Source: a virus. From it: a stretch of DNA of 64,000 nucleotides. Below the pieces are notes generated by a model. It made no database searches. It had not been told where the DNA came from and worked only from the letters and a program-made list of their open reading frames with translations. The stretch lies in IMG/VR virus record IMGVR_UViG_3300020048_000085; one strand, written 5' to 3'. This document shows, piece by piece, positions 1 to 64,000 of this stretch (positions within the stretch are counted from its first letter, which is position 1; each line of letters opens with the position of its first letter). The position numbers were made by a program, and so were the translations under genes.

Positions 1-128
1 GGTATAAATATCAGTTGATATCCAATTTCCAGTAGTGTGGTCATTATCAGATAGCGATATTGTTGCTACAGAGTTTGGTACATCAACTCTTTTTATAATT
101 GAACGGGCATATTCTTCGATTTTAGGCA
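1..128 (-). CDS. Partial CDS truncated by the window edge (start codon at 128 on the minus strand); hypothetical protein
   Basis: Reverse-complement ATG at 126-128 opens a frame that reads MPKIEEYARSIIKRVDV... through position 1. It is absent from the ORF track because it is partial. Confidence 0.3.
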
Positions 129-187
129 TAAATAAATTTATTTTATTTTTATTATATATAATTTTTTAACATTTTAAAAAATTCACA

Positions 188-2323
188 TTAAATAGAATTT
201 AATCCACTATTTATTATATTATAATAATATAATAATGGATCAGTATGTCCAGGATACACAATATTCAATCCCCCATTAGTAACACCACCAAAAGTTTCCA
301 ATGAATCATTTAATCCACCAACTAAAATATAATAACTATTTGTTCCAATAGACGACAACACAGTCAACGGAACTGGAAATCTTGATTTTCTATCTGAACC
401 AATATATATCAACTCAATAGTAGAAAAATATAAAAGTTCATCAACATTTACATTTGAACCCAAATTAAATAATTTTAAAATAAATTCATTATTTTCATTT
501 TCAAATAGAACTCCAGTTGCAAGCAACCTAATATATTCATCCATTACTAATATTTCAGCATAAGATCTACAAATATATTTTCTTTCATTATCTATTTTTT
601 TAATATACCAATCATATGTATCATTCATATAAACCTCATATAAAATATCTGATATATTTTTCAAACCATCTATGTTCTGTATTGATACTAACTGAGTTGC
701 TGGAAAAAATGGAAAAGATGACGGTTTTTCAATTATCATCTCATGTTCATTAACACTATAAATCAATGTTCTACCAGATAAAGTAACACCAGATATATTA
801 ACATATGTATATGGCTTAAAATTACTCAATAAACTTTCTGAATTATCTACTATTCTTATTCTATTATTATCAGTATACTCATATGTAAATCCTGTAAGTA
901 AATATTCATTATAAAAAGTATAACCAGAATTAAGTATTATATCATCAAGTTTATTCAAATTATCATATAATTTATAACTAATATATTGATTTTTACTAGT
1001 GAATCCACTTGTGAACCAATTATTATTATCATTAAATGAAAATATTAATGCATCATAATCAAAATATTTATCATATTCATTTATAATAGCTTTAACTATA
1101 ACCTCAATAAAATCAACATTAAAATCTCTATTAACTATACTATAATATTCAGAATATGGTGTATGATTTAATTTATAAAAAACATCATCCCAATCAGTTG
1201 CAATATTTAAATTATTTACAGAAAATGCATAAGTCTTTAAACTATTTAATATTCTATTTGGTAAAATCTCATCTAAAATTATATAATTCACACTATTAAT
1301 AACAACCAAATCTTTTATAAAAACATCAAGTGTTAATAAAACTGTTGTAGCAGAATTAAAAGTAGAACCACTATAAATATCTAATTTAATATAATCACCA
1401 TCTGAACAATTAAATGTTAATATATCATAAGGTATTAATGTAAATGTATTTAATACTTTATTTGTAATAGTAGATGTTATACCAGAAAAATAAGAGTTCT
1501 CTGTTGTTCCTGATTTTATAATATATGTTGGTTCATGTCTATAATCTATCTTTATTAATTCTGGTGAAAAATATGTTCTATCAATATCAATGTTTATATT
1601 ATCATATATTTCTGAATTTTCATTTAATTGTTTTCTAGCAACATCATAATCAGTAAATAATATTTTAGCAGCATTATTATAATTTGTATATGTACTATTT
1701 AAATCATATTTAACTAAATTTTTAAGTATAAAAGATTTACCCTCAACAAATTGTTTAGGCTCACCTGTGATTGGGAATGTATTACCAGAATTTAATAAGA
1801 AAAATTGTTTATCAAAATTATTTCCTATTTTTATACTACAACTAAATTTATCTGATTTCTCTCTATTATTTAATAAATCAGAATTTATTAAAAAATTCTT
1901 ATTTGTCACTACATAAATATCATTTTCAATATCTAAATCTTGATTTTTCAATAAAACTAAATGACCTGGTTTAAGTTTAACTCCATTTATTTGTAACCAC
2001 TGACTATATATATCAATATTAGTATCAGAAGCAACATCAACCAATGAGATATTTTTCATAACCCTATCAATAACATCATATTCATTATACATATTTATAA
2101 TAGAATAACCATCTCCAGTTAAAATATTTTTACTATAAATATCATCTAAATTATTAACATAAGTATATGTGATTCCAGTAAGATATTTATTAAATTTAAA
2201 ATAAATATCATCAACAGATATAAATCTATTAGAATCATAAGTTTCTAATCTATTTTGTTTGGTATATTTACCATCATCTTGTTTTATCCAATCAAAATTT
2301 CTTGACACTCTATTTTTATACAT
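188..2323 (-). CDS. Large N/Y/T/S-rich hypothetical protein (711 aa), possibly a virion structural or fibre-like protein
   Basis: Long uninterrupted ORF with Asn/Tyr/Thr/Ser-rich, beta-rich composition typical of phage fibres or baseplate proteins. An AT-rich TATATA-like element lies about 25 nt upstream of its start on the minus strand. No catalytic motif was recognised. Confidence 0.5.
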   Translation of the reverse strand: MYKNRVSRNFDWIKQDDGKYTKQNRLETYDSNRFISVDDIYFKFNKYLTGITYTYVNNLDDIYSKNILTGDGYSIINMYNEYDVIDRVMKNISLVDVASDTNIDIYSQWLQINGVKLKPGHLVLLKNQDLDIENDIYVVTNKNFLINSDLLNNREKSDKFSCSIKIGNNFDKQFFLLNSGNTFPITGEPKQFVEGKSFILKNLVKYDLNSTYTNYNNAAKILFTDYDVARKQLNENSEIYDNINIDIDRTYFSPELIKIDYRHEPTYIIKSGTTENSYFSGITSTITNKVLNTFTLIPYDILTFNCSDGDYIKLDIYSGSTFNSATTVLLTLDVFIKDLVVINSVNYIILDEILPNRILNSLKTYAFSVNNLNIATDWDDVFYKLNHTPYSEYYSIVNRDFNVDFIEVIVKAIINEYDKYFDYDALIFSFNDNNNWFTSGFTSKNQYISYKLYDNLNKLDDIILNSGYTFYNEYLLTGFTYEYTDNNRIRIVDNSESLLSNFKPYTYVNISGVTLSGRTLIYSVNEHEMIIEKPSSFPFFPATQLVSIQNIDGLKNISDILYEVYMNDTYDWYIKKIDNERKYICRSYAEILVMDEYIRLLATGVLFENENNEFILKLFNLGSNVNVDELLYFSTIELIYIGSDRKSRFPVPLTVLSSIGTNSYYILVGGLNDSLETFGGVTNGGLNIVYPGHTDPLLYYYNIINSGLNSI

Positions 2324-2380
2324 CTAAACTTATTCTATTTATTTGTATATATTAAATACTACATTTAAAAAACTGATTAT

Positions 2381-2635
2381 ATGATAAATTATAAAATGAA
2401 AAAAGGAGATATTGTAACACAAAGTAATAATTATTACAGAAATTGGATTGATCCTATTTTTTTCATAGAAATAGTTGATGTTAGAGGAGAAATAATAGAA
2501 TTTAAATATGAAATAACAATTACATCAAAACAAAATGTTAAAATAAATGCGAAATGTATGCATATTAGTTATTTTAAATATGACATTCAAAAAACTAGAA
2601 AGAAAAAAATAAAACAAATATATGAGCGAATTTGA
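2381..2635 (+). CDS. Small hypothetical protein with a basic K-rich C-terminal tail
   Basis: 84-aa ORF. Its stop overlaps the next gene start. The tail ...TRKKKIKQIYERI resembles the K-x-K-L-x-K-L-N tails seen on other small proteins in the window. Confidence 0.4.
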   Translation: MINYKMKKGDIVTQSNNYYRNWIDPIFFIEIVDVRGEIIEFKYEITITSKQNVKINAKCMHISYFKYDIQKTRKKKIKQIYERI

Positions 2636-2951
2636 CGAAATAGAATCTTTAAAAGATGATTCAGAAAAAAATAACAAATTAATTGAATATTATAAAGACA
2701 AAGTTAAAATTAATAGTTGGCTAAATACAACAACAAAAAACTCAATAATAGCATTCAAAGATAGAATAGAATATAAAAAAAATAACAAATATCATAGATT
2801 AAATGGACCTGCTATTGATTTTAAGAATGAAGAAAAAGATAAATATTATTATAAAGGTAAATTATATGACACAAAAAAAGAATGGGAGAAAGTAACAATA
2901 AAAGAATTAAGAAAAATTAAAATTAAAAAATTAAATAAACAAAATGAATAA
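2622..2951 (+). CDS. Small protein with a MORN/YwqK-like repeat signature
   Basis: The segment HRLNGPAIDFKNEEKDKYYYKGKLYD resembles MORN_2 (YwqK-type) repeats of the form G-P-A...Y-x-N-G-K. It ends in KELRKIKIKKLNKQNE and is followed by a hairpin terminator. Confidence 0.35.
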   Translation: MSEFDEIESLKDDSEKNNKLIEYYKDKVKINSWLNTTTKNSIIAFKDRIEYKKNNKYHRLNGPAIDFKNEEKDKYYYKGKLYDTKKEWEKVTIKELRKIKIKKLNKQNE

Positions 2952-2982
2952 AAAAGCTCAGATTTAACTCTGAGCTTTTTTC
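2951..2982. terminator. Bidirectional intrinsic terminator between convergent genes
   Basis: Stem agctcaga / tctgagct (2955-2976) with loop tttaac, flanked by an A-run upstream and a T-run downstream. Confidence 0.6.
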
Positions 2983-3253
2983 ATTTCTTATATATTATAC
3001 AATATGGAGTATTATCACACAATTCTAATACATTTTGATATTTTTTTCTAACCAAATCTGGTTCTGGATTTGGATTTAAATCTGATAACGGTATTACTTT
3101 TTTCAATACTTTATAATTAATATCATTAGGTTCTCCTTTATATATTACTTTATCTATTTTATCTGATAATATAAAATTAACAATATCTTCATTTAATTTT
3201 ACCCTCTTATCATATGTTTTAAAATATATATTATCTTTAAGATTAATTTCCAC
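2981..3253 (-). CDS. Hypothetical protein (90 aa)
   Basis: ORF only. It sits directly next to the terminator hairpin. Confidence 0.4.
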   Translation of the reverse strand: MEINLKDNIYFKTYDKRVKLNEDIVNFILSDKIDKVIYKGEPNDINYKVLKKVIPLSDLNPNPEPDLVRKKYQNVLELCDNTPYCIIYKK

Positions 3254-3312
3254 TATGTTTCTTTTTTTCTTAATATATAATCATTTAGAAAAAAAGTTTA
3301 TATTGTAAGTTA

Positions 3313-3753
3313 TTATATATTGAATTTATTAACATCATAATAATATATAATATCATCATATGTCAAATTTTCAAACATAGCAACAACTTTATCATAATCA
3401 AACAATTTAATTTTTATTGTATCATATATCACGTATTCAACACCTCTTTCATGATGTTTATGCTCAATTTTTACTATTTTTTTAATATTATCTATTATAT
3501 AATCAATAATAAATCTATGTTTTTGTGAATCACCTCCTCGATAATTAGAAAATTCTACAATTATATCATCTTTTTGTTTTTTAAAATAAATTTCTGAATA
3601 TAAAAAACTACTATCTTTATTTTTCTCAAATCTAATACTTGTGCCTTTATATGCATAATAAACTTTATATCTTTGTCTTAAAAAATTAAACATAACTGTT
3701 ATTAAATCTACACAAAAAAAAGTACTCTCAAACAATTTAAACTTTTTTATCAT
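3313..3753 (-). CDS. Member of the N-terminal FKxFE paralog family (MIKKFKLFES... ...DVNKFNI)
   Basis: It has the shared N-terminal motif M-I-K-K-F-K-L-F-E and the shared C-terminal KFNI tail. Confidence 0.55.
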   Translation of the reverse strand: MIKKFKLFESTFFCVDLITVMFNFLRQRYKVYYAYKGTSIRFEKNKDSSFLYSEIYFKKQKDDIIVEFSNYRGGDSQKHRFIIDYIIDNIKKIVKIEHKHHERGVEYVIYDTIKIKLFDYDKVVAMFENLTYDDIIYYYDVNKFNI

Positions 3754-3762
3754 TATTAATTA

Positions 3763-4548
3763 TTAATTATTAATTATTTTATCAACATGAACATCACCTT
3801 TCATAATAACTTCAGATTCTTCTCCTCCAATAAATATAGCAACATCATCAAATAACACCTCTGAAACTAAAATTGTTTGTTTAGTTGAATATATTGGTTT
3901 AAATTGTTTTCCTCCAGTAAATATATATTTTGAAAATCTTTCTGCTTCATTTAAACTAGTTGTCCAACAAGAATATTCACTTTTAATATTTGGATTATAA
4001 TCACACTTCAGACCTCGATAAATTACAATTTTTTCTGGTATATTACCATCAAACATTTCGAATGCTGTTTTATAATTCCATTTATCAATATGTCTTGTTT
4101 TTGATATTTTATCTAATATATTAGTGAGTGCTCGTTGAGAATTAAAATGATCAACAATCAAATCACTTATTCTATCAAAAGATTTATCTATATTAGGGTT
4201 CTTATAACATACAAATAAACTATATGGTATTCTACTAATTTTGTATGATTTAGTATCATATTTTCTAAGCTCATTTTGTAATTTAAAAATATCACCAAAA
4301 GTTTTTACTCCAAAAAAATCATCAATTATCTTCTTACATTCAATTGTTGAGGTTATATATTCATTTCCAATACTAACACATGGAAACTTACTAAATGATT
4401 CCATACAATCAACACCCATTCTACTATCATTTATCCAATTTTTTATTAACATTTCTCCATTATAAACATAGTATAAAAAATACAACCAAGCAACATCACA
4501 ATATAATATCTCAGCCATTTTTTCAAATTTTTTAAATTCTATTATCAT
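3763..4548 (-). CDS. Putative mono-ADP-ribosyltransferase (R-S-E class) carrying the family N-terminal motif (MIIEFKKFEK)
   Basis: Ordered motifs are present: aromatic-Arg (VIYRG), an STS-like WTTSL, and GGEESEVIM (E-x-E) about 45 aa downstream. This is the R/STS/ExE triad of C3/iota/Alt-type ARTs. The call is by motif only. Confidence 0.45.
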   Translation of the reverse strand: MIIEFKKFEKMAEILYCDVAWLYFLYYVYNGEMLIKNWINDSRMGVDCMESFSKFPCVSIGNEYITSTIECKKIIDDFFGVKTFGDIFKLQNELRKYDTKSYKISRIPYSLFVCYKNPNIDKSFDRISDLIVDHFNSQRALTNILDKISKTRHIDKWNYKTAFEMFDGNIPEKIVIYRGLKCDYNPNIKSEYSCWTTSLNEAERFSKYIFTGGKQFKPIYSTKQTILVSEVLFDDVAIFIGGEESEVIMKGDVHVDKIINN

Positions 4549-4907
4549 TTTTTATTCTCTAATTTTTCATAAATTGAAGCTCCATATTTAGTATTGAATA
4601 TATCTTGTTTAGAAACAAAATAATCACCACTTGTAAATAAATAATCCAATCTAATATATTGAGCTAAGACTATTGATTTTTTAGATCCAGTCATCAAACT
4701 ATATCTTTTAGCAACATCAAACTCTGTAGTAAAAAATGTACCACTCTTAAATTTACCAGTATAAATAATCTTGTTAAAATTGTTTTTATTTGTACCATGA
4801 TATAAATAGATATAATAATTACCATCAATAACAATTTTATCTATACCACGTTTATTTATATTATCTAATAACATATCACTAATATAATCTTCAAATATCT
4901 TAATCAC
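4545..4907 (-). CDS. FKxFE-family protein (MIKIFEDY...) with a YHGT motif
   Basis: ATGA overlap with the downstream gene. LYHGTNKNNF resembles the H-G-[ST] nicotinamide-pocket motif of H-Y-E class ARTs and Tpt1/KptA enzymes. This is weak evidence. Confidence 0.4.
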   Translation of the reverse strand: MIKIFEDYISDMLLDNINKRGIDKIVIDGNYYIYLYHGTNKNNFNKIIYTGKFKSGTFFTTEFDVAKRYSLMTGSKKSIVLAQYIRLDYLFTSGDYFVSKQDIFNTKYGASIYEKLENKK

Positions 4908-5809
4908 ATGAAACTCTTTTTTTTAATTAATATATCAACATTTGATAAATAACCACTCTTAATATGAACATTACCATTATCTTCATATAATATATCTTCA
5001 TTCTCATATTCAAAATCAAAAATATATAAGTCATAATCATCTCTTGCTGCAGGTAAATTAATAAAATTATTATTTTTGCTTAAATACAAGTTATCATAAT
5101 CATATCCAATAACTAATTTTTCAATTTCACCATTTCTATTATCAAGTGGTATTATATTATCAACTAAACCAATATTTTTTATATTATTTGATTTTTTATA
5201 TCCTCTCCAATACAAACAATAACCATGATTTATAATTTTTATCTTATAATTTATAATACTATCAATCCAAGCATCATTTTTTTCAATTTTAATACCATCT
5301 TGAACATATATTTCACCAAAAATTTCCTTTATTTTTGGTATATATTCTTTAAAAAAACTAGGTAAATTTATTCTAGAATGATTAAAATGACCACCATCAC
5401 TATCAAACCAACCACAATGTTTCAAATGTTCAACTCGTTCTTTATTTATTATAAACTTATTAGTATATTTACGTATATTTGGAATCTTATTTGTTTTGAT
5501 TTGCTCTTCAAATTCTTGTAATCTTATCTTTTTTATTGAACCATAGCCTACCTCATTTGACGGATATGTAATTGGATTTATTTTAAACTTATCACTTAAT
5601 TTATCACCATCCAATTCCAATTTAAAAATAGAAACAGGTGAATCACCAATATAATAAGACATATTCTTATTTCTAGTTGTAGAAATATTTGAGAATTTAT
5701 ATGAACTCAACGAATTAGTACTCAATATATAATCACATTTCTCCAAATCAAAAATATGATATAATTTTCCTAATTTTTTACCTTCAAATAATTTAAAATT
5801 TGTAACCAT
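4904..5809 (-). CDS. FKxFE-family protein (MVTNFKLFEG...), 301 aa, function unknown
   Basis: It has the N-terminal family motif and an ATGA overlap with 4545..4907. A TATATATA-like element lies upstream of its start. Confidence 0.5.
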   Translation of the reverse strand: MVTNFKLFEGKKLGKLYHIFDLEKCDYILSTNSLSSYKFSNISTTRNKNMSYYIGDSPVSIFKLELDGDKLSDKFKINPITYPSNEVGYGSIKKIRLQEFEEQIKTNKIPNIRKYTNKFIINKERVEHLKHCGWFDSDGGHFNHSRINLPSFFKEYIPKIKEIFGEIYVQDGIKIEKNDAWIDSIINYKIKIINHGYCLYWRGYKKSNNIKNIGLVDNIIPLDNRNGEIEKLVIGYDYDNLYLSKNNNFINLPAARDDYDLYIFDFEYENEDILYEDNGNVHIKSGYLSNVDILIKKKSFM

Positions 5810-5877
5810 AATGTTTATATATTATTTTTTACATATAAGAAAATGTTTTTTTATATATATAAGAAAAAATCATTTTT

Positions 5878-8800
5878 GTGGACAATAAAAGTTTTTTATT
5901 CTTTAATAAAGAAGGGTATCCTCACAACTTCACATACGACACCAACACAGAAAGTTGGAATGGTAAAATAATATTTGACGAAAATTCTGATCAAACATTC
6001 AAAACTCAAAGTTTATATATTTTTGAAAGTGTTGAACCGATAACTTTTGATATTGATGCAGATTTAATAGAAATGAATTATCATAATAATAGTGGAATTA
6101 CCATTGTTTCTGATACAACGTACACAAATCAAGAAATTACAAACATAATAAAAACAAACGAATCTAGTGATTTTTATTCAAAATGGGTATATGGATTAGA
6201 TTTTCATAAGAAATTTCCAATAGGAACTGTAGTATATTTATCTGGTGTAACAGGAACAACATCCACAGATTTTAATGTTGATAATTATTTTACAGTTTTA
6301 GCAGTAAAAAAGAACGCATTTCTAATAGTAACTGAAACAAGTAATGATATATTTAACTTTAGTATATTATCTGGCTACACTAGCTCTCTGAATATGATAT
6401 CAATTAATGATTATAATAGAGATTTATCAACAAATAATACATTAATACAAAACTTATACCCAAATAAAAAGTTTTCAATCATAGATTCAATATCAAATGA
6501 TTCAATAGTAACTGTTAAACAATCTGGTATAACAACATCATATTTAAATGAGATTAAAATAGATGATGAAATAGATAAAATTTTTACATTATCTCTACAA
6601 CTTTTTACTCAAAAACCTATTTTATTACAAAATAATATAATATTATATTCAGACACAATTACAACTGGAACACTTAATGTTGGCAAATATGCTTATTTAT
6701 TATCACCAGAAATAATATACACAAACACTGGTCAAGATATAAGCAAAAAAACTGTTACATTTGAAGATGAACTAGGTAATCAATTATTTGGTGGAATTGA
6801 ATTTACTATAGATTCATTAATCACAGAATCTGTATTAGGCACTAAAGATTTAATATTTAAAACTTTCTATGATGAATCTAAAGTTAAATATAGATCATAT
6901 AGTGTTATAAGTAACACAACAAAATGGAACACAATTCAATATGATAATCAATTAGATATTAAAATTGGAGATATTATATCACTAAGCGGAGTAACAACAA
7001 GCGGAAACACTGGTGCTACTTACTTAATGAATAATAGAGAATTTAGTATAATAGATGTTATTTATGATCCAATTAAAAATACAACTATGTTATTTGTATC
7101 TGGTTATATTATAGATGAAAATAATTCTGCATATATAATAACTAAAAAATTACAATCTAATCAAATAAAAAGTGTAAATTTTAGTTCAAGTGGTGATATA
7201 TCACTATTTACTGGCAATACAAATAATGCATATTGTTATTCAACTTCAAATATATTAAATTACTCACAATCTTATATTAGTGGAAATACAAATAATATAT
7301 CATATGATACTATCACAGCATTTTTAAAAAAATATAAAAATGTTTTAAATACATATGGTATAGATGCTTATTATACATCAAGAAATAATACTGATTATTT
7401 ATCTGTTGAAAGTCTATATGGTGCAAAATATAATTATTTTTCAGTATCTGGTTATACAAATGATGTTAAAATAGTAGATAATTTTGATTTAAGTGTTAAT
7501 GGAACAACAAACAAATATGATATTATAATAAATGAAAAATTAATAAATGAAAAAACAAATAAATCAGACACTGGATTATATAAACCTGATGCACATTCTG
7601 AGATTGTTTTAAATTTACAAAGTGATAATGATAGATTTGGTTTTAAATTAACATTAAATAGTATAGAATATAGTATAGATTACTCAGTTGATAGTCAAAC
7701 CACAATTAATAACTTTATAAATATATACTATGACATTATGTATAGTAATGGTTATAATATTTATAGCGGTTATACTTCTGAATATAGTGGTTACACTCTA
7801 AATATACAATCAGATATCGATATTTGGAATTTAGAAATAATAACAAATATATTATCAACATATAAAATAATTGAAAATCAAAGAAATAAATCAATATTAC
7901 TTTCAGGTAATGAATTAAAAACAACAGCAGATTTATTCAACTTAGAATTATCAACAGGTATGTTATTGAAAATAACTGGTAGTACATATAACACTAACAA
8001 CAAAGAATATAATATCATATCATTAACTGAAAATAACATAACATTATCATACCAAGGTGTATTCACAAGTGATATTAACATCATAATCACTGGAACAACA
8101 AGAGAGTTCATTAGAAAACCTAGAGGTGATTATAATAGAGATGTATATCTTAATGTTTCTTGGAAAAAACCATATGAAAATAATATAGATGAATCAATAT
8201 TTTTTTATGATATATCAGGTGATCAATTAACACCTTATAATAATATTGAAAATTTAAGATATACAGGACCAACACCATTAATAAATTTAAATGAAAATAA
8301 TATTGTTATACTAAATAACGAAGCTAATAATAAAATATCAGAGGTTAATAATCCAAAAGCACAACAAACAATATTTAATGAACTCAATTTTAAATTAGAG
8401 CAATTAGATTCATCTCTTGCTTATGATTATATACCAGAACCATTAGAAATATTTTTCGGTTACAATTCAACTGAAGAAGGCTTTAACACAAAAACAATAA
8501 ATATTAAAAAACTAATAAAATCAGAAAATAACAATAATTATTTTTCGATTAGTGGATATACAAATCCAATATCATCAATATCATTAATTAATTTTACATT
8601 AATAGATAATATTATAAATATATCAGCACCAATTAATTTTAATTTTAAAAACTATTTTGAAATAGGACAACTTATAAAATTAGAATTTATTGATCAAAAT
8701 GAATATAAACAATTAATACAAGAAAATATTAACATATATAAAATTTCAGATATATCAAGAAATAAAATATATATTGACACAGAATATACATATGAAAATG

Positions 8801-10116
8801 AAACTGGTGATTATGTATATTCTGACTCAGGTTTTACATATTTTAATACAACTGGTAATACATATTATTATAAAATCGAGGTACAACCAAAAGAAATTTT
8901 ATCTTGTGTATTATATGGACAAACAGAAATAGAAGATATTAGATTTAAAGTAAATTTAAATAATCTTGGTGTACAATTAGAAGATGATATATATGAAATA
9001 TTATATCAATCTGATATAGAAGATAAAGCAATAGATTATATATTATTAAATAAGAAAAGAAAAGAAATGCTATTAAATTATAGAGAGATTTATGATTATG
9101 TAGGTTCATATAAAGCATTAATAAATGCCATAAACTTTTTTGGATATAATGATTTATATTTATATGAATATTATAGAAATATTAATAAATCATCAGCTCT
9201 ATATGGTAAATTACATAAAATATTAATTCCTGATATGTTTGATAATAGTGTACAAGGTTGGACAGAAACAGATTTTATTAGTGCTAAATATCAAAATAAT
9301 TTATCATGGAAGAAAACCAATTTATTTAACTTATCATATTCTATAACTGATAATGATGGTGATAATATATTAATATATTCATTAGATGAAGTGCAATATA
9401 AATTAACTAAATTAAAAACATGGTTAAGAAAACATATTATACCATTATCAACAAATTTAGTGGATATAACAGGCGTAGCTAATACTGAACAAACATTATA
9501 TCAAAATTATGATGAATCAAATCAAGTTAAAAAAACAGTAGTAAATAGAAAATCTACAGTTGTTAATTTCAATTATACATCTACTTTAAATTTTGGAACA
9601 GATTATTTAGTGACAGTTAATTTTTATGTATTATCTGGTACCACTGGTACAATTTTAGACAATAATGAAATTCCAAATGAATTTTCAGTTAAAATTAAAA
9701 CTTTTTATCTTTCAGGTGAAACATTTAATAACCCAACAGAAACTTTAATTCCTGTTCAATACATAAAATTACACAAAACAGATTTAACATCATTTAGTTT
9801 CAGTTTAAATAAAAATGTGGATCCATATATTTATATTGAAACAACAACTTATGATAATGATGGTAATGGTATTGGATATATTAATAACAAATTATTCTAT
9901 TATGATGAACCAAGAAATTATTGGTTAGTTAATCACAATTTTGATTTAACAAAAATGGTATACTTACAAACAGAAAATTATATTGATAATAATAAACAAA
10001 CAGACACACAAAATATTATATATGATAATAGTACATTAATACCATCATCAGTTGAAACTATTGTAAAGGTAAATACATTAAATCAAACATATATATCACA
10101 AATATCAACAAATTAA
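5878..10116 (+). CDS. Very large (about 1400 aa) N/T/S/Y-rich hypothetical protein, probably a virion structural protein; the start is uncertain (GTG at 5878, first in-frame ATG near 6070)
   Basis: Continuous 4.2-kb frame. A TATATATA element sits about 20 nt upstream of 5878. The composition is typical of phage fibre or baseplate proteins. No motifs were recognised. Confidence 0.55.
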   Translation: MDNKSFLFFNKEGYPHNFTYDTNTESWNGKIIFDENSDQTFKTQSLYIFESVEPITFDIDADLIEMNYHNNSGITIVSDTTYTNQEITNIIKTNESSDFYSKWVYGLDFHKKFPIGTVVYLSGVTGTTSTDFNVDNYFTVLAVKKNAFLIVTETSNDIFNFSILSGYTSSLNMISINDYNRDLSTNNTLIQNLYPNKKFSIIDSISNDSIVTVKQSGITTSYLNEIKIDDEIDKIFTLSLQLFTQKPILLQNNIILYSDTITTGTLNVGKYAYLLSPEIIYTNTGQDISKKTVTFEDELGNQLFGGIEFTIDSLITESVLGTKDLIFKTFYDESKVKYRSYSVISNTTKWNTIQYDNQLDIKIGDIISLSGVTTSGNTGATYLMNNREFSIIDVIYDPIKNTTMLFVSGYIIDENNSAYIITKKLQSNQIKSVNFSSSGDISLFTGNTNNAYCYSTSNILNYSQSYISGNTNNISYDTITAFLKKYKNVLNTYGIDAYYTSRNNTDYLSVESLYGAKYNYFSVSGYTNDVKIVDNFDLSVNGTTNKYDIIINEKLINEKTNKSDTGLYKPDAHSEIVLNLQSDNDRFGFKLTLNSIEYSIDYSVDSQTTINNFINIYYDIMYSNGYNIYSGYTSEYSGYTLNIQSDIDIWNLEIITNILSTYKIIENQRNKSILLSGNELKTTADLFNLELSTGMLLKITGSTYNTNNKEYNIISLTENNITLSYQGVFTSDINIIITGTTREFIRKPRGDYNRDVYLNVSWKKPYENNIDESIFFYDISGDQLTPYNNIENLRYTGPTPLINLNENNIVILNNEANNKISEVNNPKAQQTIFNELNFKLEQLDSSLAYDYIPEPLEIFFGYNSTEEGFNTKTINIKKLIKSENNNNYFSISGYTNPISSISLINFTLIDNIINISAPINFNFKNYFEIGQLIKLEFIDQNEYKQLIQENINIYKISDISRNKIYIDTEYTYENETGDYVYSDSGFTYFNTTGNTYYYKIEVQPKEILSCVLYGQTEIEDIRFKVNLNNLGVQLEDDIYEILYQSDIEDKAIDYILLNKKRKEMLLNYREIYDYVGSYKALINAINFFGYNDLYLYEYYRNINKSSALYGKLHKILIPDMFDNSVQGWTETDFISAKYQNNLSWKKTNLFNLSYSITDNDGDNILIYSLDEVQYKLTKLKTWLRKHIIPLSTNLVDITGVANTEQTLYQNYDESNQVKKTVVNRKSTVVNFNYTSTLNFGTDYLVTVNFYVLSGTTGTILDNNEIPNEFSVKIKTFYLSGETFNNPTETLIPVQYIKLHKTDLTSFSFSLNKNVDPYIYIETTTYDNDGNGIGYINNKLFYYDEPRNYWLVNHNFDLTKMVYLQTENYIDNNKQTDTQNIIYDNSTLIPSSVETIVKVNTLNQTYISQISTN

Positions 10117-10126
10117 AAATATTAAT

Positions 10127-10444
10127 ATGACAGATTATAACACTCTTTATAATAGAAGTTTTTTTGGAGCAACAGGTAGCACAAATATTAGTAGTAACAC
10201 TATCAGTGGTACTACTAATATTTATCAATTTATTGATGATAGTGGTAATGTAACTCAAATATCAAAAATTAAAAAAAATAAATTTAAACATTATATTGAT
10301 GCACCAGAAAAAGCGATTTATCAAGGATGTATGATAGGAGTAAGTGATTCAGATAAAAACGATTTAGATCAAAACATACCATGCACATATGGTATAGCAT
10401 TAGGACTTGGAGATAATAATATGGGACTTGCTAGTTACGAGTAA
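10127..10444 (+). CDS. Hypothetical protein (105 aa)
   Basis: ORF lying immediately downstream of the large structural gene. Confidence 0.4.
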   Translation: MTDYNTLYNRSFFGATGSTNISSNTISGTTNIYQFIDDSGNVTQISKIKKNKFKHYIDAPEKAIYQGCMIGVSDSDKNDLDQNIPCTYGIALGLGDNNMGLASYE

Positions 10445-10730
10445 TTATATAATCCATATATAATCCATTCATAAATTTATCTATTGTGATACAAATCGGA
10501 AATTTTCCAAAAATATCATTTTTTTCATTATAACATCTAAAGCCAACATTTTCAATAAAATATAATCTTATTAATTTATTATCAATTAATAATCCTTGTC
10601 TTTGTGATATCATTCTAAGTTGTTCTTCATCAAATTTAATTAATAAATAATCAATAGTAGAATTTATATTCACATCATAATTTCTATATCTAAGTTTTGT
10701 TAAACTATTAACAAGTGAAAAATTACTCAT
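10431..10730 (-). CDS. Hypothetical protein (99 aa)
   Basis: ORF in a run of three minus-strand genes with 4-nt overlaps. Confidence 0.4.
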   Translation of the reverse strand: MSNFSLVNSLTKLRYRNYDVNINSTIDYLLIKFDEEQLRMISQRQGLLIDNKLIRLYFIENVGFRCYNEKNDIFGKFPICITIDKFMNGLYMDYIITRN

Positions 10731-11107
10731 CTGTTTTTAGTTTTATTTTTAGAGTCTTCTATACAAGAAACCAACAAATCATTTAAATCTCCATTTCTAT
10801 ATAATTTTGATAATACATCATCATTATCATGTTTTATTGTATAAATAGAAATATCTTTAATACTCATAAACGTATCATATGTTCCAGACATACTACTATC
10901 TATTAAATCATCCAAATTACTATCATTTATCTCTTTTGTACCATCTTTAAATATTACACTAACTACTGATAATTGACATCTCTTCATGTCTTTATAAGTA
11001 TCATGATCAGATATACTCACACCATCTCTTATTCTATTTGTTTTTGGATCAAGAATAAATAAAACCAAATTTTCAGCAATTCTAAATACAACACCATCAA
11101 ATTTCAT
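10727..11107 (-). CDS. Hypothetical protein (126 aa)
   Basis: ORF that overlaps both neighbours by 4 nt. Confidence 0.4.
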   Translation of the reverse strand: MKFDGVVFRIAENLVLFILDPKTNRIRDGVSISDHDTYKDMKRCQLSVVSVIFKDGTKEINDSNLDDLIDSSMSGTYDTFMSIKDISIYTIKHDNDDVLSKLYRNGDLNDLLVSCIEDSKNKTKNR

Positions 11108-11339
11108 ATAAGTTCTTTAATTTTAAATACCTCATTAAAGGTTTACTTTGTGCAACTAATTTATTTCTATCTATTATAACATCATTTATAGATAAAAATT
11201 CCATATCAATAACATTATAAACTATAAATTCTACTAATTCCACTCTACTTTTAAAAAAATTGTTTTTTGGAATACCATTTTTTTTAGCATAAATTATATT
11301 ATATCCTTCTATTTTTTCCTTTATTATATTATCAATCAT
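11097..11339 (-). CDS. Hypothetical protein (80 aa)
   Basis: ORF. It is divergent from 11389..12102 and shares with it a TATATATA-containing intergenic region. Confidence 0.35.
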   Translation of the reverse strand: MIDNIIKEKIEGYNIIYAKKNGIPKNNFFKSRVELVEFIVYNVIDMEFLSINDVIIDRNKLVAQSKPLMRYLKLKNLYEI

Positions 11340-11388
11340 TTAAGAGCACATTTTTATTTATATATATAAAAAAAAATCAAAACAGTTT

Positions 11389-12102
11389 ATGATATTTATT
11401 GGATTAGATGTATCTAAAATTTCAACTGCTCTATGTATTGAAAAAAATGGAATAACTAAACTATATAGTTACTCTACTCAAAAAGATAATAATATTTGGG
11501 TTAAAGAAACAACATCATTTATTACTTATAGACATATTAAATATTCATATTTAGACGAACCTGATTATAGTAAATCAGAAATATTAAAATTACAAAACTT
11601 TGATGATGTAACAGACTTAATTATAAATGATATTTATGATAACGTCGGAATACTAGATAGTATCAGAATAGGAATAGAAGGATTCTCATATAATTCAAAA
11701 GGACCAATATTTGATTTGATAGAGTTTACCACTTTACTTAAACATAAATTATTACATAAATTAAATAAATATGGAGATATACAAATATTCGCTCCAATCA
11801 CACTTAAAACTGAAGCATGTAAAATGGCTTATAATCCAAGAATAGAAAAAAAAGGGGTTAGAGTAATAAAAGAAATTATTCATATAGAAAATGAAGAAGG
11901 TAAATGTGCAAAAGATTTTGATAAATGGGACATGCTTTACGCACTACTTAAAAGTAATATAGAATTAGAACTAAAAGAATGGGTATTTAATAATAAAGAT
12001 AATATAACAAAAATAAAAAAAGTACCTAAACCAATAGACGATGAAATAGACGCAATATTTCTAAAGGAAATAGTCAAAAGAATTTATTCAAAAAATAATT
12101 AA
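11389..12102 (+). CDS. RuvC-like (RNase H fold) Holliday-junction resolvase candidate
   Basis: The N-terminal MIFIGLDVS resembles the first acidic motif of RuvC, A22 and IS110-type DEDD nucleases. There is an internal GIEGFSY (Glu) and a C-terminal DDEIDAIFL (the D-A motif at the RuvC C-terminus). Confidence 0.4.
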   Translation: MIFIGLDVSKISTALCIEKNGITKLYSYSTQKDNNIWVKETTSFITYRHIKYSYLDEPDYSKSEILKLQNFDDVTDLIINDIYDNVGILDSIRIGIEGFSYNSKGPIFDLIEFTTLLKHKLLHKLNKYGDIQIFAPITLKTEACKMAYNPRIEKKGVRVIKEIIHIENEEGKCAKDFDKWDMLYALLKSNIELELKEWVFNNKDNITKIKKVPKPIDDEIDAIFLKEIVKRIYSKNN

Positions 12103-12246
12103 TATATAATACAAATAATTACGAGAAATATAAATTATATATATAATATATCATGATCTTGCATCTTTTTTATATTTATATGAGTATTAAGTAGTTGTAA
12201 AAATGTTAAATATCAACTTTATTGAGTATAATTTATATAAGATATT

Positions 12247-12456
12247 ATGTTATTAACCAAAGAAATAAAAATAAAAGTAAATTCAACAACATTTAAACAT
12301 TATAAGGAATGCGGATATGATTTTAAATGCGGAGAAGAAATAATAATAGATGTGAATCATTTAACCAAATCATCAGAATATAAAGTTAAAGTTAAATGCG
12401 ATGTTTGTAGTAGTGAAAAACAATTATCATATGGTAAATATTTAAAAAATATATGA
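12247..12456 (+). CDS. Small Cys-containing (zinc-ribbon-like) protein
   Basis: CGYDFKCGEE ... KCDVCSSEK give two Cys pairs within 69 aa. Confidence 0.35.
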   Translation: MLLTKEIKIKVNSTTFKHYKECGYDFKCGEEIIIDVNHLTKSSEYKVKVKCDVCSSEKQLSYGKYLKNI

Positions 12457-12485
12457 TTCTGGAAAAATAAAATTTAAATTTAAAA

Positions 12486-13388
12486 ATGTTTAAAGAAGGA
12501 AAAGAATATAAAATAAATAGTAAATACATAAAAGTATTTGGTCCTAAAATCAATGAAGAACAACAAATAGATCCAAATATAATACCAAATTTTCCTATAA
12601 ATAAACCAGTTAAATTTGATGTTGAGTTGATGAAAAAAGCAATTAAATATGGTTTAGTTATACTACTCTCATATCGTGGTGAAGATGATAAATGGCGTGG
12701 TGGTAGAGAAAGAACAGTTCAACCAATGGTACTAGGTTTAAATCTTAACACTAAGAATATGTTGTTGAGGGGATTTCACCTAGAGGGTTGGTCTGTATCT
12801 CAAAGAGCAGAAACAAAAAAAGTATGGAGATTATTTAAAACAGATAATATTATATCAATGACATTCACTGGAAATTTTTTCCGTATGCCACCAGTTTCCT
12901 ACAAGATGAACGATAGAATTATGACAGAGAAGATTTTAGCAAAGGCTGATTTTAATGATATAAGAAGAAACCAGAACACTTTGTTGAAAGGTGGACAAAT
13001 TCAAGCAGAAGAAGAAACAACTATCTCAAAAGAATCCGGAGGTGTAGTTAGCATTGAGATATCTAACTCTAATAGTCAAATCGATTTGAGATATCCATCT
13101 AAGAATTTACTTATAAATAAAAATAATTATAATCCAACTAGATTTTCTAAAGATTCTAGTACGCTTTCTATGAAATTTTCAGTTATGAAAAGTATGTTTG
13201 GAAATAAATATCTTGTCATTGTTGGTGCAATTGGTACTATTAATAGACAAGTTAAAGTATACGAAGGTAAAGTATTATTAGGTAATTATAGATGCATAAA
13301 ATCATTCTTAGGTTCAGATTTAGCTAACAATAAAATTGCTGATGGTAAGAATATTTTTGATTTGTATGTATTCAATAGAAAATTATAA
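12486..13388 (+). CDS. Hypothetical protein (300 aa)
   Basis: ORF only; no motifs recognised. Confidence 0.45.
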   Translation: MFKEGKEYKINSKYIKVFGPKINEEQQIDPNIIPNFPINKPVKFDVELMKKAIKYGLVILLSYRGEDDKWRGGRERTVQPMVLGLNLNTKNMLLRGFHLEGWSVSQRAETKKVWRLFKTDNIISMTFTGNFFRMPPVSYKMNDRIMTEKILAKADFNDIRRNQNTLLKGGQIQAEEETTISKESGGVVSIEISNSNSQIDLRYPSKNLLINKNNYNPTRFSKDSSTLSMKFSVMKSMFGNKYLVIVGAIGTINRQVKVYEGKVLLGNYRCIKSFLGSDLANNKIADGKNIFDLYVFNRKL

Positions 13389-13390
13389 TT

Positions 13391-13665
13391 ATGATAAAAT
13401 TATTTGAAGAATTAATTTAATAGAAGAACCTGAAAAAGATGAAATATTAATTTGTGAAATTAAAAATAATAACAAAATTATATTTATTATTAAAATTACG
13501 TCAATACCAACAATAAGTAAAGTATATCCAAAAAGTTTTAAATTTGATACTATAGACTTAACTGAAAATTATAATGCTGAAATTTATTATAATTATATAG
13601 ATAAGTATTTATTCTCTGTAAGTGGAATACATTGTGAATTATTATTTAGAATATTTAATTTATAA
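13391..13665 (+). pseudogene. Decayed member of the FKxFE/KKFNL paralog family
   Basis: It begins ATG ATA AAA TTA TTT GAA GAA (MIKLFEELI) and then stops. The region ends ...gaatatttaatttataa (RIFNL-stop-like), which mimics the family junction. There is no long ORF in between. Confidence 0.35.
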
Positions 13666-13700
13666 AATTAATATATAAGTATACAAAAAAAAATAAAAAT

Positions 13701-14081
13701 ATGAAATATTTAAAAACTTTTGAATATAATTTATCAAACAAATCAATTTATTATAAAATAATAATTGATGGTTCATTTGATAAATTTACAATTGCTCTTG
13801 AAAAATTGGGTATGTTAGAATCTTTTTTATTTGATTGGGATATAAATGATTTTGATGATATTGAAGTAGAGAGTAAATATTTATTTTCTAATGAATATAT
13901 ATATTTAGCAATTGCTAAAAGTGAATATAGTAATAGAAGATATATTACTGATTTTACTCCAACCAATTTCATTGTCAGAAGATATATTACTGATTTTCCA
14001 GATTCTATACAAAAATTTGAATATGGTGGTGAAATAAAAATAGAAGATTATGAAATAGATTCAAAAAAATTTAATTTATGA
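13701..14081 (+). CDS. FKxFE/KKFNL family paralog (MKYLKTFEYN ... SKKFNL)
   Basis: It has both the N- and C-terminal family motifs and an ATGA overlap with the next gene. A TATATA element lies about 25 nt upstream. Confidence 0.6.
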   Translation: MKYLKTFEYNLSNKSIYYKIIIDGSFDKFTIALEKLGMLESFLFDWDINDFDDIEVESKYLFSNEYIYLAIAKSEYSNRRYITDFTPTNFIVRRYITDFPDSIQKFEYGGEIKIEDYEIDSKKFNL

Positions 14082-14422
14082 AACACATAAGATTATTTGA
14101 AGAGTTAGAATCACAATATAAAGTAGGTGATTATGTGTTAATTAAATATATACCTAAATCTAAATCATTATTAGAATTAATGAAATTTGTAAATAATTCA
14201 ATAGGTAAAATGATGTTTATTGATGAACGTAGTGTTATTTTAGAATATGTTGATATACCAGATAATATAAAGCATTATTTTAATGATAAAAATGTTGGAA
14301 ATAAAAAAATTAAAAATTCTGCTTTTTTTTGGTATCACAATAGTATAATAAATAGATTAGCTACTGAAGATGAGATAAAAGAATTTAAAGTTAAAAAAGA
14401 TTTAAATAAATTTAATTTATGA
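14078..14422 (+). CDS. FKxFE/KKFNL family paralog (MKHIRLFEEL ... LNKFNL) with a KVGDYV small-barrel motif
   Basis: Family motifs at both ends, with ATGA overlaps on both sides. Confidence 0.6.
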   Translation: MKHIRLFEELESQYKVGDYVLIKYIPKSKSLLELMKFVNNSIGKMMFIDERSVILEYVDIPDNIKHYFNDKNVGNKKIKNSAFFWYHNSIINRLATEDEIKEFKVKKDLNKFNL

Positions 14423-14820
14423 AATATATAAAAACATTTGAAAATAAAGAAAAATTTATAAAAATGACAGATAAGAATAAACTCAATAGAAACATTTATT
14501 ATTATTTGTTGTATGTGGATTCAATTGAAAAATTTGACTTCGCATTAGATAAAATAGGTATAAAAGATGATTTTTATGATGATATATGGGGTGCACAAGT
14601 TAATATTGATGAATATATTATACCTAAATTAGAAAAAGATAAAAAAATATATTTGAGTGTAGATTATTTTATTGAAAATTTTGACGTTTTTAATCATGAA
14701 CCAAGTGATGAAAAATTAGTATCACTGAGAGATGATAATGATAGAAAATGTAAAATAATATATGGTGGAGAGATATCAGTATATGATTATGAAATTATAG
14801 CAAATAAATTTAATTTATGA
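14419..14820 (+). CDS. FKxFE/KKFNL family paralog (MKYIKTFENK ... ANKFNL)
   Basis: Family motifs and ATGA overlaps. Confidence 0.6.
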   Translation: MKYIKTFENKEKFIKMTDKNKLNRNIYYYLLYVDSIEKFDFALDKIGIKDDFYDDIWGAQVNIDEYIIPKLEKDKKIYLSVDYFIENFDVFNHEPSDEKLVSLRDDNDRKCKIIYGGEISVYDYEIIANKFNL

Positions 14821-15158
14821 AACATATTAGAAAATTTAATGAGAAGAGACGACTAAAGACAGGAGATTATGTTTTAGTTAAATTAGATACTTATACACAA
14901 TCAACTGATAGAATTATACAAGCAAAAGAATATATAAACACACATATTGGTAAGTTGATTAATATAAATAATACTAGACTTGATGATGTTCGTATTGAAT
15001 ACAGAGATGTACCTGAACACATAAGAAGCTATTTTGGAACTTCTAACAAAGATGAAAATGCTTATTATAGATCAGTTGATATTGATAAAATAGTTGAATT
15101 TGGTTCAACACCAGAAGAATTAGAAGTATTTTTACAATCAAAAAAATTTAATTTATGA
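14817..15158 (+). CDS. FKxFE/KKFNL family paralog (MKHIRKFNEK ... SKKFNL)
   Basis: Family motifs and ATGA overlaps. It carries the TGDYVLVK motif. Confidence 0.6.
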   Translation: MKHIRKFNEKRRLKTGDYVLVKLDTYTQSTDRIIQAKEYINTHIGKLININNTRLDDVRIEYRDVPEHIRSYFGTSNKDENAYYRSVDIDKIVEFGSTPEELEVFLQSKKFNL

Positions 15159-15502
15159 AACACTTAATATTATTTGAAGATTTAAAAAAATCATCACCAA
15201 AATATAAAGTTGGAGATTATGTTCATATTGATATGGAACCAGATTTTGATTATGATGTTTGTTTAGCAAAAATTGTTGATGTTGATAATAATGGATTTTT
15301 AATTGAACCAGAAGATAAAGAAAGTAATGATTTTAACGATTATATTAACAAATATAATCCATTTCCATATTCAGTTAAATTTTATAAAAATGGCTGGAAT
15401 GTCGAAGAAAATTTAATAGATAGATATTTAACTGAAGATGAAATTGTATATTTTAATTTTTTAATAAAACATGGAACAGAAATAAAAAAATTTAATTTAT
15501 GA
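15155..15502 (+). CDS. FKxFE/KKFNL family paralog (MKHLILFEDL ... IKKFNL)
   Basis: Family motifs and ATGA overlaps. It carries the KYKVGDYVHID motif. Confidence 0.6.
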   Translation: MKHLILFEDLKKSSPKYKVGDYVHIDMEPDFDYDVCLAKIVDVDNNGFLIEPEDKESNDFNDYINKYNPFPYSVKFYKNGWNVEENLIDRYLTEDEIVYFNFLIKHGTEIKKFNL

Positions 15503-15765
15503 GTAAACTAAGTAATGATATTCACAAAATGTTAGGATATCTTAAAATAATACAACAATATAATTTTTTTGCACAATTAGGAAACGAAGATGATATAGAT
15601 TATTTAAAAGACAAAGTAGATAATTTATATTATATTGATGATAATGAACAACTTATTAAAGATTTTGAATGGTGTGCAAATATGGTAAATATGCTTTATG
15701 ATGAAGTAGATTCAGACTTCAAAAAGAGATTATTAATTGAAGAAAATGAAAATATAGATAATTAA
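15499..15765 (+). CDS. Hypothetical acidic small protein (88 aa), last gene of the plus-strand array
   Basis: It is translationally coupled (ATGA overlap) to the preceding gene and is followed by a hairpin terminator. Confidence 0.45.
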   Translation: MSKLSNDIHKMLGYLKIIQQYNFFAQLGNEDDIDYLKDKVDNLYYIDDNEQLIKDFEWCANMVNMLYDEVDSDFKKRLLIEENENIDN

Positions 15766-15796
15766 AAAAGTCAGATTAAATCTGACTTTCTTTTTA
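15765..15796. terminator. Bidirectional intrinsic terminator
   Basis: Stem aagtcaga / tctgactt (15767-15789) with loop ttaaa, flanked by an A-run and a T-run. It lies between convergent genes. Confidence 0.6.
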
Positions 15797-16270
15797 TTTA
15801 CCATATCTTTCACCTGGATATGTATTCTTAATTTCTTTCCACATATCAAAAGAGCGTTTGAGTAAATCAATTTTATTATTAATAAAGTCTATCACACCAT
15901 CGTCTGTAGTTACATCAATATCAAAATGATCAATAACACCTTGTGGTATAGCATTTAAATATTGTTTTACACTACCAAAATAAAAATTGTCTCTATTATC
16001 AATTCTATATTTTTCAGCAGCATTAATTAATGATTCAATAAAATGTTGATCATGATGACCATTCAATTTATCTCCCATCAAATTTATTTTTCTTTCATCG
16101 TTCTTTTCTCTTTCAATATTATATGCAGTTTGAGTGATAGATGATGATGTTGGTAATTTATCAAAATCTTCATCTTTAATAGTTTTTTTATGTTCACCAC
16201 CAATATTACCACCTTGTGGAAATTTTATATACTCTTTTATATATTCACCAAAATCTACTATTTTTCTCAT
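15794..16270 (-). CDS. Hypothetical protein (158 aa)
   Basis: ORF only. Confidence 0.45.
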   Translation of the reverse strand: MRKIVDFGEYIKEYIKFPQGGNIGGEHKKTIKDEDFDKLPTSSSITQTAYNIEREKNDERKINLMGDKLNGHHDQHFIESLINAAEKYRIDNRDNFYFGSVKQYLNAIPQGVIDHFDIDVTTDDGVIDFINNKIDLLKRSFDMWKEIKNTYPGERYGK

Positions 16271-16300
16271 AATGTTATTTTTTTAAATTATATATTAATT

Positions 16301-16621
16301 TTATAAATTGAATTTATTTGTAGCTAATAATAAATCAATATCTTCAAATTTCATTATTTTCCAATTTTCTCTATTTGTCCATTCATTATCATGGTATTTA
16401 TGAATAACAAAATCTAATCTTTTATTAGCAGCATCAATAGAGTCGAAATATGATATATTATCAATATTAATATCAATATCATTAATATTTTTTACTGTTA
16501 TAAAATCTTCTAAACCATGTCTACATAATAATAAAATTAAATAAATTTGTTCTATTGGACGATGTAAAATTAACACATATTTTTCTTTTTTCTTGAAAAT
16601 ATTAAATCTTTCTATTATCAT
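16301..16621 (-). CDS. FKxFE/KKFNL family paralog (MIIERFNIFKK ... ATNKFNL)
   Basis: Family end-motifs. Confidence 0.55.
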   Translation of the reverse strand: MIIERFNIFKKKEKYVLILHRPIEQIYLILLLCRHGLEDFITVKNINDIDINIDNISYFDSIDAANKRLDFVIHKYHDNEWTNRENWKIMKFEDIDLLLATNKFNL

Positions 16622-16624
16622 AAG

Positions 16625-17239
16625 TTATAAATTAAATTTATTTGCATCAAATAAATATGAATATTCTTTTTTTATTCTATAATGTATTTTCTCATCTTTA
16701 AATATTTTAATAAACTCAGAAGTATGCATTTCAATAAACACCTTTTGAAAATTATAATCAGTATTATAACTAAAATAATTAAAATTAGATATATCAGCAT
16801 TATTTTCTAATAAATATATAGCAACATCCCAATAATTATTTAATGCTGATGTCATTAGTGGTGATACATTACTATCATTTGATATATCTATATTTGCGCC
16901 ATTCTCAACCAACAATTTAACTATATCTAAATATCCATTATGAGCTGCTACATATAATGGAGTTGCATTAATACTATTGAAACTATTCACATTAGCATGA
17001 TATTTAATCATCAATTTAACTAATTTGATATCAGCAATATATACAGATAATGATAACATATTACCATAACAATTATTGTCATCATATATATTTGGATTAG
17101 CTCCATTTTTTAATAAATATTCAACTTTTTTTAAATTTGGTTTATTTAAACTAGCCACACTATTAATAAAATATAATAGATAGTCAATTAAATATTTAGT
17201 TTTATCTATATATTTTTCAAATTGCTTAATATATTTCAT
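16625..17239 (-). CDS. Ankyrin-repeat protein that is also a member of the FKxFE/KKFNL family (MKYIKQFEKY ... ANKFNL)
   Basis: It has at least three canonical ANK repeats, for example TPLYVAAHNGYLDIVKLLVENGANIDISNDSNVSPLMTSALNNYWDVAIYLLENNADI. Confidence 0.7.
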   Translation of the reverse strand: MKYIKQFEKYIDKTKYLIDYLLYFINSVASLNKPNLKKVEYLLKNGANPNIYDDNNCYGNMLSLSVYIADIKLVKLMIKYHANVNSFNSINATPLYVAAHNGYLDIVKLLVENGANIDISNDSNVSPLMTSALNNYWDVAIYLLENNADISNFNYFSYNTDYNFQKVFIEMHTSEFIKIFKDEKIHYRIKKEYSYLFDANKFNL

Positions 17240-17583
17240 AGATTGAATTTCTTTAAGTTTTTATTTATTTCTAATTCTTCTAATGTCTTTCCAGTTGCAA
17301 CAACATCAGAATATTTAAAACTTTTTATTCCACAATTATTTTTTTTGTCAATGAAAAACATTTTTAAATCATCTGGAATATTATCATATTTAACATAAAT
17401 TCTATACCATTGGTTTGATGGTTTTGCATAATCATCAAGTAAAAAACTATCAATTATTCCAATTGTATTATTTATAAAATTTCTCAAATCAATTAATATT
17501 TCACTCGGATAATTCGTTAATATATAATCACCAACAGAAAATTCTGGTATCATATTTTCAAATATTTTAAATTGTGTTATCAT
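17236..17583 (-). CDS. FKxFE/KKFNL family paralog (MITQFKIFEN ... LKKFNL)
   Basis: Family motifs and ATGA overlaps. Confidence 0.6.
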   Translation of the reverse strand: MITQFKIFENMIPEFSVGDYILTNYPSEILIDLRNFINNTIGIIDSFLLDDYAKPSNQWYRIYVKYDNIPDDLKMFFIDKKNNCGIKSFKYSDVVATGKTLEELEINKNLKKFNL

Positions 17584-18005
17584 ATATTAAATTTTTTTGA
17601 ATTTGTAATATATTTTGGTGTTTTATTTATAGCACGTTTAAATACATAAAATACATATTTAGTTATTGGATCACCAATATTATCTATTCTTGCATTATCT
17701 AAAATATATTTTATTTTATCATATAATAATATATCTTTTTCAAATTCTACGATTATTAATTCAATAGCATATTTTTTTACTTCATTGCGTATTCTATCGT
17801 CTATTTTATTATTTCCTTTTTTCCATGTGTTTGAACTGTAATATAAATTATATAATATAGAAAATATATAACTAAATTCTTCTGGTACCTTAAATATATT
17901 TTGAATAAATGATGTATCTTTTTTATACATTCTATCATAATAATTTAAATAATAATCAACCATAGATTGATCATATTTTTCAAATATTTTAAATTGTGTT
18001 ATCAT
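17580..18005 (-). CDS. FKxFE family paralog (MITQFKIFEK ... SKKFNI)
   Basis: Family motifs and ATGA overlaps. Confidence 0.6.
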   Translation of the reverse strand: MITQFKIFEKYDQSMVDYYLNYYDRMYKKDTSFIQNIFKVPEEFSYIFSILYNLYYSSNTWKKGNNKIDDRIRNEVKKYAIELIIVEFEKDILLYDKIKYILDNARIDNIGDPITKYVFYVFKRAINKTPKYITNSKKFNI

Positions 18006-18436
18006 AAATTAAATTTTTTAGCGTTCTCAATTAAAATCAACTTGTTTATTATATCTTTTTTTCTAGGTGGAATATAACCATAAATTGTAAATGGTGAATT
18101 AACATCAACTGAGTGAATAATATGTTCATCATTTTTTAAAATTAAATCTAATGATACAAACTCTTTTACTCTTTTTTTAGCTGTTCCTGTATAACCAATA
18201 CCACATCGTTCAACTTTACTAATAATACCATTATGTTTATTTTCATAATCAACAAGTACCTTTTTAATATTATTAAAAGAATATTTACTATAAAATTTAA
18301 CATTAGTACCAGGAATCAATAAATCAGTTAGAAATTTTTTAATTTTTGTATAACTACCATTATAATATTCTAATAATGTATTTAACATAAATGTTATTTC
18401 TTCTTGTGTATCAAATGAATCAAATTTAGTAATCAT
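18002..18436 (-). CDS. FKxFE/KKFNL family paralog (MITKFDSFDT ... AKKFNL)
   Basis: Family motifs and ATGA overlap. Confidence 0.6.
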   Translation of the reverse strand: MITKFDSFDTQEEITFMLNTLLEYYNGSYTKIKKFLTDLLIPGTNVKFYSKYSFNNIKKVLVDYENKHNGIISKVERCGIGYTGTAKKRVKEFVSLDLILKNDEHIIHSVDVNSPFTIYGYIPPRKKDIINKLILIENAKKFNL

Positions 18437-18442
18437 ATAATT

Positions 18443-18826
18443 TTATTTTTTTCTTAAATATGAAAAAACAACATCAAAAAATATTAGTTTAATACAAAAT
18501 GCTATTATAACCCATAAGAATGAAAAATTTAATACTATTATAATAGAAGCAATAATCATTAATAATTCAGATAAAAACCAAAATAAATGCCACGCATCAG
18601 TAAAAATAACAAATATAGTAGTACTACCTAAAAATTTTTCACCACTATGTGGATCATTATTTTTATATTTATTTAATGAACCTAATCCTTGCTCCCAAAA
18701 ATTTGGATTTAAATGATATTTCAAATATAATTTAGATTTATAAAATAAATTAGGAGATGATGATAAATCAGTAATTGATTTTGCAACTCCAGATAGGAAC
18801 AATAGTATTATAATTAATATTATCAT
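18443..18826 (-). CDS. Predicted small integral membrane protein (at least 3 hydrophobic helices)
   Basis: MIILIIILLFLSGVAKS... followed by a long hydrophobic C-terminal stretch. It is embedded in the paralog array. Confidence 0.4.
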   Translation of the reverse strand: MIILIIILLFLSGVAKSITDLSSSPNLFYKSKLYLKYHLNPNFWEQGLGSLNKYKNNDPHSGEKFLGSTTIFVIFTDAWHLFWFLSELLMIIASIIIVLNFSFLWVIIAFCIKLIFFDVVFSYLRKK

Positions 18827-18828
18827 AT

Positions 18829-19248
18829 TTATAAATTGAATTTTTTTGTTTCTTTATTTATATTTATTTCATCTATGATATCTTTAATATCATCAGGAAT
18901 AATACCATAAATATTCATTGGAGAATTTGTGTCTACATCATGTTTATATCTTATTCCTTTTAATTTTATTGTTAAAAAAATATAGTTAAATTCTTTATTA
19001 AAACCATAACCAAATCCCCTCACAACACCTTTATGTTGTTTATTTGAGTGCATGAAATAATTTAATCCTTTAATATCTTCTGTGCATTTTTTACATTCGA
19101 ATTTAATAACATTATTTTTAATTTCAAGTAATTTAAATATAAAATCACTTATAGATTCATTATCACCATTAAAATAACCAATAATATCATTTATTGTTAA
19201 TGTTACTTTATTTCCTGTATTTTCAAATAATTTGAATTGAGTTATCAT
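18829..19248 (-). CDS. FKxFE/KKFNL family paralog (MITQFKLFEN ... TKKFNL)
   Basis: Family motifs. The element ttatatatac lies immediately upstream of its ATG on the minus strand. Confidence 0.6.
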   Translation of the reverse strand: MITQFKLFENTGNKVTLTINDIIGYFNGDNESISDFIFKLLEIKNNVIKFECKKCTEDIKGLNYFMHSNKQHKGVVRGFGYGFNKEFNYIFLTIKLKGIRYKHDVDTNSPMNIYGIIPDDIKDIIDEININKETKKFNL

Positions 19249-19302
19249 ACAGGTATATATAATTATTTAAAATTATTTTTTAATGTTTAATTTAATGAAT
19301 AA

Positions 19303-20322
19303 TTAAAATAATTCCTTTAAAATATGTGTTCTTGATGCATAATTATATGCAACTTTTTCATTTTTTATAAAATCTTTTTTATTATTATATTTAGATGCGA
19401 CTTCTAAACATAATTCTTTATTCCAAAATAATCTACCATTTTTCATATGTGAACACACATCATCTATCCAATTACTTCTAGAACATCTTAAATATGATCC
19501 AGTTGAATTTTCATAAAAATCTTTTTTACAATTATATTTTAACGCTTCTTCTTTACATTTATTTTTTGTCCATTTTATAATACTACCACCTACACCTCCG
19601 CCTTTTATCTCATTTAATATATTATAATTGTTATTTCTATATTCTTCAATTTTCTCATCTTCCATTTTTTTAATAATATCAATATCTAAATAATCTGTCA
19701 ATTGTTTAAATATATAATTTACTTTTGTTTTGTGTTTATATTTGTATACTTGACTTTTTTTGTTGGTTTTGTGATAATAATTTCTAATATTTATATCATA
19801 TGTTAACCCTATATACACAGAATTATCATCAAATTCATAAATATATAAGCATCTTCTTTTTAAATTTCCACGATATATCATATGTTCACAAATTTCATCT
19901 ATCCATTTATTTTTGTGTGATATACTATATGCTGACATAGAATTAAATTTAAAATCGCTTTTATTATCATATTTTAATGCTTCTTCTTTACATCGTTCAA
20001 AATTCCAATAGTTTTTACATTTTTGATATTCTATCATATGCTCACAAATTTCATCCAACCAGTTATTTTTTCTTGAATATTCATAATATTTTTTGGAATT
20101 TTTTTGAAAATCAGTTCTTTTTGAATATTTATTTGCTTCATTTTTACACTCTATTTTAGAATATATTTTACAATTTTTATGCTTCATGTGTGAGCAAACA
20201 TCATCTAAAATATGATTGAAATATGCATAATTATATGCATAATTATCATTATTCATAAAATCTTGTTTAAATTTATATTTTAGTGCTATTTCTTGACATA
20301 ATTCTTTTGTGTATTTTATCAT
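19303..20322 (-). CDS. GIY-YIG endonuclease with tandem Cys/His-containing repeats of about 40 aa (W..E.C..HM / YxKCKE..LKY modules); the start is placed at the internal Met (MIKYTKELCQ), although the longest ORF extends to 20358
   Basis: GIY-YIG core YIYEFDDNSVYIGLTYDINIRNYYH, flanked by repeats such as KNKWIDEICEHM. The 20322 start is chosen because an RHH ORF occupies 20325..20498 in another frame, mirroring the paralogous cassette at 61809..63182. Confidence 0.55.
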   Translation of the reverse strand: MIKYTKELCQEIALKYKFKQDFMNNDNYAYNYAYFNHILDDVCSHMKHKNCKIYSKIECKNEANKYSKRTDFQKNSKKYYEYSRKNNWLDEICEHMIEYQKCKNYWNFERCKEEALKYDNKSDFKFNSMSAYSISHKNKWIDEICEHMIYRGNLKRRCLYIYEFDDNSVYIGLTYDINIRNYYHKTNKKSQVYKYKHKTKVNYIFKQLTDYLDIDIIKKMEDEKIEEYRNNNYNILNEIKGGGVGGSIIKWTKNKCKEEALKYNCKKDFYENSTGSYLRCSRSNWIDDVCSHMKNGRLFWNKELCLEVASKYNNKKDFIKNEKVAYNYASRTHILKELF

Positions 20323-20324
20323 AA

Positions 20325-20498
20325 TTATAATTTTATTTTTGATGTATTTATTCCACATTTATTAAAATAATCTAGCATTGCAAATTCTATATATTTTGAC
20401 TTGTTTGTAGTACTATCTAAAATCAAATCGTGTAATTCTGGAGACATAGAAATAGAAATTCTTATTTTTCTATCTTCTTCTTTTTTTAATGTTTTCAT
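20325..20498 (-). CDS. Small ribbon-helix-helix (CopG-like) protein immediately upstream of the GIY-YIG gene
   Basis: A 57-codon ORF (MKTLKKEEDRKIRISISMSPELHDLILDSTTNKSKYIEF...KIKL) with a beta-strand/helix-helix pattern. It is a paralog of the ORF at 63024..63182 and is too short for the ORF track. Confidence 0.35.
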   Translation of the reverse strand: MKTLKKEEDRKIRISISMSPELHDLILDSTTNKSKYIEFAMLDYFNKCGINTSKIKL

Positions 20499-20615
20499 AA
20501 TTTTCTTTTTATTGTATATATAAATATTTTAAAGTCAAAAGGTGTAATTATATAGTAATTTTAAAAATATTCAAACATTTTCTATAAAAAATTATATTAT
20601 ATAATAAATTATAAT

Positions 20616-20623
20616 TATCTTTG
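20616..20623 (+). promoter_or_regulatory. TATCTTTG promoter -7-like motif abutting the RHH gene start
   Basis: An exact copy of the recurring 9-mer TATCTTTGT. It matches the Bacteroidetes sigma-A -7 consensus TAnnTTTG. Confidence 0.35.
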
Positions 20624-20624
20624 T

Positions 20625-20789
20625 ATGAGGAATAGAATTAAAAATGAAGAAAAAAATGTTAAAGTTGGAATTACAATACATCCAGATTTATCTAAAATAT
20701 TAGATGAATATTCAAAAGAAAATAAAATAACCAAATCTAAAGTCATTCAAAATATTATGAATGAGCATTTTAAAAATAAAAATAAATAA
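20625..20789 (+). CDS. Small ribbon-helix-helix (CopG-like) protein, divergent from the minus-strand RHH and immediately upstream of sbcDC
   Basis: MRNRIKNEEKNVKVGITIHPDLSKILDEYSKENKITKSKVIQNIM... A paralog is at 63290..63481. It is under 60 aa and so absent from the track. Confidence 0.4.
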   Translation: MRNRIKNEEKNVKVGITIHPDLSKILDEYSKENKITKSKVIQNIMNEHFKNKNK

Positions 20790-20792
20790 ATA

Positions 20793-23700
20793 ATGAAAAT
20801 TGTACACTTGGCTGATGTTCATATCAGAAATATTGAAAGACATGATGAATACAATACTATTTTTAGTAAAATAGTAAATAAATTAAAAGAATTAAAACCA
20901 GATAGAATAGTTATAGTTGGTGATTTGTTTGAAAGTTATATTGAAATTTCAAATGAAGCACAAATTATTGCAGGATTTTTTTTGACTGAATTATCTAAAA
21001 TTGCTAAAGTTATAATTACTCGTGGTAATCATGATATTCGTAAAAAGAATATAAACAGAGTAGATAGTATAGAAACAGTTATAAAATTGCTCAATAATAA
21101 AAATATTAATTACTATGATAAAACTGGTTTTTATGATGATGAAGATGATTTTGTTTGGGTTGTATATGAACACGCAGACAAATTAAATAATCCTTGGTCA
21201 AATAAGAAAAAAGAAGATGATAAAATATATATTGGTTTATTTCATGATCCAATTTTAAACGTCACGTCTAATACAGGTAGAATATTTAATGATTCTGCTA
21301 AATATAAAAATATTAATTATTTTAAAAATAATAATTTTTTGATGATTGGTGATATCCATAAACGCCAATTTTTAAGAGAAAATAAATCTGCTGCATATTG
21401 TGGTTCAACAATTCAACAAACATTTGGAGAAACAGTTGAAAAACATGGTTTCCTATTATGGGATATAAAATCATCTACTGATTTTGATATTACTGAATGT
21501 GATATTAAAAATGAATATACATTAATAAATTTATTTGTTGATGAAAATTCTGATTATGATAACTTAAATTTATCTGCAGATAATATTGGATTATATCCTG
21601 AATTTAAAGTACATTGGAAAGATTATTCTTCTAATATTAACACAGTAAATGAAAAAAAGATACGAGATTATATTAAAGAAAAATTTAATACAACTCAAGT
21701 AATTTTTGATAAAACTTATTTATATACAGATGTTTTATCATCTAAAATGCTTTCAGAATCTATTGATTTGACAGATGCTCAAACACAAAGAGAAATATTT
21801 GAAGAATATTTAAAAGAGCAAAAATATAAAACAGATGATATTGAATCAATACTTAATATTGATGATATTATTAATAGTAGAATTCAATTAACAGAACAAT
21901 TAAAAAATAATGAATGGAGTATTGATAAATTTTGGTTCAGCAATTTTAAATCTTATGGTGATGATAATGTTGTTGATTGGAGTGATATTTCAGGTTTAGT
22001 ACAAATTCATGGAGAAAATCAAGAAGGTAAAACTACAATTCTTGATGCTCTTATGTATATACTATATGGTAAAACAACCACAACATTAAGTCCAGAAAAA
22101 TTTGGAGATAATAGATATATAAACAATAAAAGGGATTTAAATAGTGTTAGTGGTGGAGCAATAATTAGTACTAATGGTAATAAATTTGTTATTCAAAGAA
22201 GCACAGAAAGAGTTTGGAATAAAAATAAAACTGCTTTAAGTGGTTGTCCAACTGTGTTAGATTTTTATAAGAGTGATGTTATTTGTGAAGAAAATAAGAT
22301 AACTGGTGAGCTTAAAAGTACAACACAAAAAGAATTAGATATAATATTAGGTGATTTGAAAGATTTCATTAGACTATCATTCACAAATGCTGATAATTTA
22401 AATGATTTATTATCTGAAACTAGAAGTGTGTTTATGGATAGTATTATTAGAGATGCTGGATATGATATATTTGAGACTAAATTAAATGAATTTAAGGAAT
22501 ATAAGAAAGAATTAACAGAAGAAAAATTAATAATTAATATTCAAGATTCTGAATTAACAATAGCTGATTTGAAATCTGATATTGATAGTAAGAGAGAAGA
22601 TATAAAGATTAATGATATTCAAATAATAGAATTTGTTGTTGATTTAAAAACAAATAATAAAAGTAGAGATAATTTAAATAAAAATTTAAATAATATTGAT
22701 TCTTCTATGATTAATTTTGATGAGGATTTGAATTTAAATTCAATTGAAAATTACAAAGATAAAATTGAAGAAGCGAAAATACAAACAACTATTTTAAATA
22801 GAGAAATTGATAAATTACCAGATAATTTTGATCCAACTAAATTAAATGAGTATAAAATTAAGTTAAAACAAACAAACAATAAAATATCTGAAAGGAAAGA
22901 TGAAATATCAAATCTTAGAAGATCATTAACAGAATCAGACAATAAAATAGATAAGGTAGATTCTAAAATAGTAGAATTGAAACAATCTGAAATTAAAAAG
23001 ATTTCTTTGAAAATTAGTGATAATGAATTAAATATTGAAGTTATTAAGAACAAAAAAGAGAATATAATAAAAGATGAATTAAAACAATTAACATCATCTA
23101 TTCAAAAAATTGAATTGGATAAAAGTGAAATAACATCTCAAATGAAACTATTACAACGAGATGGTGTAAATTCTAAAAAGTCGAATGATGAATTAGATAA
23201 AGAAATTGAAACCTTTAGAGATTCAAAATCTTGTCCAAGTTGTGGTCGTGATTATGATAAAAATGATCCAAAATATTCAGAGCACATATTACATTTAGAA
23301 GAAAAAATTAAAAGTCTTGAAAATAAAAAAGATGCTAATGATTTAATAATTCAAAAAAGTCTAAGTGAATATAATAAATTGAAATTGTCTATATCTGATT
23401 TTGATGATAAAATATCAAAATTAAAAGATAATAAAGATGATATAATAAAAGGAGTTTACTCAGAAGATATTCTAACTAAATTGAAAGTTGTTGGTAGTAG
23501 TAACCAATTAAAACAAGATAATATTGATTTAAATATATTAATAAATAATATAGAAAATGATAAATTTGAAAATTTAGATTCATTAAAAGAAAATATTGAA
23601 AAAGGTAATAAATTAAAAGAAAATATTGAAAAAAGTAAATCAGATACATTATTAGTCATAAAAAATATTGAATCAGAATTAAAAAATTTTGATATAGATG

Positions 23701-24542
23701 GTATTGAAAATGATATATCTATTGAAGAAACAAACAGAGATAATTTTGAATTAAGAAATAAAAAAGTTTCAAAGAAAGATAATATACAATTAACTATTGA
23801 AAATTTTAATTTAAAAATTAAAGATTTAAATTCAGAAATTGATAAATATCAATCACACAAAATTAAAATAGAAGAAAATAAACTAATACAAGATGATATT
23901 GATGAAATTGATAAAAAGATAACATCTATTAATGATGAAATTAAAAAATTAGAACAAGATAATATCAACAAGGAAAAGGATATGCTTCTTAAGCAAAATG
24001 AGATTCATTTAATTGTAACTAAAATTGAAAAGTATTTAGAACAAAAGAAAAAAGAAGAATTGCTGAAAGAATATCAGAAATGTATATCAAGAGATGGTTT
24101 ACCAACATTCTTATTGAAAAAATCTATTCATCTAATCAATAAAGAAATGTCTGAATTGTTAGTTAATGTTGATTTTACTTTATTTTTTGATGAAAATTTA
24201 ATATTAAGACTTAGTGCAAATGATAGATTGGATGTTAGTCAAAATGCAATTGAGAGTTCAGGTAAAGAAAGAACATTCTGTGCATTAGCACTTAAAATTT
24301 CATTAAGACAAATAAATGTAAAATCAAAACCAACATTTATAGTATTAGATGAAATAATGGGGAAATTAATTGATGGTAAAAAAACCAAATCAATAGAGCA
24401 ATTTGCAAATTTCTTAGATGATTTAAAACACAAAGTAAATAAAATAATAATAATTGAACATGTGCATAATATAAATTATGATGCATTAATTGAAGTTGAA
24501 AAAGATGAAAATTTAATTTCACATTTGGAATTAAATTATTAA
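20793..24542 (+). CDS. sbcCD: Single-polypeptide SbcD(Mre11)-SbcC(Rad50) fusion, a DNA double-strand-break processing nuclease/ATPase
   Basis: N-terminal calcineurin-like phosphoesterase motifs (DVH, VGDLF, RGNHD). These are followed by the Rad50/SbcC Walker A GENQEGKTT, a long coiled coil with a CPSCGR zinc hook, and a C-terminal Walker B/D-loop FIVLDEIMGKL. Confidence 0.8.
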   Translation: MKIVHLADVHIRNIERHDEYNTIFSKIVNKLKELKPDRIVIVGDLFESYIEISNEAQIIAGFFLTELSKIAKVIITRGNHDIRKKNINRVDSIETVIKLLNNKNINYYDKTGFYDDEDDFVWVVYEHADKLNNPWSNKKKEDDKIYIGLFHDPILNVTSNTGRIFNDSAKYKNINYFKNNNFLMIGDIHKRQFLRENKSAAYCGSTIQQTFGETVEKHGFLLWDIKSSTDFDITECDIKNEYTLINLFVDENSDYDNLNLSADNIGLYPEFKVHWKDYSSNINTVNEKKIRDYIKEKFNTTQVIFDKTYLYTDVLSSKMLSESIDLTDAQTQREIFEEYLKEQKYKTDDIESILNIDDIINSRIQLTEQLKNNEWSIDKFWFSNFKSYGDDNVVDWSDISGLVQIHGENQEGKTTILDALMYILYGKTTTTLSPEKFGDNRYINNKRDLNSVSGGAIISTNGNKFVIQRSTERVWNKNKTALSGCPTVLDFYKSDVICEENKITGELKSTTQKELDIILGDLKDFIRLSFTNADNLNDLLSETRSVFMDSIIRDAGYDIFETKLNEFKEYKKELTEEKLIINIQDSELTIADLKSDIDSKREDIKINDIQIIEFVVDLKTNNKSRDNLNKNLNNIDSSMINFDEDLNLNSIENYKDKIEEAKIQTTILNREIDKLPDNFDPTKLNEYKIKLKQTNNKISERKDEISNLRRSLTESDNKIDKVDSKIVELKQSEIKKISLKISDNELNIEVIKNKKENIIKDELKQLTSSIQKIELDKSEITSQMKLLQRDGVNSKKSNDELDKEIETFRDSKSCPSCGRDYDKNDPKYSEHILHLEEKIKSLENKKDANDLIIQKSLSEYNKLKLSISDFDDKISKLKDNKDDIIKGVYSEDILTKLKVVGSSNQLKQDNIDLNILINNIENDKFENLDSLKENIEKGNKLKENIEKSKSDTLLVIKNIESELKNFDIDGIENDISIEETNRDNFELRNKKVSKKDNIQLTIENFNLKIKDLNSEIDKYQSHKIKIEENKLIQDDIDEIDKKITSINDEIKKLEQDNINKEKDMLLKQNEIHLIVTKIEKYLEQKKKEELLKEYQKCISRDGLPTFLLKKSIHLINKEMSELLVNVDFTLFFDENLILRLSANDRLDVSQNAIESSGKERTFCALALKISLRQINVKSKPTFIVLDEIMGKLIDGKKTKSIEQFANFLDDLKHKVNKIIIIEHVHNINYDALIEVEKDENLISHLELNY

Positions 24543-24557
24543 AAATAATTATAATGA

Positions 24558-24815
24558 ATGGGATTTATTAGAACAATTAAGGGTGAAGATAATAAACCTT
24601 TTATTTCACTAGAAGATTTAATTTCTGAAATTGAATATACTAAGAATTTTAATAATGAATATAAAAAAGAATTTTCACAGAATATAAATTATATTGATAT
24701 ATTTTTATCAACATTATATAAAATGGAAGAAGATTATTATGGTGATTTTATATTTAGATTAAATAAAGATGATGAAAATGATGATATTGAAAAAAAGAAA
24801 AAAAAGAAAAAATAA
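24558..24815 (+). CDS. Hypothetical small protein with a poly-Lys C-terminus
   Basis: ORF. The C-terminal KKKKKKK is encoded by an A-rich homopolymeric tract. Confidence 0.35.
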   Translation: MGFIRTIKGEDNKPFISLEDLISEIEYTKNFNNEYKKEFSQNINYIDIFLSTLYKMEEDYYGDFIFRLNKDDENDDIEKKKKKKK

Positions 24816-24817
24816 TT

Positions 24818-25156
24818 ATGACTGGAACTACATTAAATTTATCATATATTCAATGTCCAAATTTACTAACTATACATACACCATCAGACAATTCTAAAGA
24901 TTTGTTACAAATAACCAATAATGGCGAAGTGTATTATAGATATAATGATGAGATGTTGAAAGTTAATTGTCCAGATGATGTCACAGAAGCATTAACTTAT
25001 ACTGTATTAAATTATAACAATTCTTCAATAGAAGATATCTTATTTAATAAATATTTGAATAAAATTTCAACTGGACAAATCACCAATGAACAAACTAGTA
25101 TGCTTGAAAATGTATTTAGAAAATTAAAAATTCAAAAATTAAATGATAATAGATAA
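24818..25156 (+). CDS. Hypothetical protein (112 aa)
   Basis: ORF only. Confidence 0.4.
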   Translation: MTGTTLNLSYIQCPNLLTIHTPSDNSKDLLQITNNGEVYYRYNDEMLKVNCPDDVTEALTYTVLNYNNSSIEDILFNKYLNKISTGQITNEQTSMLENVFRKLKIQKLNDNR

Positions 25157-25700
25157 TAATTTAATACAAAAATCTATTTATAAATGGGCTCCTATTATGA
25201 TTTCATTAGGACTAAAAAATAATAGATTAGCAGGTACACTTTCTTTATTTGCTGAATTATATTCATATAACACAATATATAACCATAATAATAAACTAAT
25301 TATTAATTTAAATGATAGAATTAATGCTACTTTATTACCAATAATGCTGAGAACATTAACATCTTTAAATTTAGAACTAGTCAATTTAATTATAGATAAT
25401 GATAATAAATATGAATTAAATACATATAGCATTAAATTAAAACATATTATTGATGATATTGATGATATTGATGATAGTTTTTGTGTTGATAAATTAATAA
25501 TAGATACTATAACAAATGAAATAAACGAAAAAATTAAAAAAGAAAAATCAGATAAAATGATAATTAGATATGATTTTATCAATTGTGATGTTTCAGAAAA
25601 TTATATAAATTTAACATTAAATTATCTATTGACTAGTATAAAAAAAGAAAGAAGTGATAAAATAAATAAAATAAATAAATTATTAATAACAAATAAATAA
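25143..25700 (+). CDS. Hypothetical protein (185 aa)
   Basis: ORF. It lies directly upstream of the M16 peptidase gene with a 1-nt gap. Confidence 0.4.
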   Translation: MIIDNNLIQKSIYKWAPIMISLGLKNNRLAGTLSLFAELYSYNTIYNHNNKLIINLNDRINATLLPIMLRTLTSLNLELVNLIIDNDNKYELNTYSIKLKHIIDDIDDIDDSFCVDKLIIDTITNEINEKIKKEKSDKMIIRYDFINCDVSENYINLTLNYLLTSIKKERSDKINKINKLLITNK

Positions 25701-26855
25701 ATGGTAATAAACGTAAAGAGTGAGACTGCAATGTCTGGATTTTATATTATATTTAAAGGATCAACTATGAATGAAAAACCTGGTTGGTATGGAATTAGTC
25801 ACCTATGTGAACATATTCTTTGTAAGGCTATATTTCATTTACAAGATACATATCAACAAAAAAATATAAAATGGAATGCATATACTTCGGTAGATACTGT
25901 AGTTTTTTATATGACAGGGATTGATAGACACATAAACAAATATAAAAATGATTTTTTAAATTTATTATTAGATTTTAAACCTACACAAAAACAATTGGAT
26001 AATGAAAAGAAAATTGTTTTAGAAGAGTATAAAATGAGTTTCAATTCACAAATTGAATCTCACTATTTTAATTTACAGAGAAAGATGTTAAGTTATTATA
26101 ATCCTATTGGACTCAGATCTGATATTGAAAATATAACATTACAAGATTGTAATGATTATTTAGATTTATATTTTAAGAATCCAACAAAAATAATAAATGT
26201 ATCAAAATTTAATGATTTTGAAACAGATATAAAATTCAAAGTTGAGATAGATGTTAAACCATTTGAATTTAAAATAAATGATAATTTGTATATTATAACA
26301 TCTGACGATAATACAGATGTACCTAAAGGTATGATACCATTAGAAATTATCACAGAATTTAAAAATAAAGTTAGTATAATTGATGTCTCAACTATGCTTA
26401 CAAAAGATTTTGCATATGCATCATTTGTGTGTGAGATGTTAAGTTCAGGTTTAAATTCTCCATTATATAAAGAGGTTAGAGAAAAATTAGGATTAGTTTA
26501 TTACATAAGTTGTTCATTAGATAAATTAAATGATAAATCTTGTTCAATAAGTATTATCACTAACACATCTAAAAATAATATTGAACGTGTACAACATGAG
26601 ATAAAGAATATATTACAAAACAAAGAAATATATTTAACTCAAGAAAGATTTGATATCATAAAAGATAAGCAACTCACAAAAATTGAAGAAAATGAGATTT
26701 TAAATAATAATATTTCTAAATATATGGAAAATCCTGAATGGATGATTGAAAATATTATAAACACTATAACATTAGATGATGTGTATAGAGTGGTTGATGA
26801 ATATCTAAATTGGGATAATATGTATAAATCTGTAGATATTAATGAATTTTCTTAA
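25701..26855 (+). CDS. M16-family (insulinase/pitrilysin/MPP-like) zinc metallopeptidase
   Basis: An inverted zinc-binding motif HxxEH in the typical context GISHLCEHILCK, close to the N-terminus. The size is consistent with one M16 active unit. Confidence 0.55.
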   Translation: MVINVKSETAMSGFYIIFKGSTMNEKPGWYGISHLCEHILCKAIFHLQDTYQQKNIKWNAYTSVDTVVFYMTGIDRHINKYKNDFLNLLLDFKPTQKQLDNEKKIVLEEYKMSFNSQIESHYFNLQRKMLSYYNPIGLRSDIENITLQDCNDYLDLYFKNPTKIINVSKFNDFETDIKFKVEIDVKPFEFKINDNLYIITSDDNTDVPKGMIPLEIITEFKNKVSIIDVSTMLTKDFAYASFVCEMLSSGLNSPLYKEVREKLGLVYYISCSLDKLNDKSCSISIITNTSKNNIERVQHEIKNILQNKEIYLTQERFDIIKDKQLTKIEENEILNNNISKYMENPEWMIENIINTITLDDVYRVVDEYLNWDNMYKSVDINEFS

Positions 26856-26967
26856 TTAATATATAAATATATTTTTTTAACTATATTATAAATCACTAAT
26901 TATCAATAAGTTATAATTATTATTCAAAATATATAATAAAATGTTTTTTTATTATGATTATTATTAG

Positions 26968-26975
26968 TAAATTTG
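26968..26975 (+). promoter_or_regulatory. Weak TAAATTTG (TAnnTTTG-type) candidate promoter upstream of clpS
   Basis: It matches TAnnTTTG about 50 nt upstream of the clpS ATG. There is no clear -33 TTTG. Confidence 0.2.
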
Positions 26976-27026
26976 CACTGTCAATTAATAATTAAAAATT
27001 ATAATAAAGTTAATATATAACAAATT

Positions 27027-27323
27027 ATGGAAATAAACACAAAAACCAAGTCTTTGGAAGAAATTTTATCTGAGAATGGAATTTCTACAAACACAGAAAA
27101 AGAAAGTAAATTGATATTATGGAATGATGATGTCAACTCTTTTGAATGGGTAATAATATGTTTAATAATGTATTTAAAGTTTACACCAGAAAGAGCAGAA
27201 ACAACAGCTTATAATGTTCATCTTAAAGGAAAAGATATTATTAAAACTGGCTCAAAAGAAGATTTAGAGCCATATAAAAAATTACTAGAAGAAAGAGGAT
27301 TAAGTTTAACAATAGAAACATAA
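27027..27323 (+). CDS. clpS: ClpS, the N-degron (N-end rule) adaptor for ClpA/ClpC
   Basis: LILWNDDVNSFEWVI...AYNVHLKGK aligns with the ClpS core, including the NDD substrate-pocket residues and the conserved His. It has the size and operon position of canonical clpS-clpA. Confidence 0.8.
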   Translation: MEINTKTKSLEEILSENGISTNTEKESKLILWNDDVNSFEWVIICLIMYLKFTPERAETTAYNVHLKGKDIIKTGSKEDLEPYKKLLEERGLSLTIET

Positions 27324-27324
27324 A

Positions 27325-27555
27325 ATGAAAAAAATAATAATAAATTATATTTTATATGTTTATCACAATTATATTCAAAATGATGAATTTGATAATATAT
27401 ATAAAGAGTGGGCTAAACCTTTTATGATGGTACTTAAATATATACACAATGTATACATGTGGATATTTTGTATTATATTTTTTCCAGTTATTTTAATCTT
27501 AATGATGATTGATAGCTATATGAAAAAAAATAGAAAAAAAATAAAAAAATTATGA
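27325..27555 (+). CDS. Small hydrophobic protein between clpS and the unfoldase gene
   Basis: 76 aa with a predicted TM helix (IFCIIFFPVILILMMI). It is tightly packed with ATGA-type overlaps on both sides. Confidence 0.35.
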   Translation: MKKIIINYILYVYHNYIQNDEFDNIYKEWAKPFMMVLKYIHNVYMWIFCIIFFPVILILMMIDSYMKKNRKKIKKL

Positions 27556-30095
27556 ATTATTCAAAAGATGTAGAATTTGCGATTAAAACAAGTAAGGATA
27601 TTGCTATTAAAATTGGCTCAAATACAATTAGACCTGAGCATATTTTTTTAGCTATGATTGAGGATGAATATTCTGACGCATGTCTTATTATGAAAGAGTT
27701 AAACTTAAATGTTGACGCAATCAAACAGACTATTTATCAGTGGTCTATGGTTGAACAATCAGGTAAAGGAATAAACAATCTTAGGAAAAATGCAGCAATT
27801 CCTCTTGATATGGAAACAGAGAAAATATTAAAAAGTTCTGTTGTTTTTGCCAAATCAATGGAATCAGATGACGTAGAGATTGATCATGTTTTTTATTCAA
27901 TTTTAGATAATGAAAACAATATAGTTAATTTATTATTAAATAAATCGCCTGGTATTTTAAATAGTTTAAAACGTAGATTGAAGAATGAAGATATTGATGA
28001 TTATACAAACAACTTAAATGAAGATAGTATGGAAGAAGGTATGGAAGAAGGAGAAGTAAAAACAGATTCAAAAAATAAATCAAAAACAAAATTACTTGAT
28101 CAATTTGGTACAAATTTAACAAACTTAGCAAAAGAAGGTAAGTTAGATCCAGTGGTTGGTCGTGTAAATGAGATTAAAAGAATCTCACAAATTTTATCCA
28201 GACGTAAGAAAAATAATCCTGTTTTGATTGGTGAGCCAGGTGTTGGTAAATCAGCTATTGCTGAAGGAATTGCTCAATTAATTGCAGATGGTAAAGTACC
28301 TGAAAATTTACAAAACAAGAGAATCATCACACTTGATATGGGTTCGTTAGTTGCGGGAACTAAATATAGAGGTGAGTTTGAGCAAAGAATGAAAGGTATT
28401 GTTAAAGAAATGGAAGAGAATAGTGATATTATTCTTTTCATTGATGAGATACATACTATTATTGGCGCTGGAGCATCACAAGGATCTCTAGATGCATCTA
28501 ATATGTTAAAACCAGCTTTGGGAAAAGGTACTTTTAGATGTATTGGTGCAACAACATTAGATGAATATCGTAAATATATTGAAAAGGACCCAGCATTAGA
28601 ACGTAGATTTCAAAAAGTTATAGTTGATTCTACTACAAAATCTGAAACATTAGAAATTCTTAAAAATATAAAAGCTCAATATGAGACTCATCATAAAGTT
28701 AAATATACTGATGACGCTTTAATCGCTTGTGTAGAATTATCAGATAAATACATATCAGACAAATTTTTACCTGATAAGGCAATTGATGCACTTGATGAAG
28801 CAGGTGCTATGGTTCATGTTAATAGAACAAGTGATATTCCAGATAAATTAGTAAATCTAAATAATAAAATCAAAGAATCTACTATTTTAAAATTAGATTG
28901 TGTAAAAAATCAAAAATTTGAATTGGCTGCTGAACACAGAGACAATGAGAAACAATGGAAATTAGAAGTTGATGAAATAAGAACAAATTGGAAGCAAGAA
29001 ATATCTAATACTATATCAACTGTAACTAAAGATGATGTGGCAGCAGTTATTTCACTTATGACAAAAATTCCAATTGATAGTGTATCTACAGATGAAAATG
29101 ATAAACTTATCGGTATGCCAGAAAAAGTTAAAAAACTTGTTATTGGTCAAGATGACGCAGTAGATAAAATTGTACAATCTGTTAAAAGATCAAGAATTGG
29201 ATTAAATAGCCATAATAAGCCAGTAGGTACATTTATTTTCTTAGGACCAACAGGAGTAGGTAAAACATACTTAGCAAAAATTATGGCAAAAGAATTATTT
29301 GGTTCCGAGGATTCATTAATTAGAATAGATATGAGTGAATTTATGGAGAAATTTTCTGTATCTCGTTTAGTTGGTGCACCTCCAGGATATGTTGGATATG
29401 AAGATGGTGGAAAATTAACAGAAGCAGTTAGACGCAAACCTTATTCAATTGTTCTTTTCGATGAAATGGAAAAAGCTCATTCAGATGTTCAAAATATTTT
29501 ACTTCAAGTATTAGATGATGGTTTTTTAACTGATAGTAATGGTCGCAAAGTTGATTTTAGAAATACTATTATTATTATGACATCAAATGCTGGTTCTAGA
29601 AAAGTAAAAGATTTTGGGAATGGTATTGGATTTGGTAGTATCTCTTCAAATAATCAAGAAAAGAGAAATGATGTTATAAAAAAAGAACTCGAAAAATTAT
29701 TTAGTCCAGAGTTTTTAAATAGAATTGATGAAATTGTAAATTTCAACTCTTTAAGTAAAGAAAATATCATTTCTATTATTGATGTAGAATGTAAATATTT
29801 GATTAATAATCTTAAAGAAAAAGGTTATGATGTCACAATATCAAACTCACTTAAAGATTACTTAGTTGAAAATGGATATGATGAAAATTATGGTGCAAGA
29901 CCACTCAAGAGAGCAATACAAAAACATATTGAAGATAGACTTATAGACGCTATCATAAGTAAAGAAATTGCTGTAGGTGATACAATATCATTATTATATG
30001 ATACTGAAAGTCAATCTGTTAAAATTTCAAAATTATCACCAAACTTTTTGGTTGATAATGTATTAAAATTAAATGAAAGTACTCCTGAAGTTTAA
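27552..30095 (+). CDS. clpC: ClpA/ClpC-type Hsp100 AAA+ unfoldase (Clp_N domain, two AAA modules, IGF ClpP-docking loop)
   Basis: Clp N-domain at the N-terminus. Walker A motifs GEPGVGKSAIAEG and LGPTGVGKTYLAK. A short UVR-like linker rather than a ClpB M-domain. SNAGSRKVKDFGNGIGFGS aligns with the ClpA IGL ClpP-binding loop, which is absent from ClpB. Confidence 0.85.
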   Translation: MNYSKDVEFAIKTSKDIAIKIGSNTIRPEHIFLAMIEDEYSDACLIMKELNLNVDAIKQTIYQWSMVEQSGKGINNLRKNAAIPLDMETEKILKSSVVFAKSMESDDVEIDHVFYSILDNENNIVNLLLNKSPGILNSLKRRLKNEDIDDYTNNLNEDSMEEGMEEGEVKTDSKNKSKTKLLDQFGTNLTNLAKEGKLDPVVGRVNEIKRISQILSRRKKNNPVLIGEPGVGKSAIAEGIAQLIADGKVPENLQNKRIITLDMGSLVAGTKYRGEFEQRMKGIVKEMEENSDIILFIDEIHTIIGAGASQGSLDASNMLKPALGKGTFRCIGATTLDEYRKYIEKDPALERRFQKVIVDSTTKSETLEILKNIKAQYETHHKVKYTDDALIACVELSDKYISDKFLPDKAIDALDEAGAMVHVNRTSDIPDKLVNLNNKIKESTILKLDCVKNQKFELAAEHRDNEKQWKLEVDEIRTNWKQEISNTISTVTKDDVAAVISLMTKIPIDSVSTDENDKLIGMPEKVKKLVIGQDDAVDKIVQSVKRSRIGLNSHNKPVGTFIFLGPTGVGKTYLAKIMAKELFGSEDSLIRIDMSEFMEKFSVSRLVGAPPGYVGYEDGGKLTEAVRRKPYSIVLFDEMEKAHSDVQNILLQVLDDGFLTDSNGRKVDFRNTIIIMTSNAGSRKVKDFGNGIGFGSISSNNQEKRNDVIKKELEKLFSPEFLNRIDEIVNFNSLSKENIISIIDVECKYLINNLKEKGYDVTISNSLKDYLVENGYDENYGARPLKRAIQKHIEDRLIDAIISKEIAVGDTISLLYDTESQSVKISKLSPNFLVDNVLKLNESTPEV

Positions 30096-30110
30096 TTATA
30101 AATTGAAAAT

Positions 30111-30148
30111 AAAAAAGCTCAAAATTAAAATTTTGAGCTTTTTTTTAT
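30111..30148. terminator. Bidirectional intrinsic terminator after clpC
   Basis: Stem gctcaaaatt / aattttgagc with a T-run of 9. It lies between convergent genes. Confidence 0.6.
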
Positions 30149-30684
30149 TGTTTATTTTCCAATAATTTAATCAATCCAAATATAGAATAATTAATCATAT
30201 CGAAATAATTAGCATCTATACCTTCTGATATTAATGCTCCTTTATTATCTTCCATTTGTTTTGTTCTATATATCTTCATTAAAATTAAATCAGTATATGA
30301 CTCCATACGCATTAGTCTCCACACTTCATTATAATCATGATTTTTGTTCATCATTAAATTTTTAGCCTGATTAATATATTTATCATATAATATTAAACAT
30401 TTATCATAAGGTAAATCATCAACATCTGAAAAATTAAGTTCTAATTGAATTAATCCTATTATACCATAATTAACAATACCAATTAATTCAGAATCAATTC
30501 CTTCATTTACTTTCTTCTCTATTTTTGTTTCTATACTTCTAATTCTATTTGCTTTAATAAATATTTGATCTGTTACAGATGTTGGTCTTAATATTCTCCA
30601 TGATGCACCGTAATCTTTCATCTTATTTGAAAAAATATTTTTACAAATAGATATTATTTCATCATACTCTTCATTTGTTTCCAT
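30145..30684 (-). CDS. Protein with two tandem repeats of about 85 aa (K..DYG.SWR motif), possibly DUF1599-like
   Basis: Internal duplication: KNIFSNKMKDYGASWRILRPTSVTDQIFIKANRIRSIE versus KNLMMNKNHDYNEVWRLMRMESYTDLILMKIYRTKQME. Confidence 0.35.
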   Translation of the reverse strand: METNEEYDEIISICKNIFSNKMKDYGASWRILRPTSVTDQIFIKANRIRSIETKIEKKVNEGIDSELIGIVNYGIIGLIQLELNFSDVDDLPYDKCLILYDKYINQAKNLMMNKNHDYNEVWRLMRMESYTDLILMKIYRTKQMEDNKGALISEGIDANYFDMINYSIFGLIKLLENKQ

Positions 30685-30685
30685 T

Positions 30686-31300
30686 TTAATTATTTTTTTT
30701 AATTATTTTATTAAGTTTATCTACTCTTTTTTCTTTTATTGATAATGTATTATTCTCATATAAAATATCATCAAATTCAAAATTTACTTTCAAATTACTA
30801 AAATCACAAGTTCCATTATTAAATTTAAAATTATTTTTAATTTTTGTGAAATGAAAATTTGTGTAGCAAAGTGTTAATATATCAGATATTTTTATTTTTA
30901 CTGAAAATTTAGTTTTATTATTTATTAATTGCATAATATATTCATATGGTTGAATTCTATTACCAATAAAATCACAAGAAAAAGAAAAATAATCATCTTC
31001 AATATTAGTCAATGAATCAACTAATAACTTAGTTTTTTCTGTATCCAATAAAAAATCTACATTATATGGTAATATTGATAATTTATTCGGAGTAGTCCAA
31101 ACATAACTATTATTAGTTGTGTTAGTATATCCATATAGTGGATTATTAAAAATTGTGTTATTATCTAAAATATTATGATATACTCCTGTGCTATCTAATG
31201 ATGTATCTATTGCCATATCTGATGATATTGTTAGTGATGATTTTCCTATTGCTGGTGACCATGATGATTCAGATGTTGTACTTTGGTTTGTTGTTGACAT
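30686..31300 (-). CDS. Hypothetical protein (204 aa)
   Basis: ORF with a 2-nt gap to the downstream gene. Confidence 0.45.
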   Translation of the reverse strand: MSTTNQSTTSESSWSPAIGKSSLTISSDMAIDTSLDSTGVYHNILDNNTIFNNPLYGYTNTTNNSYVWTTPNKLSILPYNVDFLLDTEKTKLLVDSLTNIEDDYFSFSCDFIGNRIQPYEYIMQLINNKTKFSVKIKISDILTLCYTNFHFTKIKNNFKFNNGTCDFSNLKVNFEFDDILYENNTLSIKEKRVDKLNKIIKKNN

Positions 31301-31381
31301 AAAAAGTTTTTTTATTATTTATTATTTTTATATTATAAAGTTTATTTTTTTATATATAGAAAAAAAGATAATTAAGGTAAT

Positions 31382-33262
31382 ATGTCAAATAGTTCAAAAA
31401 TTATGAAGATTAATGCAAATGTTTTAATGGAATGGACATTTGATAGTGAAAATAATATAAGTGAAAATTATAAAGTTATAACCAATCTTAACGAAAAAAA
31501 GAAAAGAAGCTTTCTTTCTAATTCTACAACAAATAATATTGATAATAACTTGTTTTTATTGGATTCAGTATTGAGAAAATATACTAATATTAATACATCT
31601 AAATATAATTTTTTACAATATCAGGATTATAATACAGCTCCTATTCCATATGATAAAGTAAAATTATATTTACCAACAAATTATAATTTTGTAACAAATG
31701 GTTATGTAGGTTTATATATCAAAATTTATACATATGATTATTATAATGAAAAAGTTTTTGAGTTATCAAATATATTCTTTGATTCAACATCGAGTGTATC
31801 AGGAATTGCTCAACTATCAACACCATTTATATATGATGAACAAGAATGGGGTAAATATTATGAATTTCAAATACCATCTATAGATTATGTTTCTAATCAG
31901 AGATCAATTTCTATAACTGGTAATACAGTATGGAATAATACAATAAATGATGATTTGACTCTTGGTGTAGGATTAAGTCAAACTTCACCTATATTTGTAG
32001 ATTTTCAATATTTAGTATCAAAAGAAATTGTTCTTGGTACAACATATTATTATTCATCTGAATCTTATCGTACATCATTTCCAAAAGCTGCAGAATATAG
32101 TACATTAGCTGTAAATATAAATGAATCTACAGAAGGTGATTTTTTTGAAATATTTGGAACTTATGATGGCTCCACAGAAAATTTAGATAACTTTATACGA
32201 GAGCAAGAAAATAAAGGTCGTAGAATACGTATTGAATATGATATTTATTTATACGAAGAAAATATTCAAACAAATATGCAAACTGTGGTTGTTGCAGGCG
32301 GTGGTCCAAATGATGATTTTACAAAGAAAATTTTATATAGACCAATTTTAACTTTTTCAAATACAACTGCTTTCATAAAAGTTATTATGAGAGTTATAGA
32401 TTTAGTTGATATTAGTACAATTGAAAGAACAGCAACATTAGGATTAAGTAGTAATATTCAAAAATATGGCAAAAAATTAATAAGTTTGAATATACAAAAT
32501 ATTAACAAATTAAAAATATATAATGCAAAACCAGATGAAATAGTATTAGGTAATGATTATTTATCAGGAAATATTACAACAGAAATAGTAAAAGTAAATT
32601 CTCCACAATTAATAGAAGTTGGTAAAATTATTGTTAATAGTTCAGCATCATCATCAACAAATAGTGAATATAAATCAATGGGTTTACTAAATATAGTTAT
32701 CACACCATTTGATAATATTATTCAATTTAGATTAGCGTCACTTACATCAACTAGTAAATCAACTAATCAACTAGAAATATATAATTTATCCAATATACTA
32801 AATAATGCTGAATTAGTATTAATATTTAAATCTGATACAGAAATAATAGAAAAAACTATTTATAAAGAATCTAATAATGATTATGTAAATGGTATTGTAA
32901 ATTTTAAAATAATAGAAAATGATATAAAAGTATTAAAATCAATATATTCTAAAGGATTTACTAATTTTTATTTGACATTAGTAGCAAATAATCAATCAGC
33001 AACCAGTACAATTCAAGTTATGGGAAAAGATAAGGTTAGAACATTGTTATATTCTGGTACATATACACTATTTGAAAATATCACATTTGTTGATAATAAT
33101 ATTAATTATGTGTCAGATTTAAGTGATTCTATTCCAATATCATCAACTACAAATAATATATCAACAGATAATACTACTATATCAGAACCAGAATGGCCTA
33201 AAGCAGGTAGAACAGTTATTATATACACTAAATATAAAGATACATCTTCTACATCAAATTAA
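31382..33262 (+). CDS. Hypothetical large protein (626 aa), possibly structural
   Basis: ORF with N/T/S/Y-rich composition. A TATATATAGAAAAAAA element lies about 25 nt upstream. Confidence 0.5.
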   Translation: MSNSSKIMKINANVLMEWTFDSENNISENYKVITNLNEKKKRSFLSNSTTNNIDNNLFLLDSVLRKYTNINTSKYNFLQYQDYNTAPIPYDKVKLYLPTNYNFVTNGYVGLYIKIYTYDYYNEKVFELSNIFFDSTSSVSGIAQLSTPFIYDEQEWGKYYEFQIPSIDYVSNQRSISITGNTVWNNTINDDLTLGVGLSQTSPIFVDFQYLVSKEIVLGTTYYYSSESYRTSFPKAAEYSTLAVNINESTEGDFFEIFGTYDGSTENLDNFIREQENKGRRIRIEYDIYLYEENIQTNMQTVVVAGGGPNDDFTKKILYRPILTFSNTTAFIKVIMRVIDLVDISTIERTATLGLSSNIQKYGKKLISLNIQNINKLKIYNAKPDEIVLGNDYLSGNITTEIVKVNSPQLIEVGKIIVNSSASSSTNSEYKSMGLLNIVITPFDNIIQFRLASLTSTSKSTNQLEIYNLSNILNNAELVLIFKSDTEIIEKTIYKESNNDYVNGIVNFKIIENDIKVLKSIYSKGFTNFYLTLVANNQSATSTIQVMGKDKVRTLLYSGTYTLFENITFVDNNINYVSDLSDSIPISSTTNNISTDNTTISEPEWPKAGRTVIIYTKYKDTSSTSN

Positions 33263-33274
33263 AATATTTAATAA

Positions 33275-34528
33275 ATGATAACAACAACTACTACAACATT
33301 AAATAACAAAAATGATTTACAACAAACATTAAATATATCATCTGGTACATCGTTGAGTTATAATTCATCAATTGAGAATATTATCAACACTCAAGGTGGT
33401 ACAGTCTTATATTCGTATGATAATATAATTATTGCATCTGAAATAACTGATGCATTTTATAATGAATTATATAAAAATCCATATATTGAATATATTGAAT
33501 CTGTACCATTAAAAAAATATGGAGATTTAACTAATATACCAAATAATACAACAATTTATACTATCACTGGTATTAATACTGGTACTGATGTTAATGCTGT
33601 TACAAATACAGTCACTACTAGTGGCTATACAAATAGTTTCATAGAAGGAGTTAATATGACAGGTTACACAAATGTTATAACAGATTATATTAACACATTA
33701 AATACTTATACAACAACACTACAAGATGGTGTATCAGGAAAAACAACTCAATTAAATATAAATAAAATTTCTCCTATTATCACAAATAATATTTTTAGTT
33801 TAACTGGAGATACTCTTAATTCATTTGAATATAATATTATATCAACTGGAACAAAACCTATTAAATATGAAATAATAACACCATCTAATTATACTGGAAA
33901 ATTAATTCTAGATTTAAATAAAATTATTGGAACACCAGATAAAGGAGGTATTTATACATTTATTATTAAAGCGATTAATTATTATGGTTCTGATTCAAAA
34001 GAATTGGTATTAAGCACAACTGAATATATTAAAATATTAAATACTAATTTAACAATACTTAATACTTTAGGATCACTTGTAACATATCAAATATTAGCAA
34101 ATGGTAATCCAACATCTTACTCAGCAACATCGTTACCTAGTGGACTAAGTATAAATACAATTACTGGTGTTATTAGTGGAGTTTGTACATCAACTGGAAC
34201 AACAACAGCAACTATATCTGCATCAGGAACAACTGGAATAGATACTAAAGAATTGGTAATAATAGCAGGAAACAAACCAATTATAACAAGTTTAGGTACA
34301 GTAACAGGTAAAACATTTATACCATTTAATTATGATATAACATCAACTGTTAGCAACCCTACATATATAATAATTGGTGATTTACCTAGTGGATTAAGTT
34401 TTAAAAGAAATAATATAAGTGGATATCCTACTACACCAGGAATATCAAACATTAAAATAAAAACAACTAATGATTTTGGTGAGAGTACTAAAGATTTAGT
34501 AATAACAATAACTAATTCATCTAAATAA
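33275..34528 (+). CDS. Protein with two putative-Ig (He_PIG / cadherin-like) repeats and an N-terminal domain that is duplicated in the next gene
   Basis: LPSGLSINTITGVISGVCTSTGTTTATISASG and LPSGLSFKRNNISGYPTTPGISNIKIKTTNDFGESTKDLVITI fit the L-P-x-G-L-S...G-x-P-T Ig-like repeat. The N-terminus TQGGTVLYSYDNIIIASEITDAFYNELYKNPYIEYIESVPLKKYG is paralogous to 34548..34805. Confidence 0.5.
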   Translation: MITTTTTTLNNKNDLQQTLNISSGTSLSYNSSIENIINTQGGTVLYSYDNIIIASEITDAFYNELYKNPYIEYIESVPLKKYGDLTNIPNNTTIYTITGINTGTDVNAVTNTVTTSGYTNSFIEGVNMTGYTNVITDYINTLNTYTTTLQDGVSGKTTQLNINKISPIITNNIFSLTGDTLNSFEYNIISTGTKPIKYEIITPSNYTGKLILDLNKIIGTPDKGGIYTFIIKAINYYGSDSKELVLSTTEYIKILNTNLTILNTLGSLVTYQILANGNPTSYSATSLPSGLSINTITGVISGVCTSTGTTTATISASGTTGIDTKELVIIAGNKPIITSLGTVTGKTFIPFNYDITSTVSNPTYIIIGDLPSGLSFKRNNISGYPTTPGISNIKIKTTNDFGESTKDLVITITNSSK

Positions 34529-34547
34529 TAAACAATAAATAGAATAT

Positions 34548-34805
34548 ATGGCATCATCAACACAAAGCTCATTATTTAAAGGATTATCATATAGCAACGA
34601 AATAAAAAATGAAATTATTTCAAGTGGTGGCACAATCGTTTTCATGAGAGATAATATAATAATGGCATCTGAAGTATCAGAAGCAGAATATAGACAACTA
34701 TTAAATAATCCATATATATCTAAAATAGATGTATTACCACTAAAAAGGTATGGAAATCAAGGTATTCAATATACAATATCTACTGAAACAACAACAATAA
34801 AATGA
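34548..34805 (+). CDS. Small protein paralogous to the N-terminal domain of 33275..34528
   Basis: SSGGTIVFMRDNIIMASEVSEAEYRQLLNNPYISKIDVLPLKRYG aligns with the N-terminus of the upstream gene. Confidence 0.45.
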   Translation: MASSTQSSLFKGLSYSNEIKNEIISSGGTIVFMRDNIIMASEVSEAEYRQLLNNPYISKIDVLPLKRYGNQGIQYTISTETTTIK

Positions 34806-34810
34806 AATAT

Positions 34811-36355
34811 TTAAAAATTATTTGAATATATCATTTTTAAATTACCAGAATCATATATTCTATAATATTTTAGTTCTAACATTATTTCATGTTCTGTTTT
34901 ATTAGAATCGTATCCATTTTTAATTAATATGTTTTTCTTGAAATTGAATCTATTATACCTAATATTATCAATTATATAATAATATTCAGGATTGGTAATA
35001 CTATTCAATTCAAATCCAATTTTTTCATATTTATCTATATTGTTTTTTGTTCTATCTATATGAACTATTATTTTATCATGATTATAATTATTAATAAAAT
35101 AATTAAAAAGTGCTGATATACTATCTATTATATTAGTATTAATTTTATTACAAAATCTTAACATCTCATAATTATTATTTTTATCTTTGTTTTTTATCAT
35201 ACCAAATATCATAATACTAACTAATTCATTTTTATAAAAAAGTCCAATTTTTACTTTAGAGCCAATATATCCTTGAATATGATTAGTATTAAGAAAATAT
35301 TTAACTAATTTATCATCAAAAATTTCTTTTATTTCACAATCAGTAATATCAATATTGTTTTCTAGTAAATATAATTTGTTTAATATCAAAGATTTAATCA
35401 AATCTTGTTTATATAACCACTCATCTTCAAAAATATGAATTAATTGTACTCCTTTTTTTTCACATAAATTAGTTTTATTTAAATGATAATTATTTTCTTT
35501 ATATAATTCAGAATGCCAATGTATTCCATTAAACTCAAATGCTAATTTTAAATCAGGTAAATATATATCAATTTCATATGGTTTAGTAATATTCTTAGAA
35601 TTTAATATTATTATACCATTATAATTATCACTAATAAAATTTTTAAGTTGAATTTCAAGTCCTGATATTTGTTTTGATACAGGATTACAAGTTGTACATA
35701 ATATAGTATTACATTTTTTCCTGGCATAAAAAAGAGTATCATTAATTAAATAATTATTATCACAAATATCACAATGAGCTAAATAATTATGATCTATAAC
35801 ATCAATTATATTATTGTCTATTATCATTTGTTCTCTAATTTTTAAATTATATTTTTTTCTAAATTCTTTATGTTGAAATGTGTTTTTTACTCCATATCTT
35901 TCTATATTTGTTTTTTCTATTTTGTTTTTGAATTCATCATATTGAATAGCAAATTCAACATTATATTTTTTTAACATACTAGATTTCATAAGTTCTATAT
36001 TTTGAAGAGGAGTAGCATAACCATATCTTTCTATGTTTGTATTCTTTTGTTTTTCTTTACATTTATCTAATTTAGATGGATATTCTATTCCATATCTTTC
36101 TAAATTTGTTCGTCTCATTTTTTTTAACACATCTTTATTTTGCGTTGTAGCAACGCAACCATATCTTTCTAAATTAGTAATTTTAGCTTTTTCTGCTGAA
36201 CATTTATGACAATAGCATTTTTCTATCATTCCTTTTGTTATTTTAAAATATGTTCTATATTCCATTTCTTTCTCTCTACCACATATATCACAACTAGTAT
36301 TTATAATATAATGACTACCTTTTGTTAATTCTGTTTGTAATTCTGTTAGTATCAT
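34811..36355 (-). CDS. Putative homing-type endonuclease: N-terminal Cys cluster, at least 5 tandem N[IL]ERYG repeats, and a C-terminal Vsr/PD-(D/E)xK-like nuclease fold
   Basis: Repeats TNLERYGC..., TNLERYGIEY..., TNIERYGYAT..., TNIERYGVKN... The C-terminal EIDIYLPDLKLAFEFNGIHWHSE resembles the Vsr FxDGxFWH core. Confidence 0.45.
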   Translation of the reverse strand: MILTELQTELTKGSHYIINTSCDICGREKEMEYRTYFKITKGMIEKCYCHKCSAEKAKITNLERYGCVATTQNKDVLKKMRRTNLERYGIEYPSKLDKCKEKQKNTNIERYGYATPLQNIELMKSSMLKKYNVEFAIQYDEFKNKIEKTNIERYGVKNTFQHKEFRKKYNLKIREQMIIDNNIIDVIDHNYLAHCDICDNNYLINDTLFYARKKCNTILCTTCNPVSKQISGLEIQLKNFISDNYNGIIILNSKNITKPYEIDIYLPDLKLAFEFNGIHWHSELYKENNYHLNKTNLCEKKGVQLIHIFEDEWLYKQDLIKSLILNKLYLLENNIDITDCEIKEIFDDKLVKYFLNTNHIQGYIGSKVKIGLFYKNELVSIMIFGMIKNKDKNNNYEMLRFCNKINTNIIDSISALFNYFINNYNHDKIIVHIDRTKNNIDKYEKIGFELNSITNPEYYYIIDNIRYNRFNFKKNILIKNGYDSNKTEHEIMLELKYYRIYDSGNLKMIYSNNF

Positions 36356-36465
36356 TTGTTTTTATTATTTTTTAAAACATACCTACTATCAAAGAGTATA
36401 TTTTTACTATATATAATTTTTTATATTCTATATTTTAATATATAGATAAAAAGTAATAAAATACA

Positions 36466-37113
36466 ATGAGAATAAGTTCACAAAATAATCAATTTTTATT
36501 TAATTTTCCTAGTGACTTTATATCAAAGGAAGTTGATGATAGAATTAAAAAATATATGTATAATAATTGGATTCCATATATGGATTCTATGTCATATTTG
36601 AACAGTAGTATTAAGGAAATTGTGTTTCCAAGTATAACATATGAAGGATCTGAGCAAACACATAAATATGGTAAAAAGATTGAATATAAACCAGCAGGAA
36701 ATATTCACGATACATATAATAATACATTAGATATTACTTTTAGAAGTGTGGATTCACATTCTAATTATTTTATGATGCAACAAATTTTTAATGAATATTA
36801 TAATAATACTAAAAAATATTATATCCCTGATATTAGTTTACATATATTAGACAAAGATGGTGATTTTTTATATTCTGTTGTATTTAGATCATCATTACTT
36901 AAATCATTATCAGAAACAAGATTTATGTATCAATCAATAGATGTATCAGAGCAAACATTTACTGTAACATTCAAATTCAATTTTATAGATATATTTTGGA
37001 ATTTAAGTGATGATCCTTATTATAAGCAAGATAATATATTCTATTCTCAGACTTGGGATCACACTAACGAAGTACTTCCTATGAAAAGACCACAAAATAA
37101 TTATAATTTATAA
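36466..37113 (+). CDS. Hypothetical protein (215 aa)
   Basis: ORF with a TATATAGATAAAAAG element about 22 nt upstream. Confidence 0.45.
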   Translation: MRISSQNNQFLFNFPSDFISKEVDDRIKKYMYNNWIPYMDSMSYLNSSIKEIVFPSITYEGSEQTHKYGKKIEYKPAGNIHDTYNNTLDITFRSVDSHSNYFMMQQIFNEYYNNTKKYYIPDISLHILDKDGDFLYSVVFRSSLLKSLSETRFMYQSIDVSEQTFTVTFKFNFIDIFWNLSDDPYYKQDNIFYSQTWDHTNEVLPMKRPQNNYNL

Positions 37114-37154
37114 ACTTTTTATTTATTATTCTATATATTATTTCTAATTTTAGA

Positions 37155-37397
37155 GTGATGATTATAGATAAAAAATATGGTGACTGGAATTTATTAAATC
37201 CCACTGAAAACGATGATTTTGCATATTACTTATATTTGATAGAAACTAAAAACAAATATAATAATAATATACTTTTTTTATCTCAACAAGAGTTTACATT
37301 TATGTTTTATGATTATGATTATACACATAATTCTTATTATATAAAAGCCACAAAAGAAATAAGAAAAATAAAATTGAAAAAATTGAATTTAAAATAA
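37155..37397 (+). CDS. Small protein (MMIIDKKYGDWNLLNPTENDDFAYYLYL...) paralogous to 53758..54078, with an RKIKLKKLN tail
   Basis: Shared N-terminal IIDKxYGxWxLxNP...DxAYYL and a C-terminal K-x-K-L-x-K-L-N tail. Confidence 0.45.
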   Translation: MMIIDKKYGDWNLLNPTENDDFAYYLYLIETKNKYNNNILFLSQQEFTFMFYDYDYTHNSYYIKATKEIRKIKLKKLNLK

Positions 37398-37477
37398 AAC
37401 TTTTTTATTTTTATGTCATATAATCTCTAAATACAAAAAAAAATAAATAAATTATTAACTTTTTAAAAAAAACAAAC

Positions 37478-38638
37478 ATGAACAAAGAATTAATTGAAGG
37501 AGTAAATATTGGAAATTTACCTGATCCATTTCCATACTTAAACAACAATAAAATTAGAAAAATCAAAAGTTCTGGTGATCTTAATGAAGAATACAGGGCA
37601 ATGTACGAAAAAATGGAATTATCTTTATCGACAACTAAAGAAGTTAGAGTAAATGAGGTAGTTACAGGTACAATAAAATCAATAAACCAAAAAGAAATTT
37701 TAATTGATTTTGGATTTAAAGATTTTATATATGTTGAAAAACCAAAATTAAATACAGTAATTACAGAATTAGTAACAGGTGAGATTATTGATGTATTAAT
37801 CACTAGTGTATCAGAAAAACCATATTTAATAAAGGGTTCTATAACTGAACTTATCAAGCAGAATGTTCATAATAAAATGAAATCTTATTATGACGGTAAT
37901 TTAACACTTATTGCAGAAGTTAAATCAATTATTCCAGCAGGATATAATATGAATATTATTATGGATAATGTTAAGATAGAAGCATTTATGCCAAATACAC
38001 TAGCAGATGTAAACAAATTAACAGACTCTGAATCTATCTTAGGTTCAACATTTGAAGTTATGTTAGAAACATTACAACAAGAAAAAGGAGTATATGTTGT
38101 ATCAAGAAGAAAGTATTTACAATCATTAATACCAGAAGAAATAACTAAATTAAAACATGATATTGTTTATCAAGGTTATATTACAGGCACAACACCATTT
38201 GGAATATTTGTTCAATTTAAAGCAACAGAAGATGGTCCTAATTGCTTAACTGGTATGGTTCATAAAGCTAATATTGCAGAAAATTGGCAAAGTAAATGGG
38301 ATAGTATACTTCCTGGTATGACAATCGAATTTTATGTTAAAGAAGTAATAAAAGGAAATAAAATAATCTTAACACAAATATTAAAAGAATCCTTATGGGA
38401 TAGTATTAAAGTTGGCAAAATATTAACTGGTAAAATAAGAGTAATTAAAAATTTTGGTGCACTTATAGCATTAGATGATGAAACTACTGGTTTAATTCAA
38501 ACGTCATATATTAATAGATATGATAAAAAATTAAATGTTGGTGATGAAGTTAAAGTTAAAGTAATATCTTTAATAAAAGATGATAGAAAAATTTATCTAA
38601 ATTTCGCTGATGCAAAATACAAAAGAGATGATGTATAA
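37478..38638 (+). CDS. Ribosomal protein S1-like protein with four S1 (OB-fold) domains
   Basis: Repeated S1 signatures, for example YQGYITGTTPFGIFVQFKATEDGPNCLTGMVHKANI and LTGKIRVIKNFGALIALDDETTGLIQTSYI...VGDEVKVKVISLIKDDRKIYL. Confidence 0.6.
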   Translation: MNKELIEGVNIGNLPDPFPYLNNNKIRKIKSSGDLNEEYRAMYEKMELSLSTTKEVRVNEVVTGTIKSINQKEILIDFGFKDFIYVEKPKLNTVITELVTGEIIDVLITSVSEKPYLIKGSITELIKQNVHNKMKSYYDGNLTLIAEVKSIIPAGYNMNIIMDNVKIEAFMPNTLADVNKLTDSESILGSTFEVMLETLQQEKGVYVVSRRKYLQSLIPEEITKLKHDIVYQGYITGTTPFGIFVQFKATEDGPNCLTGMVHKANIAENWQSKWDSILPGMTIEFYVKEVIKGNKIILTQILKESLWDSIKVGKILTGKIRVIKNFGALIALDDETTGLIQTSYINRYDKKLNVGDEVKVKVISLIKDDRKIYLNFADAKYKRDDV

Positions 38639-38640
38639 AA

Positions 38641-38672
38641 AAAGAGAGAATCAAATGATTCTCTCTTTTTTG
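38641..38672 (+). terminator. Intrinsic terminator after the S1-like gene
   Basis: Stem gagagaatc / gattctctc (38644-38665) with loop aaat and a T-run of 6. Confidence 0.65.
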
Positions 38673-38721
38673 TTTATATTGTTTCTGTATATTATATCAA
38701 TAATATAATCTTTTTTATTTT

Positions 38722-38757
38722 TAATAAAAAAAACACCACAAATTGTGGTGTTTTTTA
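38722..38757. terminator. Bidirectional intrinsic terminator (serves nusG on the minus strand)
   Basis: Stem acaccaca / tgtggtgt with a 3-nt loop, an A7 run upstream and a T5 run downstream. Confidence 0.6.
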
Positions 38758-38764
38758 ATGATAA

Positions 38765-39283
38765 CTAATCTAAATCTTTAATAAATTGTGTTCCAATTAA
38801 ATCTAATATAACTTCTCTGTCGAATACATTAACTGCAACTTTATATTTTTGTTTTTGTTTATTAATATCAATATTCTTTATAACACCTTTGAATGTATTA
38901 AATGGACCATCAATTATTCTTACTTTTTCTTTAATATAAAAAACATCTATATCACTAACAACATCATTAGATGGTGTTTTATCTAATAATCTATTAACTT
39001 CAGATTCTCTTAATGGTTTAGTCAATAATGATTGAACACCATCTATATATTTAACAAATCCAGCAACCTCATTTACCAAATCACATTCAACAAAAATATA
39101 ACCTGGAATAATAATTTTTTCTACATTTATTTTTTTACCATTTCTTAATTGTTGAGCTTTATTTGAAGGTACTAATATATTTATTATTAAATTATTTAGT
39201 TCTTTTCTTTTTAATTCAGCTTCAATTAATTCTTTTACTTTTTTTTCTTTACCATTTGCAACTTTTATAACATACCATTTCAT
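38765..39283 (-). CDS. nusG: NusG-like transcription antitermination/elongation factor (NGN + KOW domains); the start is at the internal Met (MKWYVIKV), not the 39337 start of the longest ORF
   Basis: NGN domain WYVIKVANGKEKKVKELIE... and KOW motif VRIIDGPFNTFKGVIKNIDI...KVAVNVFDREV. The 18-codon upstream extension is rejected because it runs into a 16-bp perfect terminator hairpin. Confidence 0.7.
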   Translation of the reverse strand: MKWYVIKVANGKEKKVKELIEAELKRKELNNLIINILVPSNKAQQLRNGKKINVEKIIIPGYIFVECDLVNEVAGFVKYIDGVQSLLTKPLRESEVNRLLDKTPSNDVVSDIDVFYIKEKVRIIDGPFNTFKGVIKNIDINKQKQKYKVAVNVFDREVILDLIGTQFIKDLD

Positions 39284-39327
39284 GTTTTTTATTTTATTTT
39301 TATAATTATTATATAAACATTTAAAAT

Positions 39328-39362
39328 AAAAGTTCAAAAAATATTATATTTTTTGAACTTTT
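39328..39362 (-). terminator. Strong intrinsic terminator (16-bp perfect stem) between two minus-strand genes
   Basis: aaaagttcaaaaaata - tta - tattttttgaactttt. On the minus strand it is followed by a U-rich tract. It lies between 39367..39837 and nusG. Confidence 0.65.
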
Positions 39363-39366
39363 ATTT

Positions 39367-39837
39367 TTAATATCTTCTTATAATAGTTTTATATTTTGGT
39401 GGTTCTACTGAAGGTATATAATTAGGCTCACCATTAGCTTTATCATTATACTCATCTCTGAATATATTATTTTTTTCTATGTTTTGATTTCTAGGTATTG
39501 ATATAGAATCATCATTTTTTTTTCTATCTCTTTTTTCATCTTTTTTTAATCTTTGATTAATAAATTCTCTAATATAATTATGGGCAGATTTTAAATCATT
39601 CTTCTTTTTATTTCTTAACCTGATGTTTTCACCTTCTGATGTTTTTTTAAAAATCTTACAAATAAAAAAACTACCAGATTTTTCTATTTTAGCAAAATAA
39701 TAGGGAGTACTATTTCCAGATTTATATTTTATCTCACCAGCATATACTTTAGGATTATATTTGGCTTTACCACTAGTAAATAAATTATCATCTATGATAT
39801 TATTTTTCCAAGTTTCGAATGTTTTAATATTTTTCAT
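39367..39837 (-). CDS. Basic protein starting MKNIKTFETW (dispersed FKxFE-family N-terminus), function unknown
   Basis: It has the N-terminal family motif. The C-terminal half is Lys/Arg-rich. Confidence 0.45.
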   Translation of the reverse strand: MKNIKTFETWKNNIIDDNLFTSGKAKYNPKVYAGEIKYKSGNSTPYYFAKIEKSGSFFICKIFKKTSEGENIRLRNKKKNDLKSAHNYIREFINQRLKKDEKRDRKKNDDSISIPRNQNIEKNNIFRDEYNDKANGEPNYIPSVEPPKYKTIIRRY

Positions 39838-39895
39838 ATCATCTATATATAAAACTTTTCATTTTATTTTTTCTATATAAAAATAAATTCAACAA

Positions 39896-40018
39896 ATGGG
39901 TAAGTCAAGAAAAGTAAAAGTTAGTAAAATTAAGAAAAATAGTAAGAATTATACTAAGAATCAGAAGAGAATGCAAGATAATATGAAAATAATTAATGAA
40001 TTAAAAAACAATAAATAA
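39896..40018 (+). CDS. Tiny, highly basic ORF (40 aa, MGKSRKVKVSKIKKNSKNYTKNQKR...)
   Basis: In-frame ATG to TAA with a TATATAAAAATAAA element 22 nt upstream. It is under 60 aa and so absent from the ORF track. The call is speculative. Confidence 0.25.
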   Translation: MGKSRKVKVSKIKKNSKNYTKNQKRMQDNMKIINELKNNK

Positions 40019-40024
40019 ATTAGA

Positions 40025-40300
40025 ATGAAAAATTCTTTCCTAAAAATGAGAATAGATGATGATGAATATCAAAAATTTCAAGAATCATGTGAAAATAAAG
40101 GCAAAACTATGAGCGAAGTTATGAGAGCCTTTATTAACTCATATAATAACGGTAAAAATATAATTCTATTAGATATTGATAATGACACATTTGATCAAAG
40201 TCTAAACTTATGTAAAGAGAAAAAAATTAAACTTAATGATGTTGTGAAATATTTATTGCACAAAGCAATTAAAAATAAAGACAAATTAAATTTTAAATAA
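40025..40300 (+). CDS. Small RHH/CopG-like DNA-binding protein candidate
   Basis: LKMRIDDDEYQKFQESCENKGKTMSEVMRAFINSY is a strand-helix-helix pattern, with a second similar segment downstream. Confidence 0.35.
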   Translation: MKNSFLKMRIDDDEYQKFQESCENKGKTMSEVMRAFINSYNNGKNIILLDIDNDTFDQSLNLCKEKKIKLNDVVKYLLHKAIKNKDKLNFK

Positions 40301-40350
40301 AAACAAATAGTGTCTCTATTTAATTAATAATAGTTATAATAAAAAATAAG

Positions 40351-40385
40351 TCTTGAATAATTTTGTTTGTTCAAGATTTTTTTTT
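40351..40385 (+). terminator. Intrinsic terminator hairpin plus T9, forming part of a repeated terminator-promoter cassette
   Basis: tcttgaataa - ttttgt - ttgttcaaga (one G-U pair) followed by TTTTTTTTT. It is nearly identical to the cassette at 59838. Confidence 0.6.
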
Positions 40386-40392
40386 ATCTTTG
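40385..40392 (+). promoter_or_regulatory. TATCTTTG -7-like promoter element with TTTG 19 nt upstream
   Basis: A copy of the recurring 9-mer TATCTTTGT, about 33 nt upstream of the ATG at 40426. Confidence 0.4.
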
Positions 40393-40425
40393 TATTTCAA
40401 TTTAAAATTAAAAAAATGGAACACA

Positions 40426-41630
40426 AATTTGAAGATTACAATAAAAAAGAACAAAGAGATATAATTTTTGAAATTATCAGACAAAAATATATAAATGATC
40501 CAGATATGAATGGATTTGGTAAAAACACAAAATATATGATTAAAGTCTTAAAAGATTTTGAATCTGATAATATATCACAAGAATCAGCAAAACAAAAAAT
40601 AGTAGATTTTTATGATTATTTTAATACAGAAATAGCATCAGAAGTATTATTTTATTTCTATCATATTGCAGAAGGAGTAGCAGAAGATTCAACTGGAATA
40701 AAATCTGAAAAGTATAGAAAAGTATGTGAAATAATAAGTAATATTATCAATATTGATGATTTGAAAAAAAGAGTACAACCACCAGAAGACAAACTCACAA
40801 ATACAGACAAATCAAATGGTGGATTTGTAGTACAAACTTACAGTAGATATCCAGATCCAAAATCATATGTAGCTCCAACTAAACCTCCAAAAGTACACAA
40901 TTTTCCTAATCCATATATCAATAAAGATTTCAAATCAATTTGTGATTATGTAAGATATAAATTTTTCGAATTAATGGAAGAATCACACATTGAAAATTTT
41001 CAAAATTTAGATGCTGAAATAAGTGTTTCATATTTAGTACCAGATTCAGATGAATTTATTAATTTTCCTCAAGTTGAATATGATGGAGAAGAAGAAGACT
41101 TAGATTTTGAAAATACAGGAGATTTTATTATAAATGATGAAAATAGTATTACCTTTGGTGGTGGTGGAGATTGGCAAGAACCAAAAACATTTAGTTTTAA
41201 ACTTGAAAAGAATGGAAAGGTAAAAGCATTTGATATAGTTGATGATTACGATGATAGTAATTGGACAAGTAATCCTGAAATGATATTGAAAGTAATTTGT
41301 AAATTATTTGGACTTAATATTAAAAATTATAATCCAGACAGTGTAAATCCTGATGATGTAAAACTATTATATGATGATATGGTTGCAAATAAAGATTATA
41401 AGTTGACTGTACCATCAAATATTACAACTGATGATTGTGTTAAAGCAATATGTAAATACTTTAGAAAAAATGATAAATATCTTGATGATATGACAGAACC
41501 AAAAAATTGGAAAAGATTATCAAAAAAAGGTACACACATATGTATTAGAATATTCGAAAATAAAGTAACAAAAAGTCAAGTCAAAGTTACTTCAACTAAC
41601 ACAAAAATTATAAAGGTAGAACAAATTTAA
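40426..41630 (+). CDS. Hypothetical protein (about 400 aa); the start is at MEHKFEDY rather than the upstream extension at 40353
   Basis: The longest ORF (from 40353) runs through the terminator hairpin and promoter motif. The first ATG after the promoter is at 40426. Confidence 0.5.
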
Positions 41631-41672
41631 TTTTATTAACATAATATAATTTGGATATTCAAATAATTAAAT

Positions 41673-41680
41673 TATCTTTG
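41673..41680 (+). promoter_or_regulatory. TATCTTTG -7-like promoter element upstream of nfeD-flotillin
   Basis: TATCTTTGT lies 35 nt upstream of the ATG at 41715. Confidence 0.35.
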
Positions 41681-41714
41681 TTAAGTATTTAATAATAATT
41701 TAAAAATAAAAAGT

Positions 41715-42281
41715 ATGATAGAATTTTTTAACTCTCTAGATATGTTTAGTAAAACATTATTTTTTATGGCTTTTGGAACAGGTGTATTATTTATTATCCA
41801 AAATTTAATTGTGTTTTTAGGAATGGATCATGATAGTGATATTGATACTGATTCAGATATTGATTCAGAACACAACTCTGGTAAATCATTTGGTTGGTTT
41901 TCATTTAAAAACGTTGTTAATTTTATTCTAATTTTTTCATTAGTAGGATTAATAACAGTAGGTTCTGGAATATCAAAACCAGTATCATTATTAATAGCAT
42001 CAATAGCAGGTATTATATTTGTTTATGTGATGATATTATTATTCAATCTAATGAAAAAACTCTCTCAAGATAATACACCAACATTAACTGATTTAGTTGG
42101 AGAAACTGGTGTAGTATATTTAAAAATACCTGCAGTAGGAAATGGAAAAATAAAAATAATGCATGGCGGAGCAATTCAAATATTAGATGCGTGTTCAGAA
42201 GGTATAGTAATCACAAGAGATTCAAATGTTAAGGTGTCTAAAATTGTAGGACATACTATAATAGTAGAAGAAATAAAATAA
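41715..42281 (+). CDS. NfeD-like membrane protein (short form, YuaF/YqiJ-like) partnered with flotillin
   Basis: N-terminal transmembrane helices plus a C-terminal beta-rich OB-like segment (GVVYLKIPAVGNGKIKIMHGGAIQILDA). It sits immediately upstream of an SPFH protein, as in bacterial nfeD-floT operons. Confidence 0.55.
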   Translation: MIEFFNSLDMFSKTLFFMAFGTGVLFIIQNLIVFLGMDHDSDIDTDSDIDSEHNSGKSFGWFSFKNVVNFILIFSLVGLITVGSGISKPVSLLIASIAGIIFVYVMILLFNLMKKLSQDNTPTLTDLVGETGVVYLKIPAVGNGKIKIMHGGAIQILDACSEGIVITRDSNVKVSKIVGHTIIVEEIK

Positions 42282-42328
42282 TCAATAAAAATAATTTATA
42301 AATAAAAACAATTTAATTTAAAAAAAAC

Positions 42329-43831
42329 ATGAGTAGTACATTAACGTTAATTTTAATCGTAGTAGTTGCGATTTCAGTATTTTCAATTATTGTTGCCTTA
42401 GTAAAAAGGTACAAACGTTGCCCATCAGATAAACTTTTAGTTATTTATGGTAAAACAGGCAAAACTGATGGTAAAGCATCAGCAGCAAAAGTAATTCATG
42501 GTGGTGGTGCATTTGTTTGGCCAGTCATTCAGGATTATACTTTCTTAGATTTGAAACCAATTTCAATTGATATTAATTTGAAAGGTGCATTATCTAAACA
42601 AAACATACGTATTGATGTTCCATCAGTATTTACAGTTGCAATATCAGGTGGAGATGGAATACGTGAGAATGCTGCTGAGAAATTACTTGGACTTCAAAAA
42701 CAAGAAATAGCACAATTAGCACAAGATATTATTCTTGGTCAAATGCGTTTAGTTATCGCAATGATGAACATTGAAGAAATAAATGCTGACCGTGACAAAT
42801 TTCTTGAAAATATTCAAAAAAATCTTGAAGATGAGCTTCAAAAAATTGGTCTAAGACTTATTAATGTAAATATCACAGATATTAGTGATGAATCAAACTA
42901 CATTAAATCATTAGGACAGAATGCAGCATCAGGAGCTATTAATGAAGCTGCAATTCAAGTTGCACAGAAGAATAAAGATGGTGCTATTGGTGTTGCAACA
43001 GCAGATAGAGAAAAACGTGTGAGTGTTGCTGCTGCGCAAGCAGAAGCACAAATTGGTGAAGCTGATGCAAGTCAAAAAATGAGAGCAGAAACTGCTGCAT
43101 TAAATGCAAAGGCTATTGCTGGTGAAAATAGTGCATTTGTTGAAATAGCAAAAACTAATGCTAGTAGACAAATTGCAGAAGCTGATGCAAAGAAAGACTC
43201 AGTTACTGCTGAAAATGTAAAAGCAGCAGAAGCAAAACAAGCATCATATGATGCTGAAAAATTAGCAGAAACAAAACGTGCTGAAAGAGATAAAGCAACT
43301 CAATATGCAAATATTGTTGTACCTGCTGAAATAGCAAAAGAAAAACTTATTGTTGAAGCTGCTGCAAATGCAGAATCAACTAGAGTAATTGCAAAAGGTG
43401 ATGCTGATGCAATGTTTGCTAAAATGGAAGCAGAAGCAAGAGGTATAAATGAAATACTAACAAAGCAAGCTGAAGGTTTTGCAAAGTTAGTTCAAGCTGC
43501 TGGTGGAGATGCTGCAAAAGCTGTTCAATTGATGATTGCTGATAAATTACCAGAACTTACAAGAATTCAAGTTGATGCTATCAAAAATATCAAATTTGAT
43601 AAGATTACAGTTTGGGATAATGGTGGAAATGGCTCAGGAAATTCTACTGCAAATTTTGCAAAAAATTTATTTTCAATGATTCCACCACTTACTGACATTT
43701 TCAAACAAGTTGGTGCTGAATTACCAGCATTTATGCAAGGTGCAGGAGAACAAAAAACAAATGAACTTGAAGCAGAAAACTCTGTCACTAAAGTAATAAA
43801 AGACGAAACAACTGATAATAGTAAATCATAA
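42329..43831 (+). CDS. Flotillin-like SPFH/band-7 protein (FloT/YqiK type) with Ala/Glu-rich coiled-coil repeats
   Basis: N-terminal TM anchor and an SPFH core (VIHGGGAFVWPVIQDYTFLDLKP...). There is a long EA-repeat region (AAQAEAQIGEADASQKMRAETAALNAKA...). GC is visibly higher than in the surrounding sequence. Confidence 0.75.
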   Translation: MSSTLTLILIVVVAISVFSIIVALVKRYKRCPSDKLLVIYGKTGKTDGKASAAKVIHGGGAFVWPVIQDYTFLDLKPISIDINLKGALSKQNIRIDVPSVFTVAISGGDGIRENAAEKLLGLQKQEIAQLAQDIILGQMRLVIAMMNIEEINADRDKFLENIQKNLEDELQKIGLRLINVNITDISDESNYIKSLGQNAASGAINEAAIQVAQKNKDGAIGVATADREKRVSVAAAQAEAQIGEADASQKMRAETAALNAKAIAGENSAFVEIAKTNASRQIAEADAKKDSVTAENVKAAEAKQASYDAEKLAETKRAERDKATQYANIVVPAEIAKEKLIVEAAANAESTRVIAKGDADAMFAKMEAEARGINEILTKQAEGFAKLVQAAGGDAAKAVQLMIADKLPELTRIQVDAIKNIKFDKITVWDNGGNGSGNSTANFAKNLFSMIPPLTDIFKQVGAELPAFMQGAGEQKTNELEAENSVTKVIKDETTDNSKS

Positions 43832-43839
43832 AATTAAAT

Positions 43840-43870
43840 AAAAAGTCCTGTTTTTTGCAGGACTTTTTAT
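43840..43870. terminator. Bidirectional intrinsic terminator after the flotillin gene
   Basis: Stem aaagtcctg / caggacttt with a T-rich loop and a T-run. Confidence 0.6.
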
Positions 43871-44079
43871 GTTGTTATAATAAAATTTGCCAATTCTTTA
43901 CAATCAGATTCAATATAATCAATATAATTTACTTTTATTTGATCACCAACTGGGAAATTCATTAAATTATCAAATAGTATAACATAAGAACTATCTTCTT
44001 CTATATTATTGTTTAATAACATAATATATAAACCTTTATTTGATGTACTATTTATGTGCTTATAAATTGTTCCTTGCAT
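43867..44079 (-). CDS. Hypothetical small protein (70 aa)
   Basis: ORF only. Confidence 0.35.
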   Translation of the reverse strand: MQGTIYKHINSTSNKGLYIMLLNNNIEEDSSYVILFDNLMNFPVGDQIKVNYIDYIESDCKELANFIITT

Positions 44080-44102
44080 AATTAATTTTTTAACTATATA
44101 TT

Positions 44103-44135
44103 AAAAAAAAATCCTGCTTTCGCAGGATTTTTTTA
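44103..44135. terminator. Intrinsic terminator (A-run, stem atcctgc / gcaggat, T-run)
   Basis: Perfect 7-bp GC-containing stem with tetraloop tttc, flanked by an A8 run and a T7 run. Confidence 0.6.
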
Positions 44136-44339
44136 TACCCATTCCTCTTCTTCGAGATATTCTGGATTATATATTAAACCAAGTTCATTAATTTTTTTAT
44201 AAATATCATTTTTGTTTCTTGTTTCGAAAAGTTCATTCATAGTCTCTAATTCACATTCAATGTTTTTTAGTAATAAAACATCTTTTGTTTCTGCATCCCA
44301 AATCAATTTCCATACACTACCATTTTCAAGTTTTTTCAT
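44133..44339 (-). CDS. Hypothetical small acidic protein (68 aa)
   Basis: ORF only. Confidence 0.35.
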   Translation of the reverse strand: MKKLENGSVWKLIWDAETKDVLLLKNIECELETMNELFETRNKNDIYKKINELGLIYNPEYLEEEEWV

Positions 44340-44483
44340 AAAAAATTATTTTTTTTTTGTAAATGTTGTTGAAAAATTCAACTTTTTTGTTTTTATTTTA
44401 TACTACATTTTATAGTATTTCAACTCAAGTATATATTAATATTAATAAATTCAAAAAAAGTCAATCATACTAATATATTGATA

Positions 44484-44507
44484 ATCAAGTATATATAATC
44501 ACTTGAT
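44484..44507 (+). promoter_or_regulatory. Inverted repeat ATCAAGT-N10-ACTTGAT enclosing a TATATATA box upstream of tk; candidate operator/promoter
   Basis: Perfect 7-bp arms with a 10-nt spacer. A direct repeat of TCAAGTATATAT also occurs at 44424-44436. Confidence 0.35.
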
Positions 44508-44535
44508 ATTCAACAATAAAAAAAATAATTAAAAA

Positions 44536-45141
44536 ATGGCTAAACTTTTTTATAGATATTCAACTATGAATGCTGGTAAAAGTATTGATTTAATTAGAAT
44601 AAATCATAATTATATAGAAAACGGTAAAAGAACAATGTGCTTTACTTCTAGTAAAGATGATAGATATGGAGTAGGTAAAATAACATCAAGAATAGGTGTT
44701 TCAGTTGATGCAATACCTGTCAATATTGATACAAATATATTTGATATAGTTAATAATTATTTTAGCGTAGATGGTGAAGATGAAATTGCTTGTGTATTTG
44801 TAGATGAAGTTCAGTTCTTAACTAAGAAACATATATTTCAATTATTAGATATTGTTGATGAATTAGATATACCAGTGATGTGTTATGGACTTAGAACTAA
44901 TTATATGTTAGAAATTTTTGAGGGTTCAAAATATTTAATGTCATTATCAGATAATATTGAGGAGATCAAAACTATTTGCGCTCATTGTAAATCAAAAAAA
45001 GCAATCATAAACACAAAAATGAGTGATGGTATAATAATAACAGAGGGTGAGGAGATTCAAATTGGTGGTAATGATAGTTATCAGCCTCTATGTAGAAAAT
45101 GCTATAAGAAACTATTAAAACAACAAATTAATACATTATGA
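44536..45141 (+). CDS. tdk: Thymidine kinase (TK1 family)
   Basis: P-loop STMNAGKS near the N-terminus. The fold order is TK1-like. The C-terminal zinc ribbon is CAHCKSKKA...CRKCY. Confidence 0.85.
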   Translation: MAKLFYRYSTMNAGKSIDLIRINHNYIENGKRTMCFTSSKDDRYGVGKITSRIGVSVDAIPVNIDTNIFDIVNNYFSVDGEDEIACVFVDEVQFLTKKHIFQLLDIVDELDIPVMCYGLRTNYMLEIFEGSKYLMSLSDNIEEIKTICAHCKSKKAIINTKMSDGIIITEGEEIQIGGNDSYQPLCRKCYKKLLKQQINTL

Positions 45142-45368
45142 AAGAAGATTTAGAAAAAAAAGAAGATTTAGAAAAAATTCAAAAGTTAATAGATGAAGGT
45201 AATAAAAGACTTGCAATAGTATCAACAATTTGGGCTGCATCAACAACACCAATAGTTTTTTTATTTCCTGAAAAATATATTCCAGTATTTGTTATCTGTT
45301 GGATGATTTGGGCTATTATTGGAGTTTTTTTATCACCTAAAATTATAAATAAAATATGGCAAAAGTAG
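45138..45368 (+). CDS. Small membrane protein (2 predicted TM helices)
   Basis: IVSTIWAASTTPIVFLFP and VFVICWMIWAIIGVFL hydrophobic segments. It overlaps its neighbours by a few nt. Confidence 0.4.
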   Translation: MKEDLEKKEDLEKIQKLIDEGNKRLAIVSTIWAASTTPIVFLFPEKYIPVFVICWMIWAIIGVFLSPKIINKIWQK

Positions 45369-45769
45369 ATTTTATAACACTAGCAAATATCATCTTTAAA
45401 GATAAAGATAAATATAAATTTGTTTCTGATGAAGAAAAAGAAGATACATTTTTTATGCTTAATAGAAAATTTGCATATAAGTATATAAAGAAAGCTCAAT
45501 TCTTTAATAATAAAAACACAAATAAAGCATCATCTATTGATATTTGGTATAAAATATTCTATAATACAACAAATGGTACTCCTCAATGGTGGTGGCAAAC
45601 AAAACAACCTTCAAAAAATAAAGTTAAATCTGAATTTAATAATAATGATTTGAAATTTATAAAGGATTATTATGATATTAAAGATAGAGATATTGAGTTT
45701 TTGATAAAATATTATAATCAAGAACTAAAAGATGATATTAAAAGACTGAAAAAATTTAGTAAAGAATAA
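45356..45769 (+). CDS. Hypothetical protein (137 aa)
   Basis: ORF followed by a hairpin terminator. Confidence 0.4.
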   Translation: MAKVDFITLANIIFKDKDKYKFVSDEEKEDTFFMLNRKFAYKYIKKAQFFNNKNTNKASSIDIWYKIFYNTTNGTPQWWWQTKQPSKNKVKSEFNNNDLKFIKDYYDIKDRDIEFLIKYYNQELKDDIKRLKKFSKE

Positions 45770-45803
45770 AAAAGTGGATTACAATGTAATCCACTTTTTT
45801 TAT
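45769..45803. terminator. Bidirectional intrinsic terminator
   Basis: aagtggattaca / tgtaatccactt inverted repeat followed by T7. Confidence 0.6.
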
Positions 45804-46561
45804 ATTGTAATGTTTAATGCGACATGACGTTGATTTGTTATATAATATGATTTTGTTGTTTTTATTTTATCTAAATATTTCCCATTTCTTAATATTATTA
45901 TATCATATAAATTACCTCTATTACTCTTTATTTCTCTATATAAACCCAAATAATTAGTATTAAAACTTAATGAACCATCTGATTCAATTTTTATGTTATC
46001 TTCTACTCTACATTGATTAAGAAATGGTTTTACTTGAAGAGTAAATTTTTCATTATTGTATATAAATGAGCCATCAATACCAGAAATATCTTCAGCGACA
46101 GTTGGATTTGTTATTTTACCACCAATAAGTTTTTCAAAAGCTTTTTTCACTTCAATTTCTCCTCTAGAACCTTTGTTTGATGTGCGTGTTATAATAGTAT
46201 ATGAGTTATCAAAAAAAACTCCATCGTAATGAAATAACTGAAATAAATTATTTTTTATATATTTGAAAAAAGTCTCTTTATCTCTTATTTCATTTCTTTT
46301 AATTATACTATTGTAGTTTTTAAAATTATGAATAAATTTACCAATATATTCTGTTTTATATTTTTTATCATTTATTTCAATAATTTTATTTACTCCATAT
46401 ACAAATCCAAATTTAGAATAAACACTATCAAGATATTTATGAATATAATCATCTATTTCATTTAAATCATGTTTCGTTAATTCTATTTCTACATATTCTT
46501 TATTCATATTAATATAAGATAACTTTTTTATTTCAGGTATCTTCTGCGTATTATCTATCAT
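45800..46561 (-). CDS. Hypothetical protein (253 aa)
   Basis: ORF. It is preceded on the minus strand by the terminator of the candidate small RNA. Confidence 0.45.
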   Translation of the reverse strand: MIDNTQKIPEIKKLSYINMNKEYVEIELTKHDLNEIDDYIHKYLDSVYSKFGFVYGVNKIIEINDKKYKTEYIGKFIHNFKNYNSIIKRNEIRDKETFFKYIKNNLFQLFHYDGVFFDNSYTIITRTSNKGSRGEIEVKKAFEKLIGGKITNPTVAEDISGIDGSFIYNNEKFTLQVKPFLNQCRVEDNIKIESDGSLSFNTNYLGLYREIKSNRGNLYDIIILRNGKYLDKIKTTKSYYITNQRHVALNITI

Positions 46562-46599
46562 ATTTATTTAATTAGTTATTAATCAATACAAATATAACG

Positions 46600-46780
46600 A
46601 AAAAAAGTGAAACAACCTAATGTTTCACCTTTTAATTTAAAAAATAAATAAGAGAGATAGCTTACACACACCTAAAAATTATTTAATTCGCCAGGACCTT
46701 ACCCTGAATCTCTCCGTTTGTATAAATACAAAAACCTAGAAAACTTTAAAAAAGTTTCACTAGGTTTGTCATATTTAATA
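46600..46780 (-). ncRNA. Candidate structured small RNA (about 180 nt) with its own intrinsic terminator; function unknown
   Basis: A 330-bp ORF-free island with clearly higher GC. Minus-strand reading gives a long imperfect hairpin (aaacctagtgaaac...gtttcactaggttt on the plus strand at 46732-46767), a closing stem gagagat/atctctc (46652-58 with 46708-14), and a terminal hairpin gtgaaaca-N6-tgtttcac (46607-28) followed by U7. No tRNA-like T-arm was found. Confidence 0.35.
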
Positions 46781-46891
46781 TTATAATAACAGATGTTTTA
46801 TTCATAAATTGTATATTATATATAAATCATTTTATTTGATTTTTTTCTAATAAATATAACTTAATTATTTATTATTTAAATTCTAAATTGA

Positions 46892-47440
46892 TTATAATTT
46901 ACATATTCTATCACCAGCACTAGATGCTCCATATGCAAAAGGCTTACCCATAACTTTATATTTTTCTCCACATAACCAACCCATTACATCATTATATATT
47001 TTGTTTGATTTATTATTAGACATTCTTGCTCCATTTCTTGTGGATTTTGTTGAATTTAAATCTACATGTATCTCAACTAATTTTTCTGGTATTGAATTAT
47101 CATAATAATTTCTATCAAATTTATAGTAGTAATTACCCCTTAAAGAATCATCCAATGATTCAGCAATTTTGTGAGCTGCAACTGCTTCATCCCATAATTT
47201 TGTTATCATATCTTTCTTAGGTACATTATATTTAGTATAAACTACATGAGCACCATTTCTTTTAAATTCATTATAAAATACAACTGTAATAGCATAACTA
47301 GTTTGTCTTGATCGAGTATTAGAATCACAACCAACAATAATTTTACTTTTATTATCTATATTTTTAACATAATTTAATACATATTCATTTATGTTTGAAA
47401 TTTTTTCACCGTTTGCTTTTTTCCATACTAAGTTTGTCAT
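46892..47440 (-). CDS. Hypothetical protein (182 aa)
   Basis: ORF only; no motif recognised. Confidence 0.45.
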   Translation of the reverse strand: MTNLVWKKANGEKISNINEYVLNYVKNIDNKSKIIVGCDSNTRSRQTSYAITVVFYNEFKRNGAHVVYTKYNVPKKDMITKLWDEAVAAHKIAESLDDSLRGNYYYKFDRNYYDNSIPEKLVEIHVDLNSTKSTRNGARMSNNKSNKIYNDVMGWLCGEKYKVMGKPFAYGASSAGDRICKL

Positions 47441-47710
47441 AAGTCTTATTTATTTTTATTAAAAACAATATATTTGTTATTTTCATATAAGTTTATCATT
47501 TAATTGATATTTATTGTTTTTTTATTATAATATAATCTATATAAATAAAATATTATAACAATTACAATAATTATAGAACAATACAATATATTTAGTATCT
47601 TTGATAGTGGTTTATAATAATACTTATATCGTTTTTATAACATTTTTTAATTCAAAAAATATAAACTTATTTGATAATTGTATGTATATATTTCAAAAAT
47701 AATATAAATA

Positions 47711-47947
47711 ATGAAACATTTCAGAATATTACAAATAAAAAATAAGAATAAATATTATATTATTCAATATAATGTTAGTTTATTTATTGGTTTAAACTAT
47801 TGGACTAATTATAATAACATTAAATACAACAAATACGAAGATGCTATTAATATAGTAAAAGAAAATATAAATAAATCAGATTACGAAACAAATTCAATAG
47901 TGTATCATTATATTGACGCTTATAAATTATATAAGATTAAAAAATAA
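47711..47947 (+). CDS. Hypothetical small protein (78 aa)
   Basis: ORF only. Confidence 0.35.
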   Translation: MKHFRILQIKNKNKYYIIQYNVSLFIGLNYWTNYNNIKYNKYEDAINIVKENINKSDYETNSIVYHYIDAYKLYKIKK

Positions 47948-47979
47948 TGACTCAGTATTATTAACTAAAAAAGATTATA

Positions 47980-48708
47980 ATGTCAAAAATTAAAACAAAT
48001 AAAGAATATACTATTAAAATAGAACATCCAACATTAGGTATTTATTACTATTCATATTGTGGATTTAATGATAAATTTAGACCATTTGTATTTACAAAGA
48101 ATTTATCAAAAGTACAAACATGGAAAACAACAAAATTTGTTGAGAAACATATAGAGTCAATTCTATCAAAAATAAATCAAAAGTCTGGTAAAATTTATTT
48201 ATCACTTGGAACTGAACCAGATGAAAATTTATCCAGAGAATTAAAAGAAAATTCTATTATATCAAGAAAAATGAATTATTATATAATAGAAAAAACAGAT
48301 AATATTAGATCAAAGATAGGTTTGATAACAGCAGAAGAAAATATAAAAGAATTAGATGTTACTCTAATACAAGATTCTGATATGATTGCAAATGAATATA
48401 TTAATATTAAAAATAATTTTTATATTAACAAAATAAATAAAATTTCTAATGATAATATAAACGTAAGCGAAATTATAACAAATATTGATAATACATTACT
48501 ATCTATGAATAGTTTTGATTGTATACAAAAAAAATTTTATGATAAAGTAAATAAATATAATAAAGATATATTTTGTTATAAAGAATCTTGTAAAATTATT
48601 AAAGAAGAAAAAAACTATAATGGATTATATTTAGAAATATATGATGCATCTAATAAATTTAGAAAATTAAAGATACAAACATTAAGACAACTACAATCAA
48701 ATGAATAA
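47980..48708 (+). CDS. Hypothetical protein (242 aa)
   Basis: ORF only. Confidence 0.45.
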   Translation: MSKIKTNKEYTIKIEHPTLGIYYYSYCGFNDKFRPFVFTKNLSKVQTWKTTKFVEKHIESILSKINQKSGKIYLSLGTEPDENLSRELKENSIISRKMNYYIIEKTDNIRSKIGLITAEENIKELDVTLIQDSDMIANEYINIKNNFYINKINKISNDNINVSEIITNIDNTLLSMNSFDCIQKKFYDKVNKYNKDIFCYKESCKIIKEEKNYNGLYLEIYDASNKFRKLKIQTLRQLQSNE

Positions 48709-48738
48709 AAATTTGCAATTTGCAAATTGCAAATTTTT
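48707..48738. repeat. Triple TTGCAA palindromic repeat (aaatTTGCAAtTTGCAAaTTGCAAattt) between convergent genes; a terminator and/or operator-like site
   Basis: Three copies of the self-complementary hexamer TTGCAA at 7-8 nt spacing, within an A-run / T-run context. Confidence 0.45.
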
Positions 48739-49348
48739 ATATTAATTCTTTAACCAAGTCAATTTTACTATTAGAACATATCCAACCAACTCTTTTTTGT
48801 CCTGTTTTTGGATCAGTTAAAAATTTATTATACCTGCAACCAATAGACAACAAATCATCTTTAATTTTTCTAGTATCTTCACCAAATATTGCATATGCTT
48901 TATCTGAATATTTAATTATTTCAATATTATCCTTTTTGTCAAATGTGTTTATTGATTTAATGTGTTTTAATTTAGATACTTTTGGAGCTTTTGTAATTTC
49001 AGTTTTTTCAGGTGAATACATCAAGAAAACTTCAGTTAATGACATTAGATTACCTTCTTTATCTTCCCAATGTTGAGAAAAATTGTGTTGAGAAATTTTG
49101 TGTTTTTTTAGTAACGTTCTAACCAAAGCAGTATCAATCTTTGTATTTAAATTTCCAATTTTAACTAATTCTAATGGTGTTGTCCAACTACCCTTACCTA
49201 ATCCACTTTTAACTTTATGAGATTTCATTTCAAGATATACAGAATTATCTTCTTTATCTAATAATATTTCTGCTGTAACATCATTGTAGTCATATTCCCA
49301 TTGATAGTAGCTTTTATTCTTTACTAACACTTCAAGATTATCAATCAT
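48737..49348 (-). CDS. Hypothetical protein (203 aa)
   Basis: ORF. The plus-strand ORF 48720..49076 overlapping it is treated as spurious. Confidence 0.45.
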   Translation of the reverse strand: MIDNLEVLVKNKSYYQWEYDYNDVTAEILLDKEDNSVYLEMKSHKVKSGLGKGSWTTPLELVKIGNLNTKIDTALVRTLLKKHKISQHNFSQHWEDKEGNLMSLTEVFLMYSPEKTEITKAPKVSKLKHIKSINTFDKKDNIEIIKYSDKAYAIFGEDTRKIKDDLLSIGCRYNKFLTDPKTGQKRVGWICSNSKIDLVKELI

Positions 49349-49419
49349 ATTTATAAATTAATTTTATGTTCTATATATAAAAAAATAAACTTTTTTATTT
49401 TTATAATATAAAAACAAAC

Positions 49420-49725
49420 ATGAAAACAATATATTTGACTATTAATAATAATTTAGAATTTAGTTTTGATTTAGAATCAGAGAAAGCTTTTTATAGACAC
49501 AGAAGAGAAATTGAAGAAATGTGTGAAACATATTTATTTGAGTTTAATTCAGAGCAAACTATGACAGAAATAAAAAATAAAATATTACAAATATTAAGTA
49601 CTGATATACAAAATATTAGAAAAAATAAACTCAAAAAAATTGATGAGTCATGTGGAATAAAAAGTGAACAAAAAATGAGATGGTTTGATATAAAATTTGA
49701 AATTACATCAAATAAATTAAATTAA
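49420..49725 (+). CDS. Hypothetical protein (101 aa)
   Basis: ORF only. Confidence 0.4.
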   Translation: MKTIYLTINNNLEFSFDLESEKAFYRHRREIEEMCETYLFEFNSEQTMTEIKNKILQILSTDIQNIRKNKLKKIDESCGIKSEQKMRWFDIKFEITSNKLN

Positions 49726-49735
49726 ATTTAAAAAT

Positions 49736-50185
49736 ATGTCGTTACCTCATTTTACTAAACAAAATTATAATCAAATGTATTCAAATACAATTCATCAAAG
49801 TCAATATGAAGTTATGTTTGAAAATGAATATTTATCGGAGTCTTGCTATGCCATTGAAAATAATATCATGAAATTTAATTTGAATATAATATATGGTAAT
49901 TTACAACCATTTGAATATATTAATTATATGATTATAAATAATAAAAATATAAGATATTTAAAAATAAACAATTATAACAAAGAAGGTGATGTTGTATATA
50001 GTATTTTTCTGAAAAACTTTAAATTTAGTAAAACTAATATATTAGATTTTAATTGGAAAGATAATGATATTAAGGAATTATATGTCAATTTCGAATATGA
50101 AAATATTAAATTGATAACAGCAAAAAATATTAATTCTTTTTTAAGAAAGATTAAGTTGGAGTACTTAAAAGAAAAAGAGTCATAA
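49736..50185 (+). CDS. Hypothetical protein (149 aa)
   Basis: ORF followed by a hairpin terminator. Confidence 0.4.
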   Translation: MSLPHFTKQNYNQMYSNTIHQSQYEVMFENEYLSESCYAIENNIMKFNLNIIYGNLQPFEYINYMIINNKNIRYLKINNYNKEGDVVYSIFLKNFKFSKTNILDFNWKDNDIKELYVNFEYENIKLITAKNINSFLRKIKLEYLKEKES

Positions 50186-50199
50186 TTGACTCTTTTTTA
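50172..50199. terminator. Bidirectional intrinsic terminator
   Basis: Stem aagagtca / tgactctt with loop taat and a T-run of 6. It lies between convergent genes. Confidence 0.6.
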
Positions 50200-50200
50200 T

Positions 50201-50617
50201 TTAATCTTCTTCTTGAATATCATACTGAACATCATCCTGAACATCATCTTCATCTAGAAATTCGATTTCGTCATCATCATCAATATTAATTAATTTAATA
50301 TCATCTGAATAAACAACATATTCTTTAAGTTTTTCTAATTCATCATAGAATTCTATCTCAGATAAATTATCTAGTATATCAGCCAATTCACCTTTAGATA
50401 GCTCATAATTTTCTTCATCTTTATATTCATCTAAAGATATTTCACCTTGAGTATCTAATATTTCTAATATTTGATCAATAGCATCATGCTTATATTCCCA
50501 AAATGATTCTGTTTCTCCATTTATTCTAACTTCCCATTTGTTGTCATTTTCATCTTGTGTATCATCAAGTATATTTTCTTTAACATAGTTAAATTCTGCA
50601 AATTTTTTAAGACTCAT
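50201..50617 (-). CDS. Highly acidic small protein (138 aa), candidate DNA-mimic / anti-restriction-like protein
   Basis: Asp/Glu make up about 35% of residues, with C-terminal DDDDEIEFLDEDDVQDDVQYDIQEED. There are no hydrophobic segments. Confidence 0.45.
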   Translation of the reverse strand: MSLKKFAEFNYVKENILDDTQDENDNKWEVRINGETESFWEYKHDAIDQILEILDTQGEISLDEYKDEENYELSKGELADILDNLSEIEFYDELEKLKEYVVYSDDIKLINIDDDDEIEFLDEDDVQDDVQYDIQEED

Positions 50618-50652
50618 AATAGTTTTCTTTTTTTTGTATATATAAAAAATGC

Positions 50653-51780
50653 TTATTTCAGTTTATCAATAATATCAATTATTTGTTCTAATGATAATCC
50701 TTGTTTCATATATTTATAAACATCAAATCTATCAACATCAAGGCTAGATTTATAATGTTTATATAATTCATTATTTAGTATATTATATTTATTTATATCA
50801 TCCATATTTTTAAACTCATTACCTTCATATCTTATTGATTCAATATTAATTGTTTCTTTTGGGTTGAAAATTGCATATGTATTATGATTATCTTCTTTTG
50901 CTACATATCCACTAAAACCAAGTGCTTTAATTGAACTAGAAACAGAATCATTTTCATAATATCTCCAAGTATTAGATAATTTTATATTTTTTGGTTTTTT
51001 ATTCCATGGTTTTTCTACAGTTTTTGAATAATCTTCCATCATATCTTTTTTACCAATTTCAAATAATTCAACACCTTTATTATATTCTTCATCTGTTAAT
51101 TCAAATCCACCATATGCCTTTTGATGTTTTCTACTAAGAAATAAACCTGTCAAATGATCAGATATATTATATATTGATACTCCTTTATTTTTAACTACAT
51201 CTTTAACATAATCAATAAATTCTTTAAAGTGTTTACGATACTCATATCCAAAGTGATGATTACCATATGATACTGATGATGCTCCTTCTAAATAATAATT
51301 AAAGTTTTTTTTGTCTATTGTATAAACATTATCATCATCTATTCTAACTACAATAAATTTATCAACAGGATATGATGGATCAGGAATTTCATCTCCAATT
51401 TTAGCAGTTAAAATATCAGGATTTGGCTCTATAATATCATCACCTTTTAATAATTCTAATATATCATCTTTTGTAAAATCATGCGGAAAACAAAAATTTG
51501 TCATATAACAAGTCACCTTATCAGGTAATTTATTTTTTAATTTTTGTAAATGTTCTCCATTGTTAGCATCAAATATTTCACCATTTAATTTACATATATA
51601 AACAATAGGCTCAGCATCCATTTCATTATCCATTGATTTTTCACTAGCATATTCCCAAGCAAATTTTGGATTATCTGAAAAAAATGTTATTCTATTTTTA
51701 AACTCACTAAATAAATACGGAGATCCATGATATAATACAAAATTTGACATCATTTTCTCAAAGGTTTTTAAATATTTCAT
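50653..51780 (-). CDS. Protein starting MKYLKTFEKM (FKxFE-family N-terminus) with a VLYHGSPYLF (H-G-S) motif; possible H-Y-E class ADP-ribosyltransferase or Tpt1-like enzyme
   Basis: It has the family N-terminus. The H-G-S motif immediately follows it, as in the PARP/DT-type nicotinamide pocket. The assignment is weak. Confidence 0.4.
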   Translation of the reverse strand: MKYLKTFEKMMSNFVLYHGSPYLFSEFKNRITFFSDNPKFAWEYASEKSMDNEMDAEPIVYICKLNGEIFDANNGEHLQKLKNKLPDKVTCYMTNFCFPHDFTKDDILELLKGDDIIEPNPDILTAKIGDEIPDPSYPVDKFIVVRIDDDNVYTIDKKNFNYYLEGASSVSYGNHHFGYEYRKHFKEFIDYVKDVVKNKGVSIYNISDHLTGLFLSRKHQKAYGGFELTDEEYNKGVELFEIGKKDMMEDYSKTVEKPWNKKPKNIKLSNTWRYYENDSVSSSIKALGFSGYVAKEDNHNTYAIFNPKETINIESIRYEGNEFKNMDDINKYNILNNELYKHYKSSLDVDRFDVYKYMKQGLSLEQIIDIIDKLK

Positions 51781-51831
51781 ATATTATTAATTTTTATTAC
51801 TACTATATATTATTATTTCAAATCTTTTTTG

Positions 51832-51839
51832 TATCTTTG
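51832..51839 (+). promoter_or_regulatory. TATCTTTG -7-like promoter element heading the long plus-strand gene run 51868-61787
   Basis: TATCTTTGT lies 28 nt upstream of the ATG at 51868. Confidence 0.35.
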
Positions 51840-51867
51840 TCTCTTAAATATATTAAATAGTAAAAAT

Positions 51868-52380
51868 ATGGATAATTTTGAGACATTTTTTAAATTCTGG
51901 ATAAATAAGAAAGTAAGAAAACAACTTAATGTGATAGATGAAATTTCAAAAGAAACTGGAATTGATGCTAAGAATTGGTTTATTAATGATTTTTTAGTTA
52001 GAAATATTAATAACCATGCTGGTGATGAATTTTTAGATGTTTTACTTGAAAATTTTCTATTAGAATTGTCAAATAAATTTGAGTATCTATTTAAGGATTA
52101 TATAGAACCAGAAAGGTATAATATTTACAAAGAACCAATCTTTGATATTAATATTAGTCTTGACTATGATTATAAAAACAATTGTATTATTATTGATGAA
52201 TATACTACAGATGATGACAAAGAACATATCATAAAAATAATAAAATCTTTGACTTTGGAACAAAAATTAGAATTGATGAATAATAAAATTTTTTCATATG
52301 TTATAAATAAAACAAAATTAGAAGTTTTTTCAATTAAAGATATAAGGGCTTTAAAATTAAAAAGTCTAAATGGATTATAA
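51868..52380 (+). CDS. Hypothetical protein; the start is moved to MDNFETFF (the track ORF begins at 51829 inside the promoter)
   Basis: It is the first ATG downstream of the TATCTTTGT element. Confidence 0.45.
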   Translation: MDNFETFFKFWINKKVRKQLNVIDEISKETGIDAKNWFINDFLVRNINNHAGDEFLDVLLENFLLELSNKFEYLFKDYIEPERYNIYKEPIFDINISLDYDYKNNCIIIDEYTTDDDKEHIIKIIKSLTLEQKLELMNNKIFSYVINKTKLEVFSIKDIRALKLKSLNGL

Positions 52381-52591
52381 TTTCAAATATAAAGTTGGAG
52401 ATGTTATAGATAAAAATCATTTTATATGTACTATTAAACATTTAGATTATCATTATTATGATATAGAATATTATGATTCGAATAATATTAAAAAATATAC
52501 ATTTGTTGATGCAATATATTTAGACGCAGCATCAAAATTAGAGTTAAAATATAGTAGAAAAGAAAAATTGAAAATAATAAATGAGTCATAA
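52370..52591 (+). CDS. Small protein with a KYKVGD small-barrel motif and an ELKYSRKEKLK tail
   Basis: It is paralogous to 52581..52814 and has an overlapping start/stop. Confidence 0.45.
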   Translation: MDYNFKYKVGDVIDKNHFICTIKHLDYHYYDIEYYDSNNIKKYTFVDAIYLDAASKLELKYSRKEKLKIINES

Positions 52592-52814
52592 GTGTAAATA
52601 TAAAGCAGGTGATATTGTAGTTTATTTTGGAGTATTAATTAATATTAAATTGGTTGATTTTCCTAAATATGGTATTGAATATATTAATCACATTAATACA
52701 CAGTATTCTGCAATTGATTCAAATTTTTTAGATTTAAATTCAGAATTAGAGTTAAAATATAGTAGAAAAGAAAAAATAAAAAAATTAAATGAAACTTCAA
52801 CAATGGTTAAATAG
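52581..52814 (+). CDS. Paralog of 52370..52591 (KYKAGDIV ... ELKYSRKEKIKKLN)
   Basis: It shares the N-terminal G-D-hydrophobic motif and the C-terminal tail. Confidence 0.45.
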   Translation: MSHKCKYKAGDIVVYFGVLINIKLVDFPKYGIEYINHINTQYSAIDSNFLDLNSELELKYSRKEKIKKLNETSTMVK

Positions 52815-53364
52815 TGCATATTTTTTAGAAAAAAATCAATTTGAAAAACGTGAATTATTAAAAGGTAGTATACTCACTGATAATTATTGTAATATCGGTA
52901 ATAATGTTACATGTTTTGATACTGAACCATATTGTTCTAAGATGAATGAGAGATTTTATTCTAAATCATCAAATAAATCTTGTGATTTAACTATTGGTAA
53001 ATCATATGAAATATTAGATCATAGAAAAGGAAAAATAAAAATATCTAATGATAGTAATAAGATAGTGTATGTCACAATTCATAGATTTATGTATTCTATC
53101 AAATATGAAAGAAAAGAAAAATTAATTAATATAAATAACTCAGAAGAAAATATTTTAAATGATACAACAAATAAAAAATTAATTTGTGTGTTGTGTGGTC
53201 AAGAATGGGGTAACATAAATAAATTCACAAATACTTGTGAAAATGAAAATTGTAGAGGATTTTGTACATGGGGATACGAGCCAATGAAACCTGAAAGTTT
53301 TGATATTAACGAAAATAATTTTTGGATTTTAAAAACAATACCTAAAAATATCAATGATTTATAA
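52789..53364 (+). CDS. Cys-rich hypothetical protein (191 aa) with an internal YERKEKLININ motif
   Basis: CVLCGQEW...CENENCRGFC cysteine cluster. Confidence 0.4.
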   Translation: MKLQQWLNSAYFLEKNQFEKRELLKGSILTDNYCNIGNNVTCFDTEPYCSKMNERFYSKSSNKSCDLTIGKSYEILDHRKGKIKISNDSNKIVYVTIHRFMYSIKYERKEKLININNSEENILNDTTNKKLICVLCGQEWGNINKFTNTCENENCRGFCTWGYEPMKPESFDINENNFWILKTIPKNINDL

Positions 53365-53378
53365 TAATTTTTAATAAT

Positions 53379-53768
53379 ATGCTAGATAATATTTCAACTA
53401 AAAAAATAAAAGAACATGTAATTAATACTGGTAAATTAATTGATGTCAAAAGTGGTAGATGTAGATATAACTACAAATGCCATATGAATGCTGTAAGTGA
53501 TGCATTAAGTAGTAAACAGAATAGTATTGGGATGTGTGTTTGTATAAATGATAATAATTGTTTTATTCATTTTGTCAACATATCAAAAAATAATACATAT
53601 ATTGATAATACACTAGGACAATGGTCTATTAATTATGATTATTATTTAATTGATATTATAGACAAAAAAGATTTTTTTAGTGTAAATGAAATATTTACTA
53701 AATATAGAAAGAAATTACACCAAAAATTACCACTATTATTAAGAATGGTAAATACTGTTGAGTTTTAA
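53379..53768 (+). CDS. Hypothetical protein (129 aa)
   Basis: ORF only. Confidence 0.4.
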   Translation: MLDNISTKKIKEHVINTGKLIDVKSGRCRYNYKCHMNAVSDALSSKQNSIGMCVCINDNNCFIHFVNISKNNTYIDNTLGQWSINYDYYLIDIIDKKDFFSVNEIFTKYRKKLHQKLPLLLRMVNTVEF

Positions 53769-54078
53769 TATTATGATTATAGATAAAACATATGGAATTT
53801 GGGATTTAATAAATCCTCCAATAATTGATGATATTGCATATTATTTATGTATGAAAGATTATATTTTTTATTGTAATCATTGTATTTATTTAAATGATTT
53901 TAATGTTATAACAAAATATGATCCACCATGTCAAAGTTGGGTTAAAGTTGTAAGATGTTATAAATGGTGTGATAACATTGTTAATTATTATGAAAAAGCA
54001 ACACACATAGTAGAGAAAAAAATTAGAAAAGAAAAATTAACAAAATTATATAATGAAGAAAAAAGTGGTTGTTTTTAG
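53758..54078 (+). CDS. Small protein paralogous to 37155..37397 (IIDKTYGIWDLINP...DIAYYL ... RKEKLTKLYN)
   Basis: Shared N-terminal and tail motifs. Confidence 0.45.
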   Translation: MSFNIMIIDKTYGIWDLINPPIIDDIAYYLCMKDYIFYCNHCIYLNDFNVITKYDPPCQSWVKVVRCYKWCDNIVNYYEKATHIVEKKIRKEKLTKLYNEEKSGCF

Positions 54079-54718
54079 TGGAGCCGGATTAGATGCTGAA
54101 AGTGGAGTTTCAACTTTCAGAACAGATAACGGATTGTGGGAAAATTATGATGTAAAAGATGTTGCAAATATTGATGGATGGAGAAATAATAGACAATTAG
54201 TATTAAACTTTTATAATGAAAGACATAAACAATTAGATGCAGTAGAACCGAATTCTGCACATTATTATCTTGCTGAATTAGAAAAAAAACATGATGTTTT
54301 TCACATAACTCAAAATATTACAGATTTACTTGAACGAGCTGGTTGTACAAATGTGTTACACCTCCATGGAGAATTAACAAAAATGAGAGGATTTAATAGT
54401 GGAACAATTTATGATTGGGATAAAGACTTTGATATTCAAACTCATAGTGTAGATGAAAATGGTGATACACTTCGTCCACATGTAGTTTGGTTTGGAGAAG
54501 ATGTTCCAAACATGGTAAAAGCTGAGAAATTAGTTAGAGATGCTGATGTGTTAATTATTATTGGCACGTCTTTATTAGTTTATCCTGCAGCAAACTTAGT
54601 ATATAAAGTTAAATTTAGAACTCCTATATATTATATTGATCCATCAAATTCAGATATTGATGATGTTATACACATCAAAGATGTTGCAACAGATGGTGTT
54701 AAAAAATTAAATTTATAA
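54053..54718 (+). CDS. Sir2-family NAD-dependent deacylase / ADP-ribosyltransferase (sirtuin), apparently lacking the zinc-binding cysteines
   Basis: GAGLDAESGVSTFR, TQNITDLLERAG and LHLHGEL are present in the canonical order. No CxxC pairs are visible in the small-domain region. Confidence 0.75.
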   Translation: MKKKVVVFSGAGLDAESGVSTFRTDNGLWENYDVKDVANIDGWRNNRQLVLNFYNERHKQLDAVEPNSAHYYLAELEKKHDVFHITQNITDLLERAGCTNVLHLHGELTKMRGFNSGTIYDWDKDFDIQTHSVDENGDTLRPHVVWFGEDVPNMVKAEKLVRDADVLIIIGTSLLVYPAANLVYKVKFRTPIYYIDPSNSDIDDVIHIKDVATDGVKKLNL

Positions 54719-54722
54719 AAAT

Positions 54723-55142
54723 ATGATAGATTTAGAAAAATTAAAAGAATTATTAAATGATCCTGAAACTCAGTTGAAATGGCAACAAAAAATTCAACTT
54801 GAAGAGAATCAAAAGAATAATAATATTGAAAGAGTCAAAAAAATGTTTAATGATCAAAAAACATTTGATGATTTGATGTTTAAAATATTAAGTAAAAATG
54901 GAGATGAACGTAAAGATATGTGTTATAAGAAAGGATATATGCCATATCCATCTACCTTATTATCTGTTATTTTTGATTTAGCTGAACAAGAAGGTGTAGA
55001 GATAGTTGAGTCAATCGATGATTTGACTGAACATTTTCCTAGTGCTATTTATAATTATAACGATTGGACATTTTCTTTGACTTTTGGACAAGGTACAAGT
55101 AGTAGCATATACTATAATAAAAAATTAATGTATAGTGATTGA
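54723..55142 (+). CDS. Hypothetical protein (139 aa)
   Basis: ORF only. Confidence 0.4.
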   Translation: MIDLEKLKELLNDPETQLKWQQKIQLEENQKNNNIERVKKMFNDQKTFDDLMFKILSKNGDERKDMCYKKGYMPYPSTLLSVIFDLAEQEGVEIVESIDDLTEHFPSAIYNYNDWTFSLTFGQGTSSSIYYNKKLMYSD

Positions 55143-55381
55143 AAACAATAAAATCAAGATATAGTTTAACAACAATTAATTCTAATAATTTTGGAACGTT
55201 ACAGATAAGTGGAACATCACAATATCCAATGTTAACAACTTTAAGTGGTGGTAACCTTACTCAAGGTTATGTTTTTGTTCCATATATAATATCTAATGTA
55301 TTAGAAGATATAATAATGAAAAGAAAATTATTAAGAGAAGAAAGAATACAGAAACTCAATAAAGTAGCAAAAAATGAATAA
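55139..55381 (+). CDS. Small protein with an RKLLREERIQKLNK tail
   Basis: ORF with an ATGA-type overlap. Confidence 0.4.
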   Translation: MKTIKSRYSLTTINSNNFGTLQISGTSQYPMLTTLSGGNLTQGYVFVPYIISNVLEDIIMKRKLLREERIQKLNKVAKNE

Positions 55382-55595
55382 TTCTAAAATAATAGAAGAA
55401 GAAATTTATAAACGAGCGTTTGTAATATTTGTTACATTTATTTCTGTTGAAACTAATATTAGTTATGAAAAAACACTTGATATGATTAGTTATGATGTTT
55501 TTATTTCTGATACGAATAAAATTTGTAATTTTTTAGAATTAGCTAAAAAACAATTAAGAAAAGAAAAACTCACTAAAATCAATAGATATGTGTGA
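55374..55595 (+). CDS. Small protein with a KKQLRKEKLTKIN tail
   Basis: ORF with the tail motif. Confidence 0.4.
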   Translation: MNNSKIIEEEIYKRAFVIFVTFISVETNISYEKTLDMISYDVFISDTNKICNFLELAKKQLRKEKLTKINRYV

Positions 55596-55866
55596 ATTTA
55601 AAATTGGAGATGATGTGATATTTTTTGATAATGATGATCATGATTATGACAATATTTTAATTGTTGGACAAGCATATAAAATAACTCGTGTTTATAGTGG
55701 AAAAATAACAAAAATACAACATATTACTGTCGAAACTCAACTAATATATCCAAAATATACTAGTGGATTTTCAAGTAGATTTTTATCTAAAAAAGATTAC
55801 AATATAAAACAACGAGCACAGAAACTCAATAAACTCACATCAAATGAACAAGTTCAAAAAATATGA
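55588..55866 (+). CDS. Small protein (FKIGDDVIFF ... KKDYNIKQRAQKLNK)
   Basis: It is paralogous to the next gene. Confidence 0.4.
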   Translation: MCEFKIGDDVIFFDNDDHDYDNILIVGQAYKITRVYSGKITKIQHITVETQLIYPKYTSGFSSRFLSKKDYNIKQRAQKLNKLTSNEQVQKI

Positions 55867-56083
55867 ACATGTAGTTTGTATTGAAAATATGTTTTTCAGT
55901 TATAGCTTATGTATAGGTAAAGTATATGTTGTTGTTAAAATCTTATTACCAGATTTTATGATAGTTGAAGATATTAATAAAACTATTGTAACCGTTTCTG
56001 TTCCAATCGAATACTTTATGAGTCAAAAAGATTTCAACATAAAACAAAGAAAAGAAAAACTAATTAAAATAAATTTATTATAA
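55844..56083 (+). CDS. Paralog of 55588..55866 (... QKDFNIKQRKEKLIKIN)
   Basis: Shared tail and an overlapping start. Confidence 0.4.
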   Translation: MNKFKKYEHVVCIENMFFSYSLCIGKVYVVVKILLPDFMIVEDINKTIVTVSVPIEYFMSQKDFNIKQRKEKLIKINLL

Positions 56084-56087
56084 TAAT

Positions 56088-56402
56088 ATGACAAAGATAT
56101 ATTTTAAAGGTGGAAGTGGAATTGAAAATCCAGTTGATTTTTATGGTAATAAAATTAAAGAAGGAGATATATTAACATTTGATTGGTTTATAAAAGATGA
56201 AAATTATTATGAACACTTTCATGAACATTATCCTCAATTATCAGATGAAGAAATAGAAAAAAGAGTTCATGAACCTAGAGTTATAGTAAAATGGAACGAA
56301 AATGGATACTTCTATGGCGAAGGTTTTGATGACAATGAAAGACATAGACTATATATGCATGACTTTTGTTTTAAACACACAAAAAAAATAAATAATAAAT
56401 AA
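56088..56402 (+). CDS. Hypothetical protein (104 aa)
   Basis: ORF whose stop lies inside an AAT microsatellite. Confidence 0.4.
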   Translation: MTKIYFKGGSGIENPVDFYGNKIKEGDILTFDWFIKDENYYEHFHEHYPQLSDEEIEKRVHEPRVIVKWNENGYFYGEGFDDNERHRLYMHDFCFKHTKKINNK

Positions 56403-56431
56403 TAATAATAATAATAATAATAAATAATAAA
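56389..56431. repeat. (AAT)n microsatellite spanning a stop codon and the following intergenic spacer
   Basis: taaataataaataataataataataataataaataataa with about 7 perfect AAT units. The next ATG is at 56437. Confidence 0.7.
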
Positions 56432-56436
56432 AACAT

Positions 56437-56673
56437 ATGAAGATTTTAAGAAAAAATGACATTTTTAAAAAAGTACCTGATAGTAGTATTGTTGATGCTG
56501 TCGCAATTAAAGGTTTTATTGAACAAGGTTGGAAATATTGCTCAAGAAAAGAATATAAAGAATTTTTCGGTGGTGTAAAAGATTTACAACAAAAAGATTT
56601 AAAATCTGAAAATATTAAACCAGAAGATAATATTCAACCAACAAAAAAGAAAAAACACGGTAAAAATAAATGA
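56437..56673 (+). CDS. Hypothetical small basic protein (78 aa)
   Basis: ORF with an ATGA overlap with def. Confidence 0.4.
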   Translation: MKILRKNDIFKKVPDSSIVDAVAIKGFIEQGWKYCSRKEYKEFFGGVKDLQQKDLKSENIKPEDNIQPTKKKKHGKNK

Positions 56674-57107
56674 TTTTAGATATAATTAAGTATACTGATA
56701 CATATTATGGAAAATTGAGAAAACCTAATGTTGATGTTAAAAAAGAAAATCCTTTTTTAAATCAATTAATTAAAGATATGTTTGAAACTCTTAATTATTA
56801 TAAATTTGAATTTGGATTATCTGCACCACAAGTTGGACACAATTTAAATTTATTTGTTATCAATACTCCTGATTTAAAAGAAGTTTTTATTAATCCAGAA
56901 ATACATCTTGAAGGCTTAATTATACAAAATAAAGAAGAATGCCTGAGTTTTCCTGGTATGCAATTTGCAGCAAATAGAAGAAGTAATATCGAAATTAAAT
57001 ATTATGATAGTGATTGGAATCTTAGAATATGTAAATATAAAGATTTAAATTCAATCGCAATACAACATGAATATGATCACTTAAAAGGTAGATTAATAAT
57101 TGACTAA
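56670..57107 (+). CDS. def: Peptide deformylase
   Basis: All three PDF motifs are present: GLSAPQVG (GxGxAAxQ-like), EECLSFPG (EGCLS) and IQHEYDHLKG (QHExDH). Confidence 0.85.
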   Translation: MILDIIKYTDTYYGKLRKPNVDVKKENPFLNQLIKDMFETLNYYKFEFGLSAPQVGHNLNLFVINTPDLKEVFINPEIHLEGLIIQNKEECLSFPGMQFAANRRSNIEIKYYDSDWNLRICKYKDLNSIAIQHEYDHLKGRLIID

Positions 57108-57124
57108 AAAATAATGAATAATGA

Positions 57125-57382
57125 ATGTTAGGTAAAGAATTATTGGATAGTATCTTAGATAATTATCCAGATGAAGAAATTTTATCCGCTGATGGTTTAG
57201 ACGATGCTATAATTGGACTTGAAATGAATTCAATGAAATTGATATACTCAGTTTCAAAATGTCTTGAAAAATTTGTAGAAGATGGTATGACAGAAGATGA
57301 AGCAATTGAATATTTTGAATATAATGTTTTTTGTGCATATGTTGGTGATCACACACCAATATGGTGCTATGATGATTTTTAA
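57125..57382 (+). CDS. Hypothetical acidic small protein (85 aa)
   Basis: ORF only. Confidence 0.4.
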   Translation: MLGKELLDSILDNYPDEEILSADGLDDAIIGLEMNSMKLIYSVSKCLEKFVEDGMTEDEAIEYFEYNVFCAYVGDHTPIWCYDDF

Positions 57383-57396
57383 AAATAATAACTAAT

Positions 57397-57729
57397 ATGA
57401 AAAAATTTTTAGATAATGAATATAGAAAATTTATTTGGAATAGATCTAAAAAATTAATTGATAAAATATCAACAGTCATTGATATTGATAGAGTTATTGT
57501 TCTTGGTAGTTTCACCACAAAGAAAGATAGACCAGCAGACGTTGATTTTATTATTATGATTAAAACGAAGGATAATGACGATGGTTGGTCAACAGATATT
57601 CAATTTGTACCGTCTACAAAATTTGGGCAAGATATCATCATTGATGCTGAAAATTGGATGAAAGAGAAATATGGTAAGGATAATTATCAAACATTTGATT
57701 TTAGTATTGAAGAATTTAAATCTGATTAA
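57397..57729 (+). CDS. Minimal nucleotidyltransferase (Pol-beta superfamily, MNT-like)
   Basis: RVIVLGSFTTKKDRPADVDFIIM matches the G-S-x(9-13)-D-x-D NTase signature. The size is about 110 aa. Confidence 0.5.
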   Translation: MKKFLDNEYRKFIWNRSKKLIDKISTVIDIDRVIVLGSFTTKKDRPADVDFIIMIKTKDNDDGWSTDIQFVPSTKFGQDIIIDAENWMKEKYGKDNYQTFDFSIEEFKSD

Positions 57730-57755
57730 TAATATAATATAATATAATATAATAT
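57730..57755. repeat. (AATAT)5 pentanucleotide repeat filling the intergenic spacer and ending in the ATG of the next gene
   Basis: aatataatataatataatataatATG, lying between the stop at 57729 and the start at 57754. Confidence 0.7.
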
Positions 57756-57960
57756 GATAGAAGATAAAAATGAAGTAGAACAAATATATTTTAATTGGGT
57801 TAAAGAATCTGGAATTAGTAATTTGACTGGAAATCAAGTTAAAGTAATAAAAACACTAATTGAGAATAGAAAAGAATTAATAAATATTGGTGGCTTTTTT
57901 GGTGTAACTAAAAGTATTATTAAATATTTAAAGAATAATCGTGAAAAAATAAAATATTAA
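57754..57960 (+). CDS. Hypothetical small protein (68 aa), possibly DNA-binding
   Basis: ORF only; a helix-turn-helix-like segment cannot be confirmed. Confidence 0.35.
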   Translation: MIEDKNEVEQIYFNWVKESGISNLTGNQVKVIKTLIENRKELINIGGFFGVTKSIIKYLKNNREKIKY

Positions 57961-57967
57961 AAAAATT

Positions 57968-58822
57968 ATGAGTTTAAAAGCATATGATGGTATGATGACT
58001 AGAAATGGTTTAGCATATATACAAGAAGAAATATTAAAAAGATTTGATAGGTTTGAATTAGCATCACAAAACGCATTAGCTAAAACATACGCTAATATGA
58101 TTGTTTCTCATATTGATAAAAAATATGACATAATTGAACAAATATCATTTATGGCAATAAATGAAAGTCAATCAGTAAAATATGAAATTAAAAATATTGA
58201 AATAAAAGACACAACAACATTAATATCATATTTATTTAAAGCAGGAAATATTTTATCAAAAGGACAATATCAAAATGATTTTATGGTAGATTTAAAATTA
58301 TATATTGATTGTATAGATGATAAAATATTAATAAATCCAGGTATTAATGTACAAGAACACAAAAAAATATTATTAGAGTTTCTTACTGATTGGTATTGCC
58401 AAAATCAGTCTGATACTGTCGAAGATGTACCAGAGGATGAATGGAACGAAAGAACAAAAGATTGGTATGCGTTTAATGAGCATAAAGGACTTTCAATGAA
58501 TATTATGATATATGATCCTAAACACTATTGGAATAATTTTAATGAATTTTTTAGAGGAGATATTTTATTTCAGAAAATATTTGAAAATATTCCATCAGAT
58601 GAAAAAAGAAAACGAAAAATTGCAACTAACCTTTTAATTGAGGAAAAATCTAAACAATCAAAAGAAGAAGATTCATATTCAAGAGTATGGAATATAATGA
58701 ACGAATTATCAAAAGATGGTAACACAGAAATAGATGATTATATTAGTTCACATGACATAGAGTTAGTTAAAATAGATTATAATTTTTTAGAAACACAATT
58801 ATTAAAAAACACATCAATTTAA
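57968..58822 (+). CDS. Hypothetical protein (284 aa)
   Basis: ORF followed by a hairpin terminator. Confidence 0.45.
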   Translation: MSLKAYDGMMTRNGLAYIQEEILKRFDRFELASQNALAKTYANMIVSHIDKKYDIIEQISFMAINESQSVKYEIKNIEIKDTTTLISYLFKAGNILSKGQYQNDFMVDLKLYIDCIDDKILINPGINVQEHKKILLEFLTDWYCQNQSDTVEDVPEDEWNERTKDWYAFNEHKGLSMNIMIYDPKHYWNNFNEFFRGDILFQKIFENIPSDEKRKRKIATNLLIEEKSKQSKEEDSYSRVWNIMNELSKDGNTEIDDYISSHDIELVKIDYNFLETQLLKNTSI

Positions 58823-58838
58823 GATGTGTTTTTTATTT
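58806..58838 (+). terminator. Intrinsic terminator overlapping the stop of 57968..58822
   Basis: Stem aacacatc / gatgtgtt with loop aatttaa and a T-run. Confidence 0.55.
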
Positions 58839-58988
58839 TTATATATACATAAAATATAATAACGTAGATGGAAATTTATAATTTTAAAGAATATAACGAA
58901 TATGTTCCAAATGAATTTTATATAACCAACACAGAATATAGAGATATATTAAAATATATGGAAAATTCAGAATTATATAAATTGAATA

Positions 58989-59816
58989 TTGATGCTAATA
59001 AATTTAACTTATAATATGAATAAAAAAATTAAAAATTGGATTTCTTTCATTTTAGAACAACAAAATAATAGTATTAATTTTTCAATATTTGATTGGGATG
59101 ATAATATTTTAATTATGAACACACCTTTGCATTTACAACATTTTGAAAATGGTAGATGGATAAATAAAGATGTATCAATTCAAGAGTTTTCCAATATTCG
59201 TTTAAAATATCCAGATAATTATGTTGATAATTCAGAATGGAAAGCTGATAAAAATTCTTTCATTGAGTTTACTGATTGTGGAACAAGAGTAGAAAATGTT
59301 TTTTTAGATGATGTAAAGGTTGCAATAAAAAATAAAGAATTTGGTCCATCTTGGACAGAATTTATTGACACTTTAAAAAATGGTAACTTATTTGCAATAA
59401 TAACAATTAGAGGACATGAATCAAATTCAATAAGAAAAGCAATTAGACATATTATTGACTATGTTTTAGAACCTAATATAAAAGAACAATTAATTGAAAA
59501 TATTCAAAGATATAATAATCTATTTAAAAACAAATCAATTGATTTAATTGAACAATATTTAGATTGTTGTTATTTTATCGGATTGATGTCACAAGAATTT
59601 AAAGATGAATATAGTTATTCTCCTGTTGGAAATAAACTAAATGAAGGTAGACAAGACGCAATTAATAAATTTAGTAACTATGTTAAATCTATTTATCCAA
59701 ATGCTACAAAAGAAGTATTTGTGAACATGGAGAAATCATTGAATTTTCCTGAAATACAATACACTAGAAGTACTTCTGATAATAAGATTCCTATCGGAGT
59801 AAGAGTAAAAATATAA
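58989..59816 (+). CDS. Hypothetical protein (275 aa), weak HAD-phosphatase-like N-terminal motif
   Basis: SIFDWDDNIL resembles HAD motif I (hhhDxDx[TV]L), but with N in place of T/V. A later IITIRGHE segment follows. The assignment is weak. Confidence 0.35.
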   Translation: MMLINLTYNMNKKIKNWISFILEQQNNSINFSIFDWDDNILIMNTPLHLQHFENGRWINKDVSIQEFSNIRLKYPDNYVDNSEWKADKNSFIEFTDCGTRVENVFLDDVKVAIKNKEFGPSWTEFIDTLKNGNLFAIITIRGHESNSIRKAIRHIIDYVLEPNIKEQLIENIQRYNNLFKNKSIDLIEQYLDCCYFIGLMSQEFKDEYSYSPVGNKLNEGRQDAINKFSNYVKSIYPNATKEVFVNMEKSLNFPEIQYTRSTSDNKIPIGVRVKI

Positions 59817-59837
59817 AAATATAATTTTAAAAATATA

Positions 59838-59872
59838 TCTTGAATAATTTGGTTTATTCAAGATTTTTTTTT
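59838..59872 (+). terminator. Intrinsic terminator hairpin plus T9; the second copy of the terminator-promoter cassette
   Basis: tcttgaataa - tttggt - ttattcaaga is a perfect 10-bp stem, followed by TTTTTTTTT. Confidence 0.65.
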
Positions 59873-59879
59873 ATCTTTG
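59872..59879 (+). promoter_or_regulatory. TATCTTTG -7-like promoter element with TTTG 20 nt upstream, driving ligA
   Basis: TATCTTTGT lies about 40 nt upstream of the ATG at 59916. It is embedded in the repeated cassette. Confidence 0.4.
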
Positions 59880-59915
59880 TTTTTCAAAATATAAACAATA
59901 AAAATAATAATTATT

Positions 59916-61787
59916 ATGAGTGTGTCAGAAATATATAAATTACTAGAAAACGATTTGTTTTCAGAAGCTTCTATTGAAATTAAGAAACTAAATCAGAAAT
60001 ATCGTGATGGTGATCCTCAAATTAGTGATATAGATTATGATAAATTGATTGAATTGTTTCAAAGATTAGATCCAGATAATGAATTTTTTAAATCATCTGT
60101 TGTTGATGATGTTAATCCTGATAGAAAAGAAGCTTTGAAATTTCCAATGTTCTCTTTGGATAAATATCATTCTATTGAAGATATTCATAAGTGGTTAAAT
60201 AATAAAGGAATATCACTAGATGTAGAATTAGTTTGTACATCAAAGTATGATGGTATATCTATTCTTAAAGATGAATTTAATCAACTTGCATGGTCAAGAG
60301 GTGATGGTTTAGTAGGTGAGACTATGCATGAACATTGTAAAAAATTAAAATCTGATAATAAGAAAATCGATTTATTTACTATTGGAGAGATGCTTTTTTC
60401 AAAACCTTTTTTTAATAGTAAAATATTTTATAGAGATAATGGTGAACCATTTAAAAATGCTCGTAATATGATTGCAGGACTTAAAAATTCTGATACAGTA
60501 TCAGAATATTTAGTTGATGCTAAACATATTCGTTATGGATATGCTAATGAAGATTTTTCATTGAATAAATCTGAACAATTAGATTTTATTAATGAAAATT
60601 TCTCTACTGTACCATACAAAATAATTAAAGCAAAAGAATTGAATATTGATATGTTAAATGAGCTTTTTGTTAAGTGGGGCGAAGAGTATGATATTGATGG
60701 ATTAGTCTTTGATATTGATGATAAAAATATCAGAAAAAATCTAGGTCGTGAAAGGAACAACAATCCAGCATATGCCAGAGCGTTTAAAAATCCTCAATGG
60801 TCAGAAGCAAAAGAAACTATAATTCTTGATATAGAATGGAATATCAGTAAGAACGGATTACTTAAGCCAGTTGGAATATTACAACCTATTGATTTAGAAG
60901 GTGTTATAGTTTCAAGGGTGACATTGAACAATGCGAAGTTCGTCAAGGACTTCTGCATTGGAAAGAACACAATTTTGAAAATTTTGAGATCTGGTTTTGT
61001 CATACCAAAAGTGCAGAGTATTATAAAATCTACTGGATATGTTGAACCTGTTGTTGGAAACTCAAAAGTTTTCTGGAACGAAAATGGTGTAGAATTGATG
61101 GTTGAAGGTACGGAAGAACAGGAAATCAAAAAACTCATTTCTTTTTTTGAAATTCTTGGTGCAGAAAACGTGTCAGAAGGTATTATTAATCAATTGTATA
61201 ATTCTGGTTATAAAACTATTAAACAAATTTTAGATTTGACAACTGATGATTTAGAAAAACTTGAACGCTTTGGTGAACGGAAATCACAAATCGTTTTTCA
61301 ATCCATACATAATGCGGTTACAGACTTAAAATTATCTAAACTTATGCATGCAACAAATATTTTTAAAAATCTAGGATCGAAGAAACTTGATTTGTTGATG
61401 CATTTTGAAGGTAAACCAACATTTGAAGAAATACTTAAAGTCGATGGGTTTTCTGATATCTCAGCAAAAGCATATCTTGATGGATATGATGAATTTTATA
61501 ATTGGTTAAGTGATATGACAAAAATAACTATAGAAACTAAAAAAGAAAAAAACATTATGGAAAAAAATGATTTAGAAGGAACAGTATGGGTGTTTACTGG
61601 AATTCGATTAAAAACTGCTGAAGAATTGTTAATTGATAGAGGTGCAAAAATTACAACCTCTGTAAGTAAGAATACCACTCACTTGGTGTGTAAAGATCCA
61701 AATAGCGGATCAAGTAAATTGCTGAAAGCTATTGAGTTAGGTGTAGAAATTATGAGTGTAGAAGACTTTGAAGATTTTTTAAGTTGA
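59916..61787 (+). CDS. ligA: NAD-dependent DNA ligase (LigA type) with a C-terminal BRCT domain; no tetracysteine zinc-finger module is visible
   Basis: N-terminal Ia-like helical domain. Adenylation motif I TSKYDGISI (KxDG). OB and HhH regions. A C-terminal BRCT (WVFTGIRLKTAEELLIDRGAKITTSVSKNTTHLV). No Cys4 cluster lies between the OB and HhH regions. Confidence 0.88.
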   Translation: MSVSEIYKLLENDLFSEASIEIKKLNQKYRDGDPQISDIDYDKLIELFQRLDPDNEFFKSSVVDDVNPDRKEALKFPMFSLDKYHSIEDIHKWLNNKGISLDVELVCTSKYDGISILKDEFNQLAWSRGDGLVGETMHEHCKKLKSDNKKIDLFTIGEMLFSKPFFNSKIFYRDNGEPFKNARNMIAGLKNSDTVSEYLVDAKHIRYGYANEDFSLNKSEQLDFINENFSTVPYKIIKAKELNIDMLNELFVKWGEEYDIDGLVFDIDDKNIRKNLGRERNNNPAYARAFKNPQWSEAKETIILDIEWNISKNGLLKPVGILQPIDLEGVIVSRVTLNNAKFVKDFCIGKNTILKILRSGFVIPKVQSIIKSTGYVEPVVGNSKVFWNENGVELMVEGTEEQEIKKLISFFEILGAENVSEGIINQLYNSGYKTIKQILDLTTDDLEKLERFGERKSQIVFQSIHNAVTDLKLSKLMHATNIFKNLGSKKLDLLMHFEGKPTFEEILKVDGFSDISAKAYLDGYDEFYNWLSDMTKITIETKKEKNIMEKNDLEGTVWVFTGIRLKTAEELLIDRGAKITTSVSKNTTHLVCKDPNSGSSKLLKAIELGVEIMSVEDFEDFLS

Positions 61788-61794
61788 TGAATTA

Positions 61795-61828
61795 AAAAAC
61801 GTGGTGTATTATGCACCACGTTTTTTAT
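61795..61828. terminator. Bidirectional intrinsic terminator between ligA and the convergent GIY-YIG gene
   Basis: Stem aacgtggtg / caccacgtt followed by T6. Confidence 0.6.
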
Positions 61829-63020
61829 ATTTTGGAAAAAATTCATCTAACCAACCATTAATAGAAGAATAATTATATGCACTCCAAACACTTTTTCGAA
61901 ACTCACATCTAGAATTATATTTTTTAGATTCTTTTTCACACAATTCTTTATTATTCCAATATCTAAATATTGTTTTTGTTCTTATTGGATCAAGTAAATG
62001 TTGCCAATCTTTTTTTAGAATTGTAGTATATGCTCCTCCTGAATATTTAATAAAATCTGATAATTTTTCATATTTTTCGACTTCAATTTTACAAGATTCT
62101 ATTGTCCATTTTAAATCATGTGAACCAATTCCACCAGTTTTAACTTCATTTAATAATATCCATCCATTATTTTTATAATCATTAAGAGTTTCACCTTCTA
62201 ATAAAATTGCCAAATCAACATCTATGTAATCTGATTTTATTTTCAAAATAGGTTTCAGATTTGTTTCGTTCATATATTTTTTTACTGAACTTTTATCTTT
62301 TCCTATAATGTGCTGATTATTTCTTCTTTTTATATTTCCAGTTAACCCTACATAACAATGATTATCAGAAAATTCATAAGTATATATTAAACGTTTATAT
62401 TTATTTCCAATTTTCTTCAAATGTGATAATAATTCTAACCAATTTTCTTTATAAATTTTATTGTGTGCTGATACATATTTACTTTTCAACTCCTTTTTTG
62501 TCTCACATTTTAATGCAACTTCTTTACATTTTTCATAAGTCCAATAATTGTTACATTTTACTATCTTCATAGTTTTTGGCATCAATTCACTCCAATTATT
62601 TTTTAATATTTTTTCATATGCTGAACTACACTTACACTTTAATTCTGTGTTAGTTTTACAACTAGATGATATTTCTTTACACTTTTCATATGTCCAATAA
62701 TTTTTAGGTTTTTTATTTTCAAAAAAGTGTGAAAACAATTCTATCCAATTATTTTTCAAAATATTTCTATATGCGGAGCCATACAATAACATAAATTTGG
62801 TTATGCTCTCACATTCTAAAGCGGCATATTTACAATTTTCGTAATCCCAATATCCTTTTGGTTTTTTTCTCGCTATAATATGTGATATTAATTCATTCCA
62901 TTCATTCTTATTAATTGTATAATATGCGGTATAATATTTATTTTTTAATTCATTTTTGCTGGTGCATTACAACGCAGCTTCTTTACATTTCTCATATGTC
63001 CAATAATTTTTAGGTTTCAT
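61809..63020 (-). pseudogene. GIY-YIG endonuclease with tandem YEKCKE..LKC..ELK repeats, interrupted by a single in-frame TAA (plus-strand 62967..62969); the intact ORF is 61809..62792
   Basis: GIY-YIG core LIYTYEFSDNHCYVGLTGNIKRRNNQH. Reading the minus strand from the ATG at 63020 gives MKPKNYWTYEKCKEAAL, then a stop, then CTSKNELKNKYY...; this is in frame with and continuous into the 61809..62792 ORF. The repeat consensus shows a Lys codon at the stop position (AAA changed to TAA). Confidence 0.45.
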
Positions 63021-63023
63021 ATT

Positions 63024-63182
63024 TTACAATTTTATTTTTTTAATTCTATCATCTGCATATTTTTCATTTAAGTCATTATATATCAGCCATTCAATATATT
63101 TTGATTTATTTGAAATTAATTCTATCATTAAGTTATCTAATTCTTTGTTTATAGATATTCTAATATTTGATTTTTTTACCAT
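63024..63182 (-). CDS. Small ribbon-helix-helix protein immediately upstream of the GIY-YIG gene (paralog of 20325..20498)
   Basis: MVKKSNIRISINKELDNLMIELISNKSKYIEWLIYNDL...KIKL. Its stop lies 3 nt before the GIY-YIG start. It is 52 aa and so absent from the ORF track. Confidence 0.35.
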   Translation of the reverse strand: MVKKSNIRISINKELDNLMIELISNKSKYIEWLIYNDLNEKYADDRIKKIKL

Positions 63183-63289
63183 TACCTTTTTTATTGTATA
63201 TATAAATATATAAAAGTTATAAAGTGATTTTTTGGTGATTTTTTATAAACTTTTTTAAAATAAATTTATAATATAAATAAAAATATTAT

Positions 63290-63481
63290 ATGTCAAGACA
63301 TAAACTATCAGATGAAAACAAAAAGCCTAAAATAAGCATAACATTAAATAAAGATTTGGATATTATTTTACAGAATTATATAAAAAATAATGATTTAAAC
63401 CGTTCAAAATATATTGAAAATCTCATAAAGAGTGATATGGAAAAAAGAGGATATAAAATAAAAGAAGATTTTGAGAAATAA
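63290..63481 (+). CDS. Small ribbon-helix-helix (CopG-like) protein, divergent partner of 63024..63182 (paralog of 20625..20789)
   Basis: KISITLNKDLDIILQNYIKNNDLNRSKYIENLI aligns with KVGITIHPDLSKILDEYSKENKITKSKVIQNIM. Confidence 0.4.
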   Translation: MSRHKLSDENKKPKISITLNKDLDIILQNYIKNNDLNRSKYIENLIKSDMEKRGYKIKEDFEK

Positions 63482-63506
63482 GTTTGGTAGATTAAAATAA
63501 TTTTAT

Positions 63507-63514
63507 TATCTTTG
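63507..63514 (+). promoter_or_regulatory. TATCTTTG -7-like promoter element
   Basis: TATCTTTGT lies 22 nt upstream of the ATG at 63538. Confidence 0.35.
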
Positions 63515-63537
63515 TTATACAAAAATAAAGCACAAAT

Positions 63538-63858
63538 ATGGGATGGGGAACAAACTTTAATATGAACTTATATCTTAGTCATATGACATTTGATAGTATT
63601 CAAGATGTAAGAGATAAAATAACTGAAAATGATAATTATATAAATGATGCAAAGCAAAAAATAAAAATGTTTGCATCATCTACTCCTAGTAGTATTGTAC
63701 CAGAAGATTGGAAAGATGAACCAATCAATTGGCTTAATGCTGAAATTGAATCATTAATTGATGAGATGACTGAATCAATCAAAGAAAATGTTTTATTGGA
63801 TCAATACTTTCAATTTTTAGAAAATAAAGAAATTGACAATAATTTAAAAACAGAATAA
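63538..63858 (+). CDS. Hypothetical acidic protein (106 aa)
   Basis: ORF downstream of the promoter motif. Confidence 0.45.
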   Translation: MGWGTNFNMNLYLSHMTFDSIQDVRDKITENDNYINDAKQKIKMFASSTPSSIVPEDWKDEPINWLNAEIESLIDEMTESIKENVLLDQYFQFLENKEIDNNLKTE

Positions 63859-63861
63859 TTA

Positions 63862-64000
63862 ATGACTATAATTGATTTTTTTGACATATTAAAAAATGAT
63901 AATTGTTTTTTAGAATATAATTTTAATTTTAATTCTATAGCACCACATAATGGTTCTAATTTTGATCCTAATATGTTATGTTTTAATATAAAAAATAGAA
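63862..64000 (+). CDS. Partial CDS running off the window end (MTIIDFFDILKNDNCF...)
   Basis: The ATG at 63862 is 3 nt after the previous stop. The frame is open to the window end. Confidence 0.3.
   Translation, partial: MTIIDFFDILKNDNCFLEYNFNFNSIAPHNGSNFDPNMLCFNIKNR

Follow-up and report, generated by a model that had tools for sequence, protein, structure and literature searches.

The 64,000-nt stretch of viral DNA analysed here (the window) contains two ORFs whose products carry the motif L-Y-H-G-[ST] shortly after an N-terminal tag (Table 1). In the 375-aa protein, the N-terminus of which reads MKYLKTFEKMMSNFVLYHGSPYLF, the motif occupies residues 16–20, and H18-G19-S20 are encoded at nt 51721..51729. 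In the 120-aa protein, which reads MIKIFEDY...YIYLYHGTNKNNF, it occupies residues 35–39, with H37-G38-T39 encoded at nt 4791..4799; the ORF starts with a GTG codon, overlapping the upstream stop as GTGA. Because the GC content of the window is only 22.8%, His and Gly are scarce in its ORFs. HG[ST] occurs three times in all window ORFs of at least 50 aa, and LYHG[ST] was seen twice, with 0.0076 occurrences expected in 21,884 ORF residues, both times close to an N-terminus. An earlier note on this DNA, made from its letters, had described two tagged proteins with this motif near the N-terminus, and both ORFs do exist as described.

The source of the window is a huge, very AT-rich phage. The fused Mre11/Rad50-like protein of the window is most similar (42.5% identity) to that of a 735-kb uncultured phage record, the next-nearest sequences coming from jumbo phages of Bacteroidota and Sphingomonas, and relatives of the 375-aa and 120-aa proteins are found on viral contigs of up to 640–780 kb. 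A tblastn search with both proteins and two distant members of the 120-aa protein's family (hereafter, the small family) gave no match in 50,697 deposited phage genomes, a scan of GTDB genomes revealed no relative of the 375-aa family, and PHROGs and NCBIfam searches returned nothing for either protein. Less than 10 kb from the 375-aa ORF, there are genes for a Sir2-family protein (54053..54718 (+); PF02146, E 3e-40) and an NAD-dependent DNA ligase (59916..61787 (+)). Therefore, the phage carries several NAD-using enzymes, in keeping with the earlier expectation of more than one NAD-utilising enzyme class.

Several genes of the window (25701..30095, 37478..39337, 41715..43831 and 56670..57107) look host-like and unusual for a phage. 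Read by eye from translations, this set includes an M16-peptidase-like protein, a ClpS-like protein (a Pfam ClpS match was obtained on a relative's gene), a ClpA/B-like ATPase of 847 aa, an S1-domain protein, a NusG-like protein, a pair of NfeD and flotillin, and a peptide deformylase. Three further proteins (19303..20358, 34811..36355 and 61809..62792, all on the (-) strand) contain repeated modules of the K..F......AY..A....W.DE.C.HM type, flanking, by eye, a GIY-YIG-type nuclease-like core; these are probably mobile nuclease genes.

Table 1. Features of the two tagged ORFs and of the surrounding gene run; aa, amino acids; ART, ADP-ribosyltransferase
Feature	Coordinates	Strand	Basis
375-aa tagged protein, split ART-PolyVal/AcrIF11-like ADP-ribosyltransferase fold	50653..51780	-	
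Tag MKYLKTFEK, residues 1-9	51754..51780	-	15 of 119 ORFs against 0.19 expected; disordered in model
ART core, N-terminal half, residues 12-72	51565..51747	-	Model secondary structure, conservation, Pfam, hhalign
Insertion of about 195 residues, alpha/beta and helical, residues 73-267	50980..51564	-	Model elements 75-267
ART core, C-terminal half, residues 268-320 (WRYYE276N, LGFS290GYVAKE296, NTYAIFNP)	50821..50979	-	Conservation, alignment
C-terminal helical bundle, residues 326-375	50656..50805	-	Missing in about a third of homologues
120-aa tagged protein with a minimal ART-fold domain, similar to ART-PolyVal and to the NAD lobe of Tpt1	4545..4907	-	
Shortened tag MIKIFE	4890..4907	-	
ART domain, residues 24-114 (H37-G38-T39, N43, I47, G51, F58, Y69, D95)	4566..4838	-	Model strands, conservation
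Gene run with four tagged members, one of them the small ART	3313..5809	-	Overlapping or near-abutting ORFs, all tagged
Run member, 301 aa	4904..5809	-	
Run member, 120 aa (small ART)	4545..4907	-	
Run member, 261 aa, R-S-ExE motif pattern	3763..4548	-	
Run member, 146 aa	3313..3753	-	

Architecture of the 375-aa protein

In the AlphaFold model of the 375-aa protein (pLDDT 89.7), residues 1–11 are disordered (pLDDT <50), and the tag thus lies outside the fold. The ART core begins at residue 12, so there is no Tpt1-type N-terminal lobe. The N-terminal half of the core consists of strand 1 (residues 15–20, with H18-G19-S20), strand 2 with TFFS, a helix with FAxxY44, strand 3 and a short strand IFD. 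That HG[ST] comes right after the tag is explained by strand 1 being the first element of the ART fold. We found 53 homologues of this protein, and the residues invariant in the family are L16, Y17, H18, G19, F24, F27, F34, F40, Y44, K48, D55, Y61, G113, E276, G291, E296, T301, Y302 and P307.

In a Foldseek search against viral models, ART-PolyVal-like phage proteins ranked first. At the sequence level, Pfam ART-PolyVal (PF18760) matches only residues 15–47 of the intact protein, corresponding to profile positions 8–48. When the insertion was removed, the spliced cores of 20 out of 20 family members matched the same profile over both halves, from about position 8 to position 128 of 140, with a best E-value of 1.4e-5. 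All 20 of these matches fall below the family cut-off; the window protein itself scored 18.2 bits whole and 24.3 bits spliced against a gathering cut-off of 31.2. Aligned with canonical ART-PolyVal by hhalign, the spliced core gave a probability of 93.7% and an E-value of 3e-8 over 108 columns. Sequence profiles of the family, both whole and spliced, produced no meaningful match in the PDB.

The C-terminal half-core aligns with the GYDG[IV] ... VAFxPxQIK segment of canonical ART-PolyVal, placing S290 in the column of the Asp. The insertion between the two halves has no Pfam or PHROG match. Judging from the alignment to canonical domains and from the description of AcrIF11 (PMC12421852), we infer that it sits where AcrIF11 and canonical ART-PolyVal have their variable helical insert. 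It is also important to mention three homologues (P0020, P0033 and P0034) in which a canonical ART-PolyVal domain is followed by a copy of the 375-aa module.

Directly downstream of the 375-aa gene, there is a very acidic 138-aa ORF (50201..50617 (-)), which is kept in a close relative of the locus, contig L012 (33% D+E there). We considered this ORF as a conserved immunity partner and rejected it: it is absent beside distant homologues and, being conserved only in close relatives, is therefore not a conserved partner. In the same relative (66% identical), the 375-aa homologue is separated from the acidic ORF by a gene for an extra tagged 125-aa protein (L012 9458..9835 (+); MITTFNKFD...YIYHGTGRG). 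This protein, which the window lacks, is related to the family of the 120-aa protein (hhalign probability 78%, E 1.8e-5). On the 723-kb contig L002, which carries the homologue P0052, a tagged 166-aa ORF (4583..5083 (+); ...VTIRGV...GKGLYTAALSNKDLA) has an ART-PolyVal-like strand-2 motif, yet Arg in place of the strand-1 His.

Family and context of the 120-aa protein

The model of the 120-aa protein contains strands at residues 24–27, 30–39, 58–60, 79–86, 90–93 and 96–99, with H37 in the second of them. A word-indexed search for its family returned six relatives only, and a full HMMER search 91 cluster representatives. Among 40 members of the family, 28 match ART-PolyVal and 10 match PARP at E up to 0.01; the window protein itself scores 24.7 bits against the PF18760 cut-off of 31.2, and a search with Pfam PF01885 (Tpt1) gave no match for it. 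Compared by sequence with solved structures, the small-family profile matched Runella Tpt1 (E 2.8e-6) and an archaeal Tpt1 (E 1e-3). In the profile alignment, H37, G38, T39, N43, I47 and G51 pair with H99, G100, T101, N105, I109 and G113 of RslTpt1, and it is these Tpt1 residues that hold the adenosine ribose and adenine moieties of NAD+ (PMC8464070). These adenosine-pairing positions are the most conserved ones of the small family: over 106 domain instances, His is kept in 106, Thr in 105, I47 in 102, G38 in 100, N43 in 86 and G51 in 82. Since the domain is preceded by no more than about 30 residues, which form one helix and one strand, a Tpt1-type N-terminal RNA lobe is absent from the 120-aa protein.

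Relatives occur joined to canonical ART-PolyVal domains and within polyvalent proteins carrying LPD22 and GNAT domains. Just upstream of a canonical ART-PolyVal, the mini domain is present in LPD22-bearing polyvalent proteins (P0099, P0127 and P0143) and in shorter proteins (P0074, P0081 and P0098), and in P0083 it is preceded by an R-S-E-like segment. In P0063 (L006 7422..9473 (+)) and P0068, the mini-ART is fused to a CCA-adding/poly(A)-polymerase head domain, P0063 having an N-terminal GNAT as well. Such fusions suggest an RNA- or tRNA-related role for some members of the small family.

In the window, the small ART gene lies within a run of four tagged genes, three of which recur, in another order and without the 261-aa gene, on the related contig L004. 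The 261-aa neighbour overlaps the small ART gene by 4 nt, and its C-terminal part reads YRG ... WTTS ... EESEV as in R-S-ExE ARTs. It has no Pfam, NCBIfam, PHROG or PDB match, and marginal similarity only to the R-S-E-like segment of P0083; at the level of motifs, we regard it as a candidate R-S-E ART. The 301-aa neighbour (KLYHIFD) was rejected as an ART, with an hhalign probability below 2% against all three ART profiles.

What the 375-aa and 120-aa proteins have in common is limited to the N-terminal half of the core, strands 1 to 3 (hhalign probability 91%, E 1.2e-6, 50 columns), and the earlier treatment of the two as members of one family was abandoned. The profile comparison with PARP, Tpt1 and diphtheria toxin that the note had proposed was successful in part: the small-family profile matches Tpt1 NAD lobes, but the Pfam cut-offs for PARP, Tpt1 and ART-PolyVal were not passed. 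Placement in the PARP/diphtheria-toxin class did not hold, as the nearest family is ART-PolyVal/AcrIF11 (H-Y-D) and neither the Pfam PARP cut-off was reached nor a strand-5 catalytic Glu found; nor did membership in Tpt1, the RNA lobe and the Arg-His-Arg-Arg tetrad being absent. Overall, the 375-aa protein is akin to ART-PolyVal/AcrIF11, and the 120-aa protein to the Tpt1 NAD lobe and ART-PolyVal.

NAD pocket, catalytic residues and alternative readings

Structure searches with the models of the 375-aa and 120-aa proteins returned almost nothing but ART-fold proteins, with Tpt1, PARPs and diphtheria toxin among them. In both models, HG[ST] forms part of strand 1 and not of an unrelated loop or helix. 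The idea that H-G-[ST] is an ART/Tpt1 NAD motif is thus supported with respect to the fold and the strand-1 position. Its nicotinamide-binding part is not supported: the H-x-T motif of Tpt1 contacts the adenosine ribose and not nicotinamide (PMC8464070). We consider it very likely that both proteins have an ART fold with an NAD+ pocket.

The catalytic configuration of ART-PolyVal comprises His in strand 1, Tyr in strand 2 and Asp in strand 5 (PMC5512222). The strand-1 His is invariant in 28 of 28 homologues of the 375-aa protein and in all 106 small-family instances, and HG[ST]xxxFxxF is common to the 375-aa family and canonical ART-PolyVal. In strand 2, the Tyr position is taken by F33 in the 375-aa protein (Phe in 26/28 homologues, Tyr in 2/28) and by F58 in the 120-aa protein, where the small family has W in 44, Y in 30 and F in 28 instances, being aromatic in 102/106; the aromatic ring is kept, but the hydroxyl is not. 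The strand-5 Asp of GYDG corresponds to S290 of the 375-aa protein, in a column with Asp in 12/28 and Gly in 9/28 homologues. At position 95 of the small family, the window protein has Asp, but the column varies (gap, G, D, N, S or E), and its equivalence to the GYDG Asp is uncertain; about 70% of instances have D or E at position 102, and no acid is conserved. In the 375-aa family, E276 and E296 are invariant at the alignment level. Thus, the search for a downstream Tyr and Glu, which had been put forward as a check, ended with Phe at the Tyr position of both proteins and with Ser290 or a variable residue in the acid column. As read from these alignments, the H-Y-E triad is incomplete in both proteins and, because of this, catalytic activity is uncertain.

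On balance, we favour the explanation that both ORFs encode NAD+-binding proteins of the ADP-ribosyltransferase fold that, perhaps delivered by means of the tag, would transfer ADP-ribose to a host target. According to this scenario, NAD+ would be held by the His and the Ser/Thr on the adenosine ribose, with an aromatic residue (F33/Y44 in the 375-aa protein, F58/Y69 in the 120-aa protein) facing the nicotinamide side. Nicotinamide would then be expelled and ADP-ribose moved to the host target early in infection, as in T4 Alt, AcrIF11 and polyvalent-protein ARTs. The 195-residue insertion of the 375-aa protein, situated at the position of the AcrIF11 variable region, would serve as a target-recognition module. 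In the small family, the lack of a conserved catalytic acid suggests that the acceptor may supply the nucleophile; this acceptor could be an RNA phosphate, or a partner ART could help. Arguing by analogy with known enzymes, we find actual ADP-ribosyl transfer by these proteins about evenly balanced.

The most serious alternative, which we nonetheless judge unlikely, is that both are ART-fold pseudoenzymes that bind NAD+, ADP-ribose, an ADPr-derived immune signal or a host protein without any transfer, acting as sponges, decoys or scaffolds. The third catalytic residue is indeed missing or unconserved (S290; the variable position 95), Tyr is replaced by Phe, and the adenosine-binding residues are the best-conserved part; moreover, a single polypeptide often holds both the mini domain and a canonical, probably active ART, as would be expected of an accessory module. 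However, several PARPs with I, L or Y at the Glu position are listed as mono-ADP-ribosyltransferases, and the Tpt1 clade likewise has no catalytic acid (PMC7955679). In addition, from the invariant E276, E296, K48 and D55 of the 375-aa family, one would expect a conserved active or binding site outside the adenosine pocket.

It is rather improbable that the 120-aa protein works on nucleic-acid phosphates like Tpt1, either removing RNA 2'-phosphates or ADP-ribosylating RNA or tRNA ends in tRNA repair or sabotage. The N-terminal RNA lobe with its Arg-His-Arg is absent, and RslTpt1 Arg119 falls in a segment missing from the small family in the profile alignment (PMC8464070). Furthermore, strand 2 has an aromatic residue where the H-H-h clade has His, and the protein has no Pfam Tpt1 match. 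We regard as very unlikely that the two proteins destroy NAD+, as an NADase or NAD+ phosphorylase resembling RES/MbcT toxins, and so lower host NAD+ or counter NAD-based defence. RES/MbcT-type structures do appear among the matches, but score no better than transferases, and there is no sequence similarity to the RES family. Antitoxin-like partners are not conserved either, the downstream acidic ORF being present only in close relatives, and the phage's own Sir2 and NAD-dependent ligase need NAD+. Finally, a chance occurrence of HG[ST] in unrelated proteins, for which one could invoke the shortness of the motif and the lack of full-length homology between the two, has a negligible probability and is refuted by the motif statistics, by the conservation of the His (28/28 and 106/106) and by the independent matches of both models to the ART fold.

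The leader and comparison with known systems

The N-terminal tag is real. The pattern M[KIRV]..[FILR][KR..].[FY][EDN] begins 15 of the 119 window ORFs that are 60 aa or longer, where 0.19 would be expected. There are two flavours of the tag, MKY[IL]KxFE / MKH[IL]RxFE and MITQFKxFE; its codons differ at synonymous sites, and it is found on unrelated folds (ankyrin, ART and folds that are unknown). The 375-aa protein has the full tag, which recurs in related contigs and is carried by homologues from other AT-rich huge-phage contigs; the version of the 120-aa protein is three residues shorter than those of its homologues (MIKKIKVFE, MIIEFKIYE). Among stand-alone small-family representatives, a hydrophobic-x-Glu leader is present within the first 13 residues in 33 of 54 (61%), compared with 15 of 104 (14%) untagged window ORFs.

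Arrays of small tagged ORFs (about 105–145 aa) are located at 13701..15502 (+) and 16301..19248 (-). Their products also share a C-terminal KKFNL/KFNI, and at the junctions, which have the conserved sequence TTTAATTTATGA, the stop of one ORF overlaps the start of the following one. One of the products is an ankyrin-repeat protein (16625..17239; Ank_2, E 5e-27).

It is tempting to suppose that the shared leader of about nine residues ending in Glu acts like the capsid-targeting sequence of T4, a 10-residue leader (PMC9026906), so that the proteins would be packed into the head and injected. By this analogy, delivery of both proteins via the tag is possible but doubtful. No T4-type prohead protease was recognised in the window, and, since a large number of the tagged ORFs are small paralogues in tandem, with the C-terminal KFNL in common as well, the tag could serve another purpose. 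A bolder version, which we find distinctly improbable, would make the leader a signal used throughout a clade of AT-rich huge phages for packaging into the head, by which more than 15 different small effectors would enter the capsid. One of them, the minimal Tpt1-lobe-like ART, would then not be a classical protein-modifying ART; once injected, it would ADP-ribosylate phosphates of RNA or tRNA or cooperate with the R-S-E-type ART encoded next to it. If the leader were a packaging signal, the injected effector set of these phages could be read straight from sequence.

Both proteins are divergent additions to the phage ART-PolyVal/AcrIF11-like group, a known kind. Their variant features are, in one case, a core that is split by a 195-residue insert and has lost the Asp and, in the other, a minimal Tpt1-lobe-like form. 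Phage-delivered ARTs, among them T4 Alt, AcrIF11 and those of polyvalent proteins, disarm or reprogram the host, and this repertoire now extends to uncultured huge phages in two compact forms: an AcrIF11-like core whose large insertion is probably responsible for target choice, and a minimal NAD-binding ART of about 85 residues, the conserved positions of which correspond to those of the Tpt1 NAD lobe. We see this outcome as a solid annotation rather than a new principle.

The closest known family is ART-PolyVal (PF18760), a member of the Tox-ART-HYD2 clade from polyvalent proteins of phages and conjugative elements, and the top Pfam match of both proteins. The 375-aa family shares its signature HG[ST]xxxFxxF ... 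aromatic-F-[ST] ... GYxG[YIV] ... [AV][IV]FxP and a helical insert between strand 3/4 and strand 5. Phage origin is also in common; canonical copies occur fused to relatives, and the mini domain resides within true polyvalent proteins, the ARTs of which are predicted to be virion-delivered effectors (PMC5512222). In contrast, the scores of both proteins are under the gathering cut-off, and the strand-2 Tyr (GIYFT) is Phe in both. The GYDG Asp is Ser in the 375-aa protein and unconserved across its family, and the insert there is about 195 residues long, with an alpha/beta part of its own. The 120-aa form has no insert and falls short of the 140-position model by about 50 residues. Whereas ART-PolyVal copies are domains of a giant polypeptide, the two window proteins stand alone behind a short N-terminal leader.

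AcrIF11 (PDB 6KYF, 8DWQ), an active ADP-ribosyltransferase and anti-CRISPR protein of phages and plasmids, has H20 and Y46, a variable helical region and then D/E, and this layout matches that of the 375-aa protein (PMC12421852). Sequence similarity between the two is undetectable, the insertion of the 375-aa protein is about four times longer, and AcrIF11 has a Tyr and a D/E pair that were proven necessary. The C-terminal NAD+ lobe of Tpt1/KptA is matched by the small family only, in the His-x-Thr and the adenine-stacking residues; the small family has neither the N-terminal RNA lobe nor the Arg-His-Arg-Arg tetrad, and its strand 2 has an aromatic residue where Tpt1/KptA has His.

T4 Alt and the T4 internal proteins are alike in concept, with a phage ART delivered together with the DNA (PMC9026906, PMC5512222), although Alt belongs to the R-S-E clade, from which the 375-aa and 120-aa proteins differ. 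The leader described here (MKY[IL]KxFE, MITQFKxFE) differs in sequence from the T4 capsid-targeting sequence; nevertheless, the two are alike in their length of about ten residues, their position, their terminal Glu and their promiscuity, each being carried by unrelated proteins (PMC9026906).

What the first reader, a model, noticed from the sequence alone, without database searches (positions are those of the whole stretch)
52370..56083. Cluster of small proteins sharing a basic C-terminal tail R-K-E-K-L-x-K-L-N, related to the KKFNL tail
At least ten small ORFs end with the same tail: LKYSRKEKLKIIN, LKYSRKEKIKKLN, YERKEKLININ, RKEKLTKLYN, REERIQKLNK, RKEKLTKINRY, KQRAQKLNK, KQRKEKLIKIN, RKIKLKKLN (37155..37397) and RKIKIKKLNK (2622..2951). 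The ORFs include two paralog pairs. The pattern K-x-x-L-x-K-[LF]-N is the same one that ends the array genes (KKDLNKFNL). A C-terminal tag common to dozens of otherwise unrelated small proteins could have three explanations. It could be a degron for the phage-encoded ClpA/C unfoldase, as ssrA-like tags are. It could be a packaging or secretion signal. Or it could be a by-product of an A-rich, SD-independent initiation region for the overlapping downstream gene.
Basis: partly seen in the sequence, partly recalled or inferred. Interest (0 to 1): 0.7.

Follow-up and report, generated by a model that had tools for sequence, protein, structure and literature searches.

The report
Shared C-terminal helix on phage proteins
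About one fifth of the genes in this stretch of an uncultivated, very AT-rich huge phage end in the same short basic helix (R-K-x-K-L-x-K-L), which selection keeps at the protein level on unrelated proteins, so it looks like a common docking label whose partner is still unknown.

Summary
A position-specific score built from the tails finds 17-19 tail-bearing genes among 95 in the window, against 0.2-0.3 expected. Related contigs with 22-25% GC carry it on 30-43% of genes in their small-gene islands. The conserved core is [hydrophobic]-R-K-x-K-[L/I]-x-K-[L/I].

Selection acts on the protein:
- R1 and K4 are almost invariant.
- Leu and Ile use up to seven different codons.
- Synonymous sites are no more conserved than elsewhere.
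- The motif persists without a downstream gene, and inside longer proteins.

It is portable. It sits on an SH3-like barrel, on an alpha/beta plus coiled-coil protein, and as a ~20-residue add-on to Tad3-like proteins (83 of 120 homologues have it, 37 do not).

Residue 9 (N/Y/H = xAT) plus G forms the next gene's ATG in 15 of 42 cases. Relatives with the same SD-less, A-rich starts, ClpC and M16 peptidase have no tails. The KKFNL array tail is unrelated.

Best reading: a shared docking helix for one common partner. That step is inferred, not shown.

The parts
52345..52371 (+). Tail core RALKLKSLN of the 183-aa ORF 51829..52380. This is the first gene of the cluster. The next ATG (52370) is formed by AAT+G.
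   Evidence: orthologues in L003 and L007 keep IRALKLK[CQ]LNEI
52556..52582 (+). Tail core RKEKLKIIN of ORF 52370..52591 (73 aa, SH3-like barrel family). The next ATG is at 52581.
52764..52790 (+). Tail core RKEKIKKLN of ORF 52581..52814 (77 aa, paralogue of 52370). The next ATG is at 52789.
53110..53136 (+). Internal copy RKEKLININ in ORF 52789..53364 (191 aa). The architecture is N-terminal region, then barrel plus tail, then a Cys-rich C-terminal domain.
   Evidence: the same architecture is kept in L003 2676..3254, L007 7723..8283 and P0006
54025..54051 (+). Tail core RKEKLTKLY of ORF 53758..54078 (106 aa, Cys-rich family, paralogue of 37155). The Sir2 ATG follows at 54053.
55334..55360 (+). 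Tail core REERIQKLN of ORF 55139..55381 (80 aa).
   Evidence: orthologues read KEERIEKLN and REKRIEKLN
55557..55583 (+). Tail core RKEKLTKIN of ORF 55374..55595 (73 aa).
55813..55839 (+). Tail core RAQKLNKLT of ORF 55588..55866 (92 aa, barrel family). Arg is encoded by CGA and both Leu by CTC.
56048..56074 (+). Tail core RKEKLIKIN of ORF 55844..56083 (79 aa, barrel family). In the AlphaFold model it lies inside helix 61-78.
37362..37388 (+). Tail core RKIKLKKLN of ORF 37155..37397 (80 aa). There is no downstream gene within 90 nt.
2910..2936 (+). Tail core RKIKIKKLN of ORF 2622..2951 (109 aa), followed by a terminator-like hairpin and not by a gene.
2597..2623 (+). Tail core RKKKIKQIY of ORF 2381..2635 (84 aa). 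TAT+G forms the ATG of 2622.
25118..25144 (+). Tail core RKLKIQKLN of ORF 24818..25156 (112 aa). AAT+G forms the ATG of 25143.
   Evidence: orthologues in L016 and L017 read FRRLKLEKIN and FRKMKLKKID
25650..25676 (+). Weaker tail RSDKINKIN of ORF 25143..25700 (185 aa).
30701..30727 (-). Weak tail RVDKLNKII of ORF 30686..31300 (204 aa, minus strand).
   Evidence: the L017 orthologue reads IRTDKLKKII
48661..48687 (+). Tail core RKLKIQTLR of ORF 47980..48708 (242 aa, alpha/beta plus coiled-coil protein), followed by a terminator-like hairpin.
49618..49644 (+). Tail-like RKNKLKKID in ORF 49420..49725 (101 aa), 26 residues before the C-terminus.
50144..50170 (+). Tail core RKIKLEYLK of ORF 49736..50185 (149 aa).

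Best explanation
The tail is a portable protein module. It is a C-terminal alpha-helix of about 13-20 residues with the conserved face [L/I]-x-x-[hydrophobic]-R-K-x-K-[L/I]-x-K-[L/I].

It is shared by many otherwise unrelated small proteins of one lineage of very AT-rich (22-25% GC) Mahaphage-related huge phages. These proteins are probably early or accessory proteins.

The module spread by tandem duplication and by recombination at gene ends. It is now kept by purifying selection on its amino acids.

Because the same Arg, Lys and Leu positions are kept on different folds, its job must be independent of the scaffold. The most likely job is to dock each carrier onto one common partner (a protein or nucleic acid of the phage or host), as a shared address or tether motif does.

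The module's DNA is also the A-rich, SD-less leader of the next gene. The codon after the core (xAT) plus G often forms that gene's ATG, which explains the terminal N/Y/H and the junk residues after it.

Shown here: the motif, its enrichment, protein-level selection, portability, the lineage limit, and the interlock with the next start codon.
Inferred: that it docks to a common partner. The identity of that partner is unknown.
For: Enrichment: 13 hits against 0.07 expected, and 19 against 0.29. In independent loci that were not used to build the PSSM, 16/44 and 17/40 genes carry it, against 0.16-0.18 expected.

Protein-level selection:
- R1 is present in 42/42 tails and K4 in 40/42.
- The hydrophobic positions 5 and 8 (Leu or Ile) use up to seven codons: TTA, TTG, CTA, CTT and CTC for Leu, ATA, ATT and ATC for Ile. 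Arg is encoded by AGA, AGG and CGA. The proportions are close to genome-wide usage.
- In 29 orthologue pairs, tail amino-acid identity is 66% against 52% for the rest of the protein (p = 1e-5). Codon identity at identical residues is 75.6% against 71.4% (p = 0.28).
- The tail is kept where no gene follows (2622, 37155, 47980) and where it is internal (52789 family).

Portability:
- An SH3-like barrel plus helix, pLDDT 90.5, with the tail inside helix 61-78.
- A 242-aa alpha/beta plus coiled-coil protein with F-R-x-L-K-L-x-x-L invariant across 11 homologues of 37-57% identity. The terminal helix has lower pLDDT, 71 falling to 56.
- Tad3-like proteins: 83 of 120 homologues carry an 18-29-residue extension containing the tail, and 37 end 2-9 residues after the domain without it.

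DNA-level exchange between tails: the rare Leu codon CTC is 5/23 in tail cores against 18/1580 elsewhere (p = 1e-5). Tails of the unrelated genes 55139 and 55588 share the 15-mer CAGAAACTCAATAAA.

Not produced by start context alone: relatives with SD-less A-rich starts and 20/43 to 31/56 coupled genes have 0 tails.

Interlock with the next gene: the next ATG is at offset -1 in 15/42 tails, and most other offsets fall in the same relative frame.
Against: - No partner has been identified, and no binding has been shown.
- In the barrel family the helix is modelled with high confidence (pLDDT 91-96). It may simply be a structural cap packed on the barrel.
- Tail genes are significantly more often coupled to a downstream gene, so an RNA-level or translation-level role is not excluded.
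- The synonymous-site test has little power in a genome where 80-90% of codons for K, R, N and E are a single codon.
- All sequences come from uncultivated phages, so expression timing and location are unknown.
- The PSSM was trained on four of the loci in which it was then counted. L011, L016, L017, L020, L021 and the Tad3 set are the independent checks.
Confidence: 0.5

Rival explanations
1. Pure by-product of translation initiation. The last codons of an upstream gene must be A-rich and G-poor because they are the SD-less leader of the overlapping downstream gene, and this alone yields K/N/I/L-rich tails.
For: - No SD; positions -5 to -23 are A-rich and G-depleted.
- 34/42 tail genes are coupled, against 73/145 of the others, p = 4e-4.
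- The next ATG is at offset -1 in 15/42 tails.
- Position 9 is N/Y/H (xAT) and is poorly conserved between orthologues.
- ATA is somewhat preferred over ATT at the Ile positions.
- The window encodes an S1-domain protein, and huge phages with S1 proteins rarely have SD sequences (PMC7162821).
Against: - R1 and K4 are invariant, and hydrophobic residues are kept through non-synonymous-looking codon changes such as TTA, CTC and ATA.
- There is no excess synonymous conservation.
- The motif is kept in 8/42 genes without a downstream gene and in internal copies.
- Other coupled genes in the same window end in quite different A-rich peptides.
- Relatives with the same kind of start region have no tails.
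- The tail is an add-on to Tad3-like proteins.
Confidence: 0.1
2. C-terminal degron. The tail marks early proteins for timed unfolding and degradation by the phage ClpC-like ATPase (with ClpS) and host ClpP.
For: - ClpS (27027..27323) and a ClpA/C-type double-AAA ATPase (27552..30095) with a GIGF ClpP-docking-type loop lie in the window.
- The tag is near the C-terminus.
- Basic C-terminal recognition signals for Clp unfoldases are known, for example the MuA C-terminus (own knowledge).
Against: - The motif is a confidently predicted helix, not a free disordered end.
- 0-10 variable residues follow it, and internal copies are conserved.
- ClpC homologues of 58% identity are present in Mahaphage genomes that lack tails.
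- ClpS is an N-degron adaptor (own knowledge).
Confidence: 0.1
3. Packaging or injection signal. The basic tail binds DNA or a capsid component, so that tail-bearing proteins, including anti-defence proteins, are loaded into the head and delivered with the genome. This would resemble the T4 internal proteins.
For: - The tail adds +3 to +6 net charge to mostly acidic bodies.
- One carrier family is Tad3-like. Tad3 is a Thoeris inhibitor that binds ThsB (PMC13402655), and such a protein would profit from early delivery.
- An apparently active M16 peptidase (HLCEH) lies next to tail genes. M16 enzymes act on basic amphipathic peptides (own knowledge).
Against: - There is no virion or proteomic evidence.
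- The carriers sit among replication and metabolism genes (Sir2, deformylase, ligase), not next to recognisable structural genes.
- M16 homologues occur in tail-less relatives.
- 30-40% of small genes would be a very large cargo list.
Confidence: 0.12
4. No common function. One ancient family of small proteins diverged beyond recognition, and the C-terminal helix is just its best-conserved structural element.
For: - Several carriers are demonstrable paralogues.
- The barrel family, 17 clusters in 1.8 billion representatives, has the tail as its only invariant part.
- In the barrel model the helix is part of a compact fold.
Against: - The carriers have unrelated predicted folds.
- Tad3-like proteins exist with and without the tail.
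- A structural cap on different scaffolds would not need the same Arg and Lys.
Confidence: 0.13
5. Nascent-peptide effect. The basic tail, while still in the ribosome exit tunnel, slows termination and so promotes re-initiation at the overlapping start of the next gene.
For: The association with coupled downstream genes and the fixed -1 spacing in 15/42 tails.
Against: - The distance from motif to stop codon varies from 0 to 10 codons.
- Internal copies and terminal, uncoupled copies are conserved.
- There is no precedent in SD-less bacteria that I know of.
Confidence: 0.05

Closest known systems
Adaptor tether motifs and shared docking tails: the SspB C-terminal ClpX-binding peptide, and the poxvirus ankyrin PRANC/F-box tail
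   Same: Many proteins with different target-binding bodies end in one short conserved C-terminal motif with mixed basic and hydrophobic character. In those systems the motif plugs each protein into a common machine. The resemblance is recalled from my own knowledge and was not tested here.
   Different: No partner is known here. There is no sequence similarity. The motif is a helix that is sometimes followed by extra residues or by another domain.
T4 capsid targeting sequence of the internal proteins
   Same: A short terminal peptide shared by otherwise unrelated, fast-evolving phage proteins that are encoded in plastic gene arrays (own knowledge).
   Different: The T4 signal is N-terminal and is removed by the prohead protease. 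The signal here is C-terminal, no cleavage site is known, and virion association is unknown.
C-terminal degrons (ssrA tag, MuA C-terminus)
   Same: The location near the C-terminus, and the presence of Clp-type unfoldase genes in the same genome.
   Different: Degrons are disordered and are read at the free end. This motif is helical, is followed by variable residues, and is also conserved at internal positions.
SD-less, A-rich translation initiation of Bacteroidota (PMC6847099) and of huge phages that carry S1 proteins (PMC7162821)
   Same: Window starts lack an SD and have A-rich, G-poor leaders. The tail DNA is such a leader for the next gene.
   Different: This explains the composition and residue 9, but not the conserved R-K-x-K-L-x-x-L core.
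Small SH3-like beta-barrels capped by a C-terminal helix (chromo-barrel, PWWP, KOW/Tudor types; Pfam PF24203 Phage_ProQ_C_like)
   Different: Only 1 of 21 members touches PF24203, and that match is below threshold (21.3 against 27 bits). The tail also occurs on non-barrel proteins.
Tad3 (type I Thoeris inhibitor, Pfam PF25185)
   Same: One carrier family matches PF25185 at 105 bits.
   Different: The tail is an extra ~20 residues after the end of the family. It is absent from 37 of 120 homologues, including a prophage copy in a 39% GC bacterial contig.

Membership tests
Pfam PF24203 Phage_ProQ_C_like | Score at or above the curated gathering threshold (27 bits) | tested here: not met
   The best score is 21.3 bits (E = 4.5e-4), for ORF 55588 only. 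1 of 21 family members matches at all.
SH3-like small beta-barrel fold | Five-stranded barrel with structural similarity to solved SH3, KOW or Tudor domains | tested here: met
C-terminal degron (ssrA or MuA type) | Recognition element at the free, unstructured C-terminal end | tested here: not met
   0-10 variable residues follow the core. Copies lie 26 and 75 residues from the end. The motif is predicted to be helical.
C-terminal degron (ssrA or MuA type) | Unfoldase-dependent instability of tagged proteins | not testable with these tools
   This needs reporter stability assays. ClpC-like and ClpS genes are present, but they are also present in tail-less relatives.
T4-type capsid targeting sequence | N-terminal position and removal by the prohead protease | tested here: not met
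   The motif is C-terminal in 40 or more of the copies. No cleavage data exist.
T4-type capsid targeting sequence | Presence of the carriers in virions | not testable with these tools
   This needs virion proteomics.
SD-less A-rich initiation region overlapping the upstream ORF | No SD, A enrichment and G depletion upstream of starts | tested here: met
   0% of starts have AGGA/GGAG/GAGG. A is 63% and G is 4% at positions -20 to -5.
SD-less A-rich initiation region overlapping the upstream ORF | Constraint acting on the nucleotides (excess synonymous conservation, A-biased codon choice) | tested here: not met
   Codon identity is 75.6% against 71.4% (p = 0.28). Leu codon mix is as in the genome or more varied. 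The power of the test is low.
Pfam PF25185 Tad3 (for the L006 carrier only) | Score at or above the gathering threshold (27 bits) | tested here: met
   105.4 bits, residues 74-190 of 279. Anti-Thoeris activity was not tested.
PeSL-like recombination cassettes of T4-type phages | Intergenic promoter plus stem-loop between shuffled genes | tested here: not met
   The tails are coding sequence in frame 0 of their genes. The promoter-like TTATATATA motif lies elsewhere, in intergenic DNA. Stem-loops were not examined.

The most novel reading that the evidence does not exclude
This huge-phage lineage may carry a large library, possibly hundreds per 500-700 kb genome, of small target-binding proteins. 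At least one family in it is an anti-defence type (Tad3-like).

Each protein would be fitted with the same C-terminal docking helix. Diverse host targets would then all be plugged into one common phage or host machine, for example the phage ClpC-like unfoldase with ClpP, or a shared localisation or packaging hub.

This would be a phage counterpart of the F-box/PRANC or SspB-type adaptor logic.
Probability: 0.2. Interest if true: 0.9.

Novelty: new variant of a known kind. Interest (0 to 1): 0.66.

Why it matters
If the tail is a common docking label, it defines a functional class that covers a fifth or more of the genes in sampled regions of some of the largest known phage genomes. Almost all of those genes are now annotated as "hypothetical".

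It would give a simple sequence handle for listing that class. It would also give a peptide bait for finding the hub it binds.

It would link a known anti-defence domain (Tad3-like) to the rest of the class.

Finally, it is a clear worked example of dual coding. One 27-nt stretch encodes a selected peptide and also serves as the SD-less leader and start of the next gene. That matters for gene calling and for reading selection in AT-rich phage genomes.

Tried and rejected
- Word-index homology search with ORF 55588 found only itself.
- Pfam and PHROGs scans of the ten cluster proteins gave no hit above threshold, except phrog_6596 for the tail-less ORF 53379.
- A profile search of PDB sequences gave only non-significant eL21-type barrel hits and nothing for the tail.
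- Literature searches for a described shared C-terminal motif in huge phages found nothing relevant.
- KKFNL relationship: rejected by PSSM scores.
- Sir2 KKLNL as a tail copy: rejected.
- Dedicated link to ClpC or to the M16 peptidase by co-occurrence: rejected, because both are present in tail-less Mahaphage genomes.
- The tail as a promoter: the promoter-like TTATATATA motif is intergenic and is absent from tails.

Full report
**Source and context**

The window has 22% GC. Its ClpC-like protein is 58% identical to genes in the 634-642 kb "uncultured phage" genomes LR745206 and LR756502. Those genomes belong to the Mahaphage clade, whose largest members are predicted to infect Bacteroidetes (PMC7162821).

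Exact copies of window proteins lie on an 83-kb metagenomic contig. Homologues lie on contigs of up to 711 kb.

The window also encodes the following:
- ClpS;
- a ClpA/C-type ATPase with a GIGF loop;
- an M16 peptidase with an intact HLCEH motif;
- an S1-domain protein and a NusG-like protein;
- a fused SbcCD-like protein;
- Sir2, peptide deformylase, thymidine kinase and an NAD-dependent ligase.

Starts have no Shine-Dalgarno sequence. Positions -5 to -23 are 60-75% A and 1-4% G. This fits the SD-less initiation described for Bacteroidetes (PMC6847099) and for huge phages that carry S1 proteins (PMC7162821).

**The observation**

- A loose pattern gives 13 hits in 95 genes against 0.07 in shuffles, and 12 of them fall in the last 25 residues.
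- A 13-column PSSM gives 19 hits at >=10 bits against 0.29 expected.
- At >=13 bits it gives 17 proteins of 73-242 aa.
- AGAAAAGAAAAA occurs six times, always in frame 0 of a gene, and only at 52.5-56.1 kb.

Corrections to the finding:
- One listed "tail" is internal: ORF 52789..53364, with 75 residues after the motif.
- There are three paralogue pairs, not two.
- The cluster begins at 51829.
- The KKFNL ends of the array genes score -5 to -21 bits on the tail PSSM and are a different motif.
- The Sir2 ending KKLNL belongs to the Sir2 fold.

**Relatives**

Syntenic contigs of the same lineage (22-25% GC) carry the motif on many genes:

| Locus | Genes with tail / genes called | Threshold |
|---|---|---|
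| L003 | 12/30 | >=13 bits |
| L006 | 10/23 | >=13 bits |
| L007 | 13/39 | >=13 bits |
| L011 | 13/42 | >=13 bits |
| L020 (531-kb contig, not used for training) | 16/44 | >=10 bits |
| L021 (not used for training) | 17/40 | >=10 bits |

The expected number in L020 and L021 is 0.16-0.18.

Copy number varies between relatives. L003 has four tandem MKYKVGD... genes where the window has two.

More distant relatives with 31-32% GC have none:
- L004/L005 (Sir2 50% identical): 0/43;
- three stretches of LR756502 and LR756501, 140 kb in total: 0/56, 0/59 and 0/67.

**Protein signal or DNA signal**

In 42 aligned tails, R1 is invariant and K4 is present in 40/42. Position 5 is L or I and uses seven codons. 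Position 8 is L or I and uses eight codons. Arg appears as AGA, AGG and CGA. The proportions are close to genome-wide usage.

In 29 orthologue pairs:
- tail amino-acid identity is 66% against 52% for the rest of the protein (p = 1e-5);
- codon identity at identical residues is 75.6% against 71.4% (p = 0.28);
- per position, R1 is kept in 28/29 pairs, K4 in 29/29, K2 in 21/29, L5 in 23/29 and L8 in 21/29, but position 9 in only 10/28.

The motif survives where no gene follows (2622, 37155, 47980). It also survives as an interdomain helix in the 52789 family in three phages.

So the core is selected as a peptide. The synonymous-site test has low power in so biased a genome.

**The link with the next gene**

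Tail genes are followed by a co-directional gene within -40 to +25 nt in 34/42 cases, against 73/145 for other genes (p = 4e-4). In 15/42 the next ATG is the last two bases of codon 9 plus a G.

Codon 9 is AAT, TAT or CAT in those cases, which explains N/Y/H there. The endings -E-I-stop and -E-S-stop are the out-of-frame reading of the next gene's MKYK... start.

It does not generate the core. LR756502 and L004 also have SD-less, A-enriched starts and 31/56 and 20/43 coupled genes, yet no tails.

**Portability**

1. The 52370/52581/55588/55844/52789 family.
   - It has only 17 clusters among 1.8 billion representatives.
   - It models as a five-stranded SH3-like barrel plus helix 61-78, pLDDT 90.5.
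   - R1 and K4 are its only invariant residues.
2. The 242-aa family of ORF 47980.
   - It models as an alpha/beta domain with a long coiled-coil hairpin, then strand 216-222 and the tail helix 226-240.
   - The pLDDT of the tail helix falls to 71, then 56.
   - F-R-x-L-K-L-x-x-L is invariant in 11 homologues of 37-57% identity.
3. A 279-aa protein in L006.
   - It matches Pfam Tad3 at 105 bits. Tad3 is a Thoeris inhibitor that binds ThsB (PMC13402655).
   - Of 120 homologues, 83 carry 18-29 extra residues after the conserved V[WF]xYY end, for example ...HQETPSYLRLKKLKQIN.
   - The other 37 stop 2-9 residues after it with no tail. These include a prophage copy in a 39% GC bacterial contig and marine sequences.

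The tail is therefore an add-on that can sit on unrelated bodies.

Signs that tails move or are copied as DNA:
- The rare codon CTC is 5/23 among tail Leu codons, against 18/1580 elsewhere (p = 1e-5).
- Two unrelated neighbouring genes share the 15-mer CAGAAACTCAATAAA in their tails.
- Fusions occur: P0009 has two barrel-plus-tail units in one chain, and the 52789 family has barrel plus tail followed by a Cys-rich domain.

**What it most likely does**

On a helical wheel the conserved residues fall on one face spanning about 140 degrees: hydrophobic -3 and 0, R1, K4, L/I5 and L/I8. K2, E3, x6 and K7 lie on the other side and vary more (this follows).

Arg is never replaced by Lys at position 1, and Lys is rarely replaced by Arg at position 4. 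That argues for stereospecific recognition rather than plain charge.

The same face kept on different folds points to a job that does not depend on the scaffold. I take docking to one common partner as the best reading. The carrier bodies are mildly acidic (median pI 5.5), and the tail adds +3 to +6 charge.

This step is inference. In the barrel family the helix may also be a structural cap.

**Rivals**

- Degron for ClpC/ClpS: the genes are present. However, the motif is helical, is not at the free end, and is also internal. ClpC is present in tail-less relatives.
- Packaging signal: nothing tests it. The M16 peptidase with HxxEH could in principle process basic helices, but it too is present in tail-less Mahaphages.
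- A single diverged family: contradicted by the different folds and by the Tad3 split.
- Nascent-peptide pausing: contradicted by the variable distance to the stop codon and by uncoupled copies.

**Novelty**

I found no described family or paper for this motif.

The closest known logic is a shared terminal address or tether peptide on diverse proteins: the T4 capsid targeting sequence, the SspB ClpX-binding tail, and PRANC/F-box tails. These resemblances come from my own knowledge and were not tested.

I rate it a new variant of a known kind. It is notable for its prevalence: 18-43% of genes in sampled regions of a lineage with genomes of up to ~0.7 Mb.

Noticed in passing
window 13701-19248, also 3313-5809 and 50653-51780: Array genes share an N-terminus M-[KI]-x-[IFL]-x-x-F-E and a C-terminus [KN]-K-F-N-[LI]. 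KFNL is kept whether the stop is TGA (overlapping the next ATG) or TAA (no overlap), so this end is also a peptide-level motif. It is distinct from the RKxKL tail. The N-terminal part recalls the T4 capsid targeting sequence; that resemblance comes from my own knowledge and was not tested.
   Followed up: partly
L019 (LR756501.1 120000-169000): 10077..10472, 25583..25888, 25892..26128, 28399..28782, 41903..43489: A tail-less 735-kb Mahaphage has a different shared C-terminal motif, DPYGEE[ED]W, on at least five unrelated proteins of 78-528 aa. Window ORF 44133..44339(-) ends EYLEEEEWV. Shared C-terminal peptides may be a general habit of this clade.
   Followed up: partly
window 25701-26855: M16 (insulinase/pitrilysin-type) peptidase with an intact HLCEH zinc motif. 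Homologues of 37-44% identity occur in all five 634-735 kb Mahaphage records.
   Followed up: partly
window 27027-27323 and 27552-30095: A phage-encoded ClpS next to a ClpA/C-type double-AAA ATPase with a GIGF loop of the ClpP-docking type. No ClpP is in the window.
   Followed up: partly
window 37478-38638 and 38765-39337(-): An S1-domain protein (386 aa) and a NusG-like protein. This fits a phage that adjusts SD-less translation and transcription elongation.
   Followed up: no
window intergenic sites, e.g. 152, 5851, 11358, 12135, 19254, 20515, 31350, 36408, 39844, 44490, 46816, 49372, 50637, 58839, 63197: TTATATATA, often within T-run/TATATATA/A-run, occurs 21 times. 20 of these are in the 7% of the window that is non-coding, typically 15-30 nt upstream of a start. 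It is a likely phage promoter element.
   Followed up: partly
window 52789-53364; L006 1864..2355 (P0009): Gene fusions involving the tail. In 52789 the order is N-terminal region, barrel plus tail, then a Cys-rich CxxC...C...C domain, and this is conserved in three phages. A relative has a protein with two barrel-plus-tail units in tandem.
   Followed up: partly
window 19303-20789 and 61809-63481: A duplicated module: a GIY-YIG-containing paralogue pair (351 and 327 aa, 37% identical), each next to a divergent pair of 52-63-aa genes (KISITLNKDL...SKYIE..I) that are also paralogous to each other.
   Followed up: no
window 20793-24542: A single 1249-aa ORF that fuses an Mre11/SbcD-like phosphoesterase with a Rad50/SbcC-like ATPase.
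   Followed up: no
window 2952-2980, 15766-15793, 30096-30144, 43832-43866, 45770-45799, 48709-48736: Convergent gene pairs share a single G+C-containing hairpin between them, which looks like a bidirectional intrinsic terminator, e.g. AAAAAGCTCAGATTTAACTCTGAGCTTTTT.
   Followed up: no
L021 13950..15188(-): A TnpB/Cas12f-like gene (OrfB_IS605 plus the Cas12f1-like TNB domain) sits inside a tail-rich small-gene island of a related phage contig.
   Followed up: no

What the first reader, a model, noticed from the sequence alone, without database searches (positions are those of the whole stretch)
59872..59880. Recurrent TATCTTTGT motif at 20-40 nt upstream of several start codons matches the Bacteroidetes -7 promoter consensus
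Exact TATCTTTGT occurs upstream of six plus-strand genes: 20616, 40385, 41673, 51832, 59872 and 63507. At least two of these have TTTG 19-20 nt further upstream. TAnnTTTG with a -33 TTTG is the housekeeping sigma-A promoter architecture of Bacteroidetes, and it is distinct from the TTGACA/TATAAT architecture. This suggests a Bacteroidetes-type host, most plausibly an AT-rich flavobacterial lineage. It also suggests that these genes are an early, host-RNAP-transcribed class: RHH regulators, nfeD-flotillin, ligA and the head of the long 51868-61787 run. The same conclusion is consistent with the general absence of Shine-Dalgarno sequences and with the encoded NusG and S1 homologues.
Basis: partly seen in the sequence, partly recalled or inferred. 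Interest (0 to 1): 0.65.

Follow-up and report, generated by a model that had tools for sequence, protein, structure and literature searches.

The report
Bacteroidota-type promoters in a huge phage
The repeated TATCTTTGT box is a real, conserved promoter element of the kind read by the main RNA polymerase sigma factor of Bacteroidota bacteria; it marks this very AT-rich huge-phage fragment as infecting a Bacteroidota host, which is useful but not surprising.

Summary
Observation confirmed. TATCTTTGT occurs 10 times (2.4 expected). Six copies lie in the 4.6 kb of intergenic DNA (0.12 expected; 0/1000 simulations), all in sense orientation. Five sit 22-35 nt before an ATG. Four have TTTG exactly 19-20 nt upstream (p about 1e-6).

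The box meets every sequence criterion of the Bacteroidota sigma-A -7 element (TAHHTTTG, T at -16). The genome also shows Bacteroidota translation signals: 0/95 genes have a Shine-Dalgarno 4-mer, and leaders are A-rich.

The box is conserved at four orthologous promoters (ligA, sbcCD, clpB operon, head of the 51868 run) in relatives with 64-75% protein identity. Only the two free "nn" positions change. A cultured flavobacterial jumbo phage (PTm1) behaves the same way with its own variant, TATATTTG.

The closest cellular flotillin homologs are about 90% Bacteroidota. The closest phage relative belongs to a clade with predicted Bacteroidetes hosts.

Additions to the finding:
- Three sites are terminator-hairpin/promoter cassettes, two of them a 50-nt duplicate (analogous to T4 PeSLs).
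- A phage-specific TTCAAR element sits at -27.
- A second, more abundant TATATATA box class resembles T4 late promoters.

"Early class" and "flavobacterial" remain inference. The 20616 copy abuts its ATG. This is a new member of a known kind, of modest interest.

The parts
59872..59880 (+). -7 box TATCTTTGT of the ligA promoter (the finding's coordinates). Predicted TSS about 59884-59885; leader about 31-32 nt to the ATG at 59916.
   Evidence: Conserved in the ligA orthologs: L001 has TATCTTTGT; L002 has TATTTTTGT.
59848..59851 (+). -33 TTTG, 20 nt upstream of the box; it lies in the loop of the upstream hairpin.
59837..59871 (+). Intrinsic-terminator-like hairpin (11-bp stem, 6-nt loop, 59837-59864) plus U-run (59865-59871) ending at the box. 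The right arm contains TTCAAG (59857-59862).
   Evidence: dG -11.0, z -4.3; duplicate of the 40351-40376 copy.
40348..40393 (+). Second copy of the cassette: hairpin 40348-40379, U-run to 40384, -33 TTTG at 40362-40365, TTCAAG at 40370-40375, box TATCTTTGT at 40385-40393. It drives the 404-aa ORFan at 40416-41630.
   Evidence: dG -13.8, z -5.1.
41650..41681 (+). Promoter of the nfeD-flotillin operon: TTTG (41650-41653), 19-nt spacer containing TTCAAA (41658-41663), box TATCTTTGT (41673-41681). ATG at 41715.
51817..51840 (+). Promoter at the head of the long + strand run (51868-58822): TTCAAA (51817-51822) and box TATCTTTGT (51832-51840). No -33 TTTG.
   Evidence: A 37-nt block is conserved in the syntenic relative L188.
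63483..63515 (+). Promoter of the 106-aa gene at 63538: TTTG (63483-63486), 20-nt spacer, TATCTTTGT (63507-63515).
20616..20624 (+). TATCTTTGT box upstream of sbcCD (20793-24542). It directly abuts the ATG of a 54-aa RHH-like ORF (20625-20789) that is absent from relatives. No -33 TTTG.
   Evidence: L020 has the same box 40 nt before the sbcCD ATG; L021 has TTG-N19-TATTTTTGT.
47596..47603 (+). Intergenic TATCTTTG(a), 107 nt before the gene at 47711. Possible weaker or distal member of the class.
26968..26975 (+). TAAATTTG box 51 nt before 27027 (operon ending in clpB, 27552-30095). A class member with a different 'nn'.
   Evidence: The orthologs have TTTG-N19-TAAATTTG (L020) and TTTG-N19-TACTTTTG (L021).
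46589..46640 (-). TATATTTG(t) box (46589-46596) 27 nt before the - strand gene 45800-46561, preceded by a hairpin plus U-run (46598-46640). This is the only - strand member.
   Evidence: dG -14.0, z -5.7.

Best explanation
The window is a fragment of an uncultivated, very AT-rich (22% GC) huge phage. It belongs to the T4-like 'group 2.2' / Mahaphage-related lineage, which infects Bacteroidota.

TATCTTTGT is the -7 element (TAnnTTTG) of promoters read by the host RNA polymerase carrying the Bacteroidota primary sigma factor (sigma-A-Bfr type). TTTG at -33 supports it at most sites, along with a T-rich -13 to -20 segment.

Transcription would start 4-5 nt after the G. This gives 18-32 nt A-rich, SD-less leaders of the kind Bacteroidota ribosomes use.

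The phage uses one near-ideal variant repeatedly (7 of its 10 upstream TAHHTTTG boxes), as strong phage promoters usually do.

At three sites the promoter is fused to the upstream gene's intrinsic terminator, so each block is insulated and re-initiated. Two of these are a duplicated ~50-nt cassette.

Shown: the sequence grammar, its placement, its enrichment, its conservation and the host-lineage context.

Inferred: actual recognition by the host holoenzyme, the TSS positions, and the proposal that these units are the early class. On that proposal, the more abundant TATATATA boxes would be middle or late promoters read through a phage-encoded sigma.
For: (1) Enrichment and placement.
- 6 intergenic copies against 0.12 expected.
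- All are in sense orientation, and five sit 22-35 nt before an ATG.
- TTTG at N19-20 in 4 of 6, p about 9e-7.

(2) Match to published criteria (Baez 2019, PMC6847099).
- Six invariant positions are present.
- No G at -10/-9.
- Predicted leaders of 18-32 nt, against a host mean of 33 nt.

(3) Calibration on 71 real Bacteroidota loci against 8 Bacillota loci.
- SD use: Bacteroidota 4.8%, Bacillota 50%, window 0%.
- TAHHTTTG upstream density: Bacteroidota 2.24/kb, window 2.34/kb.
- T at -16: host 74%, phage 6 of 7.

(4) Conservation at orthologous promoters, with changes only at 'nn'.
- ligA: L001 and L002.
- sbcCD: L020 and L021.
- clpB operon: AA, CT and AA at 'nn'.
- Head of the 51868 run in L188: a 37-nt constrained block with diverged flanks.
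- The distant ligA loci L003-L005 have TTTG-N20-TA[TC]ATTTG.

(5) Positive control.
- Tenacibaculum phage PTm1 uses TATATTTG in 10 of 11 upstream hits (p 5e-11), 21-26 nt before the ATG, often with TTTG at N19.

(6) Host lineage.
- SbcCD's best hit is LR756501, the 735-kb phage, from a clade with predicted Bacteroidetes hosts (PMC7162821).
- About 71 of the 80 closest cellular flotillin homologs are Bacteroidota, including all of the top 28.

(7) Group 2.2 jumbo phages, which include the Bacteroidetes phages, lack their own RNAP and use the host core enzyme (PMC7824862).
Against: - No transcription data exist, so TSS, sigma dependence and timing are untested.
- 20616 abuts the ATG of its downstream ORF, which does not fit a 4-5 nt TSS offset for that ORF.
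- Two of the six sites (20616, 51832) lack a -33 TTTG, although that element is also weak in hosts (17 of 82).
- The loose consensus TAnnTTTG is only marginally enriched over the whole window.
- 'TC' is over-represented compared with real hosts (70% against 12%), and a TTCAAR element at -27 is absent from 82 host promoters. The phage promoters therefore carry information beyond the host consensus, which could mean an additional phage factor.
- Two of the six copies are a duplication, so they are not independent.
- The identity of the host is indirect: no CRISPR spacer or tRNA match was available.
Confidence: 0.8

Rival explanations
1. The boxes are promoters, but specificity comes from a phage-encoded sigma or an activator/repressor that recognises the extended phage-specific sequence (TTCAAR at -27 plus the uniform TATCTTTGT). 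Host sigma-A alone would not be enough. The class would then not need to be 'early'.
For: - 'TC' is used in 7 of 10 phage boxes against 10 of 82 host boxes.
- TTCAAR lies at a fixed offset in 4 of 7 window sites and in L001, L002 and L020, but in 0 of 82 host promoters.
- Group 2.2 jumbo phages encode their own sigma factors.
- The window encodes RHH/RelB-like DNA-binding proteins next to two of the sites.
Against: - Every position that matters to host sigma-A is present, and the variation among orthologs falls on 'nn'. That pattern is expected for host sigma-A recognition.
- PTm1 uses another 'nn' variant without TTCAAR.
- No sigma or gp33 homolog was detected in this window.
- Uniformity is normal for strong phage early promoters.
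Confidence: 0.12
2. The repeated sequence is mainly a recombination or duplication cassette, or an RNA-level signal (processing or protein-binding site in read-through transcripts). Its resemblance to a promoter would be incidental.
For: - Two copies share about 50 nt including a hairpin.
- T4 PeSLs act as recombination sites (PMC2839356).
- An S1-domain protein and a ProQ-like protein are encoded in the window.
Against: - Only 2 of the 7 sites share extended sequence.
- The other sites share just the box, the -33 element at a DNA-type spacing, and TTCAAR.
- The boxes follow terminators, so they would mostly be absent from read-through RNA.
- Orthologous conservation follows the TAnnTTTG rule.
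Confidence: 0.05
3. The motif is a compositional artefact of a 22%-GC genome, with no function.
For: - TAnnTTTG is only 159 observed against 140 expected over the whole window.
- Four exact copies lie in coding sequence, and one antisense composite (22754-) is not conserved.
Against: - 6 intergenic copies against 0.12 expected, with 0/1000 simulations reaching 6.
- Strict sense orientation, with clustered distances at five of the six sites.
- -33 co-occurrence, p about 1e-6.
- Conservation in relatives while the flanks diverge.
Confidence: 0.01

Closest known systems
Bacteroidota primary-sigma (sigma-A-Bfr) promoters: -33 TTTG / -7 TAnnTTTG (refined to TAHHTTTG in Flavobacterium johnsoniae; Baez et al. 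2019, PMC6847099)
   Same: - All six invariant -7 positions are present, with no G at 'nn'.
- TTTG lies 19-20 nt upstream at 4 of 6 sites.
- T at -16 and an AT-rich spacer.
- Leaders of 18-32 nt, A-rich and SD-less.
- Upstream density (2.3/kb) equals that measured here in real Bacteroidota loci (2.2/kb).
   Different: - The promoters are carried by a phage.
- One 'nn' variant (TC) dominates (70% against 12% in hosts).
- The -33 element is more often present than in hosts (4 of 6 against 21%).
- An extra TTCAAR element at about -27 to -22 was not seen in 82 host promoters.
- One copy abuts an ATG.
T4-type PeSL cassettes (promoter-early stem-loop; Arbiol et al. 2010, PMC2839356; Comeau et al. 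2014, PMC4122927)
   Same: - A composite of a strong host-sigma promoter and a terminator stem-loop in short intergenic spaces.
- The stem-loop can overlap the upstream promoter element.
- The sequence is repeated within the genome.
- One copy sits in front of an ORFan.
- The phage lineage is T4-related and has no RNAP of its own.
   Different: - The promoter grammar is Bacteroidota -33/-7, not sigma-70 -35/-10.
- No SD follows.
- Stems are AT-rich rather than polyG/polyC.
- Only two near-identical copies and one further hairpin-promoter site occur in 64 kb, against about 50 per T4-like genome.
- A role in recombination is untested.
Promoters of Tenacibaculum phage PTm1 (cultured jumbo phage of a flavobacterium), as measured here
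   Same: - A uniform host-type -7 box: TATATTTG in 10 of 11 upstream hits.
- TTTG at N19.
- The box follows T-runs and lies 21-26 nt before the ATG.
- SD use is low (3 of 76).
   Different: - A different 'nn' (AT against TC).
- No TTCAAR element.
- PTm1 is only distantly related (SbcCD 24% identity).
T4 late promoters (TATAAATA at -10, no -35; gp55 sigma + gp33). Relevant to the second box class, not to the finding itself.
   Same: - The TATATATA boxes are an 8-bp AT-only element with no upstream hexamer.
- They lie 5-8 or 14-24 nt before start codons.
- The lineage (group 2.2) encodes minimal sigma factors and gp33 orthologs (PMC7824862).
   Different: - The sequence differs: TATATATA, preceded by a T-run and followed by A, G or C.
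- No gp55 or gp33 homolog was found in this window.
- Timing is unknown.

Membership tests
Bacteroidota sigma-A (-33/-7) promoter | -7 element with T-12, A-11, T-8, T-7, T-6 and G-5 invariant (TAnnTTTG) | tested here: met
   All 7 intergenic sites read TATCTTTG. Further members: 26968 TAAATTTG and 46589- TATATTTG.
Bacteroidota sigma-A (-33/-7) promoter | No G at -10/-9 (TAHHTTTG; Baez 2019) | tested here: met
   'nn' is TC in the window. In orthologs it is TT, AA, CT or AT, never G.
Bacteroidota sigma-A (-33/-7) promoter | -33 TTTG/TTG about 19-20 nt upstream (weak even in hosts) | tested here: met
   Present at 4 of the 6 exact sites at N19-20, p about 9e-7. Absent at 20616 and 51832. The host set measured here has it at 17 of 82.
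Bacteroidota sigma-A (-33/-7) promoter | Intergenic, sense-oriented, giving a leader of roughly 10-50 nt (host mean 33 nt) | tested here: met
   Five of six sites give predicted leaders of 18-32 nt. 20616 fails for its adjacent ORF, but the same box lies 40 nt before sbcCD in L020.
Bacteroidota sigma-A (-33/-7) promoter | T at -16 and an AT-rich -17 to -22 segment | tested here: met
   Host set: 74% T at -16. Phage: 6 of 7.
Bacteroidota sigma-A (-33/-7) promoter | Transcription starts 4-5 nt downstream of the element | not testable with these tools
   Needs 5'-end mapping.
Bacteroidota sigma-A (-33/-7) promoter | Recognition by Bacteroidota primary-sigma holoenzyme | not testable with these tools
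   Needs in vitro transcription or reporter assays in a Bacteroidota host.
Bacteroidota-type genome context | mRNAs lack Shine-Dalgarno sequences; leaders are A-rich | tested here: met
   0 of 95 genes have an SD 4-mer at -20 to -4 (3.5 expected by chance). A is 55-75% and G 2-5%. Controls: Bacteroidota 4.8%, Bacillota 50%.
Bacteroidota-infecting phage | Independent host-lineage evidence | tested here: inconclusive
   - The best phage relative is LR756501, from a clade with predicted Bacteroidetes hosts.
- About 71 of 80 closest cellular flotillin homologs are Bacteroidota.
- There was no CRISPR-spacer or tRNA evidence (no tRNAs).
- Class-level (flavobacterial) assignment is not resolved.
T4-type PeSL cassette | Host-sigma promoter fused to a terminator stem-loop in an intergenic region | tested here: met
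   40348-40393, 59837-59880 and 46589-46640(-): hairpins of dG -11 to -14 kcal/mol (z -4.3 to -5.7) plus a U-run ending at the box.
T4-type PeSL cassette | Many dispersed copies with about 50-100 bp of sequence conservation, concentrated in hyperplastic ORFan regions | tested here: not met
   Only 2 near-identical copies in 64 kb. The hairpin's left arm is not conserved in L001 or L002.
T4-type PeSL cassette | sigma-70 -35/-10 consensus followed by SD | tested here: not met
   The grammar is -33/-7 Bacteroidota type, with no SD.
T4-type PeSL cassette | Mediates recombination / mini-circle formation | not testable with these tools
   Needs inverse PCR or population sequencing.
Early (host-RNAP) temporal class | Expressed first after infection, and dependent on unmodified host holoenzyme | not testable with these tools
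   Downstream genes are mostly ORFans, plus SbcCD, LigA, Sir2, PDF and NfeD/flotillin. This is compatible with an early class but not diagnostic.

The most novel reading that the evidence does not exclude
This Bacteroidota huge-phage lineage runs a T4-like two-tier transcription programme, written in a non-E. coli promoter language.

Tier 1: host sigma-A-Bfr promoters in one optimised form (TTTG-N5-TTCAAR-N8-TATCTTTGT). They are partly packaged as mobile terminator-promoter cassettes (PeSL analogues). The phage-specific TTCAAR element would act as an operator for a phage regulator.

Tier 2: a palindromic T-run/TATATATA/A-run box, conserved from this 22%-GC phage to the 735-kb LR756501. It would be read through a phage-encoded minimal sigma, would produce leaderless or very short-leader mRNAs, and would sometimes serve two divergent genes from a single box.
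Probability: 0.3. Interest if true: 0.5.

Novelty: new member of a known kind. Interest (0 to 1): 0.35.

Why it matters
- Promoter and translation-initiation grammar assign an uncultivated, extremely AT-rich huge phage to a Bacteroidota host without CRISPR or tRNA evidence.
- The result provides a concrete set of predicted transcription units, with terminators and start sites, that can be tested by 5'-end mapping.
- The near-ideal phage variant (TTTG-N19/20-TATCTTTGT, with T-rich spacer) is a candidate strong, compact promoter for genetic tools in Bacteroidota.
- The contrast with the TATATATA box class gives a simple sequence handle for separating the temporal gene classes of Mahaphage/Lak-type megaphages, whose transcription programmes have not been studied.
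- None of this overturns current understanding. A phage that lacks its own RNAP is expected to carry host-type promoters.

Tried and rejected
- Megablast of 22 kb of the window against GenBank phages found no match. An exact-protein look-up of LigA was not on record. The source contig was therefore not identified.
- A search for the exact cassette DNA in IMG/VR gave 0 hits.
- Ortholog searches for the 404-aa gene (40416) and the 51868 gene in IMG/VR gave none.
- Flotillin relatives in IMG/VR (L006-L019) are GC-richer phages with tRNA arrays upstream and no synteny. They were uninformative for the 41673 promoter. The metagenome scan returned mostly bacterial chromosomes.
- Pfam and PHROGs on about 70 of the 95 ORFs were used to look for sigma, gp33, RNAP or structural markers that would fix the early/late classes. 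Nothing decisive was found.
- The antisense composite TTTG-N20-TATCTTTGT inside sbcCD (22754-) was considered as an antisense promoter. It was rejected because it is not conserved in L020 or L021.
- Stop-codon recoding was considered because the 20625 ORF and sbcCD share a frame. It was rejected: the standard code gives 93% coding density with ORFs up to 1,412 aa, and the small ORF is simply absent from relatives.
- tRNA-based host inference was not possible: there are no tRNAs. Rfam found no families at gathering score.
Full report
OBSERVATION. The exact 9-mer TATCTTTGT occurs 10 times in the 64-kb window, against 2.40 +/- 1.50 expected from dinucleotide-preserving shuffles; 0 of 100 shuffles reach 10. 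With a simple non-overlapping ORF map (95 genes, 93% coding), all six are intergenic and point toward a downstream + strand gene. The other four exact copies (3668+, 35182+, 22753-, 56091-) lie in coding sequence. A seventh intergenic TATCTTTG(a) lies at 47596.

Restricting the test to the 4,563 nt of intergenic DNA (14.7% GC) gives 6 observed against 0.12 expected; 0 of 1000 first-order Markov simulations reach 6. TATCTTTG is among the most enriched 8-mers in sense-oriented upstream regions (7 of 14 occurrences). The degenerate TAnnTTTG is only marginally enriched over the whole window (159 against 140), so the signal is carried by one variant in one kind of place.

The gap between the box and the ATG is 22, 33, 27, 35 and 22 nt for five sites. 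It is 0 nt for 20616.

UPSTREAM ELEMENT. TTTG lies exactly 19-20 nt upstream of the box at 40385, 41673, 59872 and 63507. TTTG has a frequency of 0.8% per position in intergenic DNA, so P(>=4 of 6) is about 9e-7, or about 4e-5 if the duplicated cassette counts once. Sites 20616 and 51832 lack it.

WHAT THE WINDOW IS. The window is 22% GC. It has no tRNA genes and no Rfam family at gathering score.

Genes identified by Pfam:
- a fused Mre11/Rad50-like SbcCD (20793-24542)
- ClpB (27552-30095)
- an S1-domain protein (37478-38638)
- NusG (38765-39337, - strand)
- a RelB-like protein (40025-40300)
- NfeD and an SPFH/flotillin protein (41715-43831)
- thymidine kinase
- Sir2
- peptide deformylase
- NAD-dependent LigA (59916-61787)
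- HNH and GIY-YIG homing endonucleases
- many ORFans

SbcCD is 42% identical to the 735-kb uncultured phages LR756501/LR756503 and 24% identical to Tenacibaculum phages PTm1/PTm5. Megablast finds no close relative in GenBank phages.

Al-Shayeb et al. 2020 predicted Bacteroidetes hosts for the genomes over 634 kb (Mahaphage clade). They also noted that huge phages carrying possible rpS1 genes rarely have SD sequences (PMC7162821). Iyer et al. 2021 place the Bacteroidetes jumbo phages (Lak, PTm1) in 'group 2.2'. That group has no RNAP of its own but encodes sigma factors and a T4 gp33 ortholog (PMC7824862).

TEST AGAINST THE KNOWN PROMOTER GRAMMAR. Baez et al. 2019 (PMC6847099) define the Bacteroidota primary promoter as follows:
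- T-12, A-11, T-8, T-7, T-6 and G-5 are nearly invariant.
- There is no G at -10/-9.
- The TSS lies 4-5 nt after the element.
- The mean leader is 33 nt.
- The -33 element is weak.
- mRNAs are SD-less, with A-rich leaders.

TATCTTTG meets the sequence criteria. Predicted leaders are 18-32 nt for five sites. No gene out of 95 has AGGA, GGAG or GAGG at -20 to -4 (3.5 expected by chance), and leaders are 55-75% A and 2-5% G.

I calibrated the same scripts on cellular loci retrieved with the phage flotillin:

| Set | SD use | TAHHTTTG per kb, sense-upstream | TAHHTTTG per kb, elsewhere |
|---|---|---|---|
| 71 Bacteroidota loci | 4.8% | 2.24 | 0.35 |
| 8 Bacillota loci | 50% | 1.07 | 0.36 |
| Window | 0% | 2.34 | 0.97 |
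| Close phage relatives | 2.8% | 2.48 | 1.01 |

In the 82 host promoter candidates T occupies -16 in 74%. The phage sites have it in 6 of 7.

COMPARATIVE EVIDENCE. Four promoters could be compared with orthologs in relatives whose proteins are 64-75% identical.
- ligA: L001 keeps TATCTTTGT 26 nt before the ATG. L002 has TATTTTTGT. The distant loci L003-L005 (33% identity) have TTTG-N20-TA(T/C)ATTTG.
- sbcCD: L020 has TATCTTTGT 40 nt before the ATG. L021 has TTG-N19-TATTTTTGT, and the flanks barely align.
- clpB operon: the window has TAAATTTG (26968). L020 has TTTG-N19-TAAATTTG. L021 has TTTG-N19-TACTTTTG.
- Head of the 51868 run: the syntenic L188 keeps a 37-nt block, TATATATTATTATT(T/C)CAAATCTTTTTTGTATCTTTGT, with one substitution. 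The leader and the distal region diverge.

In every case the changes fall on the two free positions. This is the substitution pattern expected for a TAnnTTTG element.

LR756501 also has TATCTTTGT 18 nt before a start codon.

Tenacibaculum phage PTm1, a cultured jumbo phage with a flavobacterial host, served as a positive control. In it TATATTTG accounts for 10 of 11 upstream TAHHTTTG hits (p 5e-11). The box is typically 21-26 nt before the ATG, often as TTTG-N19-TATATTTG after a T-run. SD use is 3 of 76. A uniform, host-type box is thus how a known Bacteroidota jumbo phage writes its promoters.

HOST LINEAGE. Of the 80 best cellular relatives of the phage flotillin in a species-representative genome set, about 71 are Bacteroidota. 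The top 28 all are (Chryseobacterium, Epilithonimonas, Bergeyella, Capnocytophaga, Runella, Lacihabitans, Saprospiraceae and others). Eight are Bacillota. All sit at 52-56% identity, so this supports the phylum but does not resolve the class. 'Flavobacterial' is therefore plausible but unproven.

(a) Terminator-promoter cassettes.
- Sites 40385 and 59872 are two copies of a ~50-nt cassette: (A/G)TCTTGAATAATTT(T/G)GTTT(G/A)TTCAAGATTTTTTTTTATCTTTGT.
- The inverted repeat folds into a 10-11 bp hairpin (dG -13.8 and -11.0 kcal/mol; z -5.1 and -4.3), followed by 8-9 U. This is an intrinsic terminator for the upstream gene.
- The -33 TTTG sits in the hairpin loop, and the U-run forms the promoter spacer.
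- The - strand site 46589 (TATATTTGT) has the same hairpin/U-run/box layout (dG -14.0, z -5.7).
- This is the architecture of T4-type PeSL cassettes (PMC2839356, PMC4122927). However, only two near-identical copies exist here, and the left arm is not conserved in L001 or L002.

(b) A phage-specific TTCAAR element.
- TTCAA(A/G) lies at about -27 to -22 in 4 of 7 window sites and in L001, L002 and L020.
- It is found in none of the 82 host promoters.
- It may be a relic of cassette ancestry or an operator.

(c) Over-uniformity of the box.
- 'TC' is used in 7 of 10 phage boxes against 10 of 82 host boxes.

(d) A second, more abundant box class.
- The sequence is a T-rich tract, then (A/T)ATATATA, then A, G or C.
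- TATATATA is the most enriched upstream 8-mer in the window, in the close relatives and, as AATATATAG, in LR756501.
- The 54 oriented sites lie at a bimodal distance from the ATG: 5-8 or 14-24 nt.
- It has no -33-like partner and heads most - strand blocks. TAHHTTTG boxes head 9 + strand blocks and 1 - strand block.
- It resembles the T4 late promoter (TATAAATA), and group 2.2 phages encode the matching sigma and gp33. I found no such gene in this window.

MECHANISM. The most likely mechanism is as follows. Host RNA polymerase with the Bacteroidota primary sigma binds TTTG (-33) and TATCTTTG (-7). It initiates 4-5 nt downstream and makes A-rich, SD-less mRNAs for seven units:
- sbcCD
- the 404-aa ORFan
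- nfeD-flotillin
- the clpB operon
- the 51868-58822 run
- ligA
- the gene at 63538

Where the upstream gene is co-oriented, a hairpin terminator fused to the promoter insulates the units.

The sequence grammar, placement, enrichment and conservation are shown. Recognition, start sites and timing are inferred. The 'early' label rests on analogy: T4-like phages without their own RNAP start with host-consensus promoters. It also rests on the existence of a second promoter-like class. Gene functions do not decide it.

ANOMALIES.
- The 20616 box abuts the ATG of a 54-aa ORF. Its RHH assignment is below the Pfam threshold, and the ORF is absent from L020 and L021.
- A TSS 4-5 nt after that box would fall inside the ORF. 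The box is therefore better read as the sbcCD promoter, with an inserted or spurious small ORF in its leader.
- The antisense composite at 22754(-) is not conserved.

VERDICT. This is a new member of a known kind: host-type promoters in a Bacteroidota huge phage. It has some lineage-specific features (cassette, TTCAAR, uniform 'TC') and a companion TATATATA class that deserves its own follow-up. Interest is modest.

Noticed in passing
window, about 22 sites, e.g. 5852-5861, 11359-11368, 19254-19261, 20515-22, 31351-58, 36408-15, 39844-51, 49372-79, 50637-44, 63197-204; also L020, L021, L025, L027: A second, more abundant intergenic box: a T-rich tract, then (A/T)ATATATA, then A, G or C. It is the top-enriched upstream 8-mer in the window, in the close relatives and in LR756501. 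Its distance to the ATG is bimodal (5-8 or 14-24 nt), which implies leaderless or short-leader mRNAs. It resembles the T4 late promoter TATAAATA.
   Followed up: partly
window 11340-11388; L020 4468/4521; L021 1156/1209: A single palindromic TATATATATA box sits in a 49-nt divergent intergenic region, equidistant (19 and 20 nt) from both start codons, and is conserved in relatives. It may be a bidirectional promoter element.
   Followed up: no
window 40370-40375, 41658-41663, 51817-51822, 59857-59862; L001, L002, L020: TTCAA(A/G) lies at a fixed offset (about -27 to -22) inside the spacer of the TATCTTTGT promoters. It is absent from 82 real Bacteroidota promoter candidates. It may be an operator or a relic of cassette ancestry.
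   Followed up: partly
window 46636-46785: A relatively GC-rich, structured intergenic patch of about 150 nt (z -2.9 on the - strand, -4.1 on the + strand), lying between a hairpin terminator and the RNaseH-like gene. It has no Rfam match and no homolog in the fetched loci. It may be a phage ncRNA.
   Followed up: partly
window 20625-20789: A 54-aa ORF (weak RHH_3 hit, E = 0.005) starts immediately after the TATCTTTGT box. It is in the same frame as sbcCD, separated by one stop codon and one further codon. It is absent from L020 and L021, where the box lies 40-72 nt before sbcCD.
   Followed up: partly
window 22754-22785 (- strand): A full TTTG-N20-TATCTTTGT composite lies antisense inside sbcCD. 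It is not conserved in L020 or L021, so it is probably fortuitous.
   Followed up: yes
window 2952-2980, 15766-15793, 30096-30144, 43832-43866, 45770-45799, 48709-48736: Short convergent intergenic gaps consist almost entirely of A-run/hairpin/T-run palindromes. These look like bidirectional intrinsic terminators.
   Followed up: no
L001 about 930-1030; L002 about 850-950 (upstream of ligA): About three tandem copies of a ~32-nt unit, each containing a TA-rich box (TATATATA in L001; TATATATT/TATATATA in L002; L001 unit ...TATATATAAAAAATAATATGTTATATTTT...), precede the ligA promoter in relatives. The window has a 275-aa ORF there instead.
   Followed up: no
window 34811-36355 (-) and 61809-62792 (-): An HNH homing endonuclease (PHROG hit 1e-98) and a GIY-YIG endonuclease are present. 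The GIY-YIG gene lies immediately downstream of ligA. They suggest mobile-element activity in this region.
   Followed up: no
L191 (Tenacibaculum phage PTm1, 35001-85000): PTm1 intergenic regions carry a highly uniform cassette, ...TTTTG(T)T...AAAATA(T)AAGTGT-TATATTTG-(T/A)A(G/T)AGT..., 21-26 nt before start codons. I found no description of it in the searchable literature.
   Followed up: partly
L006-L013, L019 (flotillin loci of GC-richer huge phages): Upstream of nfeD-flotillin these phages carry sequences that look like tRNA gene arrays, judged by eye from the DNA (not run through a tRNA finder), instead of the promoter region seen in the window.
   Followed up: no
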